Shown in pieces: positions 1 to 64,000 of a stretch of DNA of 64,000 nucleotides. The notes below the pieces were generated by a model. The model worked only from the letters and a program-made list of their open reading frames with translations, was not told where the DNA came from and did not search any database. Source of the stretch: a virus; the IMG/VR virus record IMGVR_UViG_3300009124_000001, one strand, 5' to 3'. Numbering within the stretch: position 1 is the stretch's first letter; the number at the start of each line of letters is the position of its first letter. The position numbers and the translations under genes are program-made.

Positions 1-935
1 TTAGCACCAACACGAGCAACTGCCTCAGCGTCTTGACCAACAGTCGGAGACACATATTCAATAGAACGAATATGGAATGTGTCCTGAGTAGAGATATTGA
101 TGAAATACTTGATTCTAGTGTTGTTATCAGTCAACACATAGTCAACATAGGGGCGTTGAAGCACACCATTCCTATTGATGATTAGACCGATCTCAGCGAT
201 CGGAGCATATGCAAGATTATCATACTGCATGGTCATAGAATCTTGACCTTGCAGATCTGCAACAGGAGGCAGATCCAATTCCTTAATAATCGAATCGGCA
301 AAACCAATGTAATACAGGATCTGTGTCAGTTCTACCTGATCGTTGCCTGTGCGGGCACGAGGTGCCTCTGTAAAGATGATCTCAGACCCACTGATGGTGT
401 AGTCTACTTGGGGGATCAGAAGGTCCCCATAGATGGTTACAGCGAGGTGTTCAGCAGATACAGGAGATACGGGTGTACCGAGGAATTTAAGATCAAATGT
501 TCTGCGAGTGCCGTCAAAGAACTCCCAAGGAGATTCGAGTGCCTGTCTTTTCTTATTAAATTCTTCAAGAGAGATACCAGGGGTCAGAATAGCATCAGGA
601 CCACGAACGGTATTCTCATAGTAAATGACTTCATTATCAATCATCACCGAACCATTGTTCGGCATAAATCCATCAATCTGTTCGACTTCGATTAGATCGT
701 TGGTGGGATCAACGTCCTTAATCAACACCGTCGAGGACGTTAAAGTCTTCTGGTCGTAAGCATCAATATCCAGATATTTCAGGATGTTGTTCAGAACGTT
801 ATAGGAACGACCTGTCTTCTCCTGAGACTTATAGTATTCAACTAAAAAGTTGATCAGTTGCTCATCCTCATTACGGATGAACTCTGGGAGCTGATTGGCA
901 ACTCTATCAGAAACGTTGATCGTATTTGCGAACAT
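1..935 (-). CDS. gp7: Baseplate wedge initiator gp7 (5' part, runs off window start)
   Basis: Not in ORF track. ATG at 935 reads MFANTINVSDRVANQLPEFIRNEDEQLINFLVEYYKSQE, the typical cyanophage gp7 N-terminus; directly downstream of gp6. Confidence 0.85.
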   Translation of the reverse strand, partial: MFANTINVSDRVANQLPEFIRNEDEQLINFLVEYYKSQEKTGRSYNVLNNILKYLDIDAYDQKTLTSSTVLIKDVDPTNDLIEVEQIDGFMPNNGSVMIDNEVIYYENTVRGPDAILTPGISLEEFNKKRQALESPWEFFDGTRRTFDLKFLGTPVSPVSAEHLAVTIYGDLLIPQVDYTISGSEIIFTEAPRARTGNDQVELTQILYYIGFADSIIKELDLPPVADLQGQDSMTMQYDNLAYAPIAEIGLIINRNGVLQRPYVDYVLTDNNTRIKYFINISTQDTFHIRSIEYVSPTVGQDAEAVARVGA

Positions 936-942
936 TTATCTC

Positions 943-3123
943 TTAGAAACAGGTTTCCGTTTCGGGATACACAAAGGCATCCACGGGGTAGTTGATTGTA
1001 TTTATGCCGCCGCCACCATAGTTCCATCCGTTGAAATTGAACGGATCGAAGTTAGAGATAGCGATGTCATCGACGTTAATATCTCTCGGATAAACCTCTG
1101 GGTTGAAGAGTGTTGGATCAACACCAGCGGGGATCTTGATAGATCCAGGTCCAGGAAGAACAACCACAGGAACTCTTGTAGTTCCATCTGGGGTGTCTGC
1201 AATATTCAAAGGTCCAACACAGACCTGTCCAGTCGAATAATCAACTGTGCCGACAGAGTTGTTCAGAATGACCTCTTTTTCGTTTCTGTTAGTAACCATC
1301 ATCATGTTACCCAGACCATCATCGCGAAGATTGACGGGAACTAGGGTAGTTGTGTTGGTTGTGGATGTGTTGAAGAGAACATTTTCAAGGGTGCTATTAC
1401 CACCTGCCAGAACTGCATCTGATGAAACAGTGCCTGTCAGGAGAGATCCTGCTGCTTCACCAGCAGCAATCAAATCGGCAACCTCTTCGGTATAACCAGT
1501 AGCGTAGAATGTTCCACTCTTGACTGAGGAGAACTTAGGTTTACAAGCGCCACCGCCATTGCCGCCACCATCGCCATCACTACCGCCGTCGCCGCCAGTA
1601 CCGTTCCCATCACCGCCGCCGTACTTATTGGGGTCAGTAATAGGATTGTCAAAGTCCAAACATTGTGTAAACTGATTGCCAAATGTAAATTGATCAAGAT
1701 TTTGTCCCAAAGACATGTGTGTAGTTGTACCAGCAATCGATGTGTCTGACGAATCAATCATCGAATTGAATTTGGACAGTTCCAAGCGACCACCAAAGCG
1801 ATCATTTCGATTCTGAGAGTTGAATTGATCAACAGACTTCAAAATTGCCGATGCAAGTTCATTGGAAGAACGAGATGTCTCGTTTCCATTGAATGTTGGA
1901 TATACTTTTGGTGAGATGTAGAAAATTCTAGGATCGACGATGATCGGTTCGATCGATGCCATAGAATAGTTCAGTAGTTGGTTCCTGATCCTCTTCTTAG
2001 TTGTGGTGTTGAGGTTAACACCTGTCTTGGATCTAACCGAAATGTAAACTTTGCCGTATTCTGGGGGAGACAACTTCTCTCCACCATATGCAGTGACTGA
2101 TGCTGCCTGAGGAAAGAGTTCAGACACTAGATATGCATAGTCTGCCTCAGTTACTGCTCTATTTTGGACAGAGAAAGACTTAGGAGCGCGATATTTGATG
2201 CTCAGACCAGTTTCGCGGTCTTCGCCATCCGCTGCGTTCTCGGTTGTGGTCATTGTGAGCGAAGCTGGCAGCACAATACGACCAGTATTGTCGATCAGAC
2301 GACCAATAAAGTTGAATTTGGTTGCACCATTTGCATCTGGACCATCTGTGTCGAGATATTCGATAGTGATGAACTCATTATCGATCAATTTGCGCCCAAG
2401 AACGCCATCACCGAAGGAAATTTTGTATCTGAGGTCTTCTGTCTCTTCAATAAAGTAAATACGAGAGGTAGAATCAAGTGCTGTGATGTTTTTGGCCAAC
2501 GAATACTCGTCAACTTCCACAGACTGCTCGTTTGGACGCACTAAAACTTTGATTCTTTCAGTATCTACGTTCTCGGATGGGATAATGTACTCAGGTCTAG
2601 CAGTATCATCAACTGTGTAACTATAACTGAGCAGGTTGCCCTGATAAATTGTAATTTTCGAGAAGGTAGCAATACCAGTGTTCTGGTCAACGTTACCTTT
2701 AACAGTATTCAGCAATGCATAAGTGTAAGATTCACCATCAACATTAGTGACGAAGACATCGCCCTTCTCAATTGTAACTGTGTCGGGGTAAGATTGCCCA
2801 CCAGGCAGAGTTGCCGCCTGTACGGTCATAGAAACGCACGCTCTGGACGATTTCTTAGACCTGGGGGTATACCCAATCTGCTTGGCGATCCTTACGATGT
2901 TGTCTCTAACAGTCGCAGATTCGAGGAACGCCTCATTCATCGACATGTTTGCCGTGAATGCTGCATAATATGTGTTGTATGCTAAGATATCGATCAAATA
3001 TGAGGCAGCAGATCCCTCAAAATCATAATCCGTGAACTCTTTACGAGTCCTCAGATAAGATCTGATAGATTCTTTGATCTCAAAAAAGTCTAGTGACGTT
3101 AATTCTGACGGAAGTGCTGCCAT
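943..3123 (-). CDS. gp6: Baseplate wedge subunit gp6
   Basis: LDFFEIKESIRSYL..FTDYDFEGS..LAYNTYY..NEAFLESA; QNRAVTEADY; PPEYGKVYIS. Confidence 0.95.
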   Translation of the reverse strand: MAALPSELTSLDFFEIKESIRSYLRTRKEFTDYDFEGSAASYLIDILAYNTYYAAFTANMSMNEAFLESATVRDNIVRIAKQIGYTPRSKKSSRACVSMTVQAATLPGGQSYPDTVTIEKGDVFVTNVDGESYTYALLNTVKGNVDQNTGIATFSKITIYQGNLLSYSYTVDDTARPEYIIPSENVDTERIKVLVRPNEQSVEVDEYSLAKNITALDSTSRIYFIEETEDLRYKISFGDGVLGRKLIDNEFITIEYLDTDGPDANGATKFNFIGRLIDNTGRIVLPASLTMTTTENAADGEDRETGLSIKYRAPKSFSVQNRAVTEADYAYLVSELFPQAASVTAYGGEKLSPPEYGKVYISVRSKTGVNLNTTTKKRIRNQLLNYSMASIEPIIVDPRIFYISPKVYPTFNGNETSRSSNELASAILKSVDQFNSQNRNDRFGGRLELSKFNSMIDSSDTSIAGTTTHMSLGQNLDQFTFGNQFTQCLDFDNPITDPNKYGGGDGNGTGGDGGSDGDGGGNGGGACKPKFSSVKSGTFYATGYTEEVADLIAAGEAAGSLLTGTVSSDAVLAGGNSTLENVLFNTSTTNTTTLVPVNLRDDGLGNMMMVTNRNEKEVILNNSVGTVDYSTGQVCVGPLNIADTPDGTTRVPVVVLPGPGSIKIPAGVDPTLFNPEVYPRDINVDDIAISNFDPFNFNGWNYGGGGINTINYPVDAFVYPETETCF

Positions 3124-3124
3124 T

Positions 3125-3538
3125 TTACGTTCTTTCTAAGAGGAATTCGATTACTTGAACTAATTCTTCACCGACAAGACGATATTCAATAGCAACATCA
3201 ACGGTTTGTTCATCATCAGAAAGACCAACCACAACATCTTCAATCTCAACACGCGGTTCAAGTCTCTCAATCGTGTTGATAATTTCATCCCTAATGTCCT
3301 CAGACGTAAAAACGTCGAAAGGTTCAAACAAAAGTCCTGTTACACGAGACCCAATGTCAAATTGAAAGGGTCTATCACCAAAATTTGTCAAGATAAGGTT
3401 CCGAACGGACTGCTTGATAGCATTCTCATTCTTGACAGTGCTAAAATCCTCCGTATTCGGGTTCTGGTTAAAGGACATAGCGAAATCCTTGTACCCCCGT
3501 GAGAGAAATTGCTCTGATCGGAACCTATACCTTGACAT
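3125..3538 (-). CDS. gp25: Baseplate wedge subunit gp25
   Basis: AIKQSVRNLILTNFGDRPF..GS..LLFE..IERLEPRV. Confidence 0.95.
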   Translation of the reverse strand: MSRYRFRSEQFLSRGYKDFAMSFNQNPNTEDFSTVKNENAIKQSVRNLILTNFGDRPFQFDIGSRVTGLLFEPFDVFTSEDIRDEIINTIERLEPRVEIEDVVVGLSDDEQTVDVAIEYRLVGEELVQVIEFLLERT

Positions 3539-3553
3539 TATGACTGATATTTA

Positions 3554-3769
3554 TCAGTGTTCTGGATTATTTATAGGGTCAGGTGGAGTATTATATTTTA
3601 AGAACTCGCGAAATGTCATTTTCATTTCGCGCTGAGACATGCCACAGTGTGCAGCGGCATTTGGAAGGTTCATCGTCGCATGAAAAAGTCCAAGATTTGA
3701 CTCTTGGACCAGTTCTGGCGTCGTTTCGACCTTAGGTTCCTTGACCACGGTAACGTTTCTGCTTGCCAT
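3554..3769 (-). CDS. Hypothetical cyanophage protein
   Basis: Start trimmed to MASRNV; MNLPNAAAHCGMSQREMKMTF segment. Confidence 0.6.
   Translation of the reverse strand: MASRNVTVVKEPKVETTPELVQESNLGLFHATMNLPNAAAHCGMSQREMKMTFREFLKYNTPPDPINNPEH
3568..3575 (-). promoter_or_regulatory. T4-type late promoter upstream of gp25
   Basis: Exact TATAAATA on minus, 30 nt before gp25 ATG. Confidence 0.75.
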
Positions 3770-3881
3770 TTCGTGAAGTTGCGCTGAGTGAGGTGTTTTT
3801 CGATCGACCTTGACGGGTCTTTTTGGGTTTGCCAGGTTGCCAGTCAACCTTGACGACGCCTACTTTTGATCGTGCTGCCAT
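3732..3881 (-). CDS. Small basic hypothetical protein
   Basis: MAARSKVG..KKTRQG..KRYRGQG, Lys/Arg-rich; start trimmed. Confidence 0.65.
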   Translation of the reverse strand: MAARSKVGVVKVDWQPGKPKKTRQGRSKNTSLSATSRNGKQKRYRGQGT

Positions 3882-3900
3882 TTTTCTCCGTTTTAGGACC

Positions 3901-4443
3901 CTAAGATGATAGCACATTAGGTGACCCATACGCAACTACGCTGTTGCAGGGGTAAGACCACCCCATCCAACCAGGAGTTCCGATGCCCAGCGGATCTAGA
4001 ACTCGTCCGACAGGCAATTTGTTGGCAAAAACAGTCAATGTTGAAGAGAATAGGAACCTGATATGCCCTGTTCCTGCATTATCTTCGATTGTTAGGATTG
4101 AACAAGGTTCAGGAGTTGGCACTGGGCACAGGCCATTTTGGCAAGGACACATGTAGATGACAATATTTGTACACACTGAGACGTGTGGAGTGAACTGATC
4201 ACCAAAAGTCATTGCAGGAAGACCATTCACAAGCACAGTTGCCTTAATTGGATTGAGTGCAGTAAGAGGAACCAGTGGTTGTGGTGGCCACCAACAAGTC
4301 CATTCCTTGATTACGATCGAATATGGAATAGGCGGTGTCTTACATGCCTGCACAGAGTGTACTGTGGGAGGCACACAGATGCCGTGTCCTGAGTCTGGAA
4401 GACCCGTGATCGGTGCTATTGGTAGTAGGAGACCAAATGCCAT
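3901..4443 (-). CDS. PAAR-like spike tip protein (gp5.4-like), Cys-rich
   Basis: DSGHG, TVLVNGLPAMTFGD..H, TVFANKLPVGRVLD, C..V..GSPNV PAAR-type repeats. Confidence 0.8.
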   Translation of the reverse strand: MAFGLLLPIAPITGLPDSGHGICVPPTVHSVQACKTPPIPYSIVIKEWTCWWPPQPLVPLTALNPIKATVLVNGLPAMTFGDQFTPHVSVCTNIVIYMCPCQNGLCPVPTPEPCSILTIEDNAGTGHIRFLFSSTLTVFANKLPVGRVLDPLGIGTPGWMGWSYPCNSVVAYGSPNVLSS

Positions 4444-4446
4444 GTA

Positions 4447-7400
4447 TTATCCGTTAAAGAGGTTGTCTACGTCAGTAGAGAAGTCTGAGATGGTGGTGTT
4501 AACTTCGTCTTGATAGTCATAATCAGCATCGTAGAAGTCTTTCCAAGAGTCATCAGTGAACTTGATGTCCTTCGCACTGCTGTATTGCTTCCTCAGAAGT
4601 TTCTTATCACCAGGATCGTAACTAGAATTATGTATCTTCCTTTGTTTGATTGGTGGATTGGCGTTGATCACCTCAATTCTATTGGCAAAGACACCACCAG
4701 AGCACTCATCAAAGTAAGGATTGCCCATCTGCTTAGCAGTTTGACCAAAGACCATTGCTGATCCAGCACTCCAATTCTTAATTCCAAGTACACCTGAGTA
4801 TGGTCCCATCTTCATTCCTAACTGATCCATCACCTGAGGGTCAATAGAGATAGACAAATCATTCACATATTCCAAACAGAACTCATTTTGGTTAGCAGCA
4901 GAGGAGCTGCCAGTACCAAACAGCAGTGCATAGAGATATGAGATACCAAAGAAGCATGTAAATGTGGTGGGATATCCTTGATAGATCTGAGATTCCCAGA
5001 AAGTTTCACCATTAGTCCTTCCCTGAGTATTGTTTTCTCCACCTCCTTGCACATAATATGCGCTGTACACGTCGAGAACGCCATTAGCGTTGCCATTTCC
5101 GCCAGTTCTCTTTACATAGGTGTCCCAACATTCATGTTTTGGCATCCCATTCTGCAATCTTTCGACGGATGCAGTGTAAAATGAGGGGTTTGTGAACGAT
5201 CCACCAGGGGTTGTAGTTGTAGTGGACTGCCCTGTATTGGGGTCAACGGTAGTTGTTGACGATGATGGGACGGTATATGAGTCTTGTCTAGTGCGATATG
5301 AGAACAAATTGTCCCCTAACCAGACAGCCAGTTGTTCCAACTCAGTGAATCCACTCCTCTGCCAGTCAAAAGTGTTCTCTTCGAGACCCACAGGGACGAA
5401 AACAATGTCATTTCCACCCGAAGGGTCCCAATAACAACGTCCTTCAACCACCTGACCACCCGCTGCAAGCGATCTACGACACTTCCAGCACTTCCTTTTG
5501 TCCCCAACGACCACTGGACGAGGTTCCGTAAGTGTTGGCCGCGGCAATCCATGCAAGAAATCCATGAAATCTTCACCAGATGGACCAGTCGTCTTACCTC
5601 TAATCGACAAATTGATCTTCAAGTTGGCATCATCTGCGGTAGATCCACAATATTTGTAGACAATCCACCCAAATGCTCTACCAGTCTCGTTATCAATGTA
5701 AGGACAAGGTAGGTCAACGAACCTAGTTACGTTGTAAAACTTTGGTTGTGGGATCTGAATGCACTCCTGACCGTTATTCCAACCGAAGAAACTGGACAAT
5801 CTGCCCGCAGTGTTGTCAGCTTCTGCTGCTGCACTCTGAACCAATGGATATTGAGTGCTCATCATCTCCTTAAACTGCTCATTATTCCCCGTAATGTTCT
5901 TGACATCCTTCACTGTGAACAGAGAACCTGATACTAATTGCGGGAATTGGATATTTACACAACTCCCTGGGAGATTGCTACACAGAGATGTGACCTCAAC
6001 ATCATCTACTTCACCGATTTTGATGTATCCAGTAGGGTAGGTTGCGTTGAAACCATTCATCATTGTCTTGAAAGATCCAATAGTTCCGTCCTCCATGACG
6101 GAAAGGAACCCATCGATGTCATCACCTTCCTTCACTTTGCCTTTGAGGACATCTTTCAGTGTTTGTCTATTGGCAGTAACCGTGCCTTGACCTTCAATTT
6201 TATAGTCTTGCTTGTTGCTATTGGGGTTGAATGTATCACTAACAGCAGATTGTGCCTTTGTAGTGTTAGGTCCACGCATCTTGTATTGTTCGTTTTCAAC
6301 TTCAACCACAAAGATCTTGGGAGGATTGTTAGGATTAGTGTCATAACCCCTACCTCTATCTTTGATTAGAACCTCAACAATAGATCCATCCTTGTTCACC
6401 TTGGTAATTTCAAGGATAGCGGGACGCATTTTACCCTTACGACGAGACTCACTACTGGATACTCGTAGTTGCTTGTCTTTAATTTTCACTCTTTGTAGAA
6501 CTTTTTTGTTCTTTCTCTTGTCAGAACCCTCAATCTTGATGTCACTATTGTTAGCATAGGGATACTCTTCCCTACGTTCCTGCATATTGCTCTCGTAGTC
6601 ATCACGTAGAACTGCGGCAGTGTTCTTCTGAATCCTCTTGAATCCAAAGTTCAGGTCTTCACCATCATAGTTTTCGAGTTTGTTAGTCGGTGATCTGAAC
6701 TTGGGTGCGTCAAATTCAAACTGCTGTGCCACTTCTCTTGCCATATCCATGGCACCATACTCACTGAGTAGAGTAGGTTCTTGAATATGTGCCACAGGAT
6801 TCTTATATCCAAACCCAGCATTGGTGATAATGACGGATTCGATACGTCCATCTTCATCAACTGTGCAGGTAAGTTCTGCCTGATCAATAGTTCTTTGGTG
6901 TACCAGTGCGGTACTATCGATCTCTACCTTGTAGTAACTGAGTTTCTTGGGGAATTCATACACCCCAAAGAACCCTGCCTTGTCCTTAATCCCATATCCA
7001 GCAAGAACTTCGATGGATGCAGCATCTCTACCTGCTGGTGTAAACGTCTGACCTGCGGTAAATGCTTCCCCTTTGCCTTGCAGTTCCATGTAACCACAAC
7101 GCAACTTGTTACCAAAGTAGGCATACTCCGCAATTTCCCATCCATTGATGATGTCACCTGCCTTGAATCTATCCAGACCACCACTGGTATACCTGAACAA
7201 GATAGTCCTAGACTCAGTATCTACGGGTTTGAATGAATTCTCTACGCTCTCATTCGAGAAATCAGTCAGTTGTAGTTTAGTTTGTGTGGTCTTCCACGAG
7301 TCTTGACGGATCTCATAGAAGTGTGAGAAGTATTCTTTGGTGATAAGAGACTCATCGCACACACATCTCCTCAATGCTTGGTTGCCACTGGGGTCATTGT

Positions 7401-8754
7401 GAGATCTATTAGGACACTGATTGCGGTCACTGATAGAATACTGCACAGAAAAGATAGGACCTTTCCATGGATATGAGGTATCGAAGATATAATATACAAA
7501 CTGTGAGTCAAATGCGGAGTGAAATTCTAGATACTTAGGTACAGAACCCTTGACAGCACCTGCTTTTCCGTATGCCCACTCGAATAATGCGTCAGTATTG
7601 AGGATCTCACAGTAGTCTGGGTTACCCCATCTGGAATCTGGGTGCTTGGTGATGGAATATGTTTTCAGTCGATAGAAAGAATTGCGGAAATTGGTGACAG
7701 CAGTAGACAACATACCGTACTGGTCGTACGCTCTCAGGGGTCCTGCGTCAGCATCGAACTGATATTCATAGTTCTCATGAGTAAAGATGCCAGGAGATGT
7801 ATTAGGAAGTAAGTAGTGACCTGCAAGATCAGGTGCTTCCCAGTCATACCAACCAGCACGAGTCGCATAACTTACAGGGGCACCATAACCAGTAGGTCCA
7901 ATGATACCAACATCCTGATAGATCCTTCTGTTGCCAGAGTCAGAATCACTCAGGAAGACATAACCCACAATACCAACATACTGATATTCTTCGCCACGAG
8001 GATCCTTACAGTCAGGAACACCAGAAATACCTGTTTGTAGATTTACCTCGGTGGCAGGGTTTGCCGTATAGAAGTGATCTCTCTTACCACTAGATGATGG
8101 TCTGTAATACTCATACAGCGGTACAGCAGTCTCTCCACTCTCTGCATAGATGTTTGCATTGGAAAGAGATGAATAGATATGTCCAATCGTCTCAATGAAT
8201 ACATACCCACTACCAGGAGACGAACCACTCGTCGTCAACCATGTATCATTAATATCATTGTTATACCAATGGTTTAGAGGATTTGTGTAACTGCCCTTGT
8301 CGTTTCTAGAAACATAGAATACTGGGTCACCACGACGAGGTTCTCTGTTATATTGTTTTGCTACACCACTACCCCTACCTGTCTGTTCGCCAGTAAAGTC
8401 AGCAGGCCAACGTAGAGCAGAGCGGGGAGTGTACTTATGATCTCTATTGTCTTCACCAGAACGAAACCAACGATAGATTGGTTGTCTGAAAAAATCACAT
8501 TCTTCGATCTGTCCTAGACCAGGAATGAAACATGACTCATCATTATCCCCAATGTAGAACACGCGGTCCTGACCAAACACACTCCCCCCAGGACCATCGT
8601 CATCAAACGTGATACGATAGTTGGTCCCAGGTCCAGAGTGGTGTTGATAGGATTCGTAGTCGCCATCACTAGGACGCTGCCAAGTTTTCTGATACTCCTT
8701 GCCGTCGTCAATATTCGGAAAACTTCTCGCAGTGTCACTAATATAAATGCTCAT
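4447..8754 (-). CDS. Large virion structural protein (1435 aa)
   Basis: Long ORF in structural operon; N-terminal PIYRWF..DHKYT / PLYEYY..DHFYT repeats; IITNAGFGY and IKDRGRGY beta modules. Confidence 0.75.
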   Translation of the reverse strand: MSIYISDTARSFPNIDDGKEYQKTWQRPSDGDYESYQHHSGPGTNYRITFDDDGPGGSVFGQDRVFYIGDNDESCFIPGLGQIEECDFFRQPIYRWFRSGEDNRDHKYTPRSALRWPADFTGEQTGRGSGVAKQYNREPRRGDPVFYVSRNDKGSYTNPLNHWYNNDINDTWLTTSGSSPGSGYVFIETIGHIYSSLSNANIYAESGETAVPLYEYYRPSSSGKRDHFYTANPATEVNLQTGISGVPDCKDPRGEEYQYVGIVGYVFLSDSDSGNRRIYQDVGIIGPTGYGAPVSYATRAGWYDWEAPDLAGHYLLPNTSPGIFTHENYEYQFDADAGPLRAYDQYGMLSTAVTNFRNSFYRLKTYSITKHPDSRWGNPDYCEILNTDALFEWAYGKAGAVKGSVPKYLEFHSAFDSQFVYYIFDTSYPWKGPIFSVQYSISDRNQCPNRSHNDPSGNQALRRCVCDESLITKEYFSHFYEIRQDSWKTTQTKLQLTDFSNESVENSFKPVDTESRTILFRYTSGGLDRFKAGDIINGWEIAEYAYFGNKLRCGYMELQGKGEAFTAGQTFTPAGRDAASIEVLAGYGIKDKAGFFGVYEFPKKLSYYKVEIDSTALVHQRTIDQAELTCTVDEDGRIESVIITNAGFGYKNPVAHIQEPTLLSEYGAMDMAREVAQQFEFDAPKFRSPTNKLENYDGEDLNFGFKRIQKNTAAVLRDDYESNMQERREEYPYANNSDIKIEGSDKRKNKKVLQRVKIKDKQLRVSSSESRRKGKMRPAILEITKVNKDGSIVEVLIKDRGRGYDTNPNNPPKIFVVEVENEQYKMRGPNTTKAQSAVSDTFNPNSNKQDYKIEGQGTVTANRQTLKDVLKGKVKEGDDIDGFLSVMEDGTIGSFKTMMNGFNATYPTGYIKIGEVDDVEVTSLCSNLPGSCVNIQFPQLVSGSLFTVKDVKNITGNNEQFKEMMSTQYPLVQSAAAEADNTAGRLSSFFGWNNGQECIQIPQPKFYNVTRFVDLPCPYIDNETGRAFGWIVYKYCGSTADDANLKINLSIRGKTTGPSGEDFMDFLHGLPRPTLTEPRPVVVGDKRKCWKCRRSLAAGGQVVEGRCYWDPSGGNDIVFVPVGLEENTFDWQRSGFTELEQLAVWLGDNLFSYRTRQDSYTVPSSSTTTVDPNTGQSTTTTTPGGSFTNPSFYTASVERLQNGMPKHECWDTYVKRTGGNGNANGVLDVYSAYYVQGGGENNTQGRTNGETFWESQIYQGYPTTFTCFFGISYLYALLFGTGSSSAANQNEFCLEYVNDLSISIDPQVMDQLGMKMGPYSGVLGIKNWSAGSAMVFGQTAKQMGNPYFDECSGGVFANRIEVINANPPIKQRKIHNSSYDPGDKKLLRKQYSSAKDIKFTDDSWKDFYDADYDYQDEVNTTISDFSTDVDNLFNG

Positions 8755-9005
8755 TAGGGTTCAAGGACCTTAATTCTATCTTCCAACATATTTAGGCGGA
8801 CATACAGATCATCGAAGAGTTCCCGCATGTTGAGATAGTCCTCATACCCTTCTGGTTTATATTTGAGCATATCGGGTCCAGGTTGCGGCATGTGTCCGAA
8901 TGCCTTCTCCAATACACCAATTCTATTGCCAAGATTCTCTAACCCTTTGGCAATCATCTCCATGTGCTCTTTATACACATCAAGGAATTCTTCTTGTTGA
9001 TTCAT
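8754..9005 (-). CDS. Hypothetical coiled-coil protein
   Basis: Overlaps both neighbours at start/stop. Confidence 0.75.
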   Translation of the reverse strand: MNQQEEFLDVYKEHMEMIAKGLENLGNRIGVLEKAFGHMPQPGPDMLKYKPEGYEDYLNMRELFDDLYVRLNMLEDRIKVLEP

Positions 9006-9637
9006 AGGAATGGTACTGATAACATCATTTCATTGTTGGGTTCATATTCCTTACAATACATCATTGCTTCCGTAGTGTAAAGATCCCAGGCAAGTGCAAT
9101 ACGAAGATCATCTGATTCATTCGTTTCTACCTTGTGCTCTACCCATGATGGAAAGAGTGTCACCGTGCCTGCTTTCGGCATTGGTTTGAAGTTTCCCCCA
9201 TATGTAGAATATCCTGGTATCACATATTCTGTTGGTATCTTACTATCAGTCAATAACATATTACCTGATAGGAATGTGTTCTCATGTATTGAATGATGAT
9301 GAATAGGTAATGCTTCCCCTGGTTTCAATACATTGAACCATCCACGAATCCATACTCCTGTTGGCATCTCATATACAATCTGATTAGCAAATTGTGAGTA
9401 CATACTTTCAAGAATATCAAGAAGACCATAAATGTCCTCCTGAAAATAATTCTGCTCATACCATGGGGTGTTGGGATTCTGGGAAAGAATTTTTTCCACA
9501 AGTTCTATCCGAACACTGTCTACCCACATCGGCGCATCTACCAATGGCGCGAAGCGAGTATTAGGTTCCCAACTCCGCCACCAATATAACTTGTCGGAAG
9601 TACCGTAACGTCTCCCTGCACAATCCTCAATACTCAT
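9002..9637 (-). CDS. 2OG-Fe(II) oxygenase (HxH..H, TIGR02466-like)
   Basis: WFNV..HHH..LSG; FPSWVEHKV; RIALAW. Confidence 0.85.
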   Translation of the reverse strand: MSIEDCAGRRYGTSDKLYWWRSWEPNTRFAPLVDAPMWVDSVRIELVEKILSQNPNTPWYEQNYFQEDIYGLLDILESMYSQFANQIVYEMPTGVWIRGWFNVLKPGEALPIHHHSIHENTFLSGNMLLTDSKIPTEYVIPGYSTYGGNFKPMPKAGTVTLFPSWVEHKVETNESDDLRIALAWDLYTTEAMMYCKEYEPNNEMMLSVPFL

Positions 9638-9673
9638 AGATAACCACGCGGATTTTTTCTCGGATTTTTTTTC

Positions 9674-9841
9674 TTAGATATCCTCTGACTTTTTCAGAAG
9701 AATAGTACCATCAATATCTTCACTCCATTCTAGAACGTCCCCTTCGACCCATCCGAGTTCCTCGATGAGTTCCTCTGGAAAGGTGATGTAAGGATTGTCA
9801 GACTCGTCTACTTGCACTGGGATAGTGTATCTCTTTGACAT
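9674..9841 (-). CDS. AbrB/MazE/SpoVT-like DNA-binding protein (55 aa)
   Basis: Manual translation MSKRYTIPVQVDESDNPYITFPEELIEELGWVEGDVLEWSEDIDGTILLKKSEDI. Confidence 0.75.
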   Translation of the reverse strand: MSKRYTIPVQVDESDNPYITFPEELIEELGWVEGDVLEWSEDIDGTILLKKSEDI

Positions 9842-9928
9842 GGGAATAATTCTCTAATATTTGTATATATGAGTATTCCCCCCAATACTGAGAAAGAACC
9901 CCCTTGTAGGGGATTCTAGGGGGGTCTC

Positions 9929-10063
9929 TCAGTCTTTCTCAGCACTCTCCCCTTCGGGGGGTGAACCTATGAGAGGTTCTGTGCCGTACTCCCAGTCATC
10001 GTAGTCCTCGTCATTGCGAATCTTTTTGTGGAGCTCGTTCTGTTGATTGAAGTCGTGTGTCAT
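9929..10063 (-). CDS. Small acidic hypothetical protein (44 aa)
   Basis: Manual translation MTHDFNQQNELHKKIRNDEDYDDWEYGTEP..; GAGGA RBS upstream. Confidence 0.6.
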   Translation of the reverse strand: MTHDFNQQNELHKKIRNDEDYDDWEYGTEPLIGSPPEGESAEKD

Positions 10064-10172
10064 AGATAATCCTCACAGTTTCTCGCAGACATAACCATAT
10101 GTATCCTAACTCGTCCCTCAGAGTAATATTTCTATACTCAGAAATTTTTTGAGGTAGGGGGAAACGAAACAT
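10011..10172 (-). CDS. Possible small hypothetical protein
   Basis: 3' part of track ORF from MFRFPLPQKIS; overlaps the next gene by 53 nt. Confidence 0.35.
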   Translation of the reverse strand: MFRFPLPQKISEYRNITLRDELGYIWLCLRETVRIIYDTRLQSTERAPQKDSQ

Positions 10173-10292
10173 TGAATAATATATCGAGGTCGGTGGGATA
10201 CTGTTGTAGGTTAGAGAGAAGGTACTTTTTAATATACCGCTACCGCGATATAACATAACGGGGCAACGGTAACTGTCAAATAGAGGGAGAGA

Positions 10293-10487
10293 TTAACTCT
10301 CCCCAGTGACTACATCATAGCAGAATCCTTCGAGGATTAGGTAGTCGCACCACTGTGTATATTGTGTGAGTTGTTCATTCAAACCAGTGTCAATTAGGAA
10401 CTGTGCTAGATCGATTTGTTCGTCTGGTGGTAGTGAACCAGCATCATAAAGATCTAGCAGAGTTTCATACTTAGCAGGGATGCTCAT
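10293..10487 (-). CDS. Hypothetical protein
   Basis: ATGA overlap with upstream gene. Confidence 0.75.
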   Translation of the reverse strand: MSIPAKYETLLDLYDAGSLPPDEQIDLAQFLIDTGLNEQLTQYTQWCDYLILEGFCYDVVTGES

Positions 10488-10651
10488 TGTGTAGAATAGC
10501 GGAGTGAATCAGTGAGTGCTTGTTGATAGTTAGGGAATGGTCCATACTTAGGACAACCATCGTAATCGTATCGCCAGAAGTGTTTACGATTCTTCTCCCA
10601 GATCTGTACAGCAACTGGGGGATTTGTGTCTAGTTGGATAGTCTTACTCAT
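10484..10651 (-). CDS. Hypothetical protein (55 aa)
   Basis: Manual: MSKTIQLDTNPPVAVQIWEKNRKHFWRYDYDGCPKYGPF..; ATGA overlaps at both ends. Confidence 0.7.
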   Translation of the reverse strand: MSKTIQLDTNPPVAVQIWEKNRKHFWRYDYDGCPKYGPFPNYQQALTDSLRYSTQ

Positions 10652-10776
10652 GACCAATCGCCCCTGACATCCTCTGCAAATTCAGTGGTGGCACTATCAT
10701 CGTAGAGGTCAAGGTCTGGGAGGTCAGTGTCATCAAGCAGGGCATCAATCCAGTCCTCATTGAGTACATCGTTCAT
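10648..10776 (-). CDS. Acidic hypothetical protein (42 aa)
   Basis: Manual: MNDVLNEDWIDALLDD..; GGAGG RBS; ATGA overlaps. Confidence 0.65.
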   Translation of the reverse strand: MNDVLNEDWIDALLDDTDLPDLDLYDDSATTEFAEDVRGDWS

Positions 10777-10949
10777 CGGTAATCCTCCAAGTCTTGTGCA
10801 TCAAACTGTCGGTTTCGTTGTTGCTTATCAGGAGCAGAATAGTCATCGATTTCCTGATACTTTTTGTTGGATCCAAACTGTCTCTTTTCCCGAATAGATT
10901 TGGGACGGCGAGAGTTATGCAGATCGTTGCGTTTGTAAGTGCGACCCAT
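10773..10949 (-). CDS. Hypothetical protein (58 aa)
   Basis: Manual: MGRTYKRNDLHNSRRPKSIREKR..; first gene after the promoter at 10988-11016. Confidence 0.7.
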   Translation of the reverse strand: MGRTYKRNDLHNSRRPKSIREKRQFGSNKKYQEIDDYSAPDKQQRNRQFDAQDLEDYR

Positions 10950-10987
10950 GAGAGTGTGTGATGTGTGTGTTATCGAGGGACTGTGTA

Positions 10988-11016
10988 ATTATGTATGATC
11001 TTGGAGGAAAAGTCAA
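10988..11016 (-). promoter_or_regulatory. sigma70-type promoter
   Basis: TTGACT-N17-CATAAT. Confidence 0.75.
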
Positions 11017-11052
11017 GGGGTCTGTGAGGTTTTGAAAGTGTCCTCCTATGTG

Positions 11053-11081
11053 TTGACAGAGAGGGCGTGATAGGTTACACT
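11053..11081 (+). promoter_or_regulatory. sigma70-type promoter with no downstream plus-strand gene
   Basis: TTGACA-N17-TACACT. Confidence 0.65.
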
Positions 11082-11165
11082 CCAAGGCAACAACAAAACA
11101 GGGTATTTATATCACATTAAAACACCCAATATAGAACACACAAGTATATTTAATTAACCATTTCT

Positions 11166-11210
11166 TTTTCCACAATGTTTTCCACAATTCTCCGCATATC
11201 CTGTGGAAAA
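11166..11210. repeat. Cluster of cyanobacterial-type DnaA boxes (candidate origin)
   Basis: TTTTCCACA at 11166 and 11178, TTCTCCGCA at 11188, inverted TGTGGAAAA at 11202. Confidence 0.6.
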
Positions 11211-11213
11211 GTA

Positions 11214-11840
11214 TCAAACAGGGATGACATTGAATGTGAGAGTGATACGTTCATCTGATTGATTTGATTCATATCCATGGGTGAGATTAGATGGATAGAT
11301 GAGTACATCACCTTGTGCATATGGTACAGTTGCTTCTTGCAAATTGAATGCAGTCATCTGTTGGAAAGGTAACATCATGACAGGGAACATTTGAGACATG
11401 ACATTTCTTTTGAATTTTAAGTATGAGTGTTGTTTTACATCATAGTTAATGAACATTGTGCCAGAGAATAAGCAATTGGAGTGTTCATGTGGGGCATAGA
11501 TAGCACCTTTATTTGCGAGTTCAATGTATGCATCAGAGATACCAAAGTTCGATGCATAGGCGAGACCTGAATCGTTATGCTTTCTGGCAACATCAAGGAG
11601 TGCAGATTTGAGAGAGGGGAGATCTTGAAGGATCTTATTTGTTGGACCGATTTGAGAAACATTATGGCAGAGTTCGTGTCTGTTATGATCAACGAAATCT
11701 TCATTTTGCATCCAGCGAAGTATTTCAGGAATGAAATCAGAGAGGTCGTATTTAGTGACAGGAGTCATGAATAGACCATAAGTTTCAAACTGAATCTGGT
11801 CATCTAGATTAGGAGAAAGATTGATTTCTTGCTCTGCCAT
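11214..11840 (-). CDS. 2OG-Fe(II) oxygenase (HxH..H)
   Basis: PHEHSNCLFSG; YPSNLTHG; RITLTFN. Confidence 0.85.
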   Translation of the reverse strand: MAEQEINLSPNLDDQIQFETYGLFMTPVTKYDLSDFIPEILRWMQNEDFVDHNRHELCHNVSQIGPTNKILQDLPSLKSALLDVARKHNDSGLAYASNFGISDAYIELANKGAIYAPHEHSNCLFSGTMFINYDVKQHSYLKFKRNVMSQMFPVMMLPFQQMTAFNLQEATVPYAQGDVLIYPSNLTHGYESNQSDERITLTFNVIPV

Positions 11841-11912
11841 TGTAAATTAGTGCGGTGAGTGTGTATTATGTAGTGTAGCATGAAATGGGGGTGTTGTGGA
11901 CGCTTCTAGGGG

Positions 11913-12056
11913 TCACAGATCGAGTGGATTGAGATAGCGTACATCACCTTTGAGAATATCATCGAGAGCGTTTAGGAGTTCGTGTCCGTTAGAGGGGAAA
12001 GTGTGCAGGTAAGAGATAAAGAATTGACGTTGTGCGAGTTGGTTGGTTTGAGTCAT
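11913..12056 (-). CDS. Hypothetical protein (47 aa)
   Basis: Manual: MTQTNQLAQRQFFISYLHTFPSNGHELLNALDDILKG.. Confidence 0.6.
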   Translation of the reverse strand: MTQTNQLAQRQFFISYLHTFPSNGHELLNALDDILKGDVRYLNPLDL

Positions 12057-12112
12057 TTGTTGAATTCGAGGATGACAATGAACGTGGCAAGAATGACGAG
12101 AATTGATGTCAT
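12053..12112 (-). CDS. Hydrophobic micropeptide (19 aa)
   Basis: MTSILVILATFIVILEFNK; ATGA overlaps at both ends. Confidence 0.5.
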   Translation of the reverse strand: MTSILVILATFIVILEFNK

Positions 12113-12441
12113 CCGAGGCGCATGGAAGAGAAGAAAGGAACGATGGAAATACCTTGGGCAGTGTTCATCGAAACGAACCAATCGAAGTTCTTTTGAAATA
12201 CACCGTCACCAGATTCGCCGTGCTCTTTCAGAATAGCATTGAGGCGAGATTTGGTGGTATTGGTTTGCCAACCACCATCAAAGAGGCGGATGAAGTTATC
12301 ACCGATCTCGGCAATCTTGTTACCGTGAAGGCGAACAACAGAGAGGTTATCTTCCTCGTTAAAGGAGACAGAAGTGTTACCAGACTGCCAGTTGGCGTTG
12401 TTAGCGATGGCGGTGTTCATTGCCTGCTCGATCTTACGCAT
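12109..12441 (-). CDS. Hypothetical early protein
   Basis: MRKIEQAM..LHGNKIAEI..GGWQTNTTKSRLNA; follows a promoter element. Confidence 0.85.
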   Translation of the reverse strand: MRKIEQAMNTAIANNANWQSGNTSVSFNEEDNLSVVRLHGNKIAEIGDNFIRLFDGGWQTNTTKSRLNAILKEHGESGDGVFQKNFDWFVSMNTAQGISIVPFFSSMRLG

Positions 12442-12490
12442 GATTTGAGATTGAAGGACGTTTGTGAAGTGAAATCCCCTCCACTCATCT

Positions 12491-12549
12491 AATATAGAGC
12501 ATTTTGAGGGTCGTGCCTGTTTTGTGTGCCAGTTCGCGGACTGGTCTCA
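12491..12549 (-). promoter_or_regulatory. Palindrome + N28 + TATATT early promoter element
   Basis: GACCAGT-CCGCG-AACTGGCACA-N28-TATATT. Confidence 0.75.
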
Positions 12550-12870
12550 GCGGTCGAATTGTTTATGCAATTCAACGTATTGTGTGACTTCCTCGTTGAT
12601 GTATTCCTCAATCAATTCCTTTGCTTCGGCAACAGTGTCGGCACCAAAGATCTTCTCGTAGATATACACTCCGCTGGGAAGTTCTTTGCGTTGGTTGATA
12701 CGATACTTTGGAGGGTTAGGATTACCGATGTGCTCACCATCGAGGTCTTCGGTAATAGTGAAGGCGGCAAGACGTTTCTCACCCTGCCAGACAGAATCTT
12801 CGGTCACCCAGATGTCTTCAACGTAGTGAATGAAATTGTTATGACGCTTGGAGGATTCGATGATGAGCAT
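12547..12870 (-). CDS. Hypothetical protein
   Basis: ORF track, minus-strand gene run. Confidence 0.75.
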   Translation of the reverse strand: MLIIESSKRHNNFIHYVEDIWVTEDSVWQGEKRLAAFTITEDLDGEHIGNPNPPKYRINQRKELPSGVYIYEKIFGADTVAEAKELIEEYINEEVTQYVELHKQFDR

Positions 12871-12912
12871 GATGCGGAAAATGCGGAGAGTTGTTGTTAG
12901 TTTGCGGAAAGA

Positions 12913-13185
12913 CTACATGCCGTTGAGAAAATCGTGCAACTCATCGAGATATTGTTGCTCGGTCTCGAAATAGCGTCCATGAATATACTTTGGAAACTCG
13001 TGCTTGTTAAACATTTCAGAGGCGACATTGCAGTCTTGCTCATCATAACCCATCTCAACGAGATTTGCGACGTAAGGATTGTGAATTGCCATGAGGTTGT
13101 TATCAGTTTGAAGTGCGATTGTGCAGGGGTCGTTGTAGTTGTGGTTGTTCATATTATTCCACCAATTGGCGTCGTACTTAGGCAT
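12913..13185 (-). CDS. Hypothetical protein
   Basis: ORF track; NPYVANLVEMGY; start uncertain. Confidence 0.7.
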   Translation of the reverse strand: MPKYDANWWNNMNNHNYNDPCTIALQTDNNLMAIHNPYVANLVEMGYDEQDCNVASEMFNKHEFPKYIHGRYFETEQQYLDELHDFLNGM

Positions 13186-13386
13186 TCACCCCACAGCAGC
13201 AGATTCCCACACATCGTAGAACATATCCCATGCATCCTTATCTGCAACAAAGGAGTGACAATCTGCCTGATCACAAACCCAATCGTATGCCATATCGCAA
13301 TCAGCGTTAGTGTTTAGGGTGAACTCTTGCAGTCCTTCGATAGCAGCGCAGAATTCGCGATCGAGAGTCAGAGAGCGGTTGATCAT
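13186..13386 (-). CDS. Hypothetical acidic protein
   Basis: ORF track; follows NtcA-like promoter. Confidence 0.75.
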   Translation of the reverse strand: MINRSLTLDREFCAAIEGLQEFTLNTNADCDMAYDWVCDQADCHSFVADKDAWDMFYDVWESAAVG

Positions 13387-13410
13387 TGGTCGTTTCGTTT
13401 GATTGATCTT

Positions 13411-13484
13411 AGTATTGCACCTTTCAGCGATCCAGGTAGTTCACAGTGATACAAAACCGCGAAACCACCTGGGGAACTGGCACA
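13411..13484 (-). promoter_or_regulatory. Variant promoter element with NtcA-like box
   Basis: GTGCCAGTT half-site; GTA-TCACTGTG-AAC-N22-AATACT. Confidence 0.5.
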
Positions 13485-13679
13485 TCAATTCTCTTCATGT
13501 AGCAACTCAGGATAGTATTCTTCAACCTCTTCAATCAGTTCATTGACAGTATATTTGTCGAGATTTTCATCCAGTTGATCATATACCAACGCGATGAGAT
13601 CTTTGAGGTCCATGCCATCAATGATCTGGTTGATATATGCTGCTTGGAGTTCATCACGATCGATGATATTGTCAGTCAT
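13485..13679 (-). CDS. Hypothetical acidic protein
   Basis: IIDGMD..ELIEEVEEYYPELL. Confidence 0.8.
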   Translation of the reverse strand: MTDNIIDRDELQAAYINQIIDGMDLKDLIALVYDQLDENLDKYTVNELIEEVEEYYPELLHEEN

Positions 13680-13797
13680 TGTTGAGATCGGAGAGAAGAA
13701 AACGAAGGGGACCAGTTGTCATCATGTCGTACAATTCATCGACAGTGACTTCTAGTTCTGCTGCTAATGATTCAGCAGTCCAGACACAATTAATCAT
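13672..13797 (-). CDS. Small hypothetical protein (possible HTH)
   Basis: Start trimmed to MINCVWTAESLAAELEVTVDELY. Confidence 0.55.
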   Translation of the reverse strand: MINCVWTAESLAAELEVTVDELYDMMTTGPLRFLLSDLNND

Positions 13798-13801
13798 GAA
13801 A

Positions 13802-14050
13802 TCAGCAGAAGCAAGGAGTATAGGAATCAGGGCACTTGGTTGTATTGAAACCAGTGACATCTGCACCGTTAGCAATACGCTCGTTCACTTCGTGACCAAA
13901 CGTTTGCTTAGTAATTACAGACCAGGACTGTTGATCTTTACCGAAATCAGAGGGGAAAGTAACACGCTTGATGAAACGTTTGACACCCTCACCCTCAATA
14001 AATGCTTCGGGGAAGAAGTCAACAATGCAGACGGAATTGGTGAGTTGCAT
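13802..14050 (-). CDS. Hypothetical protein
   Basis: ORF track; downstream of promoter element. Confidence 0.8.
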   Translation of the reverse strand: MQLTNSVCIVDFFPEAFIEGEGVKRFIKRVTFPSDFGKDQQSWSVITKQTFGHEVNERIANGADVTGFNTTKCPDSYTPCFC

Positions 14051-14074
14051 GTGAAGAATTCCTTTGACTCTTTT

Positions 14075-14133
14075 AATATACAGGGAAACGGTGCCCTGTG
14101 CTCAAATAGTGGACAGTTTGACCAACTGGCACA
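14075..14133 (-). promoter_or_regulatory. Palindrome + N28 + TATATT early promoter element
   Basis: TGTGCCAGTT-GGTCA-AACTGTCCAC-N28-TATATT. Confidence 0.8.
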
Positions 14134-14506
14134 TGTCTATGCTGGTGAGAGACCTGATCCCGATGGATTGTTTCATTTTGTTACCATTCATCAATTCTTT
14201 AACATCAGCGATGATAAATTCATCGCTTTCAGTATCATGAACTGCGAGGTAGTCAAATTCTTTGCCTGTGTAATTACCAGTGCCTTTGTTACGCTTACGA
14301 CGCAGATCTAAGTTGTAAGGATTATACTTCTTAGATTTTGTGTGTCGCTTGACTTGTATCCTAGCACCAGTAGATGCAATCATAAAATCCCATCCAGTGT
14401 CAATAGTTGGAGTGATGAGTGATAATATCTCATCATCCACTAATTCATACCAACGAGCAGCAAATAGCATCTCACTAGCAAGACCTCTCAATCTATGCGG
14501 TTTCAT
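14102..14506 (-). CDS. PD-(D/E)XK endonuclease (I-Ssp6803I / group I intron-associated type)
   Basis: G..SE..F; WDFMI; RIQVK; Y...EFDYLAV. Confidence 0.7.
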   Translation of the reverse strand: MKPHRLRGLASEMLFAARWYELVDDEILSLITPTIDTGWDFMIASTGARIQVKRHTKSKKYNPYNLDLRRKRNKGTGNYTGKEFDYLAVHDTESDEFIIADVKELMNGNKMKQSIGIRSLTSIDMCQLVKLSTI

Positions 14507-14507
14507 G

Positions 14508-15116
14508 TCACCAGATCATGGGGCAGGGAGTAAGATTGCTCACACTGATTTCTTGATAGTCTGCCTTGGTATTCTGCTCCCTCACGTTATCAATATCAAA
14601 GAACAGATCGATGGTATCAACAGCGCCATGATATTGACGTTGCAGAACATCATCGATCTTGGTACGATTCTTGGCACTCAGAACATCATCGAAACCAGCA
14701 ACATCGCCAGCAGTGTTGAAACGTGGAGCGACACGAGGAAGAACACTGACAAACAGAATCTTCTCGATGGAATTACAACCAGGAGCATAATAGAGTCGTG
14801 CTGCTTCTCCGATCGTAGTATTAGCGTAGTTCTTGATATTCTTGTTCACATTGCTGTTGATTGCTTTGGCAAGAATAGCAACGCGAATATCACCATCAGC
14901 ATCAAATCCTGCGATGTCGATGTCAAACGTGCCACCGAATGCATCTTCTTGCAGTTGATATTCAAACTTCCAAGTATACTCAGCGAGGTCAGGATTAGCG
15001 TTCAGGATCTCATCGAGCAGCACTTTGTGCAGTTCGTCAGTACGCTTGGAGGAGCGTACATTCTGAAAGGAAGTGGTGAGGAAGTTTTCGAGAATCATGG
15101 TCGTTTGTCTCAACAA
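14508..15116 (-). CDS. Restriction-endonuclease-like PD-(D/E)XK protein
   Basis: RSSKRTDELH; FEY; DIDIAG; ILAK..SN..KN..NY....GE. Confidence 0.5.
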   Translation of the reverse strand: MLRQTTMILENFLTTSFQNVRSSKRTDELHKVLLDEILNANPDLAEYTWKFEYQLQEDAFGGTFDIDIAGFDADGDIRVAILAKAINSNVNKNIKNYANTTIGEAARLYYAPGCNSIEKILFVSVLPRVAPRFNTAGDVAGFDDVLSAKNRTKIDDVLQRQYHGAVDTIDLFFDIDNVREQNTKADYQEISVSNLTPCPMIW

Positions 15117-15120
15117 TGCT

Positions 15121-15179
15121 AATATAGATCATTTTGGTGCCTGTGGCGGATTTGGTGGACAGTTCTCCGAACTGGCACA
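15121..15179 (-). promoter_or_regulatory. Palindrome + N28 + TATATT early promoter element
   Basis: TGTGCCAGTT-CGGAG-AACTGTCCAC-N28-TATATT. Confidence 0.8.
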
Positions 15180-15347
15180 CTGATTCTTTTCTCTTTGCTT
15201 TGCGTTGCTAATCTGTCGCTCCAACTCATACTTAACTGTGAATAGATTACGACTCATATACTCTTCCCACTCGTTATCTTTGATGAGTTTGAGTATATTC
15301 TCTATCTGCATGTGTGCAAATAGTAGTCTATCAAATTCTGAGATCAT
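15129..15347 (-). CDS. Hypothetical protein
   Basis: ORF track; C-terminus runs through the promoter element. Confidence 0.75.
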   Translation of the reverse strand: MISEFDRLLFAHMQIENILKLIKDNEWEEYMSRNLFTVKYELERQISNAKQREKNQCASSENCPPNPPQAPK

Positions 15348-15943
15348 GGAAATTCAGGAGCGTTGGGTGGGTTACTCATAGGACGGACACACATGTTGAA
15401 ACTTAATGTCAGACGATTTGTGTCACTCTTCTGCATATGTACGCCATGACGAACAAACGAAGGGAAGACAATGATGTCTCCTTCCTTAACAGATAGATCC
15501 ATGATTGGACTCTGTTGAAATAGTTGTGTGTAACCACTGATTGTATGATCCAAGTTCATATTCTCAAAGTAAAACTTAGCATCAGTCTCAGGATTGTACT
15601 GAATGAATACAACTCCTGAAAAATTGATAAATTCAGGGAACTGGATGTGGTGATGGGGTTCCTGGTGACAACCAGAATTATACAAATTTAACCAACTATT
15701 CAAGATCTCAATGTCTGACCAGTTGGGGAAGTATTGATAGAGATATGGTGCTAGAACTGTGCCTAACTCTTCGGGATGAACTACATCTTTCTCATCAAAG
15801 TATGTGGTTTGTAGTTCACAATTCCAACGACCATTTGTGTTGCTAAGCAGATGCTCAGCACTCTGTAATAGAGAACCGAACACCTGCTTGTGGTTGTGAA
15901 TGTGAGCGTGATGATATTTAACTGGGAACAGAGTTTGCGACAT
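15344..15943 (-). CDS. 2OG-Fe(II) oxygenase (HxH..H)
   Basis: SWLNLY..QEPHHH..FSGV; FPSFVRHGV; RLTLSFN. Confidence 0.85.
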   Translation of the reverse strand: MSQTLFPVKYHHAHIHNHKQVFGSLLQSAEHLLSNTNGRWNCELQTTYFDEKDVVHPEELGTVLAPYLYQYFPNWSDIEILNSWLNLYNSGCHQEPHHHIQFPEFINFSGVVFIQYNPETDAKFYFENMNLDHTISGYTQLFQQSPIMDLSVKEGDIIVFPSFVRHGVHMQKSDTNRLTLSFNMCVRPMSNPPNAPEFP

Positions 15944-16445
15944 TACGATTCACATCAGGGACAACAACTTGAAACTTATTTCGATAATTATATGCATACT
16001 TGGTGCGGTATCCATGAATACCCCAACCTAACCAATTCCAGGCATGTTTCATATAATAATCGATAGATTGACCTTCACCTTTAAGGTAAGGTTCATATCT
16101 TACCCACTGTGTCTCATTAACCATGTAGCGGAGTTGAGTAGACAAAGTGGACGGATCACCGCCATATTTGTTAGCAAACCTACCGAGACCAATGTAACGA
16201 TTAGTCGAGGTCCACTGAATCAAACCAAAACCACCAGAATGGCACTGATGATACTTTACTCGTGCTCCACCCTCGCAAATATCAGGGAGAAAGTTTGACT
16301 CTTGCTTGATGTTACCCATAACGGTTGCGAGGGCGTTCATAGATCGAATCCCTCGCTTTTGTAAGAATTCAAGAGTCTGTTTTTCGTTGCTGTTGCAACT
16401 CACGCACTGCACTATTGGTGCAGGAGGCATGTCGTACGCAATCAT
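15918..16445 (-). CDS. Phage tail lysozyme-like muralytic enzyme
   Basis: MGNIKQES; GFGLIQWT; TQLRYMVNE. Confidence 0.8.
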   Translation of the reverse strand: MIAYDMPPAPIVQCVSCNSNEKQTLEFLQKRGIRSMNALATVMGNIKQESNFLPDICEGGARVKYHQCHSGGFGLIQWTSTNRYIGLGRFANKYGGDPSTLSTQLRYMVNETQWVRYEPYLKGEGQSIDYYMKHAWNWLGWGIHGYRTKYAYNYRNKFQVVVPDVNRNVANSVPS

Positions 16446-16467
16446 AAAAATTGTTTGAACAAATTAC

Positions 16468-16496
16468 AGTATACTTATGCAGATCAGATAAGTCAA
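16468..16496 (-). promoter_or_regulatory. sigma70-type promoter
   Basis: TTGACT-N17-TATACT. Confidence 0.8.
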
Positions 16497-16717
16497 CCCT
16501 GCTCAGAATGTCCAGATTGCTCTGTTGCCAGTCGGGACAATTCTGGGGATCGGAGCACATCATGTTGATACTCTAACTCCTTGTATAATGATTCAAGAAG
16601 ACCTTTGACATAAGATTGATGGTTGAGTCCTGAGGTGATTCTCATCAACTCATGAACATGTTGTTTTGCAAGTTCGATATTGTAGCACTCTTTCGTGCGA
16701 ACGTTGATACCAGTCAT
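16493..16717 (-). CDS. Hypothetical protein
   Basis: ORF track; ATGA overlap. Confidence 0.7.
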   Translation of the reverse strand: MTGINVRTKECYNIELAKQHVHELMRITSGLNHQSYVKGLLESLYKELEYQHDVLRSPELSRLATEQSGHSEQG

Positions 16718-16908
16718 GCAAATCCTCCTCCTTTTGATTTTTGATCGATGACCTCAACTATACGACAATGCTGTGGAAAGTTCCACCAAGCAGTTAGAAC
16801 TTCGTCATAACTGTCTACAATTTTAACTGTATCATCAGTACACCATATTTTATATCTATGGCGATCATATGGTGCAGTTGAAGTTTGTGTGAAGAAATCT
16901 TTACTCAT
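16714..16908 (-). CDS. Hypothetical protein
   Basis: FFTQTS.APYDRHRYK..KGGGF. Confidence 0.8.
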   Translation of the reverse strand: MSKDFFTQTSTAPYDRHRYKIWCTDDTVKIVDSYDEVLTAWWNFPQHCRIVEVIDQKSKGGGFA

Positions 16909-17066
16909 CGATATTTAGCACAAAGGTCGTCATAAGATGCACCAACGGGCACCTGTTTGCAGAAACGTGCCATCTTACTGTCCTGCATTTTATTGATAGA
17001 AGTAATGGCATTGACGCCAATAAATCCACCAAAGAATAGCACGAGAGCGAGAAGAGTGATTCTCAT
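16905..17066 (-). CDS. Small membrane-anchored protein (53 aa)
   Basis: Manual: MRITLLALVLFFGGFIGVNAI..FCKQVPVGASYDDLCAKYR; ATGA overlaps. Confidence 0.65.
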   Translation of the reverse strand: MRITLLALVLFFGGFIGVNAITSINKMQDSKMARFCKQVPVGASYDDLCAKYR

Positions 17067-17143
17067 TGATCAAGGAGTGAAAGGAAAAAAAGAAACAACC
17101 CAAATACTATTGGGAACAATAGTATAATGAGTTGCGAGAACAT
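17063..17143 (-). CDS. Hydrophobic micropeptide (26 aa)
   Basis: MFSQLIILLFPIVFGLFLFFLSLLDQ; stop overlaps next ATG. Confidence 0.5.
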   Translation of the reverse strand: MFSQLIILLFPIVFGLFLFFLSLLDQ

Positions 17144-17150
17144 GATTGCA

Positions 17151-17339
17151 TCACCGCTGGAACTTACCATGGATGAACTTAGCGTGGTCAGGGTTATTTA
17201 CCCAGCGACCTTCTGCACAAGACCAGAGGAAAGGTGTGGGTTCAGTTGCAGGGGTGTTCTTATCAAGTTTGGCAAGAAGTTCGCGGGACTCAGCAACAAG
17301 TTCGTCGAGGGTAAGGCGAGCAGGGCGGACACCGTACAT
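17151..17339 (-). CDS. Hypothetical protein
   Basis: GGAG RBS; follows promoter element. Confidence 0.75.
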   Translation of the reverse strand: MYGVRPARLTLDELVAESRELLAKLDKNTPATEPTPFLWSCAEGRWVNNPDHAKFIHGKFQR

Positions 17340-17376
17340 GTTTGACTCCGTTGTGTGGTTTGTTGACTACCTTGTT

Positions 17377-17434
17377 AATATACAGGCAATCGGACGCTCA
17401 GGACTATTTAGTGGACACTACTCAAACTGGACTC
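17377..17434 (-). promoter_or_regulatory. Palindrome + N28 + TATATT early promoter element
   Basis: GAGTCCAGTT-TGAG-TAGTGTCCAC-N28-TATATT. Confidence 0.7.
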
Positions 17435-17936
17435 CACCATGTGGCGCAATCGCTCCAAGTGAGATACGAATATCTTTACTCGGAGGTTCACCATCATGTT
17501 CCATTAGTGAATCAAATACGATGATTCTTCCCTGCCTAAATGCTACCTTCTCACCATTTGCAAAGGTAGTATCACCATCCTCACCATATGCATGGTAGAT
17601 GATACTGGTAGCAGGACGATTGAAGTCAGTGTGTGTCTGTGACGTGTGCCCAGGGTTCTGTGCATTAACTAACAGTCTGTGGATGTGTGTTAGTGGCAGA
17701 TCCTTGCATATATCTTTGATGATACATTCATTGAAGTATGCAAAGAACCAATACCATGGAGTTTCGCTAGTAAACTCATTGTCTCTGATGACAGTATTGC
17801 CCCAGAATCGTGCCTTGCTGTAATCACCATATGGTGTGTTGTTGTAGTAGAAGGGGAAATCTGTCGAGAGATAGTTACCCACATCATCTACAATCCAATC
17901 AGGAAAGTATCCATCGATTACTCTAATATCACTCAT
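17418..17936 (-). CDS. 2OG-Fe(II) oxygenase (HxD..H)
   Basis: NAQ..HTD; GDTTF; FDSLMEH; RISL. Confidence 0.85.
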   Translation of the reverse strand: MSDIRVIDGYFPDWIVDDVGNYLSTDFPFYYNNTPYGDYSKARFWGNTVIRDNEFTSETPWYWFFAYFNECIIKDICKDLPLTHIHRLLVNAQNPGHTSQTHTDFNRPATSIIYHAYGEDGDTTFANGEKVAFRQGRIIVFDSLMEHDGEPPSKDIRISLGAIAPHGGVQFE

Positions 17937-18538
17937 AATTTAATACCTGATGTCAATTGAAAATTAGCAGACACTGTAATTCGTGCATTTGTATTATCAC
18001 CCTGTGGAGTAACTTGATGATGTAAGTATGATGGGAAGATGACTATATCACCTTCCTTCACATCTGGGAACCATGTATTTGTTGCTGGGTAGTGCTTACT
18101 GAAATACCCATGATGCACGTCTTGATTAGGATCGTAGAATACAAACTTACCATCCCTTTCAGGATCATACTGCATGAAGTAAGCACAACTGAATGCAGTG
18201 TTATTTCCACCACAATGTGTATGTATCTCTTGCGAATCACCCCGATGATATACATTTATCCATGCTTCTGACATTTTGATGGTCGAGGTGACGCGCCCAC
18301 CCAATTGGACGTGCATGTCCATGAGATTGTCAGAAATATAGTTGTTGAACAAATCCCATGAGAAATCATCCTGATTTGTATCACTATCAAAAGATGAGCG
18401 AACAGTACAGTTCCACTCATCGGGTTGTTTTAAGTTTGCTGTGGTGAGTTGATATGTCAGCATGGACTTAATATCCTCATGACGCTTCACCTCACCATGA
18501 TAATACCACTTTGGAAATAGATTCTGAACTTTACCCAT
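17933..18538 (-). CDS. 2OG-Fe(II) oxygenase (HxH..H)
   Basis: AWINVY..QEIHTH; FPSYLHHQV; RITVSAN. Confidence 0.85.
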   Translation of the reverse strand: MGKVQNLFPKWYYHGEVKRHEDIKSMLTYQLTTANLKQPDEWNCTVRSSFDSDTNQDDFSWDLFNNYISDNLMDMHVQLGGRVTSTIKMSEAWINVYHRGDSQEIHTHCGGNNTAFSCAYFMQYDPERDGKFVFYDPNQDVHHGYFSKHYPATNTWFPDVKEGDIVIFPSYLHHQVTPQGDNTNARITVSANFQLTSGIKL

Positions 18539-19785
18539 TATGCAACCAGCGAGAGGGGAGGAATACCTTTGACAAATATAGCATCAACCACATTTTGCAG
18601 GCGCTTGACCACATGCTTGCCATAAGTTTTGTGAACAGGCACTGCAACGAAACCAGTCGGTTTGTTGTAGAAACCCCACTGCTGGGGTTGCAACTCACCA
18701 GACTGCAAACGTGCAGCGTCATCCTTATCTAGGCGAATCACACGACCGATAGTCTGTGCCATCTCAACCACGTTAAGATTACGCAGCAGGATGCAGTGAG
18801 TGAGACCAGGGACGTTGATACCCTCAGAGAGAATAGAATAGTGGAAGACAACAAACTTACGACCAACTTCCTTACCCCATGCAGTCAGCGTGTCGAAGAA
18901 TACTTCACGAGAGACCTTCTTACCGTCAATGATTGCACCGAACTTAGAGGTAACGTGCATGACATTGTAACCACGCTCTTTGAGTTCGAGCAGCAGGGTT
19001 GTGCGAGAGATCATGTTACCCAGCACACGAGAAGAGGGCACAGCAACAAGAATCTTGCTAGCGTGAGTCTCATCGATCTGGTCAATAATGTCACGCACAG
19101 TGTCAGCATCAACGTCGTGGATGTTGTGCTTGTTACGAGTCAGATCGGTCTCGAAAGGAACAATCGTAGGGGGGAGAATGTGACCCTGCTCGATGAGTTC
19201 AGGAGCAGGAACATTGCAGAGAATGCCACCGTACACGTCACTATTGCCCATCGAACGATCGTGACGACGAGAAATACGAGGAGTGGCAGTAAAGAAGTAG
19301 CAATGATTAGCGACCATGGATGTTGCAGCAGTGCCAATAAAGAACTGCTTGGCAACACTGTTGTGTGCCTCATCGAAGTATGCACAGTTGATAGCAATAC
19401 CACTGTCGATTACACGAGGGAGAGAATGATAGGTGGTGAAGATAATGCAGGACTCACCTGCTGCCCGTGCAGTGTTAGCGAACAGTGCAATCTTCTCGGG
19501 TTTGGTGCTGTGGAAATAGTGAGTTTCACCACTGTGAGCATGGCAAACATGCACGTTGCTGTTGTCAATGAACGACATGAACTCGTCGCACAGTTGATTA
19601 GCAAGCAGGATGCGAGGAGCAACAACAACGATGGTACGATTAGACTCAGCAAGCAGTTGCAATGCGTGTTGAATCATGATGATAGTTTTGCCGCCACCAG
19701 TGGGAACAATCACCTGACCCTTGTCAGCGGTCTGCATTGCATCGAGAGCACGCTGCTGGTGGGGACGGAGGGTGATGGACATCAA
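18538..19785 (-). CDS. SF2 DEAH helicase (ResIII-like)
   Basis: LRPHQ; PTGGGKT; DEAH; TATP; LSEGINVP; QTIGRVIR. Confidence 0.92.
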   Translation of the reverse strand: MMSITLRPHQQRALDAMQTADKGQVIVPTGGGKTIIMIQHALQLLAESNRTIVVVAPRILLANQLCDEFMSFIDNSNVHVCHAHSGETHYFHSTKPEKIALFANTARAAGESCIIFTTYHSLPRVIDSGIAINCAYFDEAHNSVAKQFFIGTAATSMVANHCYFFTATPRISRRHDRSMGNSDVYGGILCNVPAPELIEQGHILPPTIVPFETDLTRNKHNIHDVDADTVRDIIDQIDETHASKILVAVPSSRVLGNMISRTTLLLELKERGYNVMHVTSKFGAIIDGKKVSREVFFDTLTAWGKEVGRKFVVFHYSILSEGINVPGLTHCILLRNLNVVEMAQTIGRVIRLDKDDAARLQSGELQPQQWGFYNKPTGFVAVPVHKTYGKHVVKRLQNVVDAIFVKGIPPLSLVA

Positions 19786-19805
19786 TGGGGGTCGAATACC
19801 CTGTA

Positions 19806-19862
19806 ATTATACACGAAAAAGGGGCGGCAACGCCACCCCCAACCAGTTCCACGACTGTCTAC
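19806..19862 (-). promoter_or_regulatory. Palindrome promoter element with embedded terminator hairpin
   Basis: GACAGT-CGTGG-AACTGG..TGTATAAT; GGGGTGGC-GTT-GCCGCCCC-TTTTT lies in the spacer. Confidence 0.65.
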
Positions 19863-20224
19863 TTATCTCCTAATGACACATTGTGGATTGTTTCGTTACC
19901 ACTATTCCAGAACTTCTGATTAGCATTGAGTAGTGCTTCTTCTACATCTTCCTTGAATGTGCGACGTGGAATGAACAATTCATCATCTGCATTCTTATAA
20001 TCTGGATGCGATTCCTTGAATGTGAACTCTACATCATACAGGAGTGATTGTGTGATGTCGTTGATAGTCTCAATGGAAGATGGTGGGAGAGATTGCCAAC
20101 CATATCCAGGGAACATATCATCCTTGACACGATCTAGCAGTGCTTTCTTACAATGCCAACGTGCATCAAACAGTGCAGTAAACTCTTCCCAATCTTCTTG
20201 GGATTTGAAATTAGGGATTGTCAT
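19859..20224 (-). CDS. Hypothetical protein
   Basis: ORF track. Confidence 0.8.
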   Translation of the reverse strand: MTIPNFKSQEDWEEFTALFDARWHCKKALLDRVKDDMFPGYGWQSLPPSSIETINDITQSLLYDVEFTFKESHPDYKNADDELFIPRRTFKEDVEEALLNANQKFWNSGNETIHNVSLGDK

Positions 20225-20636
20225 TGTTTAACTCCATGAATTGTTTAGCAGTAGCAATTTCTTCTTCTACTCGAATCTTCGCCATCATACGATCAGTTTC
20301 TTCCTCTGCTTGTTTCCAGAGTTCAAACTTATCGCGGAGATCTTCATCCATAGTCAGTTCATACTCTTTACAGACTTTGCGTTGGTCTGACTCATTAACA
20401 TAATCATTGAAGACCAGTGACATAGCACCACTACGAATAGATGTGGGATCCATACCTACACACAGCATGAACTTCTCAAACAGTTTGAAATACTGCTTGG
20501 CATTAAGATCAGCAGCAGGTGCTGTAATTATAAAATGTTCTTCTGGGAGGAAGTCATCAGTAGGGTAGGAAGATGATCCATAGGTGGGAGTCCAGGTAGA
20601 ATCAAATTTGAATTCAACAGTTGCATCATAACTCAT
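20211..20636 (-). CDS. Hypothetical protein
   Basis: ORF track. Confidence 0.8.
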   Translation of the reverse strand: MSYDATVEFKFDSTWTPTYGSSSYPTDDFLPEEHFIITAPAADLNAKQYFKLFEKFMLCVGMDPTSIRSGAMSLVFNDYVNESDQRKVCKEYELTMDEDLRDKFELWKQAEEETDRMMAKIRVEEEIATAKQFMELNNDNP

Positions 20637-20833
20637 GAGTATGCCTCAATAAATTCATCGAGAGTGAAACCTTCATCAGTGCCAGTTTCTTCAATCAACT
20701 CATCATAAGTGTACTCTTCAAGTTCCTTACGATACTCTTCTGGTGTTGCATCATCTGGTTCTGGGTCATCATGACAGAGATACTCCCACTCTGACACAAG
20801 TGCATTGATGAGTTGTTCAGTCGTGTACTTCAT
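20633..20833 (-). CDS. Hypothetical acidic protein
   Basis: YT.EQLI.AL..EWEYLCHDD. Confidence 0.8.
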   Translation of the reverse strand: MKYTTEQLINALVSEWEYLCHDDPEPDDATPEEYRKELEEYTYDELIEETGTDEGFTLDEFIEAYS

Positions 20834-20893
20834 TGTTTTTTAGATCATCAAGATACTGTTGAATGTAGTATGCCTTTATTTTATACCAATCAA

Positions 20894-21223
20894 TCATCGT
20901 TCGTCAATCGTAGGTAATAGTTCGTTGCCTGGGTGATCATTTGTCTTACCACGGTATGCTTTAACATGGTTGAAGTATGTATCATCAACCTCTAACTCAT
21001 CCCAGCAACTTTCAATAACAACCATACAACATTTGTTGGTTGGTCTTCGTGAACCAGGAGGATTGTCTTTCTCACTGACACAAATTAAGATGTGATTGTC
21101 ATCCAGGTATTCAATGTAACCCTCATGACCTCTCCAACGAACATGAGCGCCAACTGATAATGAGTTGACAATGTTTCTGATCTCTAATGCAGGTGCTTCT
21201 GAAATAAACAGGGGGGTAGTCAT
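20894..21223 (-). CDS. Hypothetical protein (SH3-like)
   Basis: LSVGAHVRWRGHEGYIEY..ILICV. Confidence 0.75.
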   Translation of the reverse strand: MTTPLFISEAPALEIRNIVNSLSVGAHVRWRGHEGYIEYLDDNHILICVSEKDNPPGSRRPTNKCCMVVIESCWDELEVDDTYFNHVKAYRGKTNDHPGNELLPTIDER

Positions 21224-21822
21224 AGAGTTAGATAAGATGTGGGGTTTCCAAAATCACCTCGGATCATGATATTGAATGCTAGTGAATACCTCCTGGCAGT
21301 GTCCAAATTGTTCTGAACATAGTGTACCAGATGAGATGGGAAGATCACAACCATACCGTCCACTGGCGTAAGTGTCCACTGGTTACTATTATACACATTT
21401 GTGTGTGCTTTGTGTGGTGAGATAACATCGTGCCTATTATCTACAAACACCAAGTCACCACAATTAGGATGAGTTCTCAGATACAATATACCTGAGAACA
21501 TAGAGTTTCTATGCATGTGCTCATTAGATTTCTCCAAGTATTGGTGTATATTGACCCATGAGCAAGGTGAATCAATACTATGTGATTCATCAATACCCAT
21601 TACACCATACACATATTCTCTGATGTGTGGTAATAGAAACTCTTTGATACTTGGCAGTTTGTTAATTACATCCTGGTCAACAGATTGACTACCTAATCCA
21701 GGACCTGCAATGTTTGCATATTCCCAATCAGCAATCTCATCAATCACATCAGGCATAGTCTCATCAACTGTGACATATACTGGTGATGAAAATAGGGGGA
21801 TGACATCAGTGGAAGTTTGCAT
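21220..21822 (-). CDS. 2OG-Fe(II) oxygenase (HxH..H)
   Basis: SWVN..HMHRNSMFSGILYL; FPSHLVHYV; RYSLAFN. Confidence 0.88.
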   Translation of the reverse strand: MQTSTDVIPLFSSPVYVTVDETMPDVIDEIADWEYANIAGPGLGSQSVDQDVINKLPSIKEFLLPHIREYVYGVMGIDESHSIDSPCSWVNIHQYLEKSNEHMHRNSMFSGILYLRTHPNCGDLVFVDNRHDVISPHKAHTNVYNSNQWTLTPVDGMVVIFPSHLVHYVQNNLDTARRYSLAFNIMIRGDFGNPTSYLTL

Positions 21823-22297
21823 TAATTAAGATCCTATTTTTGTGCTGTTTGGGAGAGTGTCCAGTGTGCATGTGTCTCCCATTAAATGTTAGGAGTCTAT
21901 TCTTTTTAGGTTGGACACGAACGAAGTCGTGATCACTCTTGTCTCCCAAAATAACAGTGTCGCCATCAGTATCGTTGACATAGTAGATACAAACAGTGTG
22001 TCTTTCGTCGCAGTCTACATGAAAATCATGCCTGTACCCCTCTGGATTATAGAGTGTCATATCAGCACGAACACGCAGACATTCCTCAGCAGCAACAGTT
22101 GTCTGCATTAGTTGTACCAGTGGAGCGAAATCTGGATCCCCCTCCACTGTCAACCAATGATTGAAACCATGTGACTGTATGTGTTTAGACCCACGAGTTA
22201 ATGTGTGCTGATAAAACCACGGAAACTCCCACCCCATGAGTATATCATGGATATGGGAGTGATAATCTGGGTCAAGAAAATCATCGATGATCCTCAT
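21806..22297 (-). CDS. 2OG-Fe(II) oxygenase (HxD..H)
   Basis: Start MRIIDDFL; FHVD; YYVNDTDGDT; FNGRHMHTG; RILINAN. Confidence 0.88.
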   Translation of the reverse strand: MRIIDDFLDPDYHSHIHDILMGWEFPWFYQHTLTRGSKHIQSHGFNHWLTVEGDPDFAPLVQLMQTTVAAEECLRVRADMTLYNPEGYRHDFHVDCDERHTVCIYYVNDTDGDTVILGDKSDHDFVRVQPKKNRLLTFNGRHMHTGHSPKQHKNRILINANFH

Positions 22298-22460
22298 GTC
22301 TGAGATGTAGGGTGGTCGCAATTTCATCAATTAACTTCCTAGTTCTAGGGGGCACTTCACCATTCTTTTGATAGTATTCTTTTTGTAGACTGAACAGTGC
22401 ATGTTTGAGTAACACTTTCTGTTCCTCGTTGAGCACCTGAGATTTAAGGAACATGGTCAT
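22281..22460 (-). CDS. Small hypothetical protein
   Basis: ORF track; start uncertain. Confidence 0.65.
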   Translation of the reverse strand: MTMFLKSQVLNEEQKVLLKHALFSLQKEYYQKNGEVPPRTRKLIDEIATTLHLRHEDHR

Positions 22461-22483
22461 AGACAGCAAGAGACCGTAACTAT

Positions 22484-23041
22484 TTAACGAACTCTGGGTT
22501 TGAAATTAACATTCATCGCGATTCTGTAACCTTCGGAGGGTGAACTCGATGCGTGTAACACATGACCAGCGAACACAATCATTTTGCCACGCTCAGGCGC
22601 AACGCGCAACTGGCAATTTGGAATCCTAACACTTCTTTCATCATTGAAGAGATAGGTGTCTCCGTCTGTATCATTAAGATACAGAAGGGCAGTTGTGTGT
22701 TCTTCTTCAAAGTCAACATGTGGCGTATGATGAGGCAAACCATCAGGTAATAACATACCCAATCTAACACGATAGATGTCTGTGAATTGTTGACCACAAT
22801 CGTCTGCAATCAGACGTAGAGCAGACTCAAACACATCATAGTATTGTGATGCTGGTTCATAGTCCATCACCAACACATGTGAGAATGATGAACTACTAAA
22901 CTCACCACCAAAAGGTATAGGACCATCAATGAATGTGGTGTCCTTAATAAAATACCATGGAAATCTTGTGCTACTGACTAACTCTTCGATCTGATCTAAG
23001 ATAACCTTAGGGAGTGGGGATCGAGTTGAACTCAATAGCAT
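22484..23041 (-). CDS. 2OG-Fe(II) oxygenase (HxD..H)
   Basis: FPWYF; PHVD; YLNDTDGDT; LHASSSP; RIAMNVN; start trimmed. Confidence 0.88.
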   Translation of the reverse strand: MLLSSTRSPLPKVILDQIEELVSSTRFPWYFIKDTTFIDGPIPFGGEFSSSSFSHVLVMDYEPASQYYDVFESALRLIADDCGQQFTDIYRVRLGMLLPDGLPHHTPHVDFEEEHTTALLYLNDTDGDTYLFNDERSVRIPNCQLRVAPERGKMIVFAGHVLHASSSPSEGYRIAMNVNFKPRVR

Positions 23042-23729
23042 ATTGCTTACGGTCGCTGGGTACGTCACGAGGATACATGCAAGGGATAGACATAGACAAT
23101 CGCTTACCACCTGGGAATGGTTTGTGATATGTTCTTGCTGGGATATACATTACATCGCCAGGTTGCAACACAGTATCTAGGGCAACAGTTAGTTCTCGCC
23201 CTTCTTTATTTGGTAAGTATGGTTCATCAGTCATCTCAATGAGAGCAGAACATCTCTCTTCGTAGACATTCCAGTGTGTCTCACCATCAATTTGACAGAT
23301 AAAGTTAGGTGGTAGATCCCAATGAGCACCAAACGATCTACTGCCTTGCTTAGCACTACCAAATATATGTGCATCACAGTTACAATCAAACATGTCTTCG
23401 ATATTCTCTAAGAGATTATCTACTGCTGGATTGTAATGACCATACTGTTCAATGATGAACGTATGACCTTCATTGATTGCTTGAAACAATTCACTCTTAT
23501 GTGGTACACCTTTCTCATACCATACTTCAAACTTCTCAGGTAACATTAAACGACGACCCTCAAAGTTGAGGACCTGAGTTCTATAATACCATGGATTATT
23601 GAAACAGTGCGTGACTGTATCCCAGTTCACATATTGTGTGGGATTGTCTAATGCACGACGCCACACCATTGGTTTATCACCACACTGGAAAATGTCAGGG
23701 TTGAGGAATGGTAGGAGTAGTTTGTTCAT
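23007..23729 (-). CDS. JmjC/cupin oxygenase (YcfD/ROXA-like)
   Basis: SFGAHWD..NFICQIDGETHW; LQPGDVMYIPARTYH; RLSMSIP. Confidence 0.88.
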   Translation of the reverse strand: MNKLLLPFLNPDIFQCGDKPMVWRRALDNPTQYVNWDTVTHCFNNPWYYRTQVLNFEGRRLMLPEKFEVWYEKGVPHKSELFQAINEGHTFIIEQYGHYNPAVDNLLENIEDMFDCNCDAHIFGSAKQGSRSFGAHWDLPPNFICQIDGETHWNVYEERCSALIEMTDEPYLPNKEGRELTVALDTVLQPGDVMYIPARTYHKPFPGGKRLSMSIPCMYPRDVPSDRKQYAIEFNSIPTP

Positions 23730-24400
23730 TTAAGTTCTGCAAATTCACCTTCGGTTGGATCTAACGGAAACCCTGCAACGTTCACACTGATAGCAATGCG
23801 TTCTTTCTTGTGATACGGCAACGTTCTATGTCTTAACCACGAAGGGAATATAACATAGTCAAACGTTTGTGTGTCCAATGTGTGCCAATCATAGCAGTAT
23901 TCGTTACAATCGTCACCCTCTCGTGACCAATCATCATATTCCATATGGAGAGGGCACATTCGATGGATTTGTTGTAGTGGATTCTCAAACTGCAACTGTC
24001 CACCATTCAGTTCCTTTTGCAAGTAATAAACACACGAGACGTGGGATTTACTCCTAGCACCGCCTATATGGGCGTGTAGACCCGTAGAGTCGCCTTCTGT
24101 GTGCAAATTTGCCCACATACTATCAATATAAAGATGCCAGTCTTTTCTATACTTTACTGTGTTGTTCCAATAGTCACGCACAGCATCTAAGAGTGGATGA
24201 GTGATCCAATCCATCTCAGGTTCTTCAAACAATGCTTTACCATCTTGAAACTCTGAGGTAGATTTACCTGTTTCTAATGCCCATCCACCTTTACATCTAT
24301 CAAACGCCTGCATTAAGAATGCATACGTCTCATTGAATTGATCATCAGTTGGTAGTATCTGACCCGTTACTACTGTCGTAGGAAATACTAGATGATTCAT
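23726..24400 (-). CDS. 2OG-Fe(II) oxygenase (HxH..H)
   Basis: MWANLH..HAH; SCVYYL; FPSWLRHRT; RIAISVN. Confidence 0.85.
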   Translation of the reverse strand: MNHLVFPTTVVTGQILPTDDQFNETYAFLMQAFDRCKGGWALETGKSTSEFQDGKALFEEPEMDWITHPLLDAVRDYWNNTVKYRKDWHLYIDSMWANLHTEGDSTGLHAHIGGARSKSHVSCVYYLQKELNGGQLQFENPLQQIHRMCPLHMEYDDWSREGDDCNEYCYDWHTLDTQTFDYVIFPSWLRHRTLPYHKKERIAISVNVAGFPLDPTEGEFAELK

Positions 24401-25058
24401 TTTGTTTAATAATGTCGAGCATGTTTTGTTTGTTTCTCACAGGTATGAAATTGAATGAGATACTTACACGTTCATCATCAGTTTCATTCTCTCGCACACC
24501 ATGAGCAACCCAAGCAGGGAATAGAAATAGTCTACCAGCAATAGGTGGGTAAGACCATGTTGAATGTGTATGTGGCACCTCTGCTGTACTCATGTCCTCA
24601 GATGTACCAATAGAATGAACTAAGAAACCCTCAGCAGCATTCTTATGGAATGTAATTCTTCCACACTCACCTTCGGGCACTTTAACATAGAAAGCACCAG
24701 ATATTACAGCACCTGGGTGTACATGTACTTCATTATATCCTCCCTTGCCATTGATATTGAACCATGCATTTGCATACTCAATAGTTGTATGGCAGGAACC
24801 ATAAGATCCGAACGCTTCTGTTGCCTTTGCTTTGATTTGTTGCAACAGTTTTTTGAACTCATCATCACCCAGACTCTCATCAGCAAGAATCTGTTCACCC
24901 ATAAAATCAGGGGACTGATAGTTCAGTAACCCCCGATTGCTTCGTGCTTTGGATGGCATTTCATGAGCGATATTATATGTAATATCCTCCATCTTTGCCA
25001 GATCAATGTCAAGATCAACCCACCATATTGGGGTGGGGAAGATATAATCAAGATTCAT
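24345..25058 (-). CDS. 2OG-Fe(II) oxygenase (HxH..H, TIGR02466-like)
   Basis: IFPTPIW; WFNIN..N..HVHPG..SGAFYV; FPAWVAHGV; RVSISFN. Confidence 0.9.
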   Translation of the reverse strand: MNLDYIFPTPIWWVDLDIDLAKMEDITYNIAHEMPSKARSNRGLLNYQSPDFMGEQILADESLGDDEFKKLLQQIKAKATEAFGSYGSCHTTIEYANAWFNINGKGGYNEVHVHPGAVISGAFYVKVPEGECGRITFHKNAAEGFLVHSIGTSEDMSTAEVPHTHSTWSYPPIAGRLFLFPAWVAHGVRENETDDERVSISFNFIPVRNKQNMLDIIKQNESSSISYDSSNGSDTTN

Positions 25059-25507
25059 TACTTAGTCTTGTTCAGATTAGCATCAGTTTCAGATTGATCT
25101 GATTCCCAGTTAGCATACTTTTCGTAACCAGGACGTGTGCGAACTTTGATCTTTTTACGTTGCTCTTGAAGTTCAGACTCAACCCATGGTTGAGGTTCTT
25201 CACCGAGAACCAATCGACGATACAGATTGATAGTTTCGAGACCACCTTCAATCTTAACCAGATCATCACGCATTTCATTCATTTTGGTGAAGTCAATACG
25301 TGTCTCTTGACGGTCAAAACTCATCGCAGAAACAGATGCTTGAAGATCAGAATACTCTCTGAATCTTTCACGATGTTGATACACAAGATTTTTCCACAGA
25401 TCATCCAGAGACTTGACTGCTTCCTCTTCACTATTCACCTCAGTGATAGTTTCAGGTTCCCACTCATCAATCGCCTCCTGATATTGATCAAGAATTTCCT
25501 CAGACAT
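25058..25507 (-). CDS. Hypothetical coiled-coil protein
   Basis: Tightly coupled between halogenase and oxygenase. Confidence 0.8.
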   Translation of the reverse strand: MSEEILDQYQEAIDEWEPETITEVNSEEEAVKSLDDLWKNLVYQHRERFREYSDLQASVSAMSFDRQETRIDFTKMNEMRDDLVKIEGGLETINLYRRLVLGEEPQPWVESELQEQRKKIKVRTRPGYEKYANWESDQSETDANLNKTK

Positions 25508-25509
25508 AA

Positions 25510-27093
25510 TTACTCCTTGTAAATCGTTTGTTTTAAGAACTCGTAACTTGACGGTAGTTTACTGCACCAATCATACATCTCCTTCTCCCATTCGTCAAAC
25601 CTGAGGTCTGCCGTCGCAATCTCCTGTTCATCAACTTCTGGGATTAGACCATTCTGTAATCGTTTAAGATGCAACGTATGCCTATTTATAGGACTGAACC
25701 CCATACCTGCTGCAATGTACCTTAGACCATCATTGTGTGCTGGATCACCTGCAAATTCATAGATAACATTCTTCTCTGATGCATATCTCATGAAAAGATT
25801 ATCTAATGCACCAGTAGAGAAATCATACTGAATATGATCAGATACTTCTTCCCAATACTTTGTCTGTCTAGCAGAGAAGGCATAGTGGGCAGCAATAAAG
25901 TTCTTGAATCCTTCAATCTCCAAGTCACACACTAAGTTTAGCATGTCAACTTCGACACGAGGAACAATACCTTCACGTCCAGCAAGAGTATTACATAGTC
26001 TCACGATCTGCTCATGTGTTGTGAGCAAACCAGTTGCTTCTAATGGTTCAACAAAACAATTAGATAGACCAACTGCACAGACATTCTTTACCCATGATCT
26101 CTTGTGCTTACCATTCTTGAATGGAACTTTTCTGAATGATGCTTCACCTGCTCTCTTACTACCTCTGGTCTTACAGAGATAATTGTAGAGTTCAAGTTCA
26201 GGATCATCAGTGAAGTCTTTGGAGTGAACATATCCAACACCAGATCTCTCCCACAGGGGAACATCCCACACCCAACCATTATCAATGGCAGTGCAGTTTG
26301 TGCTGTTTGTAATATCTTTCTCTTTGTCTTCGTGTGGCATGTGGCAGGTAACTGCCGTGTCATTGAGTAGACAACCACCATCATTTACATGGAAGGATAC
26401 AAACTCCTCACCCATGAATTTTTCAAGCAACAGTGACTTGAATCCTGTGCAATCAATATACAAATCATACTCTAACTTACGACCATCTGAGGTCTGTAAT
26501 GATTGTACCCACCCACGTTCATCTTTATGGCACACTTCTACATCGCCTTGAATATATTCAAGACCCATAGGTAGACACCAGTTCTCTTTCAACCACTGTC
26601 CAAACTTGATAGCATCCATATGGTATGCAGTATCTTGTTCAAACAAGAATGGTTTCTGATCTGTCATCTTGTTGTAGTGAGCAAGTTGCCCAACAAGATT
26701 ATGCAGACGTGCAAATGTGTTCCTAGTATATTTCTCTGGTTGCAGCAGATTGAGAGAAAACCACGACATCCAACCATGTGGACATAGATTTAGTCGCTCT
26801 TCTGCTGACCCGAAAGGATAATCCCAAGTTTCTCCTTTCTTGTAGAAATCATTGAATCGAATATTGACTTTATATGTGGATCCTGTATCTTTCATCCACA
26901 TGTGATCTTCTAAACCAAGGATGGCAAAGAAGTCATTGATCTGACCTAATGTAGATTCACCCACACCAATGGTGGGATAATTAGGTGACTCAATTAGTGA
27001 TGTTTTAATATGTGGGCAGAGTTTCAAAAGGGCGGCAGCGGTCATCCAACCAGCAGTGCCGCCCCCCACGATGAGGACATTACGAACGTGCAT
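25510..27093 (-). CDS. prnA: Flavin-dependent (tryptophan-type) halogenase
   Basis: GGGTAG; GVGEST; catalytic Lys TYKVNIRF; DCTGF; GWVWDVP; FVEPLEATG. Confidence 0.92.
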   Translation of the reverse strand: MHVRNVLIVGGGTAGWMTAAALLKLCPHIKTSLIESPNYPTIGVGESTLGQINDFFAILGLEDHMWMKDTGSTYKVNIRFNDFYKKGETWDYPFGSAEERLNLCPHGWMSWFSLNLLQPEKYTRNTFARLHNLVGQLAHYNKMTDQKPFLFEQDTAYHMDAIKFGQWLKENWCLPMGLEYIQGDVEVCHKDERGWVQSLQTSDGRKLEYDLYIDCTGFKSLLLEKFMGEEFVSFHVNDGGCLLNDTAVTCHMPHEDKEKDITNSTNCTAIDNGWVWDVPLWERSGVGYVHSKDFTDDPELELYNYLCKTRGSKRAGEASFRKVPFKNGKHKRSWVKNVCAVGLSNCFVEPLEATGLLTTHEQIVRLCNTLAGREGIVPRVEVDMLNLVCDLEIEGFKNFIAAHYAFSARQTKYWEEVSDHIQYDFSTGALDNLFMRYASEKNVIYEFAGDPAHNDGLRYIAAGMGFSPINRHTLHLKRLQNGLIPEVDEQEIATADLRFDEWEKEMYDWCSKLPSSYEFLKQTIYKE

Positions 27094-27100
27094 ATATTAA

Positions 27101-27640
27101 TCAAGCATCAGGGGCAGGTTGTTGTGCTTCGGGTGCGTACTTACCAAGACGAAACTCTCTCTGTGTATCATCATCGAGGTCAGATACACTCATCCAGGCG
27201 GGAATTTCTTCACCGTGGGGGAATGGTTCATCAGGCAATGCTTTAACCAGTTCAGTGCGTGTCTCACCAGTCATTTCATCAGTTACTGTAACCTCTTCAT
27301 ATTTTACAGTAGGTTGTGTCTCTCTTACAGTCTTGATATGCTCGTAGAACTTACCAGTCTTCGCTGCATCACCGAAGAGACCAGCATCAATATCCTTCCA
27401 GAGCATAGAAAGTTGCTCACCAGGATCGCCATATGCTACCACACGAAGCATTTCTGGATCATGATACTCAAAGTCAGGAATCCACTCACCAAGTTCTAAC
27501 TTCCAGTCGATAGTTGCATCGTCAGGAATATCGACCCATTTCATCGATGAACCAGGACCAGTGTAGATCTCAAACTCTTCGCCTGCTTCTACAATGTCTG
27601 TGATAAATCCGTCACAGCGGACAAGTGCTCTTTTTGTCAT
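27101..27640 (-). CDS. Putative tail fibre assembly/chaperone protein
   Basis: R..AY..GEQL.MLWKDI.AG..F...IK.V...P module, directly after fibre genes. Confidence 0.6.
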   Translation of the reverse strand: MTKRALVRCDGFITDIVEAGEEFEIYTGPGSSMKWVDIPDDATIDWKLELGEWIPDFEYHDPEMLRVVAYGDPGEQLSMLWKDIDAGLFGDAAKTGKFYEHIKTVRETQPTVKYEEVTVTDEMTGETRTELVKALPDEPFPHGEEIPAWMSVSDLDDDTQREFRLGKYAPEAQQPAPDA

Positions 27641-27649
27641 TGGTTTAGA

Positions 27650-28450
27650 TTAATCGAATTCGTAGACTACAACAATACCCTGGCGACCGTCACCACCACG
27701 CTCGGAGTTACGACCTGAGGAACCACCAGCACCATAGGCAGCGTGAGCGCGATGGCGCTGTGCCCATTGTTGCTGTCTATGTGATGTGGGTGAAGATCCA
27801 CCCCAGAAAGATGTACCACCGTGACCTAAACCAGGAGGATTTCTATGACCTTGGGATGAACCACCGTAGATTCTAACAGATCCTTGATTGGGGTTACCAC
27901 CAGTAGATCCGTCATGCTGTTGTCTACGGTTGGCACCTTGTCCACCACCAGATGAACAATAGTTGCCAAAAGAAGATGTCCCGCCGTTACCAGCACGACC
28001 AGAATAACCAGTACCACTACCGACACCACCAACAGTTACGGAGATAGAGTTAATGTTTTCCACATTAACAATGGTCTCAGTATGAGCACCAGCAGCGCCA
28101 GACTCACCATAACCTGATCCACCACCGCCACCACCAGTACACTTCACCCAGATACGCTTAATGCCGCTGGGTTTGTTCCAAGTGGAGTTGCCAGTGTAGA
28201 CAGAGATAGACTTAGGACCACCACCAGTTTGGATGGATGCCCAAGACATTGTACTGCCATTCGTGGACAGAAACTTACCAGATTGTCCAGACACAGACGG
28301 AATAACCTGTGCAGAACTACCAGCAATAGTTCCGTTAATGTTGATGTTAGAAACGGTAAGAGTACCGTTCACTGTAATAGATCCAGAACTGAGGTTTAGA
28401 CCACCAGAACCAGACAGGTCTCTAATAGAGGATACTTTTAGGGTACTCAT
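27650..28450 (-). CDS. Glycine-rich tail fibre/adhesin (paralogue B)
   Basis: MSTLKVSSI; GQSGKFLSTNG..SW; TWNKPSG..GGGGGG..GIVVVYEF. Confidence 0.8.
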   Translation of the reverse strand: MSTLKVSSIRDLSGSGGLNLSSGSITVNGTLTVSNININGTIAGSSAQVIPSVSGQSGKFLSTNGSTMSWASIQTGGGPKSISVYTGNSTWNKPSGIKRIWVKCTGGGGGGSGYGESGAAGAHTETIVNVENINSISVTVGGVGSGTGYSGRAGNGGTSSFGNYCSSGGGQGANRRQQHDGSTGGNPNQGSVRIYGGSSQGHRNPPGLGHGGTSFWGGSSPTSHRQQQWAQRHRAHAAYGAGGSSGRNSERGGDGRQGIVVVYEFD

Positions 28451-28473
28451 TGATTACTTGTCTCCTTCCTTGT

Positions 28474-28481
28474 TATTTATA
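28474..28481 (-). promoter_or_regulatory. T4-type late promoter
   Basis: Exact TATAAATA followed by AAGGAG RBS. Confidence 0.8.
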
Positions 28482-29285
28482 TCAAATAAATTCGTAGACA
28501 ACAATGATGCCTACACGACCATCACCTCCACGCTCACTGTTCCTAGCAGATGATCCACCAGCACCATAAGCAGCGTGTCCTCTATGACGTTGTGCCCATT
28601 GTTGTTGACGGTGTGCGGTTGGAGCAGAACCGCCCCAATATGAGTGACCACCATGACCTAGACCAGGAGGATTGCGGTGTCCCTGTGAGGATCCACCATA
28701 GATTCTGACTGAACCTTGGTTGGGAGTTCCACCAGTAGAACCTTCGTGCTGCTGACGACGGTTGGCACCTTGTCCACCACCAGATGAGCAATAGTTACCA
28801 AATGATGATGTACCACCGTTACCACCACGACCTTGATAGTTAGTGCCACCACCAGCGCCACCGACAGTAACACTAATCGAGTTGATGTTAGCAACATCTA
28901 CAAATGTCTCTGTGTGAGCACCAGCAGCACCTGATTCACCATAACCTGATCCACCACCGCCACCACCAGTACACATCACCCAGATACGTTTTACGCCTGA
29001 TGGTTTGTTCCAGGTAGAGTTACCATTATAGACAGAGATCGAATTAGGAATACCTAAGTTGATCGCATTTGCCTGCCAACTGATCGTCGAACCGTTGGTG
29101 TAAAGGAACCTACCAGAGTTACCACTCTGATTTGGAATAATATAACCAGAGGAACCAGAGATATTACCATTGATCACAATGTTTGTGACAGTGATAGTAC
29201 CGTTAGCAGTAATCGCTCCGTTCGAGAACGACATACCACCCTGATTATTCAGGTCCTTAACTTGTGCAACAGTAAGTCTAGTCAT
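28482..29285 (-). CDS. Glycine-rich tail fibre/adhesin (paralogue A)
   Basis: Collinear with 27650..28450. Confidence 0.8.
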   Translation of the reverse strand: MTRLTVAQVKDLNNQGGMSFSNGAITANGTITVTNIVINGNISGSSGYIIPNQSGNSGRFLYTNGSTISWQANAINLGIPNSISVYNGNSTWNKPSGVKRIWVMCTGGGGGGSGYGESGAAGAHTETFVDVANINSISVTVGGAGGGTNYQGRGGNGGTSSFGNYCSSGGGQGANRRQQHEGSTGGTPNQGSVRIYGGSSQGHRNPPGLGHGGHSYWGGSAPTAHRQQQWAQRHRGHAAYGAGGSSARNSERGGDGRVGIIVVYEFI

Positions 29286-29307
29286 TGTTAGAGGATCTTT
29301 CTTTTAT

Positions 29308-29865
29308 TTATTCAATAATAGGTGCTGGGCGCTCTGTCCCAGGTTCCAGATATTTCTGGTGTGCTGTCCATTCTTCATCGGTAGGATAATACCCAGGATG
29401 ATAGACCATTTGATTGACTTGTGCTCTCTCAAATGTATCAGGAGTATCGAATTGACCTCTCAGGATATGGAACTGAACAGTCTTTTCAATTTTCTCACCA
29501 GCATGAGTACACCAGAATGTGACGCTGTAAGTATTGTTATCTTCGATTCTTTCACCAGCAATAAATCCAGTAATAGAACACTGCTCAATAATCTGTTGGT
29601 CAGACTTGATAGGTCCCTTAGTTTCTTTTGTGAAGACTATTGCTTTGGTAGCATCACGGACAACAGTAATACCATACCACAGATCATCGTACTCTGTAAA
29701 GGTAGCACCATTAGTACCATCTTTCAAGAACGCAATGTCACAATTCACCTGAGGGAAATGGAACATTGTCCTAGATACAAAACATGTGCCTTCATCTAAA
29801 TCAAAGACACATGCAAATTTATCATGTCGATCATTATATTTGATCGTATCTCTATCTTCAATCAT
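29308..29865 (-). CDS. Hypothetical protein
   Basis: ATGA overlap with Gly-rich gene. Confidence 0.75.
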   Translation of the reverse strand: MIEDRDTIKYNDRHDKFACVFDLDEGTCFVSRTMFHFPQVNCDIAFLKDGTNGATFTEYDDLWYGITVVRDATKAIVFTKETKGPIKSDQQIIEQCSITGFIAGERIEDNNTYSVTFWCTHAGEKIEKTVQFHILRGQFDTPDTFERAQVNQMVYHPGYYPTDEEWTAHQKYLEPGTERPAPIIE

Positions 29866-30794
29866 ATTCTGTACCCAATAACAATTCTACCCACGCCACC
29901 ATTTCTGTTACCAGCACTGTTACGGAATGGGTGACTACTTTGTGCCACTGTACCGTAGTTTCCTGCTTCTGTAAAACTATTGAGTGCTGCACCACTAACG
30001 TAGTTAGATCCGCCCCCGCCACCAGCAGCGCCATGACAATCGCAACCAGGGTCACCACCAACGTTTCCACCACGGTATCCCCCGCCGCCACCACCGCCGC
30101 CAGAGCGGTCGCCACCAGGGCGTCCATTACTACCCACGCCACCATTTGCCTGAGCACAGCAACCGCCACCACCAGCACCACAGGATCCACCCTGTCCGTT
30201 CTGGTTTCCAGCGCCTCCCTGTCCAGCACCGCCACAACCTTCGCGACCGCCACCGCCGCCGCCTGCACCACCTACAATCCAGATGTTGCCATATGAACGA
30301 GAACCATTGTAGACAACACTACCAGCACCACCGCCACCACCACCAGCAGAGCAACCGCTACATCCTGCATATCTTCCTTGACCACCGTTGCACCACGATG
30401 ATCCATTACTTCCAGCACCACCTGCACCCCAGCAACCATGGCATCCAGAACCATTGCCACCACCGCCGCCGACGTTAGTGTATAAAGTTTGACCAGCAGT
30501 TACCTCAAATTCACCATATGCATAACCACCTGAACCACCAGCAGCACCACCTTGACCACCATTGCCACCAGCAGCACCCCATGCCCAAATGTAGACTGTA
30601 CCCACACCAGTACCCGTCACATCTTGCACACTAAATGTACTAGATCCAGAAGACTGCCAGGTATGAAGTTGTAAGTCATACCCATTGTCAGGATGAGTAC
30701 CAGTGATTACAGATCCACCATTACCAGTAACAAATGGTGTGCTAGATCCGCCACTTCCACCCAGAGAGGCAATTTTGTTAGTTCCGATCGGCAT
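29862..30794 (-). CDS. Gly/Cys-rich adhesin-like protein
   Basis: WGAAGG..GGSGGY..VGGGG polyglycine domain ending GGVGRIVIGY; 11 Cys. Confidence 0.75.
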   Translation of the reverse strand: MPIGTNKIASLGGSGGSSTPFVTGNGGSVITGTHPDNGYDLQLHTWQSSGSSTFSVQDVTGTGVGTVYIWAWGAAGGNGGQGGAAGGSGGYAYGEFEVTAGQTLYTNVGGGGGNGSGCHGCWGAGGAGSNGSSWCNGGQGRYAGCSGCSAGGGGGGAGSVVYNGSRSYGNIWIVGGAGGGGGGREGCGGAGQGGAGNQNGQGGSCGAGGGGCCAQANGGVGSNGRPGGDRSGGGGGGGGYRGGNVGGDPGCDCHGAAGGGGGSNYVSGAALNSFTEAGNYGTVAQSSHPFRNSAGNRNGGVGRIVIGYRI

Positions 30795-31660
30795 TACGGT
30801 TCGTACTTAGTAATTGTTCCAAAGCAATACCATGTGCTTCCATCAAGGAAGAACATGAACTGATAACCATCCCAGTGACCACCAGGAGTCAGATCAGTTG
30901 TATTGTAAGAGAGTGCTGCTGTTTGGTTATTAATTCTCACCGAGGTAATAGAACCATTACCATTCTGTTGTTGGATCATAACAGAGGCAGCATACATCAT
31001 GCCACCTTCTTCTGGAACATTAGAGAAGTTAAGGGTAAAGTTACCGTTATAACTTGTCGGGTTATTAGTAGAGAATACTGATGCCTGTGAGTGATCAACA
31101 GTTACGACACTTGCTTTGGCAAAGGAAATATGTCTTTCTTTTGTTTGACCAAATTCAAATGTAGAACCTGGGATCATCCTCAGGTGATTATTAACAGCAA
31201 CGTTATCATAATATCTATAAGAAGATAGATCTTCGTCAGCACCAATCAGTGTCCATGTTGCACCACTCTCAATGGTAACTGTAAAACCATTGGCAATGGT
31301 AATAGGCGCAGCAGAGAAACCGTTAGTAAATTCAGTGCCATTATTAGCAGTAGGACCAACAGTGAGGTTCTCACTAATTGTGGTTCCATTAGTTCTGATA
31401 ATAGAATCTTCACCAACAGAAGGTCCACCACCACCAACATCATCCCATCCAGGAGTACCAGGACCGTTGACATCAGGTAGATAACCCTGAATCATCTTTT
31501 CGGTAGAGTTGAAAACAATCGTACCGAGAGCAACTGTACCCAGAGCGTTTATCTGTGACTGATTCAGGATAGGCAGGTTGATCTGCTCTGTAACAGTGAG
31601 CGCAGTAATGATCGCTCTTGTTACAGCATCAATCTGATTTCCTATAATTTTGGTGGTCAT
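30794..31660 (-). CDS. Tail fibre-related structural protein
   Basis: GTIVFNST; IRTNGTTISENLT..NGFSA.PITI..G.TVTI..GATW. Confidence 0.7.
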   Translation of the reverse strand: MTTKIIGNQIDAVTRAIITALTVTEQINLPILNQSQINALGTVALGTIVFNSTEKMIQGYLPDVNGPGTPGWDDVGGGGPSVGEDSIIRTNGTTISENLTVGPTANNGTEFTNGFSAAPITIANGFTVTIESGATWTLIGADEDLSSYRYYDNVAVNNHLRMIPGSTFEFGQTKERHISFAKASVVTVDHSQASVFSTNNPTSYNGNFTLNFSNVPEEGGMMYAASVMIQQQNGNGSITSVRINNQTAALSYNTTDLTPGGHWDGYQFMFFLDGSTWYCFGTITKYEP

Positions 31661-31680
31661 TTATTCCGTGCGGTAGGTTA

Positions 31681-34600
31681 TTAGATAACGAGTTCACGAA
31701 TGTGGATAGTGTCACCAGTTGCAGGAGGTGTAGCGACAGAGAAGTCAACAGCATTACCTGTGACTGTGTAGTCTACGCCAGGAATTTGTGCAACACCATT
31801 TAAGAATACCAAAACAGAATATGCTGTGTGTCCAGGAGAGATGTTGAATGATTGAGATACACCATCTCCATTATATGTCACACCTGCATTACCATTAGCA
31901 ATACCAGTTGCTAATGAGTATTTATCAGAGCAACCATACTTGCCTGTCACGTCGATGTCACCATCAAAGAATGTATTGCCACTAACCTTCAATCGGTTAG
32001 AAGCATCTGGTGCCATACCAATACCATAATTAGTAACACCACTGAATCTATTGGATGTGATCGGAGTAGTATCACTCAGACCAAACTTGTACCATGTGCC
32101 AGAATCATAAATCCAACCAATAGATTGACCAGGAGTCCAGTCAATGTTGTAGCAAATGTCTCCACTGTTGAATGCAAGACCAGAATCAAGATCAGGCAAT
32201 CCAGCAACTTCCTCAGCGAGGAATGTCTGTCTCAGCACAGTACCATCGTCGTTAGAGTAGGTGAAGTTCAGAGACTGAATCTGATTCTGGGATGTAACTT
32301 TCTTCTGGAAGGTCACAGGACCAGAGAATACAGATTCCAACTGGTTAGATGCACCACCGATAACGGTGAGTTTATCAGTCAGCACCAGTTCAGAGAATGT
32401 CTCAATCGTTGTACCTTCTTCGCCCAACACGTTAAGTTGTGCAATATCTTCGTTAGTGATCTGACCTGTAACAGGGTTGATGACTTGGTTACCAACGAAC
32501 AGTTCACCGTCAGAGTTCACACCAGAGTAGTATGCAACACCTGCTGCTTCTTTGAGTGACTGAGACAGTCTAACCTGCTCGGGGGAGAGAACCTCAACCT
32601 GTGTAGATGGGAATGCAGTTGAATAGTTACCAGGACCGAAACCAAGGTATTCAAACGTGTGACCAGATGCACGAAGAATCGAATAACGACGAAGTTCAAT
32701 ACTCAGAGGAGCAACAGAGTTGTCAGGATTCAACTGTAACGGAATCATTCTCTCTTCTTCATCACCCAAACGTGCTGTCACAACAATGTTAGACAGGGTG
32801 TTTGTTGTAGTGGTGTATCCAAGATTGTTCTCCAATTCTTGCAGGAAGAACTGTGCAGTCTCCTTAGTAATAGATAACTGAGTATCTTCATTAGGTGTAG
32901 GAGTTGCACCATCAGTAGTTCTAACCAGACCCAGAACCTCATTGTCTGCAATAGACACGGCAGCGGCAGGGTCAGCAACAGGGTTATCTCTGTCGAATGC
33001 AGGATAGATGTCTACTGTCTGCTGAGAGAACTCAAAATCATCGAAATTAGAGGTGATAGGAGATACCGACGCAGACAGAAGTGTCAGGTAGTAAATACCA
33101 TCAGTCTCACCAATCACAAACTCTTGGAATGTCTCTACATCATAGATGTAGTATGTCTTAGAGTATGCAGGTGAGTTAGTTTCAGATGATCTAGGTTGCA
33201 GAACGAAACCAGTGATCGGAGGACGAGGAATCGGGAATGCATCCTTATCCAGAACATAACGGAAACGATAAGTTCTGTCATTCAGGTCACGAGCATCGGG
33301 CACACGACGGATGAACGTTGTCGGTGTGAATCCAAGGTTCTGATATAGAGAGTTCGCTTGCAGTGTGGTGTAGATAGTGTTGTTGGCGTTATCTACTTGC
33401 AGATACCATTGACCACGGTTGGTGTCATATTTGATTGGGTTATCATCATCACCTGCTCTTGTGCCTGTTACATCAGGACCAGAAGGTGTAATGTCTGCAT
33501 AGTGTGTAGTGGGTTCAGACGCGCCAGACGCGACAAGTGCAACATAGACTCTATCGGGAGTATTGACATCATCGCGTCTTGCGCCAATAGTATAACCCTG
33601 AATCTTGCTGGGTGGTCTACCCAGTTCAGATGTATATCCATACAGATAGAGACGAGTATTGTCTGCTTCTGCACGAGTTGCATTAATATCAATAGTCACC
33701 CAGTTGATTGAAATCTCATCAACATCATCAAGAGACTTGGGTGGAATGATATGAGTGATCTGACCTGCTTTATCTTTGGTGAATGCACTCGCCTTGAAAC
33801 CTTTCGATCTCAGTGATGTATTACCGAAATTGGAGTTCGAGTTAGTAATAGAGAGGTCACCACCACTATCAGCGAAGAAGTGATCACCGAATCCCACAGC
33901 GAAGACGGACACCACCTGAATAAACGAATCATTACTTGCTTTAATGTGAGCATGTCTCCATCCCTTACGATACTCTGCGAGACCGTTGATATGAGCACCA
34001 GAACCTGCTGCTTGTGGTTCATAGTTACCCGATGATGGGTTATAAACTACGAACGCACGGTCATCTTTTTGCAGGGAGATTCCAGTGAACTGTGCAACCA
34101 CCATCGATTTGAAACCAGTAGCACGCGAACCATCAGCGTGCATACCGTTGATACCCCACACAGAACGTAGGGACATGTTAAACACATATGGTGATGCAGA
34201 GTCAACTGTATCGATCTCAACTTTCACCAAGATGTTGGAACCGATAGCATTACCTGACGGTTCTGCTGACATCTGATAGGTGAACTGATTACCTTGGGCA
34301 GATGTTACCAGGAACGATCCATTATAGAGGAGTTTATCCTGCTCAGTAGGACCATTAACGCCAGAAATATTAACAGCGACACCCACGGAGAATCCATGAT
34401 TCTTCGGATTGCCGAGTTCGTCAACAGTAAATGCCGTAGCAGTTTGTCCATTTCTGATAATCTGCGAGATAGCAAATTCGTCCGAAATCGGACCAACAAT
34501 TCTGTTTTCTTCGATTCTTGCTTGCAACTGGTCCTGTGCAACAACACCAGAGGAGTCAGGAATCGTAGCATATGCTTTCGAGATCTTCTGGTAGTACAGA

Positions 34601-35253
34601 TTCAGATCTTCTACGTTAGCAAACTCAAAGCAAGTGAGTTTGTGGTGAGAGAAGTTCGGAGCAATAGTTGCAATGTCATCGCCACGATAGTAGACACCAT
34701 TGGTATCACCATCGAAGAAAGATGCCTGCCAGAAGTAACAACCACCTGTTAGGTTAAAGATCGCAGAAGCAGTAGGTTCATTAGTAGCAGTAATACCGAG
34801 ACTACCCTGTACTGTGGGATAAGGGACATATTTCGGAATGAACTTGGTTCGACGTAGGTCCGAACCAACAACAGAAGCACCACGAGGGACAATAATACCA
34901 CCGCGAGTTGAATTAAACTTATAAAGAACATTGCTACTACTCGTTAGATCAAAGTTAGTATTAACATCAAATGGTTGAACATCATTATAGTCAGCAACGC
35001 CAGGTCTGTTATCCAGAACGTAGTCAGAAGGATACAGATAGATCGAGAATGCGTCAAATTCGTCATTACTCAGACCGACACGATACGAGAAACGTGCCAC
35101 TTCAAGGAAGGCACGTTGCAGCGTCTTGAACGGACGCAATGCCGAGTTACCTCGGTTATCATATGCGTCCGATGCATCGAAGTCGTCTGGGTTGACGTAG
35201 ATAATACGTCCCGTACGGGACGTAATGATATTTTTAAGACGAGTAAGTGCCAT
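31681..35253 (-). CDS. Tail fibre/tailspike-like virion protein
   Basis: IYVNPDD.DASD..N.GNS..RPFKT.QRA; GSDLRRT; C-terminal VFLNGVAQ.PG.DYTV. Confidence 0.8.
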   Translation of the reverse strand: MALTRLKNIITSRTGRIIYVNPDDFDASDAYDNRGNSALRPFKTLQRAFLEVARFSYRVGLSNDEFDAFSIYLYPSDYVLDNRPGVADYNDVQPFDVNTNFDLTSSSNVLYKFNSTRGGIIVPRGASVVGSDLRRTKFIPKYVPYPTVQGSLGITATNEPTASAIFNLTGGCYFWQASFFDGDTNGVYYRGDDIATIAPNFSHHKLTCFEFANVEDLNLYYQKISKAYATIPDSSGVVAQDQLQARIEENRIVGPISDEFAISQIIRNGQTATAFTVDELGNPKNHGFSVGVAVNISGVNGPTEQDKLLYNGSFLVTSAQGNQFTYQMSAEPSGNAIGSNILVKVEIDTVDSASPYVFNMSLRSVWGINGMHADGSRATGFKSMVVAQFTGISLQKDDRAFVVYNPSSGNYEPQAAGSGAHINGLAEYRKGWRHAHIKASNDSFIQVVSVFAVGFGDHFFADSGGDLSITNSNSNFGNTSLRSKGFKASAFTKDKAGQITHIIPPKSLDDVDEISINWVTIDINATRAEADNTRLYLYGYTSELGRPPSKIQGYTIGARRDDVNTPDRVYVALVASGASEPTTHYADITPSGPDVTGTRAGDDDNPIKYDTNRGQWYLQVDNANNTIYTTLQANSLYQNLGFTPTTFIRRVPDARDLNDRTYRFRYVLDKDAFPIPRPPITGFVLQPRSSETNSPAYSKTYYIYDVETFQEFVIGETDGIYYLTLLSASVSPITSNFDDFEFSQQTVDIYPAFDRDNPVADPAAAVSIADNEVLGLVRTTDGATPTPNEDTQLSITKETAQFFLQELENNLGYTTTTNTLSNIVVTARLGDEEERMIPLQLNPDNSVAPLSIELRRYSILRASGHTFEYLGFGPGNYSTAFPSTQVEVLSPEQVRLSQSLKEAAGVAYYSGVNSDGELFVGNQVINPVTGQITNEDIAQLNVLGEEGTTIETFSELVLTDKLTVIGGASNQLESVFSGPVTFQKKVTSQNQIQSLNFTYSNDDGTVLRQTFLAEEVAGLPDLDSGLAFNSGDICYNIDWTPGQSIGWIYDSGTWYKFGLSDTTPITSNRFSGVTNYGIGMAPDASNRLKVSGNTFFDGDIDVTGKYGCSDKYSLATGIANGNAGVTYNGDGVSQSFNISPGHTAYSVLVFLNGVAQIPGVDYTVTGNAVDFSVATPPATGDTIHIRELVI

Positions 35254-35299
35254 TTATTCGGATTCCTACTAGGGTCGCGGTTAGTCCTAGGACTATTTA

Positions 35300-37513
35300 T
35301 TAAGGAGTGCCAGCACCACCATCGCCAGCAGATTTAGCGTTCAGGAGGAAGGTGTAGTCCTCAGATGCTGTCTCGAAACCAGAGACACCATAGGCAAGAT
35401 CTGCGGCAGAAGAATATACCAACAGATTTTGACCAGGACCAATAATAATGCCTGAAATTTTGTCGTAGTTGTTAGCAGCAACAGATACATCGTATGCGAT
35501 GTAATCTTCCATGTTGGTATATGTTCTTGCAGTTGCGCCTGCCTGATCACCAGTACCAATGCCATTGGTATCAAATGTCAGGTTTGCAGCACCGCCACCA
35601 CCAAGGACAGCATCAGTCAATGTAAGAGTTTCAGCGGATGCATAATCTTTACCACCATTGACCAAGGTAACAGTAGCAGCACCAGCACCATCAACAGTAA
35701 CATCTACTACAAGACCCGTTCCGCTACCACCAGTAGGAGACAGACCAGCATAAGTTCCAGCAGTACGAGCAGGATCAGCGGCACCAACATTATTTAGAGC
35801 AAGAACCTTGCCCGTAACTACTTGGGTCATAACGCGATTAGCATCTGCGAGAGTTGGAGTATCGTAGAAGTAATCATTGACAGCAAAGTCAGCAGAATCT
35901 CCATCAAGGGAGATCTTCAATACATTGCGAGCAGCATCGAAGTCATGTACGAAACCCCATGCACCAGGAATTACACCATTTGCTTCAACAGTATATGTTG
36001 TACCACCAATCGTGAACTGGTCAGCAGGACTCCACGGACCACCACGGAGTTGATAGATATAGATTTCCTGATAGGTAGGGATCAGAACTGTGGCGATTGG
36101 GTGACCAAATCCAGCGTTAGCATCAGGAGTATTTGCAACAGCAGCTTCTGCATATGCATACAGGTTAAGTGGAGTAGCGCCAGTGATTTCAATTTGAAGG
36201 AAACCATCTGTACCAGCAGTACCACCCTTAGTAACACCACCAGTATATTCTGTACCAGTCAGACTCTGAGTGCCATCTTGCTCTTCCGAGACACGGAATG
36301 GATGACCAGTGTTAGAAACATCTGATTGATCATAACGATAAACTCTTTCATTATCGAAGTTGGCAATTGTAGCACCAACCAGAGGATACTCATAAGGATT
36401 GGATGCACTATCAGCAGCAACGATAAATCTATCAAAATTCTCTACATCAGTAGAACCCTGAGAGAAGTTAAGGTCAATAGTAGCAGAAGATGTGCCACCA
36501 GAAACTGATTCTGCTTCTGTAAACCAGTTCAGATAATAGTCACCAGAGTCAGTCAGTTGAGTAATCGTAGCACCATCATTGTGGTTGACATCAGATGTAC
36601 CATACTGACCACGAGTCACAGTCAGGTCGTTACCTGCAACAGTTTCAATGAAAAGAATTTCGTTATCAATTCTGATGTAAGAACCTTCGAGGAAACCAGT
36701 AGCATCTGTTACAGTCAGAGTAACATCAGATGCAGCATAGGTAGCACCCTCACTAATAGTTGTAACTGTTGCGGAATCAATAAAAGACTTAGCAAACTTA
36801 CCAGCAGGGATAGGAGAAGCAGTCGTACCATACACACCACGGGTAACAGTCAACTCATTAGTTGTTGTGTTAATACCAGAGGGATCAATCTGAATAATCT
36901 CAGTGCCTCCTACTGTTGGATCCGAGGTGAGTGCCAGCAGAGTGTTATCTGCAAGACCAGTGTTACGAGATACCTGAACAGATGTTGCACTATTGCTAAC
37001 ATCAGGAGTGGTCAACCACAGTTGTCCAGTAACACCATCAAATGCGCGGAGCGTACCAGTCAAACTAGAAGTTGCACCAGTAATTGTCTCACCAACTTGA
37101 AGAATACCAATCAGGTTATCAATCAGAGTGTCAACAGGATATACCTTATCGACTTTAACGTAACGATTGATGGTTGCAGTATCCTTGAACACATCAAGAA
37201 GTTTAGCGATACCACCATTGACACTTGCAATGTCTGTACCAGGAACTGCGGCAGTGAATGTGATACCAGGGGAAATTTTCAGTTTATAGGCACTGATCGG
37301 ATTACCCTTCTGGAAATTATACTGAGAAGGATAGTTGCCATCCAGAGTCAGAATTTGATCGTAATCTCTCAGAGCAGCACGATAAGTAGCGGCGCTACCG
37401 CTCTGATTCGCAACAGTCAGCACAGTTGATGCTGTTGCTTCAATGTTAACTCGATAGAGTTCTGTATTAGTAGTGGCAGCGGGTTTTGACGCTGCGAGTC
37501 TTCCTGCTGTCAT
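35300..37513 (-). CDS. Virion structural protein
   Basis: GRLAA.KP.ATTNT.LY; IDNEI..LTVTRG.YGT repeats. Confidence 0.75.
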   Translation of the reverse strand: MTAGRLAASKPAATTNTELYRVNIEATASTVLTVANQSGSAATYRAALRDYDQILTLDGNYPSQYNFQKGNPISAYKLKISPGITFTAAVPGTDIASVNGGIAKLLDVFKDTATINRYVKVDKVYPVDTLIDNLIGILQVGETITGATSSLTGTLRAFDGVTGQLWLTTPDVSNSATSVQVSRNTGLADNTLLALTSDPTVGGTEIIQIDPSGINTTTNELTVTRGVYGTTASPIPAGKFAKSFIDSATVTTISEGATYAASDVTLTVTDATGFLEGSYIRIDNEILFIETVAGNDLTVTRGQYGTSDVNHNDGATITQLTDSGDYYLNWFTEAESVSGGTSSATIDLNFSQGSTDVENFDRFIVAADSASNPYEYPLVGATIANFDNERVYRYDQSDVSNTGHPFRVSEEQDGTQSLTGTEYTGGVTKGGTAGTDGFLQIEITGATPLNLYAYAEAAVANTPDANAGFGHPIATVLIPTYQEIYIYQLRGGPWSPADQFTIGGTTYTVEANGVIPGAWGFVHDFDAARNVLKISLDGDSADFAVNDYFYDTPTLADANRVMTQVVTGKVLALNNVGAADPARTAGTYAGLSPTGGSGTGLVVDVTVDGAGAATVTLVNGGKDYASAETLTLTDAVLGGGGAANLTFDTNGIGTGDQAGATARTYTNMEDYIAYDVSVAANNYDKISGIIIGPGQNLLVYSSAADLAYGVSGFETASEDYTFLLNAKSAGDGGAGTP

Positions 37514-37520
37514 TTGTTAA

Positions 37521-38855
37521 TTACCATCCTGCCTGGAAAAATGATTGTAGTCTAAGTTGCCCACCAAGTACGGGAGCGGCGATTGCACCACCGAAACTAA
37601 CGCCCAGTGATTCAGTGTTGTTAGTGGAGAGAAGTGTTGCATCACCAGCAGGGAATCTGATAGTGACCGCTTCTTCAATGTTTGATGCATCAATGATAAC
37701 GACGCCATTCAGACTATCTGGGTTGTTAATCTGCATGTTCTCCATTGTCTTGTTAGCGAGAGTTTGAGTTGCTCGCTCAGCGACAATGACATTGGCACTC
37801 GTTCCATTATTTAGCGGTGCGACAACAGACCCCTGGGGGAATGTCCAAGAGTAGTTGGTGTTGTCATTCAGGTTGCCAAGATTGAATGTAATTTTTTTGG
37901 ATGATTCTGTTACATCCTCAAAAATGGCACCTTTATATACTTTGTTAGTGAGAGTTTGAGTTGCTGCCTCACCAACGACTGTTACGTTCAAGTCGGGGAA
38001 CGTAACAGTTCTATTGCTAGTAAGTAGAGATGAGTTGAAGATCACATAACGAGTAGGATCATTCTCATCAGTAGATGGTGTATTAGAGAACGTGGGGTTA
38101 ACCATGTTCTTGTTATACACATTCTGCTCAGTGATATCGTCAATCAGAGTAGATTGAGAAGCAGTAGCACCGAAGTCAGGCAGACGATAAATCTTTTGAC
38201 CAGGGGCATTCCATGCATCAGTCTCAAATCTTGCAATCTTAGCGGTATCAGTAGAACCAGTAATGCTAAGATCCGAGTCTTTAATGATGATGGTTTTGTT
38301 GGTGATAGACTGGAATGTATCAGTCGCAACCAAAGTTGTTACTGTATTACTACCAACCGAAGGGAAGTCAAATCTCTTCGTACCACCAGCAGTCGAAACA
38401 GTGTCAACGTTAAATACAACTCTCTTCGATGGGTTTTGATCCCCAGTGAAGTAAGTTGTGGAATCGTTGAACTGTGTGATACCTGAGACACTAAAATAAC
38501 CACTACCTTGTGGTTGAATAATCATGTTGGCATTTGCAGATGCCGAATCTTGAACTGTGGTTCTGATAGTTGCAGAACCGTCAGTGTTAGAGATTCTAGT
38601 ATTATACAGTGTGGCAGTACCAAAGGTAAAACCTAATTCATTCACATTACTTTGGAACAAACCTGTATCTCGGTCCAAGTCAAATGCTAGACCTGGCGCT
38701 GCTGCTGACCCCGCAGAAATAGATCTGAAAAGTTGATTAACTTTTGACTTTCTGTTAGGAATCAGAGGATCCGAAATGACGATAGGGAGAATTGCTTCTC
38801 CCGTTACCAGTTCGTCCGCAATAGTATCAAGTTGTGATATTCTTTTAGTTCCCAC
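37521..38855 (-). CDS. Virion structural / fibre connector protein
   Basis: KRISQL; PGLAFD.D.DTGLF; repeated TQTL.NK. Confidence 0.75.
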   Translation of the reverse strand: MGTKRISQLDTIADELVTGEAILPIVISDPLIPNRKSKVNQLFRSISAGSAAAPGLAFDLDRDTGLFQSNVNELGFTFGTATLYNTRISNTDGSATIRTTVQDSASANANMIIQPQGSGYFSVSGITQFNDSTTYFTGDQNPSKRVVFNVDTVSTAGGTKRFDFPSVGSNTVTTLVATDTFQSITNKTIIIKDSDLSITGSTDTAKIARFETDAWNAPGQKIYRLPDFGATASQSTLIDDITEQNVYNKNMVNPTFSNTPSTDENDPTRYVIFNSSLLTSNRTVTFPDLNVTVVGEAATQTLTNKVYKGAIFEDVTESSKKITFNLGNLNDNTNYSWTFPQGSVVAPLNNGTSANVIVAERATQTLANKTMENMQINNPDSLNGVVIIDASNIEEAVTIRFPAGDATLLSTNNTESLGVSFGGAIAAPVLGGQLRLQSFFQAGW

Positions 38856-38884
38856 TGATCACCATCGACGCTGTTCTTCCAAGT

Positions 38885-38892
38885 TATTTATA
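38885..38892 (-). promoter_or_regulatory. T4-type late promoter heading the fibre operon
   Basis: Exact TATAAATA. Confidence 0.8.
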
Positions 38893-39214
38893 AGTCCAGC
38901 GGTCTCTCACCTTGGATCAATTGCTTGAAAAGTTGGTATTTTTTGTAATGCCTCTCATGGTAGTCAATCCAATCCTGAACTTCACTAAGAAGTTCTTCGT
39001 AGAACTGACGTGGAGAGCATTTGTCATCATTTAGATAGTCACCAACCTGATCGGCAAGACGATCGCGGCGTTGTTTTGCATAGATCCCATCATTGAAAGT
39101 TTCGGGGTCAGGAGAAACAATTTTAGGTGCCCCCTCTTTGGGGGGAACACACCAGGGATTGCAATCCAGATCCTTCACGATCTCTTTGTAGAGATCATCC
39201 TGATTAACACTCAT
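38888..39214 (-). CDS. Hypothetical protein
   Basis: ORF track; has its own sigma70 promoter. Confidence 0.8.
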   Translation of the reverse strand: MSVNQDDLYKEIVKDLDCNPWCVPPKEGAPKIVSPDPETFNDGIYAKQRRDRLADQVGDYLNDDKCSPRQFYEELLSEVQDWIDYHERHYKKYQLFKQLIQGERPLDL

Positions 39215-39239
39215 GGAATTCCTTCACACGGACTAGGAC

Positions 39240-39268
39240 ATTATAGGCATTTTGGGCAGATCTGTCAA
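39240..39268 (-). promoter_or_regulatory. Consensus sigma70 promoter
   Basis: TTGACA-N17-TATAAT. Confidence 0.9.
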
Positions 39269-39483
39269 CGTTGCCCACACCAGTAACCACCTCTGGGTTT
39301 GTCTGCACAGATCCACACGGTCGTGCCACTGTTATTCCAGTGGCGGATCACCCCTGCGACAATGAAACAATTAGTGACAAGATAAGTGAGAAGTATAACA
39401 GTGCGTATACCAGCAATGATATCTGCCTCTCCCTTTTCACGTCCTTCTTTTTTTCCGAGTGCATAGCACCAGAGTCTCCACAT
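39265..39483 (-). CDS. Small membrane protein
   Basis: MWRLWCYALGKK..IRTVILLTYLVTNCFIVAGVIRHWN; start trimmed to clear the tRNA. Confidence 0.75.
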   Translation of the reverse strand: MWRLWCYALGKKEGREKGEADIIAGIRTVILLTYLVTNCFIVAGVIRHWNNSGTTVWICADKPRGGYWCGQR

Positions 39484-39500
39484 GGTCTTAGGTTTAACAA

Positions 39501-39572
39501 CTCCCCCTCCTGGGATCGAACCAGGGACCAAACGATTAACAGTCGTTCGCTCTACCGCTGAGCTAAGGAGGA
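39501..39572 (-). tRNA. trnN: tRNA-Asn(GTT)
   Basis: TCCTCCT acceptor, TAGCTCAG D arm, ACGA-CTGTTAA-TCGT anticodon arm, GGTTCGATCC; CCA not encoded. Confidence 0.95.
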
Positions 39573-39579
39573 ATGAGAG

Positions 39580-39653
39580 AGCCTGATGTCGGACTTGAAC
39601 CGACGACCTACGGTTTACAAAACCGTTGCTCTATCCAGCTGAGCTAATCAGGC
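39580..39653 (-). tRNA. trnT: tRNA-Thr(TGT)
   Basis: GCCTGAT/ATCAGGC acceptor, ACGGT-TTTGTAA-ACCGT, GGTTCAAGTCC; CCA not encoded. Confidence 0.95.
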
Positions 39654-39910
39654 ACATCTTGGTAATTTTCGATCAATTCAGACATGTCAAAAAGGATGGG
39701 GTGACATTCTTCTTCGATCAGATAGGAGGACCATCGGTATAGATCCTCCATCTTGAAGTGTGGGTTGCAGTTTGCTGCTGCAACCACATCAGGATCTGTT
39801 ACATCAAATCCTTCGTCATCAAAGGTGAACGGAAGTCCACCAATCATGTACATTTTAACTATGCCACAAGTGTCGAGATAACAAAAGGCGTTTGTTACTT
39901 TGAACTTCAT
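39644..39910 (-). CDS. Hypothetical protein
   Basis: IVKMY.I.G.PFTFD..SSYLIEEECHP. Confidence 0.8.
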   Translation of the reverse strand: MKFKVTNAFCYLDTCGIVKMYMIGGLPFTFDDEGFDVTDPDVVAAANCNPHFKMEDLYRWSSYLIEEECHPILFDMSELIENYQDVPD

Positions 39911-40122
39911 TGGCAGTGCGCTTCCTCTTTCATGAGAGAGTAGATACGTTCTTCGATCGCTGTAAGTGCTTCATTGAGCGTAACCTTTGCACTACTATGT
40001 AGGGTAGTGCCATCTTCATATGCCAGAAGCGTATAGTGCCACTTGCAATCGTGGTCACTACGCCACAGTTTCACGTCAACTGTTAAGTTCCTTCTGCATT
40101 GCAGAGAGTTCGTCTGAAACAT
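39907..40122 (-). CDS. Hypothetical protein
   Basis: ORF track, start trimmed/uncertain. Confidence 0.55.
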   Translation of the reverse strand: MFQTNSLQCRRNLTVDVKLWRSDHDCKWHYTLLAYEDGTTLHSSAKVTLNEALTAIEERIYSLMKEEAHCQ

Positions 40123-40357
40123 ACTGTCGGACTCCAACGGGATCGGGTTGCCATCCCTCGGGAAGAGGTAGTGGCGGGTTGTTAGCAGTCTCGATGGCAT
40201 CGAGTGCTTTCTGATAATCAGGGATCGGAACCATGAGTACAGCGGGTTTGTCGTCCTGAGTTATCTTAATTGTATGACCTCGCTCTACCAAGGTCAAGCA
40301 AAAATCGAAATTCTTTTCGACTTCTTCCAATTTCACTTCGATGATCTGGGCGTTCAT
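40076..40357 (-). CDS. Phd/YefM antitoxin-like protein
   Basis: EVKLEEVEKNFD..L.LVERG.TI.IT.DDKPAVLMVP. Confidence 0.65.
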   Translation of the reverse strand: MNAQIIEVKLEEVEKNFDFCLTLVERGHTIKITQDDKPAVLMVPIPDYQKALDAIETANNPPLPLPEGWQPDPVGVRQYVSDELSAMQKELNS

Positions 40358-40358
40358 A

Positions 40359-40550
40359 TCAGAAACAGTAAGTACGGGAATCAGAGGGGAGACGTTCTTG
40401 GAGGAAATTGCAGATCTGGGCAAAACCCTCTGCACCTTCTTCGTCGAAGTGGAACTTCACAGTTTCGTCGTAACCTTCGTCATCTTGGATGACGATACGA
40501 CGCTCATTGAAGTAAATGAAGGCGTGGTTGACAAATTGAGGAGAAATCAT
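40359..40550 (-). CDS. Hypothetical protein downstream of gp5
   Basis: TAATG overlap with gp5 stop. Confidence 0.75.
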   Translation of the reverse strand: MISPQFVNHAFIYFNERRIVIQDDEGYDETVKFHFDEEGAEGFAQICNFLQERLPSDSRTYCF

Positions 40551-43132
40551 CAGTTAAGCATCACAGGTAGACCGTAAATTTGGGTGGGTCCGAGGGAACA
40601 CCCGAAGGCAGCGAGACCAGTACCTACCCCGTGGGATAGGAGACCAGACGAGACCTGATTCACAATAGCACCGCTGCCACCAGTAACAATCTCGCCTATG
40701 CCACCTGTCGGAGTGGCCACGAGTGTCATGTGAGCACCAGAACCAGAACCAGTCACGATGTCTGCCATACCAGCAGTACCCTTGCTGCCCAGTGCCATAC
40801 GAACATGCATTGAAGGACAAAGACTGTTCATAGGACCGTCCATCGTGATATCAACGATAGAACCGTTGACCAGACTATAAGATCCAGTGAACACTGGCAT
40901 AGTCTGGAAGATCGCGATGACATCCATCCTACCACAAGTGAGGAATGATGTGATCCACGATGCTTCGTTTACGATCTCACCTGTTGCTTTGTTGGTGATA
41001 GTGGTTGCAGATGTGTGTACGTCAGGAGCATCCATGGTGATACCAGAGATACCCTTGATGCGTACGCGGTTACCTTGAAGAGTCAAATCGCCGTTGTATG
41101 CGATCTCATGGTCACCTGCTTTGGTCGAAACAGATTTTGCTTCTTTCTCTCCTGCCTCAAAGTTTACGCTCTTCGATGCATCTTGCAGTTTGGAAACAGC
41201 AGCGTCGATAGCAGTTGTTGCCTGCTGCGTCCACTGATTGTTGTCCTTGCCGAGAGGATTGCCAGCATCGTTTTTACCTTCTGCCTTACCACCAGCACCA
41301 TTGGATGTATGCTCGTTGAAAGATCCATTGACTTCAAGGTGGAAGTCACCCATCACCTTCAAATAATAATCACCTTCAATGGTATGAACAAGATTGTTCT
41401 TGACGTTCTGAATAAGGTCGCGACCAAAGATCGCAGTCTCATTACTAGGAACGTTCTTGTGAACATTACCTTGCTTATCCTCAAAGGTAGTGACACCACC
41501 AGGACCAGATCTGATGCGCTTTTCCTTCCCAGGTGTTGCGTCATCAATCTCTCTGGCACCATTCAAGAACATCTTCGTTTCCATAAGGAAAGGATTCATG
41601 TTCTGGAAGAACTTATCGAAGAAGTTCCCACTGTTGCCTTCCTGTTGAAGACCTGAGGAGCAATCAGTTCCCTGCGCTCCACCAGGACCTGCAAGTTGAG
41701 CACCAGTATCAGCACATTCGGTGGTTCCTAATAGTGGAATCCACCCCTGACTCTTCGGTTTTCGTGCCTTCCTACCACAATCAACAAACGATGCAATGAT
41801 ATCAACGATCAAAGCGATCAGGTTGAGAACATTAGCGAAGTTGAGTTGAGTGAAGTCAATCTTGAACAGAGTGTCAACAGCACGAGCAACTTCTTGGATC
41901 TTAGGAATTGCTTGCACAGCACTCAGGATAATATCAAAGACCTTGGTAACTGTATTGAGAACCTTACAGATTGCCTTTTGGATATTTTGCAGTGCCTTCG
42001 TCACATAATCAGAGATCATGTTAAAGACCTTATTGATGGCATTCATGATGACTCCAAATATAGAGTCAACAAATCCACCAATATCACTCAATATACTACT
42101 GACAGCATCCAACCAACCAGGAACAGGTTGACAGAAAATATCCGTAATGATCTTTTTGATCAGTGTAATCACAGTTGTAACCACACCAAGGGGGATGAGG
42201 TTAGACAGCAGGTTCACAATCTTACCAATTGCTTCCTGAATCTTCTGTGCCAAATAGTCTTTGATAGGTGCCACCATACCTGTGACAGCATTAACAACAT
42301 AGTTAGAGATGTTGCTAATACTTTTCAGGATGTTGTTACCTGCCTGAACGTGTCCAGTGATAGCAGAGACTAGGTTACCACTATCATCAGCACCAAGAGA
42401 ACCAATCTGAACACCAAGATCTGTGAGCATACGCTTCAAATCTTTGGTGAACGAGTTGGAGTTAGTGCCAGGACCATGCACACCATCAGCGATACCACCT
42501 TCCATAGACGGTGGACCGATCGGGTTGGTGTATACGTTAAAGGGATTCTCTACCTCCGCTCTACTAACAGCACCACGAGAATGCTCTTCACCACCAGTTG
42601 CACTACCAGCAGTGGCACCCTGAGATTTAACGAACGGGTGACCAGCATTTACATCCTGGTTGCCGTAGTCTTTCTTCTGTGGTGTATTAGTTTTGAACTG
42701 ATCAGCGACGGTAGGATCAGCGACGACAGTTGCAGGCATATCCTGAGGATTGCCGCGACCATCTTTGGTTCCCTTATTTTCTGCATGTTTGAATCCTCGG
42801 AATGCACCAAGGACACAGGGAAGTTGTGCCTCATCCCCGTCGAGAAAGAAACCCATGACAGTAGCGCCAGGTTGCAATTCACACGTTGAACCTGCGTTTT
42901 TAGTCTGAGGTCTATCGTTTGGTAGGAGTACCGTTGCCCAGGGTAGAACTTCTCTTGGCATCTCTTCAAGATATGCCGCCGATCCATCCTCACCAACCTT
43001 TGCCTTGGTGTACCAACCAAAGATACGAACTTTGACTCTGCCTAATTGAGAAGGGTCATTGTTATCTTCGACCTCACCTACCCACCATTGGAATCCATCT
43101 CTTCCTGCAAAACCAGTATTAGTGCCCAGCAT
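40550..43132 (-). CDS. gp5: Baseplate hub/spike gp5 (OB fold + beta-helix)
   Basis: GFQWWVGEVED..DP..LGRVKVRI..LPWA..GFFLDG..AQ.P.V.G; IDDATPGKE; IEGDYYLKV.GD. Confidence 0.92.
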   Translation of the reverse strand: MLGTNTGFAGRDGFQWWVGEVEDNNDPSQLGRVKVRIFGWYTKAKVGEDGSAAYLEEMPREVLPWATVLLPNDRPQTKNAGSTCELQPGATVMGFFLDGDEAQLPCVLGAFRGFKHAENKGTKDGRGNPQDMPATVVADPTVADQFKTNTPQKKDYGNQDVNAGHPFVKSQGATAGSATGGEEHSRGAVSRAEVENPFNVYTNPIGPPSMEGGIADGVHGPGTNSNSFTKDLKRMLTDLGVQIGSLGADDSGNLVSAITGHVQAGNNILKSISNISNYVVNAVTGMVAPIKDYLAQKIQEAIGKIVNLLSNLIPLGVVTTVITLIKKIITDIFCQPVPGWLDAVSSILSDIGGFVDSIFGVIMNAINKVFNMISDYVTKALQNIQKAICKVLNTVTKVFDIILSAVQAIPKIQEVARAVDTLFKIDFTQLNFANVLNLIALIVDIIASFVDCGRKARKPKSQGWIPLLGTTECADTGAQLAGPGGAQGTDCSSGLQQEGNSGNFFDKFFQNMNPFLMETKMFLNGAREIDDATPGKEKRIRSGPGGVTTFEDKQGNVHKNVPSNETAIFGRDLIQNVKNNLVHTIEGDYYLKVMGDFHLEVNGSFNEHTSNGAGGKAEGKNDAGNPLGKDNNQWTQQATTAIDAAVSKLQDASKSVNFEAGEKEAKSVSTKAGDHEIAYNGDLTLQGNRVRIKGISGITMDAPDVHTSATTITNKATGEIVNEASWITSFLTCGRMDVIAIFQTMPVFTGSYSLVNGSIVDITMDGPMNSLCPSMHVRMALGSKGTAGMADIVTGSGSGAHMTLVATPTGGIGEIVTGGSGAIVNQVSSGLLSHGVGTGLAAFGCSLGPTQIYGLPVMLN

Positions 43133-43620
43133 TATATTTGTGTGAAATCTAAGGTCCGTACATTATTTAGTCGCTGAAACTGAAACATCCCTTCCTCTGG
43201 CAACTTGCCCCAGGCAAACTCACCAGTTTCTAGATTGTACCCAGTATCAAGTGATCTATATGTTTGACCGTTGAACTGGACTTCGCTGACCACCCTTGTA
43301 TCCCGTAAGATACAGTCACCATCTAACTCACCGAACCACCATCCATCAAAGTATCCAAATTTCCACGAGCAACTTGGTTCGTTGGTGAGTAGATTAGTTG
43401 ACTGCGTGAAGACAGTAATATCATTCTCATAGGTTAGATTAACCTGAAAATGACGGTAGGGTTTGTCTTCACCTTGGTAATTATACCAGGACTTCATATG
43501 AAGTGTCAAGGGAGCAACTTTTGTGTACAAGATATTAATCTGTGGCCACTTAGTTGGATTGGACTGTGCCTGTTTCTTATTCAGGTAGTGTCCACATATC
43601 ATTTTCTCAAATAAGGTCAT
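43132..43620 (-). CDS. cpeT: CpeT/CpcT-type bilin lyase
   Basis: GHYLNKKQAQSNP..W; SWYNYQG..PYR; YRSLDTGY...WG. Confidence 0.88.
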   Translation of the reverse strand: MTLFEKMICGHYLNKKQAQSNPTKWPQINILYTKVAPLTLHMKSWYNYQGEDKPYRHFQVNLTYENDITVFTQSTNLLTNEPSCSWKFGYFDGWWFGELDGDCILRDTRVVSEVQFNGQTYRSLDTGYNLETGEFAWGKLPEEGMFQFQRLNNVRTLDFTQI

Positions 43621-44185
43621 ACCATCCAGTCACAATAATCTTCTCTTCATTAGGCGCAGGCAGACCTTTGTGCATATGTGTCCAATCTGCTGGCCAAATA
43701 AGGGTCAGTCCCTTGACAGGTTTCACCTTGCAGTTCTGTGTCTCAAAATATGTCTCGCCTCCTTCTTCCACATCATTAAGATAGGTCATCCATGCCATGA
43801 TTCTACTGGCACACTGTGGATGATTACTTCCCCTTTCACAATGTAATTTCTTAAACCCACCATCAGGTGGATACCATTGAATATTAAAATCCTCTGTGAG
43901 ATCCCAATTGATTGTTTTGAGTTGAGGATAAAAATTACAGTATTCAGTTGTAACTGATGCTAATTGATCGATGTAATTTGTGATACGACGATCTTTCAGA
44001 TATCTAGGAATCGTTAGATCCATAGAATCCTTGATGTTCTTGTCTATACCGTTACCATGATGCCCAGGTTCAACTTGTAGGTATGTGCATTCTTGATAGA
44101 ACTCTATCAGTCCGTCACATACAGCAGGATCTATTTTTCCACCACCGATGAAACTATAAGGGGCATCTATATCCAAGTAATCCAT
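43607..44185 (-). CDS. 2OG-Fe(II) oxygenase (prolyl-hydroxylase-like, HxE..H)
   Basis: FNIQWY..GGF..HCER; WMTYLNDV..GGET; WPADWTH.H.G; KIIVTGW. Confidence 0.9.
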   Translation of the reverse strand: MDYLDIDAPYSFIGGGKIDPAVCDGLIEFYQECTYLQVEPGHHGNGIDKNIKDSMDLTIPRYLKDRRITNYIDQLASVTTEYCNFYPQLKTINWDLTEDFNIQWYPPDGGFKKLHCERGSNHPQCASRIMAWMTYLNDVEEGGETYFETQNCKVKPVKGLTLIWPADWTHMHKGLPAPNEEKIIVTGWYDLI

Positions 44186-44223
44186 AAAGCTCTAAGACTG
44201 CCCTTTCAACCCTGACAGTGTTG

Positions 44224-44252
44224 ATTATAATGATTTATCGAGGTCTTGTCAA
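44224..44252 (-). promoter_or_regulatory. Consensus sigma70 promoter
   Basis: TTGACA-N17-TATAAT. Confidence 0.9.
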
Positions 44253-44461
44253 TCGTCGTAAACGAGACACTCGGGTTCAGAAGGATTGGCGTCGCAATAC
44301 AGTTCTAGGCAGTTGGGATCATGATGATCATTCGGATGATTTTTATGATATGATTCTAGTTGTCCCAATTCATCTTCAAGATGGCGGCGACGTTGAGCAG
44401 AGATCTGAGGATTTTGAAGTTCATCCTTATCTGCATCAATGTGCTGTTCGATACTTTCCAT
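44249..44461 (-). CDS. cp12: Calvin cycle inhibitor CP12
   Basis: SIEQHI..RRRH.E.EL..L..Y...HP.DH.DP..LELYCDANPSEPECLVYDD. Confidence 0.95.
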   Translation of the reverse strand: MESIEQHIDADKDELQNPQISAQRRRHLEDELGQLESYHKNHPNDHHDPNCLELYCDANPSEPECLVYDD

Positions 44462-44486
44462 AATTGGTTAGAGGAGTATGATATAT

Positions 44487-45875
44487 TTATTTACCAGTAG
44501 GTACTGAATCGCGGCAGAGATATAACTCTGATGTGATCCCGTCCTTCCTATATGTATGCTTCAACCCTTTGATCAGATATTTGCCTGAGAAAATCTTGTC
44601 CTTACTAACACGACGAGCATTCTCTTGTTTTGCTTTCGGCATTCTGATCTCAATGACACCACCACAATACAATGCTGTGTTACCAGAAATATTAACAGTC
44701 AATGATTGAGTATTCAGGAGATTCCAACGCTGCGTTGCATACGACTGTGCAGACATAAGACTAGAACTCTGATCATCGGCACCACCATTAGGTGAATTAT
44801 TCTCCATATGTGAAAACTGTGGTAGAATTACAAACTTCTGTCTAGTTGGGTGATTACTATCAAATTCTTCAATGAAGTTCTTGTCGTATGGGAATCCTTT
44901 ATTGAGTGTAGATGCTTTGGTAAAGATACCTCTCAATCTAGTGATGATGGGACCAGATATTGTTCCTGATGGTTTACTACTGCTAGTAGATGCGCCAGGT
45001 TGTGTGATGTAACTATCTGTGGGTTGTGCTAGATTGATACCAATGGTTGCAGTTTGATATACACCCATTCTCATCTTTTCCAGTTGGTTGGATCTGTCTG
45101 GATAAGATACTGTCTCAATCCTGAATGCATTCTCCTCAGAATCATTATCTTCTACGTTCTTTTGTGCATATGTGTAGGTTGCTAGTTTTTCACCTTCGCA
45201 CAATTTATCAATAGATGTGAAATGAAATCCATCTCGATTCTGATAGAATAAGAATCCTGATTGTTTCTTGCCAGCATTCTTTGAGTTAGAGGTGGTCTTT
45301 TTCTTTCCAGTAGTGCCACCCATTCTAGTGACCTTATCAGTCAAATATGAAATAACATCAACGGGTCTCCAATTAGGAGATACCACATTGATCTTGGAAT
45401 AGTCTTCTACGTTGATTCTGCTATTGGGAATCTTCAATTGCTCTTTGAGCATCCTTTGTACAACATTGTCCTTACCATTCTGAGGACCATACATTCCAAA
45501 TGCTCGATTAGTTTCATTGAAGTACATTGCTTCATCAGCAAAGTGGAGAAGATACATCTTAGATCTTTCTCTCTTGACTACACTGCCAATCTTGTACAGT
45601 TTCATCTTTGCCTTGATTATTGCCTTCTTCTTCCCCTCACTTTTAGCAGCGAAAGATTCAAACTCGATCTCAAACTTTTCTGATCCGTACAGTTGAGAAT
45701 CTAAACCAATCGAGTCCAAGATAGCAATATCTAATCTCGCAAACGGACAGTCGATAGACTCATACCAAGTAAACTCACCGATCAAATCGACAATGTTTTG
45801 CTTAGTTTCTCCACCTTTACCGTCCGAAACGAAGAGATCTGCCTTGGTTAGTTTGTAGGACTTGGAATCAGACAT
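44487..45875 (-). CDS. Baseplate hub protein (gp27-like)
   Basis: YESI..PF; PNWRP; FLFYQNRDGFHF.SID.L; I.GN..L..G; SGKYLI..L.H..T.L.L.RDS. Confidence 0.7.
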   Translation of the reverse strand: MSDSKSYKLTKADLFVSDGKGGETKQNIVDLIGEFTWYESIDCPFARLDIAILDSIGLDSQLYGSEKFEIEFESFAAKSEGKKKAIIKAKMKLYKIGSVVKRERSKMYLLHFADEAMYFNETNRAFGMYGPQNGKDNVVQRMLKEQLKIPNSRINVEDYSKINVVSPNWRPVDVISYLTDKVTRMGGTTGKKKTTSNSKNAGKKQSGFLFYQNRDGFHFTSIDKLCEGEKLATYTYAQKNVEDNDSEENAFRIETVSYPDRSNQLEKMRMGVYQTATIGINLAQPTDSYITQPGASTSSSKPSGTISGPIITRLRGIFTKASTLNKGFPYDKNFIEEFDSNHPTRQKFVILPQFSHMENNSPNGGADDQSSSLMSAQSYATQRWNLLNTQSLTVNISGNTALYCGGVIEIRMPKAKQENARRVSKDKIFSGKYLIKGLKHTYRKDGITSELYLCRDSVPTGK

Positions 45876-48800
45876 TATGCGATGTTAACGGGTTCTTGGA
45901 AAATATCAGCAGTTAGTCCAAATCTGGGTCTAGCATAGATATTTGCTGGGATATCATATGCTACTGAGGGGAGGTCAACCTGTGGTTGAACTGATCCTGG
46001 TTTCTGTGTTCCTGCTCCAATAGGTGCAGCAGTGCTAGATGTTAATGTTGTTGAATCTTTATCGGCATTTGCCTTCTCTTCATCTTCTTTGTTTTGTGCT
46101 TCTGCTAATCTGTCGCCAGATGTGTTGATTTTTGCTCCTGTCATGGGAGCAGCATCTGCTACATATTTATCGAGAAGTCCGATGTTATCTTGCAGTTGCT
46201 GCAACGGATCTTTCTGTGCTTCACCACCTGATGCCCCTGATGAACTATCAGACGAGGAAAGATCACCACTACTGTTACTATCAGCAGCAGCAAGATCAGG
46301 AATCTTACCTGATGTAAATGCAGCACGAAGTGCGTCTGTATATTTTGTACCCTTTGTACCGAAACCATCAGCACCTACATTACCTGTTGCCAACCAATCA
46401 GCAGCACCACCCCACCCTTGGTTGTGTGCATATCCCAGAGTTTGAAGTTTTTGAAGCAGTGACTTCTTCTTATACTCTGGACTCTTCGCCATCAGCAGTT
46501 TGTGGTTGGCGATTGTATATCCTGCAAAGATTTGCTCTTGGAGATCAGGGTTCTTTCTATATGATGCACGTTGTGCTGCACCATGACCAGGATCAGGAAG
46601 ACCGATATTACGCGAACCATCAGTCTTAGCAGCAGCACCCATCTGATACTTACCATCGTAGTGTCCACCACTACCGCCAGCAATATCATACTTACCACTA
46701 GACTCAATCTTAGCGATTGTTCCTCTGAATATATCCCAGGTCTTCTGATCGGCACCAAGGGCAGACTTCACCTTGTCATAGGGAACCTTACCACCTGCTG
46801 CTCTTCCGAGGACTCTACCACCTGCTGCTTTCACCATTGCCTGAGCATCTGTGGCATAACTGCCCAGATTACCTAATGCCTTGGAGAAGTAACTCACCAT
46901 GCCCTCTTTACCCAAATACTGTGTTTTGGGATCTAGTCCAGAAGATTCAGAAGAAGAAGAAGAAGAAGAACCAGAACTATTTGATGTTTGTGTTGCGCCA
47001 GTCTTGGATTGAATAGGAGCAGATCCTGTCTCTTCGATGACAGTAGAGTCTCCACCCATAAAACCTCTTGCCTTGGCGCGGATGATGTTGCCACCCGAAC
47101 CCTTAGCACCATCCCTAGTCAGGTGCCACAAGTCCCAACGTGCGCCATCACCACCCCATGCAGTAGGACCATAGTTATCATTACGAGGCAGTTGTCCATC
47201 CTTACCAGATGCTGCCTCAGCGTGAGTCATCACATTCTTGATGTTGATGTCGTTAGGATTCCACTTTCTATCCTTAGCAACGTTGGCAATCTCTTTGGCG
47301 AGAGAATCAATCTGAACATTAGATGGCCATACATAATTACCACCGCTGCCTGCCATTGCAGCAACAGACATACCAATACCCTGACCATTTCTCAGATAGG
47401 TGTGTGCAACACCAGATTTCTGATCATATGGGTGTGCTCTGTATACTTTACCACTACCCTGAACGATGGAGTGATACTTACCTTTTTGATGGAAGTGTGG
47501 ACCACCAGCAGTCCAGTGTAGGAAGATCTTACCTCCCTTTGCCATCATCTGATCAGCACCAATCAGGCGGTTCTCTGACATAGAACCGTCACGTTTCTTC
47601 TTGGTGGGACCACCTTTTGCGAAACCAGGAACATCATAACCACCTGCCCTTGCCTGTTGCATCCTCATGGATGTCAGACCATTGCTACCTCTGGTTGCAG
47701 GTGTATCAAACGGAATAACGAATGCATCGCCACCGCTTGCTCTTCTAGCAACATATTCTGTGCCATGACCGATGAAGTCTACACCACCGCCACCCAGTGA
47801 TACAGGATACCCAGACTGAGGACCATTGATCCATCCACCACCTGCATATGCACCAGGCATTTTACCACCCTTGGCGAATAGTCCAAAGAACTTCTTCTTC
47901 GGTGGTACTTTCGGGTTGTTGGGTGTAGTTTCCCCAGGTTTGTAGTTGGGGTCATTCAGTCTGTCAAGTTGGGTTTGAATTTCGTTCTCTTTACCCCATA
48001 CCTTATCCCAAGCATTCAGACCTTCAAGTTGCTCTTCCAGCGCCTTGATAGTCTCTTCTCTACCTTTCTCTTCTACTGATGCATCTATTTGTTCATCAGT
48101 TCCACTTTGTTGACCATTAAATGCTGCACCAAGAGTAAACAGACCAATACCACCAGCGAGCACCCATGCCCACATACCCATACCTTTGACGAGTCCAATC
48201 AGACCCTTCACCATGCCACCGACTGCACCAAAGATACCTTTCAGTGCTGGTAAGAGTTTGCCGCCCTTGAATAGACTGAATACTACTTTCAGACCTAATT
48301 TGCCCATGGCAACTGGGGCAAATAGTAACCCCAATGCCGTGACCACTTTGAGTAGACCAAATATACCCTTAAAACTAAGAGGATTTTCTAAGAACTCAAC
48401 CAGACCATTCAGACCCAGGTTGATCAATGTGCCATAGGTATTCATAATGAACTTACCTATGCCAACCATGGCATCAAGTAGTCTCTTGATCTTCTTAGGA
48501 TTCTTCTCCAACCAATCTAAAAGATTGTACATAATCATGGATCGGAAGATACCCTTGAACAGCGACGCAAGTCCTGCAAGGAATCCAAGAGATCTAGCAG
48601 CAGTCGCTTTTGCTGCCTTGCCTAGACCACTACCTTTCTTCTTCGTACCTTCCTGTAATGCCTCTGCTCTTTTGTCTTGCTCTCTACCTTTCTCTCGCTT
48701 TGCTGCCTCTAATTGTTTCTTCCTATATTTCTTCTCATCTTCCAAATTATCTTCGCGCATGTTGAGCATCTGCTCAGATAGCGCCATATTCTTGCTCATG

Positions 48801-49000
48801 AAAGATCCGAAGGTCTTGTTCAGATCTTCGACCATGATCGCAATACTATTAGTCGTAGCACCGAGACTGTTGATTGCTTTGATGTTCTTGACAACGCCAC
48901 TTGCAGGTTGAGTAACTACCTTGCCATCAATCTTTACGGTGATACCTCCTCCCTTGAATGAAGGTGGTGTGACATATTTGTATAGTCTTGCCTTTGCCAT
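45875..49000 (-). CDS. Tape-measure-like (gp29-like) protein with amidase_2 and lysozyme-like domains
   Basis: Helical N-terminus; IFLHWTAG..YH..HT..RN..IG..THAE amidase; IAKIESSG.Y..GKYQM lysozyme-like. Confidence 0.7.
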   Translation of the reverse strand: MAKARLYKYVTPPSFKGGGITVKIDGKVVTQPASGVVKNIKAINSLGATTNSIAIMVEDLNKTFGSFMSKNMALSEQMLNMREDNLEDEKKYRKKQLEAAKREKGREQDKRAEALQEGTKKKGSGLGKAAKATAARSLGFLAGLASLFKGIFRSMIMYNLLDWLEKNPKKIKRLLDAMVGIGKFIMNTYGTLINLGLNGLVEFLENPLSFKGIFGLLKVVTALGLLFAPVAMGKLGLKVVFSLFKGGKLLPALKGIFGAVGGMVKGLIGLVKGMGMWAWVLAGGIGLFTLGAAFNGQQSGTDEQIDASVEEKGREETIKALEEQLEGLNAWDKVWGKENEIQTQLDRLNDPNYKPGETTPNNPKVPPKKKFFGLFAKGGKMPGAYAGGGWINGPQSGYPVSLGGGGVDFIGHGTEYVARRASGGDAFVIPFDTPATRGSNGLTSMRMQQARAGGYDVPGFAKGGPTKKKRDGSMSENRLIGADQMMAKGGKIFLHWTAGGPHFHQKGKYHSIVQGSGKVYRAHPYDQKSGVAHTYLRNGQGIGMSVAAMAGSGGNYVWPSNVQIDSLAKEIANVAKDRKWNPNDINIKNVMTHAEAASGKDGQLPRNDNYGPTAWGGDGARWDLWHLTRDGAKGSGGNIIRAKARGFMGGDSTVIEETGSAPIQSKTGATQTSNSSGSSSSSSSESSGLDPKTQYLGKEGMVSYFSKALGNLGSYATDAQAMVKAAGGRVLGRAAGGKVPYDKVKSALGADQKTWDIFRGTIAKIESSGKYDIAGGSGGHYDGKYQMGAAAKTDGSRNIGLPDPGHGAAQRASYRKNPDLQEQIFAGYTIANHKLLMAKSPEYKKKSLLQKLQTLGYAHNQGWGGAADWLATGNVGADGFGTKGTKYTDALRAAFTSGKIPDLAAADSNSSGDLSSSDSSSGASGGEAQKDPLQQLQDNIGLLDKYVADAAPMTGAKINTSGDRLAEAQNKEDEEKANADKDSTTLTSSTAAPIGAGTQKPGSVQPQVDLPSVAYDIPANIYARPRFGLTADIFQEPVNIA

Positions 49001-52000
49001 TAGTTCTTAATCATTGGCGTAACTGGTGCCCCACCAGCGGATACCCTTTGCGGTGCTTGGGGTGTCTGAGCGACAACAGGTTGAGTGATAACATGAATAG
49101 CATTCTTAGTTGCTCTCTTTTTACCGAGTGCCACCTTTTCCTCAGACTTTTTAGCTAAGGTCTCCACTTTGCTATTTATGGACGATGTGGGGGATGTTTG
49201 AGCAGCGGATGCTTGTGACGGTGGGGTTGAACCCGTCATTGCACTAGCATCTGTTGCATACTGCTGCAATACACCTAGTTTCCCTGTCAGGAAAGAGGTC
49301 ATCTTCTCAGCAGACAGATACTCTGCCTTTGGATCCAAACTAGGTTCACCACCACCACTAGGTGAAGTGCCGTTACCAGGACCGTTACCTGGGGTTACGT
49401 TGTCTGTCTTGCCGTCATAACCAACATTATTACCACCAGGGTGGGTCAGGGCAACAATCCCCTTGGTTCCTGCGCCATAGACAGCACCAACACCATTAAC
49501 AGTTGCCTGCCAGTGTCCACTCCACAGTTTCTGTCCCCCATTCTTTGCAATAGCAGAGTCATTACCACTGCTGCTAGCAGAATTGTTCCAATCACTATGT
49601 CTAGTAGAGAAGATTAGAGAACCTGAGGGAATTTTCTTGTCCTTAACTGCCTGTGTCCATGTAGGCAGATCCATCACATTGACATTCACATGACCATATG
49701 GAGATGTGATTTTCTTAGGTTCACCCAGACCAGGAATAGATCCATAACCATGCTCACCCACTGCCTGCGCCATCAAACCCCTAGGGTTATTGGGGTCATT
49801 ACCAGTAGCAACGTGAGGTTTGCCAATAGATGCTCCGTTTCTTTCGGCAGTGAGAATCACGCCAGTCGTACACATACCAGCGGCAGCATTTACCAATGAA
49901 GTTCCATCTCCAAGTTTTGCAAGTTCACCACCAGCGGCAAACTTCATCTTGGTAATACTCTCAAATCTCTTCTTCAATCCAGGGTGCTTAGGTTTCCCAT
50001 CGGGTGCATATTCACCACCACCATCAAATCTAAGTAGACCACCCTTCGCCATCTTAGGTGGACCAGCGATCTCTCCGCCATCATCGCCAGCAGCGGCTGC
50101 TTCTAGTGCTTGTTCCCAAGGTTGAGGTGCATCTGGATCTCTGACGAGTTTTCTTCTCTTCTTGGCACCAATGCCCATAAAACCACCGCCCTCATCAGCA
50201 CCAAGCATCTCAGCAACGGGGTCATCAATATCTTTCAGAGGTGTCATCGACAGACCTTTTAGGATCTTGTTGGCGATAAACTCACCAGCAAAACCACCAG
50301 CAGCACCTGTAATGAAACCAGGGACACCACCAAACGGAGCACCAATAGCAAAACCAGCAGAATATCCAAGCAAACCGCCCAATGCTTTCAGTACAGCGTT
50401 GATGGGGGATTCACCAAAGACGGTGTAATCCAACAATGACAGAACTGCTGCTACAAGTTTATCAATGCCACCGATCTTAGCAGTGCTCTTTGCTGCAACC
50501 AAGAACTCTCTGAATGATTTGAATCCAGGATTTCTGATACCTGACTTGATAAAGTTGCCAACAACACTCTTGGCAGACTTTACCTGCTCGGATTTTGATT
50601 TCCCTGCAAAATCTAAGACTTGTTTAGCAGTCTCGTTCTTTTCGATGACGGGTTTGATGTAACCCTTGACTTTATCTAAGACAATAGAACCCAATTTCTT
50701 GGGATCCTTTGCCATTGCAGCAACATCACCAATTGTTTTTGCCTGATTCTTGCCCCAGTTCCAAATACCAGAGCCCATCTTCTTTGCCTGCGCTGCCAGA
50801 TAGGCAGACTTCTCTGCCCACCAACCACCAATAGCAGCACCAGATTTCTTGGCGAAGTTGACTGTGCCTGAGAATGCTCTTTCGCCAAGATCGATTGCTT
50901 GATTCTTTAACTTACCTGCTTGGGTAGCAAGACCACTAGCGGCACTTGTAGTTTTGTTCTTCAAGAAAGAACCCAACCCCATCAGATTGTCAACAGCACC
51001 ACCACCAGTTTTGGCGAGTTGTTCTCCTGCTTCTAGGATAAGATTATCAGCACTTGATGCAAGTGACTTTATGTTTCTCTTCGTTGCATCGATGACCATC
51101 GAACCAACGGTGACCATTCTGCCAGCAGCACGCTTCATGCCCGATCCCAGGCGGCGGCGTAGTTGATTCAACCTACGAATCCTTACCTTACGCTTCATGT
51201 CTCTGAGGCGCTGCTTGGAGGTTCTGCCGTCTCTGCCGACTCTGTTTCCTTTCTTCTTTAATTTATTTTTGCCAGGCATACAGTCTGACTCTGATGCCTG
51301 TTTAACACCCCTACCCAGGGCAGTCATAAACTTGACATCACCAATCAGTTTCCATGGCATCAATATACGAGATGCCAACCAAAGTGCTGCAATACCGCCA
51401 AAGATTTGCAGTATGCCAAATACTTTGTCTAGACCATTCTGGAATGCATTCTTATCAGGGTCATTACCAAATACCTTGGTAACACCATCCATGACCTGAG
51501 TCAGACCCCAGCGAGAAATCATTCTCGTGAAGGACCAGATCGCTTTGATGAATCCTAAGAGTTTCTTGACCTTTTCTGGATTTTTCTCTAACCAGTCTAA
51601 GACCTTATATGCAATGACTGGTGCCACAAGAGACATAAGTCCCCTGATCAAGGCACCCATTGGTTTCAGTAGTAGTTGTAACCACCCAAACCTAGATTTC
51701 TTTTCTTTCTTGCCTTCCTTCTCTGCTGACTTTTCTATCTTTGTCGTAGACTCTTGCTTCTTCTCTGCCTCAGCATCTTGCTTACGACCTTTCTCTCTAC
51801 CGAGCATGTCCTTAGTTGCTCGGATAGTCTCTAACTTATCCTCGTGCTCTTTCTTAATAATATCTCGCTCACGCTCCTGTTGTCCCAGGGTGAAGTCTGT
51901 GTGAGCAGAAAGTAATTCTTTGAACTGTGTAAGATTCTCGCCAACCAGAGTCAATGAACCGCCCAGACGATTATAGGCGAAGGTCATAGATCTGTATGCC

Positions 52001-52065
52001 TTGCCTAAATCGTCAACTGGCGCTTGCGCCTTTACCGATACATATTTTCTGAGTGCTGCTGCCAT
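49000..52065 (-). CDS. Tape-measure-like (gp29-like) protein, paralogue, with CHAP-like domain
   Basis: Shares KGR.QD..AE..QE and LDWLEKNP.K.K.LL with neighbour; GMCTTGV. Confidence 0.65.
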   Translation of the reverse strand: MAAALRKYVSVKAQAPVDDLGKAYRSMTFAYNRLGGSLTLVGENLTQFKELLSAHTDFTLGQQERERDIIKKEHEDKLETIRATKDMLGREKGRKQDAEAEKKQESTTKIEKSAEKEGKKEKKSRFGWLQLLLKPMGALIRGLMSLVAPVIAYKVLDWLEKNPEKVKKLLGFIKAIWSFTRMISRWGLTQVMDGVTKVFGNDPDKNAFQNGLDKVFGILQIFGGIAALWLASRILMPWKLIGDVKFMTALGRGVKQASESDCMPGKNKLKKKGNRVGRDGRTSKQRLRDMKRKVRIRRLNQLRRRLGSGMKRAAGRMVTVGSMVIDATKRNIKSLASSADNLILEAGEQLAKTGGGAVDNLMGLGSFLKNKTTSAASGLATQAGKLKNQAIDLGERAFSGTVNFAKKSGAAIGGWWAEKSAYLAAQAKKMGSGIWNWGKNQAKTIGDVAAMAKDPKKLGSIVLDKVKGYIKPVIEKNETAKQVLDFAGKSKSEQVKSAKSVVGNFIKSGIRNPGFKSFREFLVAAKSTAKIGGIDKLVAAVLSLLDYTVFGESPINAVLKALGGLLGYSAGFAIGAPFGGVPGFITGAAGGFAGEFIANKILKGLSMTPLKDIDDPVAEMLGADEGGGFMGIGAKKRRKLVRDPDAPQPWEQALEAAAAGDDGGEIAGPPKMAKGGLLRFDGGGEYAPDGKPKHPGLKKRFESITKMKFAAGGELAKLGDGTSLVNAAAGMCTTGVILTAERNGASIGKPHVATGNDPNNPRGLMAQAVGEHGYGSIPGLGEPKKITSPYGHVNVNVMDLPTWTQAVKDKKIPSGSLIFSTRHSDWNNSASSSGNDSAIAKNGGQKLWSGHWQATVNGVGAVYGAGTKGIVALTHPGGNNVGYDGKTDNVTPGNGPGNGTSPSGGGEPSLDPKAEYLSAEKMTSFLTGKLGVLQQYATDASAMTGSTPPSQASAAQTSPTSSINSKVETLAKKSEEKVALGKKRATKNAIHVITQPVVAQTPQAPQRVSAGGAPVTPMIKN

Positions 52066-52250
52066 TAGAAACTAAACGAGCTATCTTGTTGTTTTCTTCG
52101 ACGTTCTTCTTCATTAAGATAAGCGATCAACAAGTTCACATATACATCTCGCTCCCAAGGCATCATATCTTCAAGTTCAGATAGACTGTACTTGTGATGC
52201 TGCATTAATGCAAAATTAGTCTTATAGTAATTCATAAGACTGTCATGCAT
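52065..52250 (-). CDS. gp51: Baseplate hub assembly protein gp51
   Basis: YYKTNFALMQHHKYSL.E.E.M.PWERDVYV.LL. Confidence 0.92.
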   Translation of the reverse strand: MHDSLMNYYKTNFALMQHHKYSLSELEDMMPWERDVYVNLLIAYLNEEERRRKQQDSSFSF

Positions 52251-52255
52251 TAACG

Positions 52256-52957
52256 CTATGCGAAAAAAGACGATAGTCCTTCAAGTACAACTTCACTTTT
52301 CACCCCAGTCTTGGGATTTTCAATTTCCAGTGTGTGAGACAATTTGGGCAGAGTCTCAAAGAACGCCTGAACCGCTTGGAACTGTTCGTTATTCATGTCA
52401 CCCAGGAAATCCTTTGCTTCTTTCTTGGTGAAAGACTCATAGGTCTCGTCGCCATCATATACTTTATCAATACAGTCCGCAGCAAGATCGAAGACATCAT
52501 CAATATCAGGTTCGTCTTTCATGTTACGATCCACGAATGCATCCAGGGCAGGATACTTCATTTCAATTTTCACTTGATCATTGATTTTGACGATCTTCTT
52601 ATGTTCTCTTGGAACAACAACCTCCACTTGGTCAAGATTGACTTCAACCTCAACTTCGGTCTCATTGTCATCGGGGCAAGTGATCTTAAATTCACTAACC
52701 TCACCAACTGCCCTAGAACGAATCTTCAAGAACAGATATTCAATCTCAAATGTTGCTAATTTTTCAACATCCTTGACATTACTACAAGCCTTCAAGATAG
52801 TCTTGACTGCTTTGATCATCTCCTTCTCGTCTTGGGTTTCCATTGCGAGGTACAGGAGTTTTTCCTCTTTGACAAGGAAAGGACGGTAAGTGACTTTTGT
52901 TCCACTGACTGGCAATTTGCAGTCATACTCAGGCACTACAAGTTTAGGTAAAGGCAT
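52256..52957 (-). CDS. gp26: Baseplate hub subunit gp26
   Basis: MPLPKL..P.Y; YRPFLVKEEK; FLKIRS..VGE; LEGLSSFF. Confidence 0.95.
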   Translation of the reverse strand: MPLPKLVVPEYDCKLPVSGTKVTYRPFLVKEEKLLYLAMETQDEKEMIKAVKTILKACSNVKDVEKLATFEIEYLFLKIRSRAVGEVSEFKITCPDDNETEVEVEVNLDQVEVVVPREHKKIVKINDQVKIEMKYPALDAFVDRNMKDEPDIDDVFDLAADCIDKVYDGDETYESFTKKEAKDFLGDMNNEQFQAVQAFFETLPKLSHTLEIENPKTGVKSEVVLEGLSSFFA

Positions 52958-52979
52958 GATTTGAAAATGACGATAAAAT

Positions 52980-52987
52980 TATTTATA
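52980..52987 (-). promoter_or_regulatory. T4-type late promoter
   Basis: Exact TATAAATA upstream of gp26. Confidence 0.8.
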
Positions 52988-53711
52988 CGGTAAATCGCTG
53001 AACGTCTGGGTTACCAGAACCAGCAACCTTGGTCTCAATCTCATCAAGCGTGAAGACTGCCTGCTGCTTGAATGGTTTTGCTTTGAGTGTTGCGCGAGAC
53101 ACCTGATCAAATCTATAACGTTCAAAGAAGAACTGGACATCCATCTGCACCAGATTCAACTGTTCGTTATCGAAAGAAATTGTGCTGATATTTGTTGGGA
53201 ATGCGCCGTAGAGTTTCCAGACTGCTGTTGACTGTGATGGGTTCAATGCTCCCCTACTCGTATCCCTGTTGTCTGAATCTCTTTTGGTGACTCGAAAATT
53301 AGCACCATGCTCCCACTTGATTACTGACATGTCAGTCACATATTGATCATAGAATGCGACAGTGTTGTCGGAATCAGAAGCAGCAGCATTGATCCAGTTC
53401 TCAAAGAACATTCTATGACGCTGGTCCTTGGTCACCATGAATGAGATAGTAATCTCAGATGCCGTTTGACCTGTGGCAAATCGACGGATCATACCAAAGT
53501 TATTGACCTCAGATGTTGTCATTGCCCTACTAGGCACAGTGACAGAGGTGGCAAAATAATTGATAGTTTGCCATGCTTCATCTACCGCAGGAGATCTATC
53601 TAGAATAGGGGGTGGGGGAATCTGAATCTCAAATAAGTTATTTGATGCAGGAGCAAGTGCATTCGTTGCAATTAAACTTCTGAAATCCTCAAATCTGTTG
53701 GGACTTGGCAT
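52983..53711 (-). CDS. gp54: Tail tube initiator gp54 (gp19 fold)
   Basis: NLFEIQI; SVTVPSR; FFENWI; LYGAFPTNI; synteny. Confidence 0.7.
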   Translation of the reverse strand: MPSPNRFEDFRSLIATNALAPASNNLFEIQIPPPPILDRSPAVDEAWQTINYFATSVTVPSRAMTTSEVNNFGMIRRFATGQTASEITISFMVTKDQRHRMFFENWINAAASDSDNTVAFYDQYVTDMSVIKWEHGANFRVTKRDSDNRDTSRGALNPSQSTAVWKLYGAFPTNISTISFDNEQLNLVQMDVQFFFERYRFDQVSRATLKAKPFKQQAVFTLDEIETKVAGSGNPDVQRFTV

Positions 53712-54182
53712 TTACTGTCTACTCCAAATAACACTAGAAGGAATGTCTAACCATCGACCAACAACATTCATTGTAAATTGCTCTAATGGTAGTGGATATT
53801 TCATTTCTGCAAGATCCACCGCTGGAACAATCTTTATATTGCTAGCGTTTGACATAAAGTATTTATGGTGGCAACGCATAGGATATGATACGGATCCTCC
53901 TCCCCAAGTTTTAGCAACAGACATCCTGGTAGACGGTCTCAGATAATGTAGATTGCCACCAGAGAACTGTAAGTTCTGCATGTCCACATCCGTGACTAAT
54001 ACCATAGGGTATCTGTCATAGTATTTCAGATCGGGAGTAGCAGCAGAATATGAAAAAAATATAACATCACCTACCTTGAACCCTGTCGAGTCTTCCAGTC
54101 CATATAGGACCTGAGAGCGATACCAGTCCTTAGATTTTTTACTACCTGCCGCAAGATCTCTTACGTCGTTGAAGATACTCAT
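53712..54182 (-). CDS. gp2: DNA end protector gp2
   Basis: WYR; FSY.A..YYDRYP.V; G.NLHYL; HKY; LP.EQF. Confidence 0.85.
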   Translation of the reverse strand: MSIFNDVRDLAAGSKKSKDWYRSQVLYGLEDSTGFKVGDVIFFSYSAATPDLKYYDRYPMVLVTDVDMQNLQFSGGNLHYLRPSTRMSVAKTWGGGSVSYPMRCHHKYFMSNASNIKIVPAVDLAEMKYPLPLEQFTMNVVGRWLDIPSSVIWSRQ

Positions 54183-54613
54183 ACCTTTAATTCATTTTCG
54201 GTCAGTATCATGAAATGCATTTGTCTATCAAGACAATAGTCTTTTGCTGCCTTCCACTTCGCATCATTGACAGCATAAGTCTTCACTTCGCTGATGTACT
54301 TAGGCGTAACACGTTTCTGTTTTTTCGGCGGAACTGTTTGCTTACTAGGTTTGACCTCAATAATAAACTTCTGCGTGCTCCCTGCCTTAGTTCTTGCTCG
54401 GACGTAAAAGTCTGGAAAGTAACGATGAGCACGATTGTCCACAGGAGAGATATAGGGGATAACAATCTCCTCACTACCCCACTCGATGACATTCTCATTC
54501 TTGTCACACCATACCATGAACTTTCTTTCCCACAAACTCCTATAAATAATATTCGTGGGATCACCTTTATACTTATGTGGGTTTGATGGTCTGTATCTAC
54601 CTGAGTAAGCCAT
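54179..54613 (-). CDS. gp4: Head completion nuclease gp4
   Basis: MAYSGRY.P.NP.KYKGDP..YRSLWE; HRYFPDF; IEVKP; N.AKW.AA. Confidence 0.95.
   Translation of the reverse strand: MAYSGRYRPSNPHKYKGDPTNIIYRSLWERKFMVWCDKNENVIEWGSEEIVIPYISPVDNRAHRYFPDFYVRARTKAGSTQKFIIEVKPSKQTVPPKKQKRVTPKYISEVKTYAVNDAKWKAAKDYCLDRQMHFMILTENELKV
54541..54548 (+). promoter_or_regulatory. T4-type late promoter for gp48-gp53
   Basis: Exact TATAAATA on plus, inside gp4. Confidence 0.75.
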
Positions 54614-55649
54614 GGCGAAAGAATCTAAAAAACTACCAACCACTAAGAAAAAAGATTCCAGCGGGAAGGGTAGTGGTGATAGACTTATTTATCCCATGAC
54701 CACACCTCGTGGTCCTTCGACCTCTGATGGTGCAATTAGTCGTGGTCATCGCTTCGAGACCAAGCAGATCGACTACATAAAATTAATGATCTATGATCCT
54801 GAGACTGCGAACCCTTACAACTATGTAGGTCAGAATAGCAGAAAAGGTAATCCTGGCAGAAGATACAACAGAAACCAAATCTACAAGACTATCTATCTGT
54901 ATCTGCCTCACGATCTGAACGAAACATATAGCACATCATACGAAAAGGCAGCACTTGGTCCTTTTGGTGATATTGCTGTTGAAGCAATGAGATCAGGTGA
55001 TACTTCGGAAGTTGCTAAGAAGATTTCTAATGCAGCAACTTCTGCAAAACCTGAGGTTGCATTCAGTGCTGTTGCTGGTATCTTCAATGGTGCTGCTGGT
55101 GCCTTTGGTGTTGACGGTAACATGAGCAAGAACTCTCTTGCTGCTCTGTCTAGTGGTAAGGTCTTCAACCCATATGAAGAGACTACATTCAAAGGTGTGA
55201 ACTATCGCTCTCACAGTTTTACCTTTGACATGGCACCTCGTAATCCCCAAGAGGCGAAGAACATCCAGGCAATCATTCATGAATTGAGAGATTCGATGCT
55301 TCCTGGCACATCTGGTGAGCAGTCTCGTTGGTTGACGATTCCTAGATTCTTCCGTGCTGAGATTGTACGTTACTCACCTAGGAGATCTGGTTCTGCTGCT
55401 CTTGGTGAAGAGAAACTGAACGAACCTGCAATGATGAGAACTCTGTTGACATTCCCAGTCAATATGGTTCTTACCAACATGCAGGTAAACCTGACACCCA
55501 ACGGTCAGAATACCTCCCTTAGATATGATCTGAGTGGTATTGATTATGGTCCTGCACAGTACCGAATGACTCTGAGTTTCGATGAGACTGCATTCATCAC
55601 CAGAGACGTGTACAACGCAAACAACAACAACGGGAAATCTAAAAAGTAA
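54612..55649 (+). CDS. gp48: Baseplate tail tube cap gp48
   Basis: LIYP; IYLYLP; NPYEE..F.G..R..SF.F.M.P.N..EA; L.F.E. Confidence 0.9.
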   Translation: MAKESKKLPTTKKKDSSGKGSGDRLIYPMTTPRGPSTSDGAISRGHRFETKQIDYIKLMIYDPETANPYNYVGQNSRKGNPGRRYNRNQIYKTIYLYLPHDLNETYSTSYEKAALGPFGDIAVEAMRSGDTSEVAKKISNAATSAKPEVAFSAVAGIFNGAAGAFGVDGNMSKNSLAALSSGKVFNPYEETTFKGVNYRSHSFTFDMAPRNPQEAKNIQAIIHELRDSMLPGTSGEQSRWLTIPRFFRAEIVRYSPRRSGSAALGEEKLNEPAMMRTLLTFPVNMVLTNMQVNLTPNGQNTSLRYDLSGIDYGPAQYRMTLSFDETAFITRDVYNANNNNGKSKK

Positions 55650-56563
55650 TGCCTTATTTTTCTTACATACCTGACGTTAGGGTTCGCGTATCGTCATTCC
55701 GACAAAATAATGTCGAACCTTTCGTCGCAGCAAAGAATATCTTTCGCAGAGTCAAGATTCGCGATAGCATTCAAGATGATGTCTTGGGTTTTGAACAATA
55801 TAGCGTCGGAAACAACGAAAGACCCGACCAAGTTGCATATGACAAGTATAGTGACTCTGGTCTAGATTGGGTCGTTTTGTTGTGCAACAACATTATCAAC
55901 ATATATCAAGATTGGCCTCTTTCTGAGGAAGAACTCTATAAGATGGTTGAGAAAAAATATCTCAGCGTTAATGGTATTCACCATTATGAGACAAATGAAG
56001 TAAGAGACCAGTTAGGCAACATTATCATCAAAGAGGGCAAAATTGTAAACTCTGATTATGTTGCATATCGACCAGATGGCACTACTGTTGCTGATTCGGT
56101 ATATCCTGTGTCCAACTGGGAATACGAGAGAAACCTAAACGACGAAAAATCGAACATTTGGTTGCTCAACCCTCTCTACGTCACTGCGTTCGTCGAGGAA
56201 TTTGAAGAATTGCTTGAATATGCACCAAACGAAGAACTTGGTGATGGTGAGCAAGTTAAGGTCAGTCCCAATACTGTGGAAGAGATCTTTATCACCAAGA
56301 AGAAATACTATACTACTGAGTATGGTCTTGCTTCTAGTATTGAGTTTAGTGGTCAGCAAGATCTTGGTAACAGAGATGTGACTGTCACAACCAATGACGC
56401 GGGTGCAACTATTACCACATCCACCACGACTGCCGCTGGAACAGGTATTGTGAACTCTTCTGGTGTGGTTGCTGGTACAACAGACGCAAGCACCACCACC
56501 AGCAGCACAACGGCAAGCGGTCAGGCAACTGGTGGGTCTTCTAGTGGATCTTCTGGATATTAA
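55649..56563 (+). CDS. gp53: Baseplate wedge gp53
   Basis: YFSYIP; KNIFRRVK; ERPD.VA..Y.DS.LDWVVLL.NNI..WP; HHYET; Ser/Thr/Gly tail. Confidence 0.92.
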   Translation: MPYFSYIPDVRVRVSSFRQNNVEPFVAAKNIFRRVKIRDSIQDDVLGFEQYSVGNNERPDQVAYDKYSDSGLDWVVLLCNNIINIYQDWPLSEEELYKMVEKKYLSVNGIHHYETNEVRDQLGNIIIKEGKIVNSDYVAYRPDGTTVADSVYPVSNWEYERNLNDEKSNIWLLNPLYVTAFVEEFEELLEYAPNEELGDGEQVKVSPNTVEEIFITKKKYYTTEYGLASSIEFSGQQDLGNRDVTVTTNDAGATITTSTTTAAGTGIVNSSGVVAGTTDASTTTSSTTASGQATGGSSSGSSGY

Positions 56564-56874
56564 TCTCTCTGTCTCCAATCATCAGGTTTGTCCTGCTTGA
56601 ACCAGTCAACGATCTCGTCAGCACTTGTGAACCCCGTTCTGTGATTGGATGGGTCGGGGTCGCCTAATCCCATCCTATTCATAAAATCATCCATACTGCC
56701 CTCTTGAATGTTGTTAGCAGCCTGGCGTCGAGCACTATTCAACCAATCTCGGGCGGTTGTGTGTGATTTGGCGAGTTTCTCTGCCCAAATCATATCGTCT
56801 AATTTGACCTCCTCCTTGTTTGCTATCTTTTTACAGATAAACTCTAATCTGAGTCGGTATTGGGTTGAGAGCAT
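56560..56874 (-). CDS. Hypothetical cyanophage protein
   Basis: MLSTQYRLRLE.IC..MIWAEKLAK..DWRQRD. Confidence 0.85.
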   Translation of the reverse strand: MLSTQYRLRLEFICKKIANKEEVKLDDMIWAEKLAKSHTTARDWLNSARRQAANNIQEGSMDDFMNRMGLGDPDPSNHRTGFTSADEIVDWFKQDKPDDWRQRD

Positions 56875-57071
56875 GTTCCTACGTCCGAGAGATAATGTTC
56901 TAATTGGTTGATTCTCGTAAATTCGTGATATGCCGCCTCAGAGCGGATATGTAGAATATCGAGGATATCGTCCACAATGTAACTTGGATCAATCCCATCG
57001 TCAAGGTACTTGTCGATCGCTTCCTTCAAGTAACGATATCTGTGCCATTCGGCAGAATAAGGTTTGTACAT
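56844..57071 (-). CDS. Hypothetical protein
   Basis: Start trimmed to MYKPYSAEWHR. Confidence 0.8.
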   Translation of the reverse strand: MYKPYSAEWHRYRYLKEAIDKYLDDGIDPSYIVDDILDILHIRSEAAYHEFTRINQLEHYLSDVGTCSQPNTDSD

Positions 57072-57148
57072 GATAATGGATATTCGCGATATTAGTACGA
57101 TACACGATATTCGTGGATCTGTCAATATTTATGAAAAACCCTGGGGAC

Positions 57149-57182
57149 AAAAAAATACCCCGAATTTTTTTCGGGGTCTTTT
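57149..57182. terminator. Bidirectional intrinsic terminator
   Basis: ACCCCGAA-N5-TTCGGGGT with T tracts on both strands. Confidence 0.75.
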
Positions 57183-57206
57183 GGTAATCGAAGGTCGATT
57201 TTGGTT

Positions 57207-57485
57207 TTAGTGATGGTGGTGGTGCCTGCGACGGTAGCAAGGTTCCCACGTCCACCTGATTCGTTGTGACCAGTACCCAGGGTAGAAGGGTGTCGGTTCA
57301 ACCCATGTGTCAACCACTTGCTTTCTCCTGCACATCCTTGGTGGTGGGGGTGCAGAGTGATAGTAGTGCCTCTCTACATGGTGGTGGTGCTTGTCACCTG
57401 TGAATGGTTCCCAAAACTCTCCCCAGGTCACTGCCTGAGCAGGTGCTGCTGTGAGAAGTAACAGGGGGAGAGCAAGGAATTTCAT
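57207..57485 (-). CDS. Secreted His-rich small protein
   Basis: Signal peptide MKFLALPLLLLTAAPAQA; HHHH and C-terminal HHHHH. Confidence 0.8.
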   Translation of the reverse strand: MKFLALPLLLLTAAPAQAVTWGEFWEPFTGDKHHHHVERHYYHSAPPPPRMCRRKQVVDTWVEPTPFYPGYWSQRIRWTWEPCYRRRHHHHH

Positions 57486-58405
57486 CAGTCGTCGTTAGCG
57501 AGTTTAGCGAAGTAGGAGAGGTCAGGATCCTCATCCCCATTCAATGATTCTACACTAGAACCGAACCCACTGTTGAAGGCAGGTGCCGATTGTTTAGCTG
57601 TCTCCTCGGGGGAGAAGAATGCCACGGGATCTTCCTCTTCCTCTGCCTGTGCTGCCTGAGCGGCACGATTGGTCTTACCAAGGACAAGGTTCAGACGTGC
57701 TTCAAGTTCAGTGTAGGACTTGAAGTTCTTGGGATCAGTGAAGTCAGCAAGAGAGTATTGCTGATTGTAGAGCTGTTCCAACTGCTCGTCATCAAAGTCA
57801 CCCAGTACAGAGGCAGAGGCGAACTCAGAACGATCGTAGTTCCAGTAACCATCCTGCTTGACGATCTTCAACTTGAAGTCAGCACCCTTCCAGAAGCAGA
57901 AAGGATTGATGGGTTCTTCATCTTCAAACTGGGGCTTCATTGCCTCAACAATCTTGTCATGGATCTTCTTGCCATACTTGTACAAGAAGACACGACCCTC
58001 GTTCTCAGGGTGAAGAGGATCCTTCACAACATAGATGTTGGAGTAGTAGGACAGTTTACGCTTCTGCTTACGAGCAACTTCCTTGTCAGAATCCAGACCG
58101 CTGTTCCAGAGGATGCGATTCAGATCACCAACAGGATCCTTCTGACCGAGAGTGGTCAGGGAGTTCTCGATGTACCAACCACCAGTACCTTGGAAGGCAT
58201 GGGACCAGACCTGTGCCCAGGGCAGGTCTTCGTTGGTAGGAGCGGGCAGGAAGCGGATGACAGCATAACCGTTGCCTGCTTTGTCAACCTCTGGTTTCCA
58301 GAGGCGTTCGTCGGGACCGTTGCCCGAACCTTTGCTCATCTTTTCAAGTTCCTTGGTCAGGTTTGCAATGGAACCAGAGGACTTTTTGAGCGATGCGAAA
58401 GACAT
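57485..58405 (-). CDS. gp32: Single-stranded DNA-binding protein gp32
   Basis: MSFASLKK; D.R.WKP..DKAGNGYAVIRFLP; WYIENSLTTLG; acidic tail LSYFAKLA. Confidence 0.97.
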   Translation of the reverse strand: MSFASLKKSSGSIANLTKELEKMSKGSGNGPDERLWKPEVDKAGNGYAVIRFLPAPTNEDLPWAQVWSHAFQGTGGWYIENSLTTLGQKDPVGDLNRILWNSGLDSDKEVARKQKRKLSYYSNIYVVKDPLHPENEGRVFLYKYGKKIHDKIVEAMKPQFEDEEPINPFCFWKGADFKLKIVKQDGYWNYDRSEFASASVLGDFDDEQLEQLYNQQYSLADFTDPKNFKSYTELEARLNLVLGKTNRAAQAAQAEEEEDPVAFFSPEETAKQSAPAFNSGFGSSVESLNGDEDPDLSYFAKLANDD

Positions 58406-58460
58406 GGATTGTATTCTCCGTATGTTTTGTATTTGGTCTGTGTGTCACCAGACCGAAGTC

Positions 58461-58489
58461 ATGATGACACATTATTTAGGGGGTGTCAA
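58461..58489 (-). promoter_or_regulatory. Overlapping sigma70-like and late promoters for gp32
   Basis: TTGACA-N17-CATCAT with TAAATA in the spacer. Confidence 0.55.
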
Positions 58490-59046
58490 GCAAGCAGTTG
58501 CTTGACTGCTGCTTCGATCTCATTGAGTTTGGAGATGGACACTGACTGTACATCCCACTCCATGACAACTTTCATCTCTTTACCCTTGATCGAGAAGTTT
58601 GAAAAGGGAACCTGCTGAGGATGAGTGTACTCAGTGTTGATAAAGATATCTTCCAGAGAAGTTTGGGTTGCTTCATCAACTTGCTCATCAGTAGGAGACA
58701 ACACTTTACCCTTACTGAAAGCATTCTTGATAGGTTTCAGGTGTTGTAGACGAGGGTGTGCTGCCCACTTATCAAACTCAGTAGTCTCTCGCAACATGCG
58801 AGCAAACGTGGCACGAAGAGACTCTCGCATAGCAGAGATGTCTTCATGGTCAGTGATATACGGGTAGTCTGCCTTGAAGAGTTGAGGATTGTAGGTAATC
58901 GTAACGTTACCTCGGGTCTTGGGTTGCTTCACCATCCATTCCATGTTCTCATGGACATGGCGGACTTGGTTTGCCTTCCAAGCGCCCTTGAATCCCCATC
59001 TAGCATACCTAGTATACAGAGGTTTGATTGAAGGTGTATTGGTCAT
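58486..59046 (-). CDS. Hypothetical protein with its own promoter
   Basis: Start trimmed to MTNTPS. Confidence 0.75.
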   Translation of the reverse strand: MTNTPSIKPLYTRYARWGFKGAWKANQVRHVHENMEWMVKQPKTRGNVTITYNPQLFKADYPYITDHEDISAMRESLRATFARMLRETTEFDKWAAHPRLQHLKPIKNAFSKGKVLSPTDEQVDEATQTSLEDIFINTEYTHPQQVPFSNFSIKGKEMKVVMEWDVQSVSISKLNEIEAAVKQLLA

Positions 59047-59081
59047 TGTATTTGATGGTGTGTGTCTCACGGGACCTGCAC

Positions 59082-59117
59082 ATCATAGCACCATGAAAAA
59101 AGGGGGTCAACCCCCCT
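59082..59117 (-). promoter_or_regulatory. sigma70 promoter overlapping a terminator hairpin
   Basis: TTGACC-N17-TATGAT; GGGGG-TTGA-CCCCC-TTTTTT. Confidence 0.7.
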
Positions 59118-59472
59118 GGTGTAATTCTTTTTTCCAACCGATGAGTTTGTCTTCCATCGCCTGTAAGACTGCTAGCAGGTTGCCCTTGCCACCTGTGTAG
59201 AGGGTGGACATCGTGTCTATCCGCTCCTTCATTGCTTGGACCTCAGACTCAGAGTCATCGTCCTCTGCGACATAGTTTGCCATCAATTCCAGTCGGGAAT
59301 AGAATACCTTCTGCTTTGCAATGAGTTCAAGAGTCTTATTAATGTGCTCAATCTTCTGTTGAGGATCAAAGTCCTGAAAGTTTTGAGACATTTTAAGCAG
59401 ATCTGTGTAGCAATCTTGCAGATCATTAAGTTCTTCTTGAACTACTTCTGATTTGAAAAATTCTTCGCTCAT
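59107..59472 (-). CDS. DUF1825-like hypothetical protein
   Basis: FF.SE.VQ.E; LI.KQKVFY.RL.L. Confidence 0.75.
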   Translation of the reverse strand: MSEEFFKSEVVQEELNDLQDCYTDLLKMSQNFQDFDPQQKIEHINKTLELIAKQKVFYSRLELMANYVAEDDDSESEVQAMKERIDTMSTLYTGGKGNLLAVLQAMEDKLIGWKKELHQGG

Positions 59473-59789
59473 AGTTTTCCTCCCACCACTCCGTCATTAA
59501 TGACGCGAGTGTGTTCGTCTAGTGTTCCTTCTTGTAATGCTTTGAGATGCCACCGAGTGACATTCAGGACAGTATCATACTCCAATCCAGAGATGAAGTG
59601 CTGCCCCAGTGGTTCTTTCAGAATGCTGATGTGCATACCGAAACGAGACTTCATAATGTAGAAAGCATCGTCAATCCACTCAACATTCTCAGGAATGTTC
59701 TTCTCCACGGTGCCACCGAAGGAGTGCGACAACTTAGATAGGTAAGATGCCACGGGTTGTTCGCTTGATGCAGTTGAGTTGTTGGGCAT
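59469..59789 (-). CDS. Hypothetical protein
   Basis: EWIDDAFY..RFG..TRW.LK..QEG..VGGKL; start uncertain. Confidence 0.75.
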   Translation of the reverse strand: MPNNSTASSEQPVASYLSKLSHSFGGTVEKNIPENVEWIDDAFYIMKSRFGMHISILKEPLGQHFISGLEYDTVLNVTRWHLKALQEGTLDEHTRVINDGVVGGKL

Positions 59790-59979
59790 TGGCTTTGATT
59801 TTGTCTTTCAGGGGTTTGCTAATAAGTTTACCGACCATCTCAAATTCAATCTCATATTCTTCACAGACTGATGCAACTGCTTCGATGTAGTTGATCAGTC
59901 CATTATTATTTTGGACAGTATGTTCAACGAGAGCACTAAATTTGTTCTGAGTCATGAAGTTTTCTTCGAGTTCTTTCAC
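59734..59979 (-). CDS. gp33: Late transcription coactivator gp33
   Basis: F...VE..V; YIEA....C; KLISKPLK.K....A..LN; probable GTG start overlapping exonuclease stop. Confidence 0.9.
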   Translation of the reverse strand: MKELEENFMTQNKFSALVEHTVQNNNGLINYIEAVASVCEEYEIEFEMVGKLISKPLKDKIKANAQQLNCIKRTTRGILPI

Positions 59980-60662
59980 TTGTTGACACTCTCCTGATGG
60001 TATCGGTAATCTTTGATCCATTTGCAGAGAGTATCGATGTAAGGTATCTTATCATACTTTTGTACGACTTGGGTCTCCCCATTCTCTGCAACACTAAGTG
60101 TCACAAGTTTCTTTACCTCTACACCAGTACGCTCCCAATACATGTAAGCATATGCTGCTTCTTGTACGAAATACTTCTCCAACCAAGTCTCTTTCTTGAT
60201 CTCCTTGGTAGTTTTGAAGTCAATGATTGCTAACTCACCATCAAACTCAGCAATGCAATCAACACGACCAGCAACGCATAGATCAGAAGAATAAAGAGGG
60301 GCTTCAAGACAGTGAATGTTATCAATACGATCGAGAGTCGCACGAGCAAACCCAAAAAGGTACGAGGCAAGACCTTCGCCTTCCTTAACCTTTTCCAGGT
60401 TGCCCAAGAGATAATTTTCGACGATGCCATGATACTTAGTGCCTCTCCATGATGATGTGCGACGGATCTTCTCCGCCTCTGTCCAACCGATGCGTTTCTC
60501 CCACTTACGGATGCCTTCAATAGACTGGTGTCCTACGACAGTAGTCACTGAGGGATACCAGTTACCGTTGGGTGCTTGATAGAAGCGACCTCTTTCACCT
60601 GTCTTGCTTTGAAGTTCGTCTAACTCTTTGGCAGGACCTACATGATTAAAAACTTTCATCAA
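59976..60662 (-). CDS. PD-(D/E)XK exonuclease (T4-like cyanophage core)
   Basis: YPSVTTV; RGT..H; E.PLYS..AGRVDCIAE..IIDFKT; YFVQ..AY. Confidence 0.92.
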   Translation of the reverse strand: MMKVFNHVGPAKELDELQSKTGERGRFYQAPNGNWYPSVTTVVGHQSIEGIRKWEKRIGWTEAEKIRRTSSWRGTKYHGIVENYLLGNLEKVKEGEGLASYLFGFARATLDRIDNIHCLEAPLYSSDLCVAGRVDCIAEFDGELAIIDFKTTKEIKKETWLEKYFVQEAAYAYMYWERTGVEVKKLVTLSVAENGETQVVQKYDKIPYIDTLCKWIKDYRYHQESVNK

Positions 60663-61417
60663 CCAAATCCGAGATTAATTTTACTAACGAGGTACTCTCT
60701 AACAAGACCAGACCTAACGATATCTGTAATACCAAACTCAACGCACTCAAACGAAGGCATGGTTTGCAGAATCTTCATGAAGTCTAGCACACCTGTACGT
60801 TCATTGCTCTTGATAAGGTCTGACTGTGTATAGTCACCAGAGAAAATAATCTTGGCGTCTTCACCAGTACGAGTGATGATTGAATCAAGTTCGTGGAAGT
60901 TCAGGTTAGAGAACTCATCCACAATGATAATACATTTGTCAAGGGTGACGCCACGAATGAACGAGGTAGACCAGAAAGAGATGGTCTCTTGTGCTCTCAG
61001 ATTATCGTAGAGCATCTCAAAGGAATTATCATCAGGCATTTGGAACATGTATTTCACCATGTTCTTGTAAGGAATCTGATACAGATTACTCTTATCCTCA
61101 TGGTCACCAGGCAGGAATCCAATCTCTCTGGTAGGAACCAGGGAGCGGACCATATAGATCTTCTCGTAGGGAGACTCAGGATCCAGCACCTGCTGCATTG
61201 CAAGGTAAAGACTAATGAAAGTTTTACCAGTACCAGCAGCACCATGCAGAACTAGGTTCTTGCCCTCGGCGTAAGCATTGAAGACCTTCTCCTGATTATC
61301 AGTCAGGGGTTCGATACTTTTAAGGTGATCAAGATTGATCGGTTTCTTCCTTCGCATTTGTTTGGCTGTCATACCATTCATGTTCGGAGTCTTCTGACGC
61401 TTTCGGGTTGCAGGCAT
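60659..61417 (-). CDS. phoH: PhoH-family ATPase
   Basis: PLT.NQ; GAAGTGKT; IGFLPG; FIRG.T; DE; GD..QSD; DIVRSGLV. Confidence 0.97.
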   Translation of the reverse strand: MPATRKRQKTPNMNGMTAKQMRRKKPINLDHLKSIEPLTDNQEKVFNAYAEGKNLVLHGAAGTGKTFISLYLAMQQVLDPESPYEKIYMVRSLVPTREIGFLPGDHEDKSNLYQIPYKNMVKYMFQMPDDNSFEMLYDNLRAQETISFWSTSFIRGVTLDKCIIIVDEFSNLNFHELDSIITRTGEDAKIIFSGDYTQSDLIKSNERTGVLDFMKILQTMPSFECVEFGITDIVRSGLVREYLVSKINLGFG

Positions 61418-61418
61418 A

Positions 61419-61649
61419 TCAAGTATATCGAGAGAGGTTGGCACCAGGGTGAGCTGACTGGATCTTAGACATTACATCTTTGAATCCATCAGACTGCTTT
61501 GGTTTACCATAGGTAGTACCATTGATTTGATTACCAAGATACCGTTCTAGTTCTGGATGCTCGTCTTTGTATTTATCGAGGTCGTGAATAGACAACCTAA
61601 CTTCGGTGATCTCACCAGTTTCTTTGTTTTTGAATTCGTAGGTAGGCAT
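61419..61649 (-). CDS. FmdB-like small protein
   Basis: MPTYEFKNKETGE; start trimmed. Confidence 0.8.
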   Translation of the reverse strand: MPTYEFKNKETGEITEVRLSIHDLDKYKDEHPELERYLGNQINGTTYGKPKQSDGFKDVMSKIQSAHPGANLSRYT

Positions 61650-61650
61650 A

Positions 61651-61821
61651 TTACCTCTTGTTCGTTGGTAGTGGTGTAGCAAATAGGATAGTTGCTGACG
61701 GAACAGATGCTTCAAAGAGACGCTTGGCCTCTTGCTGGTGAGATGCATCGATTCTTTTTGTGAATCTTTTGTTCCCCGAAGCGGGGATCTTATAAGTGAT
61801 CTCGTAGGGATACTGTTTCAT
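61651..61821 (-). CDS. Hypothetical protein (56 aa)
   Basis: Manual: MKQYPYEITYK..EAKRLFEASVPSATI; TAATG overlap with thyX stop. Confidence 0.7.
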   Translation of the reverse strand: MKQYPYEITYKIPASGNKRFTKRIDASHQQEAKRLFEASVPSATILFATPLPTNKR

Positions 61822-62534
61822 TAGTCAATCCTCAATGATGGTTGAAGGCAGTTGCACTCGTCAAGGTGCTGAGAGCATCCACAGTCTCCATCAGGGCACC
61901 AGTCAAGCGCCTTGGCGGTGTCTGGGAACTGACAGATGAAGTGCTGCCTACACATCTCTGCAATCTCCATGTGCTCCTTCTGAGTGCCATGTGCAGACCT
62001 CAGATCTATATAATGGATCCATGAACGCACTGATCCCGTCATGTAAAGTCTGGTGGGTGTTGCCAAGGGGAGCACAAAACGAGCACATTCCTTTGCAATA
62101 TCGTCATCAAGCATCTGCTTGTAGAGATCCATACCTTGCTTGAAATGATTCTGAATCAGAATCTCATACTTCTGTTTAGTCCAAGGATCGATGTCATCAA
62201 TAGAGTTCTGACGGTTCTTGGTATCCTGACGACGAAGTTCAAACAGAGGGATCTCATCTCCCAACATAGAACTGTCAGCATACCGCTGAGAAAACTCTTG
62301 ATATGTGAACGAACGGTGACGCAAAATTTGAGCTGCCAGTCCACGAGTGGTGTTAATTTCCAGGGTCATATGTGCTTGCTCAAACACAGACCAGTGTCCA
62401 TGCTTGATACAATAACCAAGGAGACCAGCAACCTTAGGGTTGTCCTGATTGTTGGGATTGCTTACACGAGCAACATACCCCATAGTTTTTTCTGCATCAG
62501 GAGTTACAGATACAAGACATACTTTTTGATTCAT
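61821..62534 (-). CDS. thyX: Flavin-dependent thymidylate synthase
   Basis: ARVSNP; HWSVFE; QILRHRSFTYQEFSQRY; AKECARFVLP; RSW.HY..LR; HGTQ.EH. Confidence 0.97.
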   Translation of the reverse strand: MNQKVCLVSVTPDAEKTMGYVARVSNPNNQDNPKVAGLLGYCIKHGHWSVFEQAHMTLEINTTRGLAAQILRHRSFTYQEFSQRYADSSMLGDEIPLFELRRQDTKNRQNSIDDIDPWTKQKYEILIQNHFKQGMDLYKQMLDDDIAKECARFVLPLATPTRLYMTGSVRSWIHYIDLRSAHGTQKEHMEIAEMCRQHFICQFPDTAKALDWCPDGDCGCSQHLDECNCLQPSLRID

Positions 62535-62770
62535 TTCAATAACACACGGGACAGAATGTAGAGACCTACTGACTGAACGTATCCTATCACAGGAAGTCCA
62601 AAGAGTGTAGGCATACATACATTCCATGCTGCCCACACAACGAAGGGAGCAAAGATCAGTCCGAGAAGACCGATGGTAGCATTCACTGCCATCTGTTTCG
62701 CTTCACTGCTAGGATCTTCGTCTTCGTTCTCAGGTTTATTTAATTTGACTGTGTAAACTGAGTTGCTCAT
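62531..62770 (-). CDS. Small membrane protein
   Basis: Two hydrophobic segments; WN..MP.LFGL..IGY. Confidence 0.8.
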   Translation of the reverse strand: MSNSVYTVKLNKPENEDEDPSSEAKQMAVNATIGLLGLIFAPFVVWAAWNVCMPTLFGLPVIGYVQSVGLYILSRVLLK

Positions 62771-63039
62771 TTCTTTTTCTTATCAGGACCTTTGTTACCC
62801 CACAGTTTAGGGTTTACTCTTCCCTCTGTCTGCGTCATGTTAATTAAATCATGACGATAGTGGTCCCAATAATGATCGAAGATGTCAACTCGCTTGGGAG
62901 CAACAGCAACATCGAACTTGGTGATACCATCTTGCAGGTATTCAATTAAATACGCTGTGTAAGGAAGAGATCTATCTTGACCTAAGGATGGGTCGCAATC
63001 TTTGTAGATTATATTAATCTTCAAGACCGACCGCCCCAC
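62767..63039 (-). CDS. Hypothetical protein
   Basis: DCDP..LPYTAYL..IFD.YWD.Y..GRVNPKLW. Confidence 0.8.
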   Translation of the reverse strand: MGRSVLKINIIYKDCDPSLGQDRSLPYTAYLIEYLQDGITKFDVAVAPKRVDIFDHYWDHYRHDLINMTQTEGRVNPKLWGNKGPDKKKK

Positions 63040-63452
63040 TGGATGCTTGGGAACGCCTCAGCAACACATGCCTTAGTGACCTTGTAACGCTTACCCAGTT
63101 CCTTATCCTTCGCCTTGATGATGACTTCTGCCTCATCAGGATGCAGACCTTCCAGGAGTTGAATGAACATCTGCTCACGCTTCATGCCACTGATGTTAGA
63201 TCCACCCTTAAAGAAGTGGTGAAGGATTCGTGCTTCGTGTTCCAGTTTGGTGTGCTCAGTGCCAGCAGGTGCCTCATTAGGAGTGAACGGAGGAGTACCC
63301 TCAGGAAGCATGGAGATAATACTCTCATCGTAGTTGATGATAAGCACAGACTTCAAGGCTGCACTCTGATGATCTTGGAGGATCTTGATCTTTTCTGCTT
63401 TGGTCTTTGCGTTGTGTGCCTTTTGTAGGATTTCGGAGATTAACAATTTCAT
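63021..63452 (-). CDS. Hypothetical protein downstream of rnh
   Basis: MKLLISEILQK; LPEG.PP; RE.MFIQLLEGLH..EAE. Confidence 0.85.
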   Translation of the reverse strand: MKLLISEILQKAHNAKTKAEKIKILQDHQSAALKSVLIINYDESIISMLPEGTPPFTPNEAPAGTEHTKLEHEARILHHFFKGGSNISGMKREQMFIQLLEGLHPDEAEVIIKAKDKELGKRYKVTKACVAEAFPSIQWGGRS

Positions 63453-63453
63453 T

Positions 63454-63999
63454 TCAAAAATCAGTAATGTTGTCGAGCATCTCATTCAACTCATGACGAG
63501 CAAAATAGACGTAGAGTTGACCCCTAGCAGGGGGTTCAGAAGATTCAAAGATATTTATGATGTCCGTATACACGGCATCAGGAATGCAATCGAAATCAAT
63601 TAGTTTCCTATTGCGTTCATAGTTGACCAGGGTCTCGTTGTCACAGAAGTCTTCGGGAGATTGATCAACCCAGCGAGCAAGTTTGAGTTTGGAGATAGGA
63701 CGTTGCCTTTTCTCCGCCACAAACGTGTCATCATCAGACAGATAGTTGGGGATGCCATCACCTCGGTCGCCCTTAATGATGTGCTCCAACAGATACTGCT
63801 TTGGGTCTTCACATTGTACAAACTTCTTCTGGATTGGGTTGTACTGTGATACAAACTTATACTTTTGCAGTTGTTGGAAGTCCTTATCGCCAGATAAGAT
63901 TAGAACTTTCTGTGGGGGTTGCATGTTGTTTTGCAACCTGATGTTTCGGTATGCTTGATCTTTGACCAGAGATGCAATGACATCATCTGCTTCTGCACC
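63454..63999 (-). CDS. rnh: T4-type RNase H / 5'-3' exonuclease (3' part)
   Basis: GAEADDVIA at window edge; ILSGDKDF.QL; KGDRGDGIPN; RN..LID. Confidence 0.95.
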   Translation of the reverse strand, partial: GAEADDVIASLVKDQAYRNIRLQNNMQPPQKVLILSGDKDFQQLQKYKFVSQYNPIQKKFVQCEDPKQYLLEHIIKGDRGDGIPNYLSDDDTFVAEKRQRPISKLKLARWVDQSPEDFCDNETLVNYERNRKLIDFDCIPDAVYTDIINIFESSEPPARGQLYVYFARHELNEMLDNITDF

Positions 64000-64000
64000 A

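Follow-up and report, generated by a model that had tools for sequence, protein, structure and literature searches.

Bacteriophage T4 starts the replication of its DNA at sites that join a promoter to an unwinding element. In oriF and oriG, the promoter is followed downstream by an A+T-rich unwinding element (~100 bp) and the transcript, held in an R-loop, primes the leading strand, while oriE relies on an early promoter (PMC3016281). In bacteriophage lambda, DnaA footprints have been obtained on boxes that lie downstream of pO, an antisense promoter beside the origin, and the activity of pO affects replication initiation (PMC3985674). In cyanobacteria, the 9-mer TTTTCCACA has been established as the DnaA box by gel-shift and footprinting, with clear binding of DnaA when two boxes are present and not when there is one (PMC4674748); the chromosomal origin near dnaN and the basal unwinding system have also been described (PMC4674748, PMC8287927). 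For cyanomyoviruses, the only statement on an origin that we found is the prediction of a single theta origin in Syn9 (PMC2984593), and our literature search yielded nothing that connects DnaA boxes with T4-like cyanophages.

The locus presented here, which we call the cassette, lies in a stretch of 64,000 nucleotides of viral DNA (the window) and shares features with each of these systems. Like oriF, oriG and oriE of T4, it is compact, with a promoter and then an A+T-rich tract resembling an unwinding element within ~100–160 bp, and it belongs to a type of genome that encodes gp41, gp59, gp32 and UvsW. At the sequence level, it has the two marks of a T4-type origin, that is, an AT-rich tract and a promoter directly upstream that is aimed into it. 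A MotA-type middle promoter, which is a trait of oriF and oriG, was not found at the cassette; the antisense promoter has a sigma-70 −35 hexamer, and in this it resembles the early promoter of oriE. Unlike the promoters of the three T4 origins, the one in the cassette is gene-less and antisense, and unlike any T4 origin, the cassette has host DnaA boxes flanking the putative unwinding element. Moreover, T4 has several non-homologous origins, whereas the cyanophages have one conserved site per genome as candidate origin.

With lambda pO, the promoter of the oop RNA beside ori-lambda, the cassette has in common that a short antisense promoter in a control region of the phage is followed by DnaA boxes. 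However, lambda replication depends on the phage initiators O and P and on the replisome of the host, whereas the cyanophage replisome is of T4 type; the lambda boxes merely resemble the consensus, whereas those of the cassette are perfect and conserved; and lambda belongs to an unrelated phage family, with sequences that are not homologous. The likeness to the cyanobacterial oriC consists of identical TTTTCCACA boxes, placed close together at 11–12 and 21-nt periods, and an AT-rich neighbour. Unlike oriC, the cassette has no DnaA-trio run, its box orientation is variable, it holds only 2–4 boxes, it has phage early genes and not dnaA or dnaN nearby, and a promoter is integral to it.

Finally, the E. 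coli elements datA and DARS are, like the cassette, small clusters of DnaA boxes outside the chromosomal origin. They rely on IHF or Fis and on a fixed box geometry, they act on DnaA and not on unwinding and, to our knowledge, they are so far known only on bacterial chromosomes. The box cluster is the sole part that we see shared with them; the linkage of a promoter to an AT-rich tract is a feature of the cassette and not of datA or DARS.

Organization of the Cassette in the Window

Positions 9000–13000 of the window match Synechococcus phage S-WAM1 (Kyanoviridae, Sokavirus) over 98% of their length with 89% identity, which identifies the window as DNA of a T4-like cyanomyovirus (Kyanoviridae). 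S-WAM1 and Syn9 were taken as whole-genome references for comparisons with the window. The genes around the cassette are all on the − strand, and the gene-to-gene gap that holds it measures 264 bp (10950–11213). The features of the gap and its flanks are collected in Table 1. In public records, the cassette is overlaid with spurious ORFs or tRNA features.

Table 1. Features of the cassette and of the genes on both sides of it (window coordinates; promoters and boxes are predicted).
Feature	Position	Strand	Basis and remarks
Downstream flanking gene, basic 58-aa ORF	10773..10949	-	phrog_3226, phrog_1464; annotated in S-WAM1; gene that the sense promoters would serve
Putative sense early promoter, sigma-70 type, TTGACT-17-CATAAT	10988..11016	-	Promoter scan, 10/12 positions; for downstream - strand genes
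Putative antisense gene-less promoter, sigma-70 type, TTGACA-17-TACACT	11053..11081	+	Promoter scan, 10/12 positions; directed toward tract and boxes
AT-rich tract with unwinding-element-like properties	11088..11165	.	78 bp, 27% G+C vs 44% for the window
TATAAATA, T4-type late-promoter motif, gene strand	11104..11111	-	Motif count in window
DnaA box 1, exact TTTTCCACA	11166..11174	+	Direct reading and pattern search
DnaA box 2, exact TTTTCCACA	11178..11186	+	Direct reading and pattern search; 12-bp period with box 1
Degenerate box TTCTCCGCA, 2 mismatches	11188..11196	+	Direct reading; phage alignments
DnaA box 3, exact TTTTCCACA	11202..11210	-	3 nt beyond the stop codon of the upstream gene
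Upstream flanking gene, 2OG-Fe(II) oxygenase-like	11214..11840	-	PF13759, E 1e-10; phrog_81; stop codon adjoins the boxes

The original prediction for this locus had placed TTTTCCACA at 11166 and 11178, its inverse at 11202 and TTCTCCGCA at 11188, after an A/T-rich tract of ~80 bp and within one of the largest intergenic gaps. The box coordinates were borne out, and the tract that we delimited has nearly the length given (78 bp, at 27% G+C). As to the size of the gap, its homologue in S-WAM1 (265 bp) is the largest in the annotated 10-kb stretch, a ranking of the window's own gaps by ORFs being confounded by spurious ORFs. The promoter scan also agrees with the claim of a + strand TTGACA-17-TACACT promoter without a gene, back-to-back with a − strand promoter, the activity of both being a predicted one. 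Two premises of the prediction have a basis in the literature: TTTTCCACA is the cyanobacterial DnaA box according to gel-shift and footprint data obtained with DnaA(IV) (PMC4674748), and T4 origins are composed of a promoter plus an unwinding element (PMC3016281).

Besides the antisense promoter, the + strand of the window has only two promoters close to the consensus, and the ORF list contains no ORF after the antisense one. At the place equivalent to that of the sense promoter, relatives have a TTGACA-17-TAnAAT promoter. No 60-bp stretch of the 64-kb window is richer in A+T, and no 50-bp duplex less stable, than those found in the tract between the antisense promoter and the boxes. On a genome-wide scale, the tract belongs to the top 0.04% of the 80-bp windows of S-WAM1; in Syn9, it is in the top 0.3% at a window size of 50 bp and in the top 1.3% at 80 bp. 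It is among the least stable sites of these two genomes and not the single least stable one. The original prediction did not mention that TATAAATA lies inside the tract. This motif has 7 copies in the window against 1.8 expected, each on the strand of the local genes, and its presence accounts for a small part of the AT-richness. The 264-bp gap thus carries three promoters or promoter motifs, one antisense, one sense early and one late (TATAAATA).

The boxes stand out from the rest of the window by their exactness. TTTTCCACA occurs 6 times in the 64 kb, compared with 1.15 expected, and 0/100 shuffles reached 6; three of the copies fall inside 45 bp, a cluster for which a composition-based estimate gives a chance of ~1e-7 in 64 kb. 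If one mismatch is allowed, there is no enrichment (19 copies vs 24.5 expected), and therefore it is the exact 9-mer that is exceptional. The direct pair, with its 12-bp period, has a helical-phase spacing that would be close enough for cooperative binding. In most relatives, alignments show that the TCCGCA core of the degenerate box is kept between the boxes.

Conservation among T4-like Cyanophages

Besides the window, the sequences inspected were those of S-WAM1, an uncultured contig, ACG-2014d, S-MS29, Syn19, S-SM1, S-RIM44, S-CAM8, S-CAM22, S-BM1, S-RIM32, S-IOM18, S-P4, S-MbCM100, Syn9 and S-PM2. The cassette was found in all 17, which represent more than 12 genera; many uncultured contigs have it too. 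Read along the gene strand, the order of the elements is the same in 17/17: stop codon of the upstream gene, DnaA boxes, AT-rich tract, antisense promoter, sense early promoter and downstream gene. When the gap was used as a BLAST query, the box region was recovered in more than 130 Synechococcus phage records, and a typical module as query gave 193 records. The location is also syntenic: the cassette is always found among small early genes, with T4-GC 389/390/393 and a large baseplate gene downstream of this block. It is situated at ~52.6 kb in Syn9, ~19.3 kb in S-PM2 and ~48.6 kb in S-WAM1.

Each of the 17 sequences has the antisense promoter, with the consensus TTGACA-17-TAAGA[C/G]T, often with TGC just before it. 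Its spacing is 17 nt (18 in one sequence) and the distance from the start of the −35 hexamer to the first box is 72–118 nt. The gene just upstream of the boxes varies, being a 2OG oxygenase in the window and other small ORFs in other phages. Since the antisense promoter is kept although the gene ahead of it differs between phages, we think that antisense control of one particular gene is unlikely to be its purpose.

The comparison of the window with S-WAM1 is instructive on what is conserved in the box region. The gap is 91% identical overall, and the box region is its sole scrambled stretch, with three perfect boxes in both genomes. In S-WAM1 and an uncultured relative, the three boxes have one orientation and start-to-start distances of 9 and 21 nt; relative to S-WAM1, two boxes are flipped in the window, where they are 12 nt apart. 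As S-WAM1 lacks the inverted arrangement that could form a stem and yet has the 9-mers, the conserved unit appears to be a double-stranded protein site and not a hairpin.

Exact boxes are scarce in these genomes. The phages checked have 3–8 per genome of ~170–200 kb; in S-WAM1, there are 6 exact TTTTCCACA copies in 185 kb, 3 of them at the cassette. Multi-box clusters are located at the module or, in three phages, ~1 kb or less away from it. A genome-wide count of the 9-mer and a survey of its conservation had been proposed with the original prediction, and both turned out in its favour: the 9-mer is rare and clustered at the cassette or within ~1 kb, and TTTTCCACA boxes are retained across more than 12 genera. 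Judged by sequence comparison, the cassette is a single-copy non-coding unit conserved in T4-like cyanophages, and the window holds one copy of it.

Selection on the Boxes and Their Probable Reader

For an estimate of box retention that does not depend on the boxes, IMG/VR was scanned with the 15-mer core of the antisense promoter as the only query, without any box, and a match was accepted as a module if it had a TTG −35 at the right distance. At least two exact boxes within 200 nt downstream were found in 33/37 distinct uncultured modules, while none of the 56 chance matches to the 15-mer had any. From promoter core to first box, the 33 box-bearing modules have a mean of 31.5% G+C. The boxes of the 37 modules divide into 77 exact copies, 11 copies with a single mismatch and 36 with two mismatches, compared with a ratio of 1:27:324 expected under neutral drift. 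Among the 11 one-mismatch variants, nine differ at positions 1–3 and one at position 5, which are the tolerant part of TTWTNCACA, and the CACA core varies once. The rare variants are thus found at the known degenerate positions of the DnaA box, which points to a protein site and not to an RNA hairpin.

Number, spacing and orientation of the boxes turn over between phages, while the exact 9-mer is retained; this selective retention, like the elements themselves and their conservation, is a direct observation. If > denotes TTTTCCACA on the strand of the antisense RNA and < its inverse, the orientation patterns in the modules are >< (21), ><< (4), >> (3), ><> (2), ><<< (2) and <>< (1). The boxes of S-WAM1 are all <, and those of ACG-2014d and S-RIM44 all >. 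Direct neighbours in the modules are 11–13 nt apart and the common inverted pair 23–24 nt, and in viral contigs generally, box pairs favour periods of 11–12 and 20–21 nt. From these counts, we think that the boxes of the cassette are almost certainly a selected protein-binding array.

It is hardly credible that the boxes are a product of chance or a neutral relic, that is, leftover DNA of host origin that has no function now. Cyanophages often carry host-derived DNA, which would make such a relic conceivable, but the clustering expected by chance (~1e-7, as estimated above from composition), the maintenance of the boxes across more than 12 genera and the 7:1 ratio of exact to one-mismatch copies all stand against it, and the conservation data already contradict it.

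Two candidates of another kind were tried and rejected. A structured RNA element was discarded because Rfam gave no match for the cassette, RNAalifold found 0 conserved pairs in the predicted antisense transcript of 16 phages and the window transcript folded no better than its shuffles (z-score −0.95). An intrinsic terminator at the boxes was discarded because the scan made no call there and no U-tract follows the possible stem.

These results also bear on whether the 9-mers could be read by something other than DnaA, either as an RNA or DNA hairpin (a terminator, a processing site or a small RNA) or as the site of a phage protein, the match to the DnaA box being coincidental. The inverted pair could indeed form a 9-bp stem in the window and most relatives, and the conserved TCCGCA motif in the spacer between boxes might be explained in this way too. 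Nevertheless, we regard such a reader as very improbable. Besides the RNA results just given and the lack of an inverted pair in S-WAM1, ACG-2014d and S-RIM44, all nine positions correspond to the host consensus, the variants follow the degeneracy of the DnaA box and cyanobacterial genomes abound in such pairs with the same periods.

The protein that reads the boxes is probably the host DnaA. DnaA domain IV (PF08299) is not encoded in S-WAM1, Syn9, S-PM2, ACG-2014d or S-RIM44, as judged by a search that found this domain in 10/14 control genomes, including Synechococcus elongatus; with no such domain in the five phage genomes, host DnaA would be the most economical reader. On the side of the hosts, a direct exact TTTTCCACA pair is present in 331/401 sampled genomes of the cyanobacterial class, the reversed control pattern almost never being found, and the periods that dominate in cyanobacterial chromosomes are the same as in the phages (11–12 and 20–21 nt). 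Among class genomes of 1.6–1.9 Mb, which are likened to Prochlorococcus by their size alone, only 1/18 has the direct exact pair. A scan of genome contigs for box pairs gave hits in many phyla, with no named marine Synechococcus among the matches listed.

There are hints that the phage boxes track the usage of such pairs by the host. For a comparison by host genus, 5 Synechococcus phages and 8 Prochlorococcus phages were chosen without regard to boxes. The box cluster is present in 4/5 of the former (Syn9, S-PM2, S-SM2 and S-ShM2, with S-SSM7 lacking it) and in 2/8 of the latter (P-SSM7 and P-TIM68), and it is absent from P-SSM2, P-SSM4, P-HM1, P-HM2, P-RSM4 and MED4-213. The higher frequency in Synechococcus phages is a trend that is suggestive only (one-sided Fisher ~0.09). 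P-SSM4 keeps an antisense promoter (TTGACA-17-TAAGAG), a long AT-rich tract and a sense promoter, and has no perfect boxes, with a degenerate CCCACA remnant at the box site. A cassette that persists without boxes in P-SSM4, together with the missing clusters in 6/8 Prochlorococcus phages and in S-SSM7, suggests that the boxes are accessory.

If DnaA is the reader, the array might act as a sink or modulator of this protein in the manner of datA and DARS. Replicating phage genomes would then draw off or recycle host DnaA, and initiation on the host chromosome would be shut down or reprogrammed. The boxes are perfect, clustered and predicted to be of high affinity; they are retained whatever their orientation, and such independence of orientation fits simple titration; moreover, some phages have a second cluster nearby. 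Even so, the cassette array provides only 2–4 boxes per genome, a sink would not explain why the boxes are strictly linked to a promoter and an AT-rich tract, and lytic cyanomyoviruses in any case degrade the chromosome of the host or shut it off. We therefore consider this function improbable.

A Candidate Origin or a Site of Transcription Control

The reading that we prefer is that the cassette may be a replication origin or an element for the timing of one, with a probability of roughly 0.45. Many related viruses keep the same unit, and for this reason we think that it is the best candidate for their unmapped replication start.

From the order and conservation of the elements, we infer promoter activity, an R-loop, binding of DnaA and origin function, which could be connected as follows. 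Early in infection, the host RNA polymerase would fire the backward promoter, and the antisense transcript would run through the AT-rich tract into the boxes, with an R-loop forming in the tract. As at oriF, oriG and oriE of T4, this R-loop would prime or open the DNA for the T4-type replisome of the phage. Host DnaA, bound to the boxes at the end of the tract away from the promoter, might modulate the R-loop step by helping the melting, by stopping the transcript at a fixed place or by tying the firing to the replication or energy state of the host. The complete scheme, in which host DnaA gates a single conserved origin of R-loop type where the replication of T4-like cyanophages is started or timed, is a tentative proposal that we ourselves find open to considerable doubt.

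Several results speak against a DnaA-linked origin or restrict its form. A T4-type replisome does not need DnaA, and this counts against the DnaA-linked reading. DnaA-trios, defined as at least 3 (NAN) repeats within 16 bp of a box, are no more evident than in arbitrary sequence, as the longest run by the boxes is 2–3 and 31% of random window positions reach 3. The variable orientation of the boxes and the lack of DnaA-trios make a canonical, directional unwinding driven by DnaA unlikely. No turn of the GC skew was found at the cassette in the window, Syn9 or S-WAM1, the cumulative profile being monotonic in the last two; this either counts against an origin or is uninformative on it. Hence, the original prediction holds in part, and its label oriC-like is not supported where architecture is concerned: the boxes, the tract and the promoters are there, while DnaA-trios, a constant box orientation and a GC-skew turn are not, and P-SSM4 has the cassette without perfect boxes.

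The main alternative to an origin places the cassette in the control of transcription. DnaA bound just past the upstream stop codon would be a roadblock or regulator with no part in the start of replication; as an insulator, it would end read-through from the upstream early genes, keep the antisense RNA out of them and possibly tune the sense late and early promoters to the level of host DnaA. The position of the boxes, always within ~10 nt of the upstream stop codon, is the usual one of a terminator, and no intrinsic terminator was found at the boxes. Their commonest arrangement, the inverted pair, could block transcription from both sides, and three promoters are packed beside them. Complexes of E. 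coli DnaA with its box reportedly block RNA polymerase in an orientation-dependent manner (Schaefer and Messer 1989), and DnaA regulates lambda pR. The documented boxes at lambda pO (PMC3985674) are a further point in favour. Against an insulator, the boxes of S-WAM1, ACG-2014d and S-RIM44 are in a single orientation, that of S-WAM1 being opposite in sense to that of the other two. Moreover, such a function would leave the conserved gene-less promoter without a reason and would not explain the extreme AT-richness all the way from this promoter to the boxes. On balance, we judge it rather unlikely, although it is the alternative to be taken most seriously.

Significance

The replication start of the cyanomyoviruses that abound in the ocean is unmapped, and the cassette offers a precise and conserved candidate of ~160 bp, carried by the model phages Syn9, S-PM2 and S-WAM1, which are amenable to laboratory culture. 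If host DnaA docks on the boxes, a T4-type phage would still listen to the initiator of its host despite having a complete replisome itself. Its replication would then be linked to the cell cycle, the replication, the energy state or the light-dependent physiology of the host, and the use of DnaA, a theme known from lambda, P1 and plasmids, would extend to the T4 family. If the cassette is in fact an origin gated by DnaA, it would be the first origin of the T4 family with a host initiator and the first mapped origin of a cyanomyovirus. If, instead, the boxes serve as a roadblock or regulator, they would represent a new use of DnaA as a transcription insulator in phages. With either reading, we think that the cassette is a useful landmark for the annotation of these genomes.

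The Cassette in Relatives and Public Records

Some relatives carry, besides the main cluster, an extra pair of exact DnaA boxes 0.25–0.9 kb away from it, and the motif search of the window revealed no second exact pair near its own main cluster. In the public annotations of S-PM2 and Syn9 the cassette is overlaid by features. The tRNAs annotated over the S-PM2 cassette were not found by ARAGORN, and gp86 of Syn9 is probably spurious. Several deposited cyanophage sequences start or end at the cassette or adjoining it, which may reflect arbitrary linearisation.

Late-Promoter Motifs and Neighbouring Genes in the Window

The T4-type late-promoter motif TATAAATA occurs seven times in the 64-kb window, against 1.8 copies expected; its strand is that of the local genes in all seven cases, and a gene starts directly downstream of most copies. 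Four 2OG-Fe(II) oxygenase paralogues, all on the minus strand, lie within 13 kb. In T4, origin R-loops are unwound by the UvsW helicase; the homologue encoded in the window is ~7 kb away from the cassette. At the 80-bp scale, duplex stability across the window reaches its minimum equally at ~34910 and at the cassette.

Coordinates of features in the window and in other viral records
Feature	Source	Position	Strand	Basis
Second exact DnaA-box pair	ACG-2014d KJ019028	37690/37701		
Second exact DnaA-box pair	P-SSM7 NC_015290	46602/46623		
Second exact DnaA-box pair	S-ShM2 NC_015281	53068/53084		
Annotated tRNAs over cassette	S-PM2 NC_006820 (viral record L138)	19177-19333		
52-aa ORF gp86 across DnaA boxes	Syn9 (viral record L137)	52477-52635		
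Cassette at/near record end	WH25-B PQ638372	1-155		
Cassette at/near record end	S-SZBM1	141-822		
Cassette at/near record end	S-M1 OP917831	171735-172012 of 172388		
TATAAATA copies	Window	3568, 11104, 25683, 28474, 38885, 52980	-	Motif search
TATAAATA copy	Window	54541	+	Motif search
2OG-Fe(II) oxygenase paralogue	Window	9002-9637	-	Annotation of S-WAM1 homologue
2OG-Fe(II) oxygenase paralogue	Window	11214-11840	-	PF13759 match
2OG-Fe(II) oxygenase paralogue	Window	15344-15943	-	PF13759 match
2OG-Fe(II) oxygenase paralogue	Window	21220-21822	-	PF13759 match
UvsW-like helicase	Window	18538-19785	-	
Tryptophan-halogenase-like gene	Window	25510-27093	-	PF04820, E 6e-93
gp53	Window	55649-56563	+	
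gp32	Window	57485-58405	-	

Apparent DnaA-Box Arrays Beyond T4-Like Cyanophages

A direct pair of exact TTTTCCACA boxes at most 30 nt apart is present in 331 of the 401 cyanobacterial genomes sampled (G004-G403, the class of genome G001), and in only 1 of 18 among those of 1.6–1.9 Mb, the size of Prochlorococcus. In IMG/VR, unrelated viral contigs (L024, L036, L039, L043, L088, L095 and L117) hold three to four TGTGGAAAAC boxes arrayed at periods of 11 and 21 nt, which look like DnaA-box arrays belonging to other phage lineages.

Follow-up and report, generated by a model that had tools for sequence, protein, structure and literature searches.

Distantly related 2OG-type dioxygenases in tandem, a MINA/NO66-like JmjC gene (gp49) and tryptophan-halogenase-type genes have been described in the array of the T4-like cyanophages Syn9 and Syn10 (Syn9 gp38-gp54; PMC2938197). 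For this array, Iyer, Abhiman, de Souza and Aravind proposed in 2010 a role in secondary metabolism, and they did not tie it to the fibre genes (PMC2938197). For the halogenase VirX1 of cyanophage Syn10, a trimer whose active site is unusually open, no natural substrate is known; in vitro, it accepts many free small molecules and halogenates small aromatics (PMC8407142). [quoted passage not shown]

The locus analysed here lies in a 64,000-nucleotide stretch of viral DNA (IMG/VR record IMGVR_UViG_3300009124_000001; hereafter, the window), which belongs to a marine T4-like cyanomyovirus with S-WAM1 as a close relative. S-WAM1 (KU686210, P090810_027-041) has the same gene order; 70% of the stretch aligns with it at 89% nucleotide identity, and the proteins are 80-98% identical. 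However, at this site it is without the PF13759 oxygenase that comes last here (window 21220-21822), and most cassette genes are labelled hypothetical in its record. The cassette is an S-WAM1-type copy of an accessory block that lies, in some T4-like cyanophages, between the core tail-fibre gene and the helicase. All the genes named in the earlier note were found at the coordinates it had given, all on the minus strand. The features are as follows.

35294, minus strand: late-like AATAAATA, 40 nt upstream of the large core tail-fibre gene
31681..35253, minus strand: large core tail-fibre protein, 1190 aa, phrog_529 (PHROG E 0), the upstream boundary of the cassette
30794..31660, minus strand: Syn9 gp35-like fibre-associated protein, 288 aa, phrog_29506 (E 1e-180)
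29862..30794, minus strand: Gly/Cys-rich protein, 310 aa, phrog_1589 (E 9e-16)
29308..29865, minus strand: 185-aa protein, no Pfam or PHROG family match
29305, minus strand: late-like AATAAATA, 19 nt upstream of GlyA
28482..29285, minus strand: Gly-rich fibre-tip protein A (GlyA), 267 aa, PF21722 (40.7 bits), phrog_863 (E 6e-61)
28474..28481, minus strand: T4-type late promoter motif, exact TATAAATA, with the GlyB ATG 23-24 nt further on
[quoted passage not shown]
27101..27640, minus strand: Tfa/gp25-like fibre chaperone candidate, 179 aa, phrog_1787
25510..27093, minus strand: halogenase (flavin-dependent, VirX1 family), 527 aa, PF04820 (Trp_halogenase, E 6e-93)
25683..25690, minus strand: second exact copy of TATAAATA, a putative promoter inside the halogenase gene at its 3' end, with the next start 176 nt further on
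25058..25507, minus strand: acidic helix-rich ORF, 149 aa, no Pfam or PHROG match
24345..25058, minus strand: PF13759 oxygenase with HxH..H and RxS (Pfam 87.5 bits; motifs read in the translation)
23726..24400, minus strand: PF13759 oxygenase with HxH..H (Pfam 50.6 bits; motifs read in the translation)
23007..23729, minus strand: JmjC-only oxygenase, 240 aa, MINA/NO66/YcfD clade, PF08007 (JmjC_2, 62.5 bits, E 4e-17)
22484..23041, minus strand: PF13640 oxygenase with HxD..H (Pfam 29.7 bits)
22481..22488, minus strand: late-like GTTAAATA, 20 nt ahead of the small ORF and sharing bases with the stop codon of the preceding oxygenase
22281..22460, minus strand: small helical ORF, 59-62 aa, phrog_712, conserved in sequence with no variable core
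21806..22330, minus strand: PF13640 oxygenase with HxD..H (Pfam 32.6 bits)
21220..21822, minus strand: PF13759 oxygenase with HxH..H (Pfam 69.6 bits)
19859..21223, minus strand: four small ORFs (109, 66, 141 and 121 aa) with overlapping junctions, phrog_8681, phrog_734, phrog_6458 and phrog_10289
19820..19840, minus strand: strong intrinsic terminator, a stem of 9 pairs (7 G-C), then TTTTT

After TATAAATA, the block runs through GlyB, the 179-aa protein, the halogenase, the 149-aa ORF, which is kept after the halogenase in related loci, and six distantly related Fe(II) oxygenases, by motif three HxH..H, two HxD..H and one JmjC. This enzyme set is the one already described for Syn9 in 2010 (PMC2938197), and the order that the two loci have in common is fibre, gp35-like protein, Gly-rich gp38/gp39, chaperone-like gp40, halogenases and oxygenases. 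In contrast to the window, with its single halogenase, six oxygenases and unrelated 149-aa ORF, Syn9 has two halogenases, ten dioxygenases and the dUTPase-fold gp43, and protein identities between the two are only 35-54%. New in the present work are the linkage counts in phage records and IMG/VR, the absence of the fibre and chaperone part at the same site in S-RIM8, Syn19 and S-H38, and the likeness of the Gly-rich proteins to the solved Pam3 fibre and of the 179-aa protein to the Pam3 chaperone.

The assignment of the halogenase was upheld by comparison with VirX1 (PDB 6qgm), to which it aligns over its full length with ~39% identity (E 4e-107). GxGxxG, K75, WVWDVP and E349 are conserved, and the Lys, Glu, GxGxxG and WxWxIP-type motifs of VirX1 are all present. 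The window enzyme, a single copy, belongs to a different sub-lineage.

GlyA and GlyB, previously called adhesins, are paralogues that are 77% identical, each with a TNF-like domain and another rich in glycine. The AF2 model of GlyB reached a pLDDT of 83 (>90 across residues 80-266), and its top Foldseek matches were Pam3 gp24 (7ypx_A, E 1e-8) and the Bxb1 tail tip, with the ALK glycine-rich domain after them. Thus, the adhesin label agrees with a fold that matches a solved cyanophage fibre tip. [quoted passage not shown] Both Gly-rich proteins contain the motifs GHRNPPGLGHGG and HRQQQWAQRHR.HAAY, as had been reported, and across the family, the stretches between the glycine runs keep His, Tyr, Trp and Glu at positions that vary little or not at all. 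Phages whose helicases are 57-88% identical have GlyA and GlyB at 86-98% identity; a receptor-binding tip in an arms race would not usually be so conserved, and this counts against tailoring of the fibre.

The gene for the 179-aa protein is always found between the Gly-rich genes and the halogenase. Its AF2 model (pLDDT 90) matched the fibre-binding beta-sandwich of Pam3 gp25 over the first domain only (residues 1-57; a modest Z of 4.8, rmsd 2.5 over 51 residues), and Mu Tfa with a Z of 3.0. The 179-aa protein and gp25 are also alike in layout, with an N-terminal beta-sandwich followed by four helices (PMC9608196). The models therefore provide moderate support for a resemblance to the Pam3 chaperone, in line with the description of this protein as chaperone-like.

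The closest solved relatives of the JmjC protein are NO66 (E 3e-6), MINA53 and YcfD (to E 5e-3), all of them protein hydroxylases, which supports the comparison made before. YcfD/RoxA, NO66 and MINA53 (JmjC_2, PF08007) have the JmjC core with HxD..H in common with the phage protein; however, these ribosomal oxygenases comprise 373-489 aa, while the phage enzyme is a 240-aa catalytic core without the dimerisation and winged-helix domains. The closest solved chains to the oxygenase at 24345..25058 are 3bvc and 2rg4, neither with an assigned function, and the one at 21806..22330 shows weak similarity to EGLN1 (E 0.1). Four extra PF13759 oxygenases are encoded in the window outside the block, among neighbouring small genes. 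The analogy to a RiPP cluster drawn in the earlier note had to be abandoned because the precursor peptide is absent: we found no short precursor whose core varies, and what the 62-aa ORF encodes is a conserved helical protein.

The exact late promoter motif expected at 28474-28481 was present. TATAAATA occurs seven times in the window versus 1.8 expected, a count reached by 0 of 100 shuffles. Sigma-70-like matches were at chance level (44 versus 40.1 +/- 6.3), and the terminator at 19820-19840, the first after the cassette, was the only strong one found; the earlier remark that no sigma70 promoter or terminator was seen between the genes is sustained. The junctions are indeed tight, consisting of overlaps or of gaps no longer than 31 nt. 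The transcription unit probably extends past the oxygenases via the four small ORFs to this terminator, just beyond which a TATAAT heads the helicase unit.

In line with the late operon of the earlier note, relatives repeatedly have late-type motifs ahead of the genes for fibre, chaperone and halogenase. Of 170 unique relatives, 47 had TATAAATA 19-28 nt ahead of the GlyB-type gene; within 100 nt upstream, the counts were 47/170 for GlyB-type, 25/115 for chaperone and 11/214 for halogenase genes. NTAAATA precedes 52 of the 214 halogenase genes and, in 19 of 24 relatives, the small ORF. A late motif was found upstream of none of 13 helicase genes. None of ~430 oxygenase genes checked had its own TATAAATA, so late expression of the oxygenases would rest on read-through.

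The large core tail-fibre protein has homologues in 461 phage records. A Gly-rich gene, the chaperone and the halogenase (>=37.8% identical) were found in the same 20 among 50,697 phage records. These 20 are not independent samples, and this phage family generally conserves its gene order. JmjC was present in 19 of these 20 and in only 8 other records. At IMG/VR loci centred on the chaperone (31-76% identity), a Gly-rich gene lay upstream in 69/69 and the halogenase next downstream in 63/65, with oxygenases after it in 49/49 and JmjC in 47/49. Fibre-centred loci with enough flank all had the same gene order. However, the Gly-rich and chaperone genes were absent from 20 of 56 halogenase-centred loci with flank, several of which retain oxygenase arrays. 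In S-RIM8 and Syn19, the fibre and helicase genes are retained and the Gly-rich genes, chaperone, halogenase and JmjC are missing, while S-H38, the core-genome sister of the cassette-bearing S-CREM1, lacks the Gly-rich and chaperone genes and has the halogenase and oxygenases. In S-CREM1, the best matches of the cassette ORFs are in other genera. A VirX1-like halogenase in S-B64 sits in the recombination module, and on the halogenase tree, the Gly-rich context switches at least six times. The dependence is one-way: Gly-rich genes go with the halogenase, not vice versa. The linkage of fibre and enzyme genes is far from random across genomes; halogenase/oxygenase arrays also occur without Gly-rich genes.

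It is plausible, but not established, that the cassette enzymes tailor the Gly-rich fibre tips, and we put this forward tentatively. The genes would be read late, from T4-type promoters ahead of the genes for fibre, chaperone and (in relatives) halogenase to one terminator, and the enzymes would most likely modify a protein produced at the same time. The prime candidate would be the conserved loops of the fibre tips, which bear His, Trp, Tyr, Arg and Pro; aromatic side chains might be halogenated and His, Arg, Pro or Asn hydroxylated. We observed the genes and their folds, the catalytic and promoter motifs and the linkage from genome to genome; that the oxygenases are transcribed late with the rest, that the substrate is a protein and that this protein is the fibre is what we infer. 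The fibre and chaperone folds, the linkage, the presence or absence of the block as a unit, the late motifs, the kinship of the enzymes and the candidate targets argue for it, as do the open trimer of VirX1 and the trimeric Pam3-type fibres with their chaperone. The one-way linkage, S-H38, S-B64, the context switches on the halogenase tree, the four oxygenases outside the block, the small-molecule range of VirX1 in vitro, the missing TATAAATA of the oxygenases and the non-independence of the records argue against it. With its constant position behind these fibre genes, the enzyme set offers a guess, testable though unproven, at the targets of viral halogenases.

Somewhat less likely, the halogenase and oxygenases serve to produce or change a small molecule of the infected cell, an amino-acid-derived or other aromatic metabolite, at a site that merely tolerates accessory genes. 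Organohalogen secondary metabolism was argued for the Syn9 array by Iyer et al. 2010, unrelated dioxygenases in tandem are typical of biosynthetic clusters (PMC2938197), many free small aromatics are substrates for halogenation by VirX1 in vitro (PMC8407142) and arrays without Gly-rich genes are known. Yet Pfam and PHROG reveal no scaffold-forming enzyme (NRPS, PKS, ATP-grasp) or exporter in the block, a metabolite does not account for the adjacency of Gly-rich and chaperone genes to the halogenase (63/65 chaperone loci), and virion assembly is an odd time at which to start a metabolite pathway. That same one-way linkage is left unaccounted for if the enzymes act on other proteins, whether of host translation or photosynthesis (compare ribosomal oxygenases and EF-Tu prolyl hydroxylases) or of the virion, which we consider unlikely. 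The JmjC protein falls in the ribosomal-protein hydroxylase clade, albeit without the extra domains; the PF13640 members weakly resemble prolyl hydroxylases, same-family oxygenases are encoded elsewhere in the genome, a 2OG oxygenase was found in purified S-SCSM2R virions (PMC12801897) and the arrays also occur without Gly-rich genes. Less probable still is a co-inherited collection of unrelated auxiliary genes, for 2-oxoglutarate/nitrogen-stress handling or DNA/RNA repair, at the permissive end of a late fibre operon. 2OG/NtcA-linked roles (Sullivan et al. 2010) and DNA repair (Weigele et al.) have been proposed (PMC3037559), several scattered copies occur per genome, and adjacency alone is weak evidence because these phages strongly conserve their gene order. 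However, the whole block comes and goes as a unit at a fixed site, its order is retained down to 31% chaperone identity, the halogenase is unconnected to 2OG handling or repair, and every copy keeps its catalytic motifs.

The oxygenase ending at 22484 more likely starts with the ATG at 23041 than with the GTG at 23110, where the longest ORF begins. At the upstream end, the Gly/Cys-rich protein was borne out at 29862-30794; its gene is found in only a subset of related loci, where the gene for the 185-aa protein travels with it. The N terminus of the gp35-like protein is conserved, also in S-RIM8 and Syn19, and its C terminus is variable.

The block between the large fibre gene (31681-35253) and the helicase gene belongs to a known type of enzyme island and lies in a genome closely related to a published one. 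Window positions 21220-30794 match Synechococcus phage S-WAM1 (Kyanoviridae, Sokavirus) at 89% nucleotide identity across 70% of their length, and S-SZBM1 gives a 76% match; the gene order of the block is common to both phages. Pfam and PHROG scans recovered all of the genes named in the earlier note, which was made from the sequence alone.

Genes of the block and late-type motifs
35294: weaker late-type motif ahead of the large fibre gene
29305: weaker late-type motif ahead of GlyA
28482-29285, minus: GlyA, glycine-rich fibre-tip protein, PF21722, phrog_863
27650-28450, minus: GlyB, paralogue of GlyA, PF21722, phrog_863
27101-27640, minus: chaperone candidate, 179 aa, phrog_1787, after GlyB
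25510-27093, minus: halogenase, 527 aa, tryptophan-halogenase family (E 6e-93), after the chaperone
After the halogenase, minus: 149-aa ORF, no family match in Pfam or PHROG
Minus: three PF13759 oxygenases, HxH..H
23007-23729, minus: JmjC_2 protein, 240 aa, by Pfam
22484-23110 and 21806-22330, minus: two PF13640 oxygenases, HxD..H
22481-22488: weaker late-type motif GTTAAATA ahead of the small ORF within the oxygenase run

The exact late-promoter motif noted earlier is indeed present: TATAAATA occupies 28474-28481, 23-24 nt ahead of the GlyB start. Seven copies of this motif occur in the window against 1.8 expected, and a second exact copy lies within the halogenase gene. The junctions overlap or leave gaps of no more than 31 nt. 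Likewise, the view that the block lacks internal sigma-70 promoters and terminators agrees with our results, as sigma-70-like matches were not commoner than in shuffled sequence and the only strong terminator was found at 19840-19820. Thus, the predicted unit extends beyond position 21220, where it had been thought to end, through four small ORFs. Within 19806-19840, the terminator hairpin is directly followed by TATAAT just before the helicase gene. TATATT hexamers, with no comparable hairpin, also lie ahead of the genes at ~15121 and 17377, which suggests that these elements form a repeated promoter cassette of the small-gene region.

GlyA and GlyB, which are 77% identical to each other, score 40.7 and 34.4 bits, respectively, for PF21722 (cut-off 24.3). 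While searching solved structures with the GlyB sequence returned no match, its AlphaFold model, built from 37 relatives, reached a pLDDT of 83, rising above 90 across residues 80-266. The best fold match of this model was the cyanophage Pam3 fibre (7ypx_A; E 1e-8, TM 0.52, 26% identity), followed by the Bxb1 tail tip and then the glycine-rich domains of ALK/LTK. Together, the PF21722 scores and the fold match indicate a glycine-rich domain on a TNF-like beta-sandwich; the loop segments include GHRNPPGLGHGG and HRQQQWAQRHR. Pam3 gp24 is a trimeric tip, similar to the adhesin gp38 of S16, that consists of a TNF-like and a glycine-rich domain; it binds its chaperone gp25 in a 3:3 complex, and gp25 is not found in virions and grips the fibre with an N-terminal beta-sandwich (PMC9608196).

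The candidate chaperone gene lies directly downstream of the fibre-tip gene, with a gap of 9 nt between GlyB and its own start. Its profile search gave matches at chance level only; its model (pLDDT 90), however, has as top match Pam3 gp25, the other chain of the same entry as gp24. The N-terminal beta-sandwich aligned with gp25 residues 3-58 (Z 4.8, rmsd 2.5, 51 residues), and a comparison with Mu Tfa gave Z 3.0. Four helices predicted at 62-108 are consistent with the gp25 layout, yet they do not align with it. Given these likenesses to gp24 and gp25, both labels assigned earlier are reasonable: "adhesin" is well supported for GlyA and GlyB, while "chaperone-like" receives moderate support.

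We also observed that GlyA, GlyB and the large fibre protein (27650-29285, 31681-35253) are 86-93% identical to their homologues in the relative loci L010-L026, whereas the helicases are only 57-64% identical. In the same comparison, the chaperone (52-65%) and the halogenase (67-69%) are diverging faster than the fibre proteins. Such high identity is unusual for receptor-binding tips and suggests that the fibre region either was exchanged recently or is strongly constrained.

To our knowledge, VirX1 is the only viral halogenase to have been characterised, and we know of no natural substrate for it. The halogenase of the block scored 312.7 bits for PF04820 (cut-off 21) and aligned end to end with VirX1 of Syn10 (6qgm; E 4e-107, residues 3-525). 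It carries GGGTAG at residues 10-15, WVWDVP at 274-279, K75 and E349; among 18 diverse homologues, K75, W274, W276 and E349 are invariant and G10, G12, G15 and P279 nearly so. By sequence, it is therefore assigned to the VirX1 family of flavin-dependent, tryptophan-type halogenases. VirX1 itself is described as a trimer whose active site is open and to which no pathway is linked (PMC8407142).

The five PF13759 and PF13640 proteins all exceed the cut-off of 27 bits (87.5, 50.6 and 69.6 for PF13759; 29.7 and 32.6 for PF13640), and all contain an RxS-type motif. The two PF13640 proteins have the canonical 2-His-1-carboxylate triad (HVD..H) and weakly resemble prolyl hydroxylases. The three PF13759 proteins instead carry HVH, HAH or HMH with a distal H, a 3-His variant of the triad, and their solved matches are exclusively structural-genomics entries without assigned function. 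The JmjC protein (JmjC_2, 62.5 bits against a cut-off of 22; HWD..H) has as nearest solved relatives NO66 (E 3e-6), MINA53 and YcfD, all protein hydroxylases. Its matches cover residues 70-219 of 240, compared with chains of 373-489 aa; it thus represents the catalytic core alone, whereas YcfD, NO66 and MINA53 possess C-terminal dimerisation and winged-helix domains. Multi-copy 2OG oxygenases have been a puzzle in cyanophages ever since the first genome sequences.

The association of the fibre-tip genes with the enzymes, for which random linkage had been named as the refuting outcome, is non-random. In a tblastn search of 50,697 phage records, the Gly-rich protein, the chaperone and the halogenase (at least 37.8% identical) were each detected in 20, and these were the identical 20 records, comprising eleven named phages of several genera. 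JmjC was present in 19 of them and in eight others; for comparison, 419 records had the helicase and 461 the large fibre. A profile search of IMG/VR with the chaperone yielded 75 loci (31-76% identity), in which the nearest upstream match was a Gly-rich gene (one to three copies; 69/69) and the nearest downstream match a halogenase (one to three copies; 63/65), with oxygenases (49/49) and JmjC (47/49) also downstream. The 80 loci found via the fibre gene have the identical order wherever the flank suffices. As a variation, in L075/L076 and L111 from IMG/VR, three Gly-rich genes are followed by three halogenases in tandem, which belong to very different lineages (26-40% identity to the query); an oxygenase separates the chaperone from the first of them.

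Gain and loss were judged from helicase identities, two cassette-free relatives and a published sister relation. In S-RIM8 and Syn19, the same site still holds the fibre, the gp35-like N-terminus and the helicase, with a single oxygenase between fibre and helicase and no Gly-rich, chaperone, halogenase or JmjC gene. S-CREM1 has the cassette, while S-H38, its sister in a published tree of 30 core genes, has neither the Gly-rich nor the chaperone genes; the published S-CREM1 table gives S-H38 as best match for the flanking ORFs, whereas for ORF66-79 it gives S-WAM1, Syn9 or uncultured phages. The absence in S-RIM8 and Syn19, together with the best matches of S-CREM1, shows the block behaving as one accessory unit, exchanged or lost together. 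Because linked genes have a common recombination history, we judged mirror-tree analysis of fibre and enzyme co-evolution uninformative. The name S-RIM44 covers two genome types: records of ~197 kb with the cassette, and Syn1-like records of ~193 kb with only a distant halogenase elsewhere.

The dependence is, however, one-way: the Gly-rich and chaperone genes always come with an adjacent halogenase, but halogenases also occur where these genes are absent. Of 56 IMG/VR loci centred on a halogenase and extending 3 kb or more upstream, 36 had the Gly-rich and chaperone genes and 20 did not. In several of these 20, oxygenases run directly before the halogenase; one follows a different, 1596-aa fibre and another the late sigma factor. 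S-H38 retains a distant halogenase with oxygenases, and the VirX1-like halogenase of S-B64 is positioned after SbcCD genes. A tree built from 163 halogenases shows six or more changes of Gly-rich context. When 185,579 genomes of bacteria and archaea were scanned for the Gly-rich subfamily, one locus emerged, with the full cassette, on a cyanophage contig in a MAG; thus, the scan provides no independent Gly-rich context outside these phages. This contig (L243, CAYVOK010000041.1; 24 kb), filed as an uncultured Acidimicrobiaceae MAG, holds a complete cyanomyovirus block of fibre, Gly-rich, chaperone, halogenase and oxygenase genes, and is most likely a phage contig that was mis-binned.

As a proxy for timing, late-promoter motifs were counted upstream of each distinct gene start of the loci retrieved. 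TATAAATA preceded 47/170 GlyB-type, 25/115 chaperone and 11/214 halogenase genes, mostly 19-28 nt from the start, and none of ~430 oxygenase or 13 helicase genes. The relaxed NTAAATA preceded 71/76 fibre genes, 52/214 halogenase genes and 19/24 copies of the small ORF, but only 1-5% of oxygenase genes. These counts make late expression of the fibre, the chaperone and often the halogenase likely, and that of the oxygenases would depend on read-through. The P-HM2 expression paper does not mention the cassette genes.

The earlier note had interpreted the block as a RiPP-like system tailoring the receptor-binding fibre. Its fibre, chaperone, enzyme families, non-random linkage and late motifs are borne out, but not the comparison with RiPPs: the block has no short precursor with a leader and variable core, and Pfam and PHROG revealed no RiPP protease or recognition-element family in it. 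The small ORF at 22281-22460, the only one within the oxygenase array, was considered as a precursor and rejected, being conserved, helical and devoid of a variable core.

For the Syn9 locus, an array of ten dioxygenases with the MINA/NO66-like gp49 and two halogenases, Iyer, Abhiman, de Souza and Aravind (2010) proposed organohalogen secondary metabolism (PMC2938197). The window has the same make-up, namely tandem, mutually distant dioxygenases, a MINA/NO66-like JmjC and a tryptophan-halogenase-type gene in a cyanomyovirus. It differs after the halogenase, where Syn9 encodes gp43, a dUTPase-fold protein with a conserved Cys, and the window the 149-aa ORF, which gave no tblastn match to the Syn9 locus. 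A small-molecule role of this kind, which would suit halogenases that occur without fibre-tip genes, appears to us a lesser possibility. The same authors proposed collagen-like and tail-collar proteins as substrates of co-encoded dioxygenases in bacteria (PMC2938197); our literature search yielded no publication suggesting that the present enzymes modify fibres. That the fibre tips are a substrate of the enzymes is a serious possibility that falls somewhat short of probable. A complex prediction for the halogenase and GlyB residues 75-266, run without controls, scored 0.00 and bears on binding in neither direction. Action on other protein targets, with which the relatives of the JmjC protein are compatible, seems unlikely. 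Roles in 2OG and nitrogen-stress handling were suggested by Sullivan et al. (2010; PMC3037559). That the enzymes are simply unrelated auxiliary genes we regard as improbable, the block being gained and lost as a unit.

What is added here is that the fibre-tip and chaperone pair has been identified and that it is linked with the enzymes in one direction and as a unit. This linkage, and the gain and loss of the block as a unit, provide a concrete candidate substrate that is testable in cultured S-WAM1, Syn9 and P-TIM40. The wider proposal, that VirX1-family viral halogenases naturally act on the phage's own glycine/histidine-rich fibre tips, is speculative and rather unlikely. If true, these cyanophages would use seawater halides to build receptor-binding proteins that are hydroxylated and halogenated (with iodine or bromine), a virion chemistry of a kind not known to have been described for any phage. 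Modified fibres would give phages a new means of tuning adsorption or stability and would tie ocean halide chemistry to infection; were the fibres unmodified, the block would be an accessory enzyme island without an identified target.

PF13640 HxD..H oxygenases, the type to which two proteins of the block belong, go under the name "DNA endonuclease V" or denV in RefSeq (records of Syn9, P-RSM6 and S-H38), in PHROG (phrog_274) and in the earlier T4-GC100 annotation. As Pfam assigns them to the 2OG-Fe(II) oxygenases, this name appears to be a propagated misannotation. Four further PF13759 oxygenases, outside the fibre-linked block, occur singly on the minus strand among the small genes beyond the helicase (9002-9637, 11214-11840, 15344-15943 and 17933-18538), and the window has at least 10 oxygenase-type genes within 16 kb. 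One of these stray oxygenases adjoins a minus-strand gene (15918-16445) for a 175-aa protein with a phage tail lysozyme domain (PF18013).
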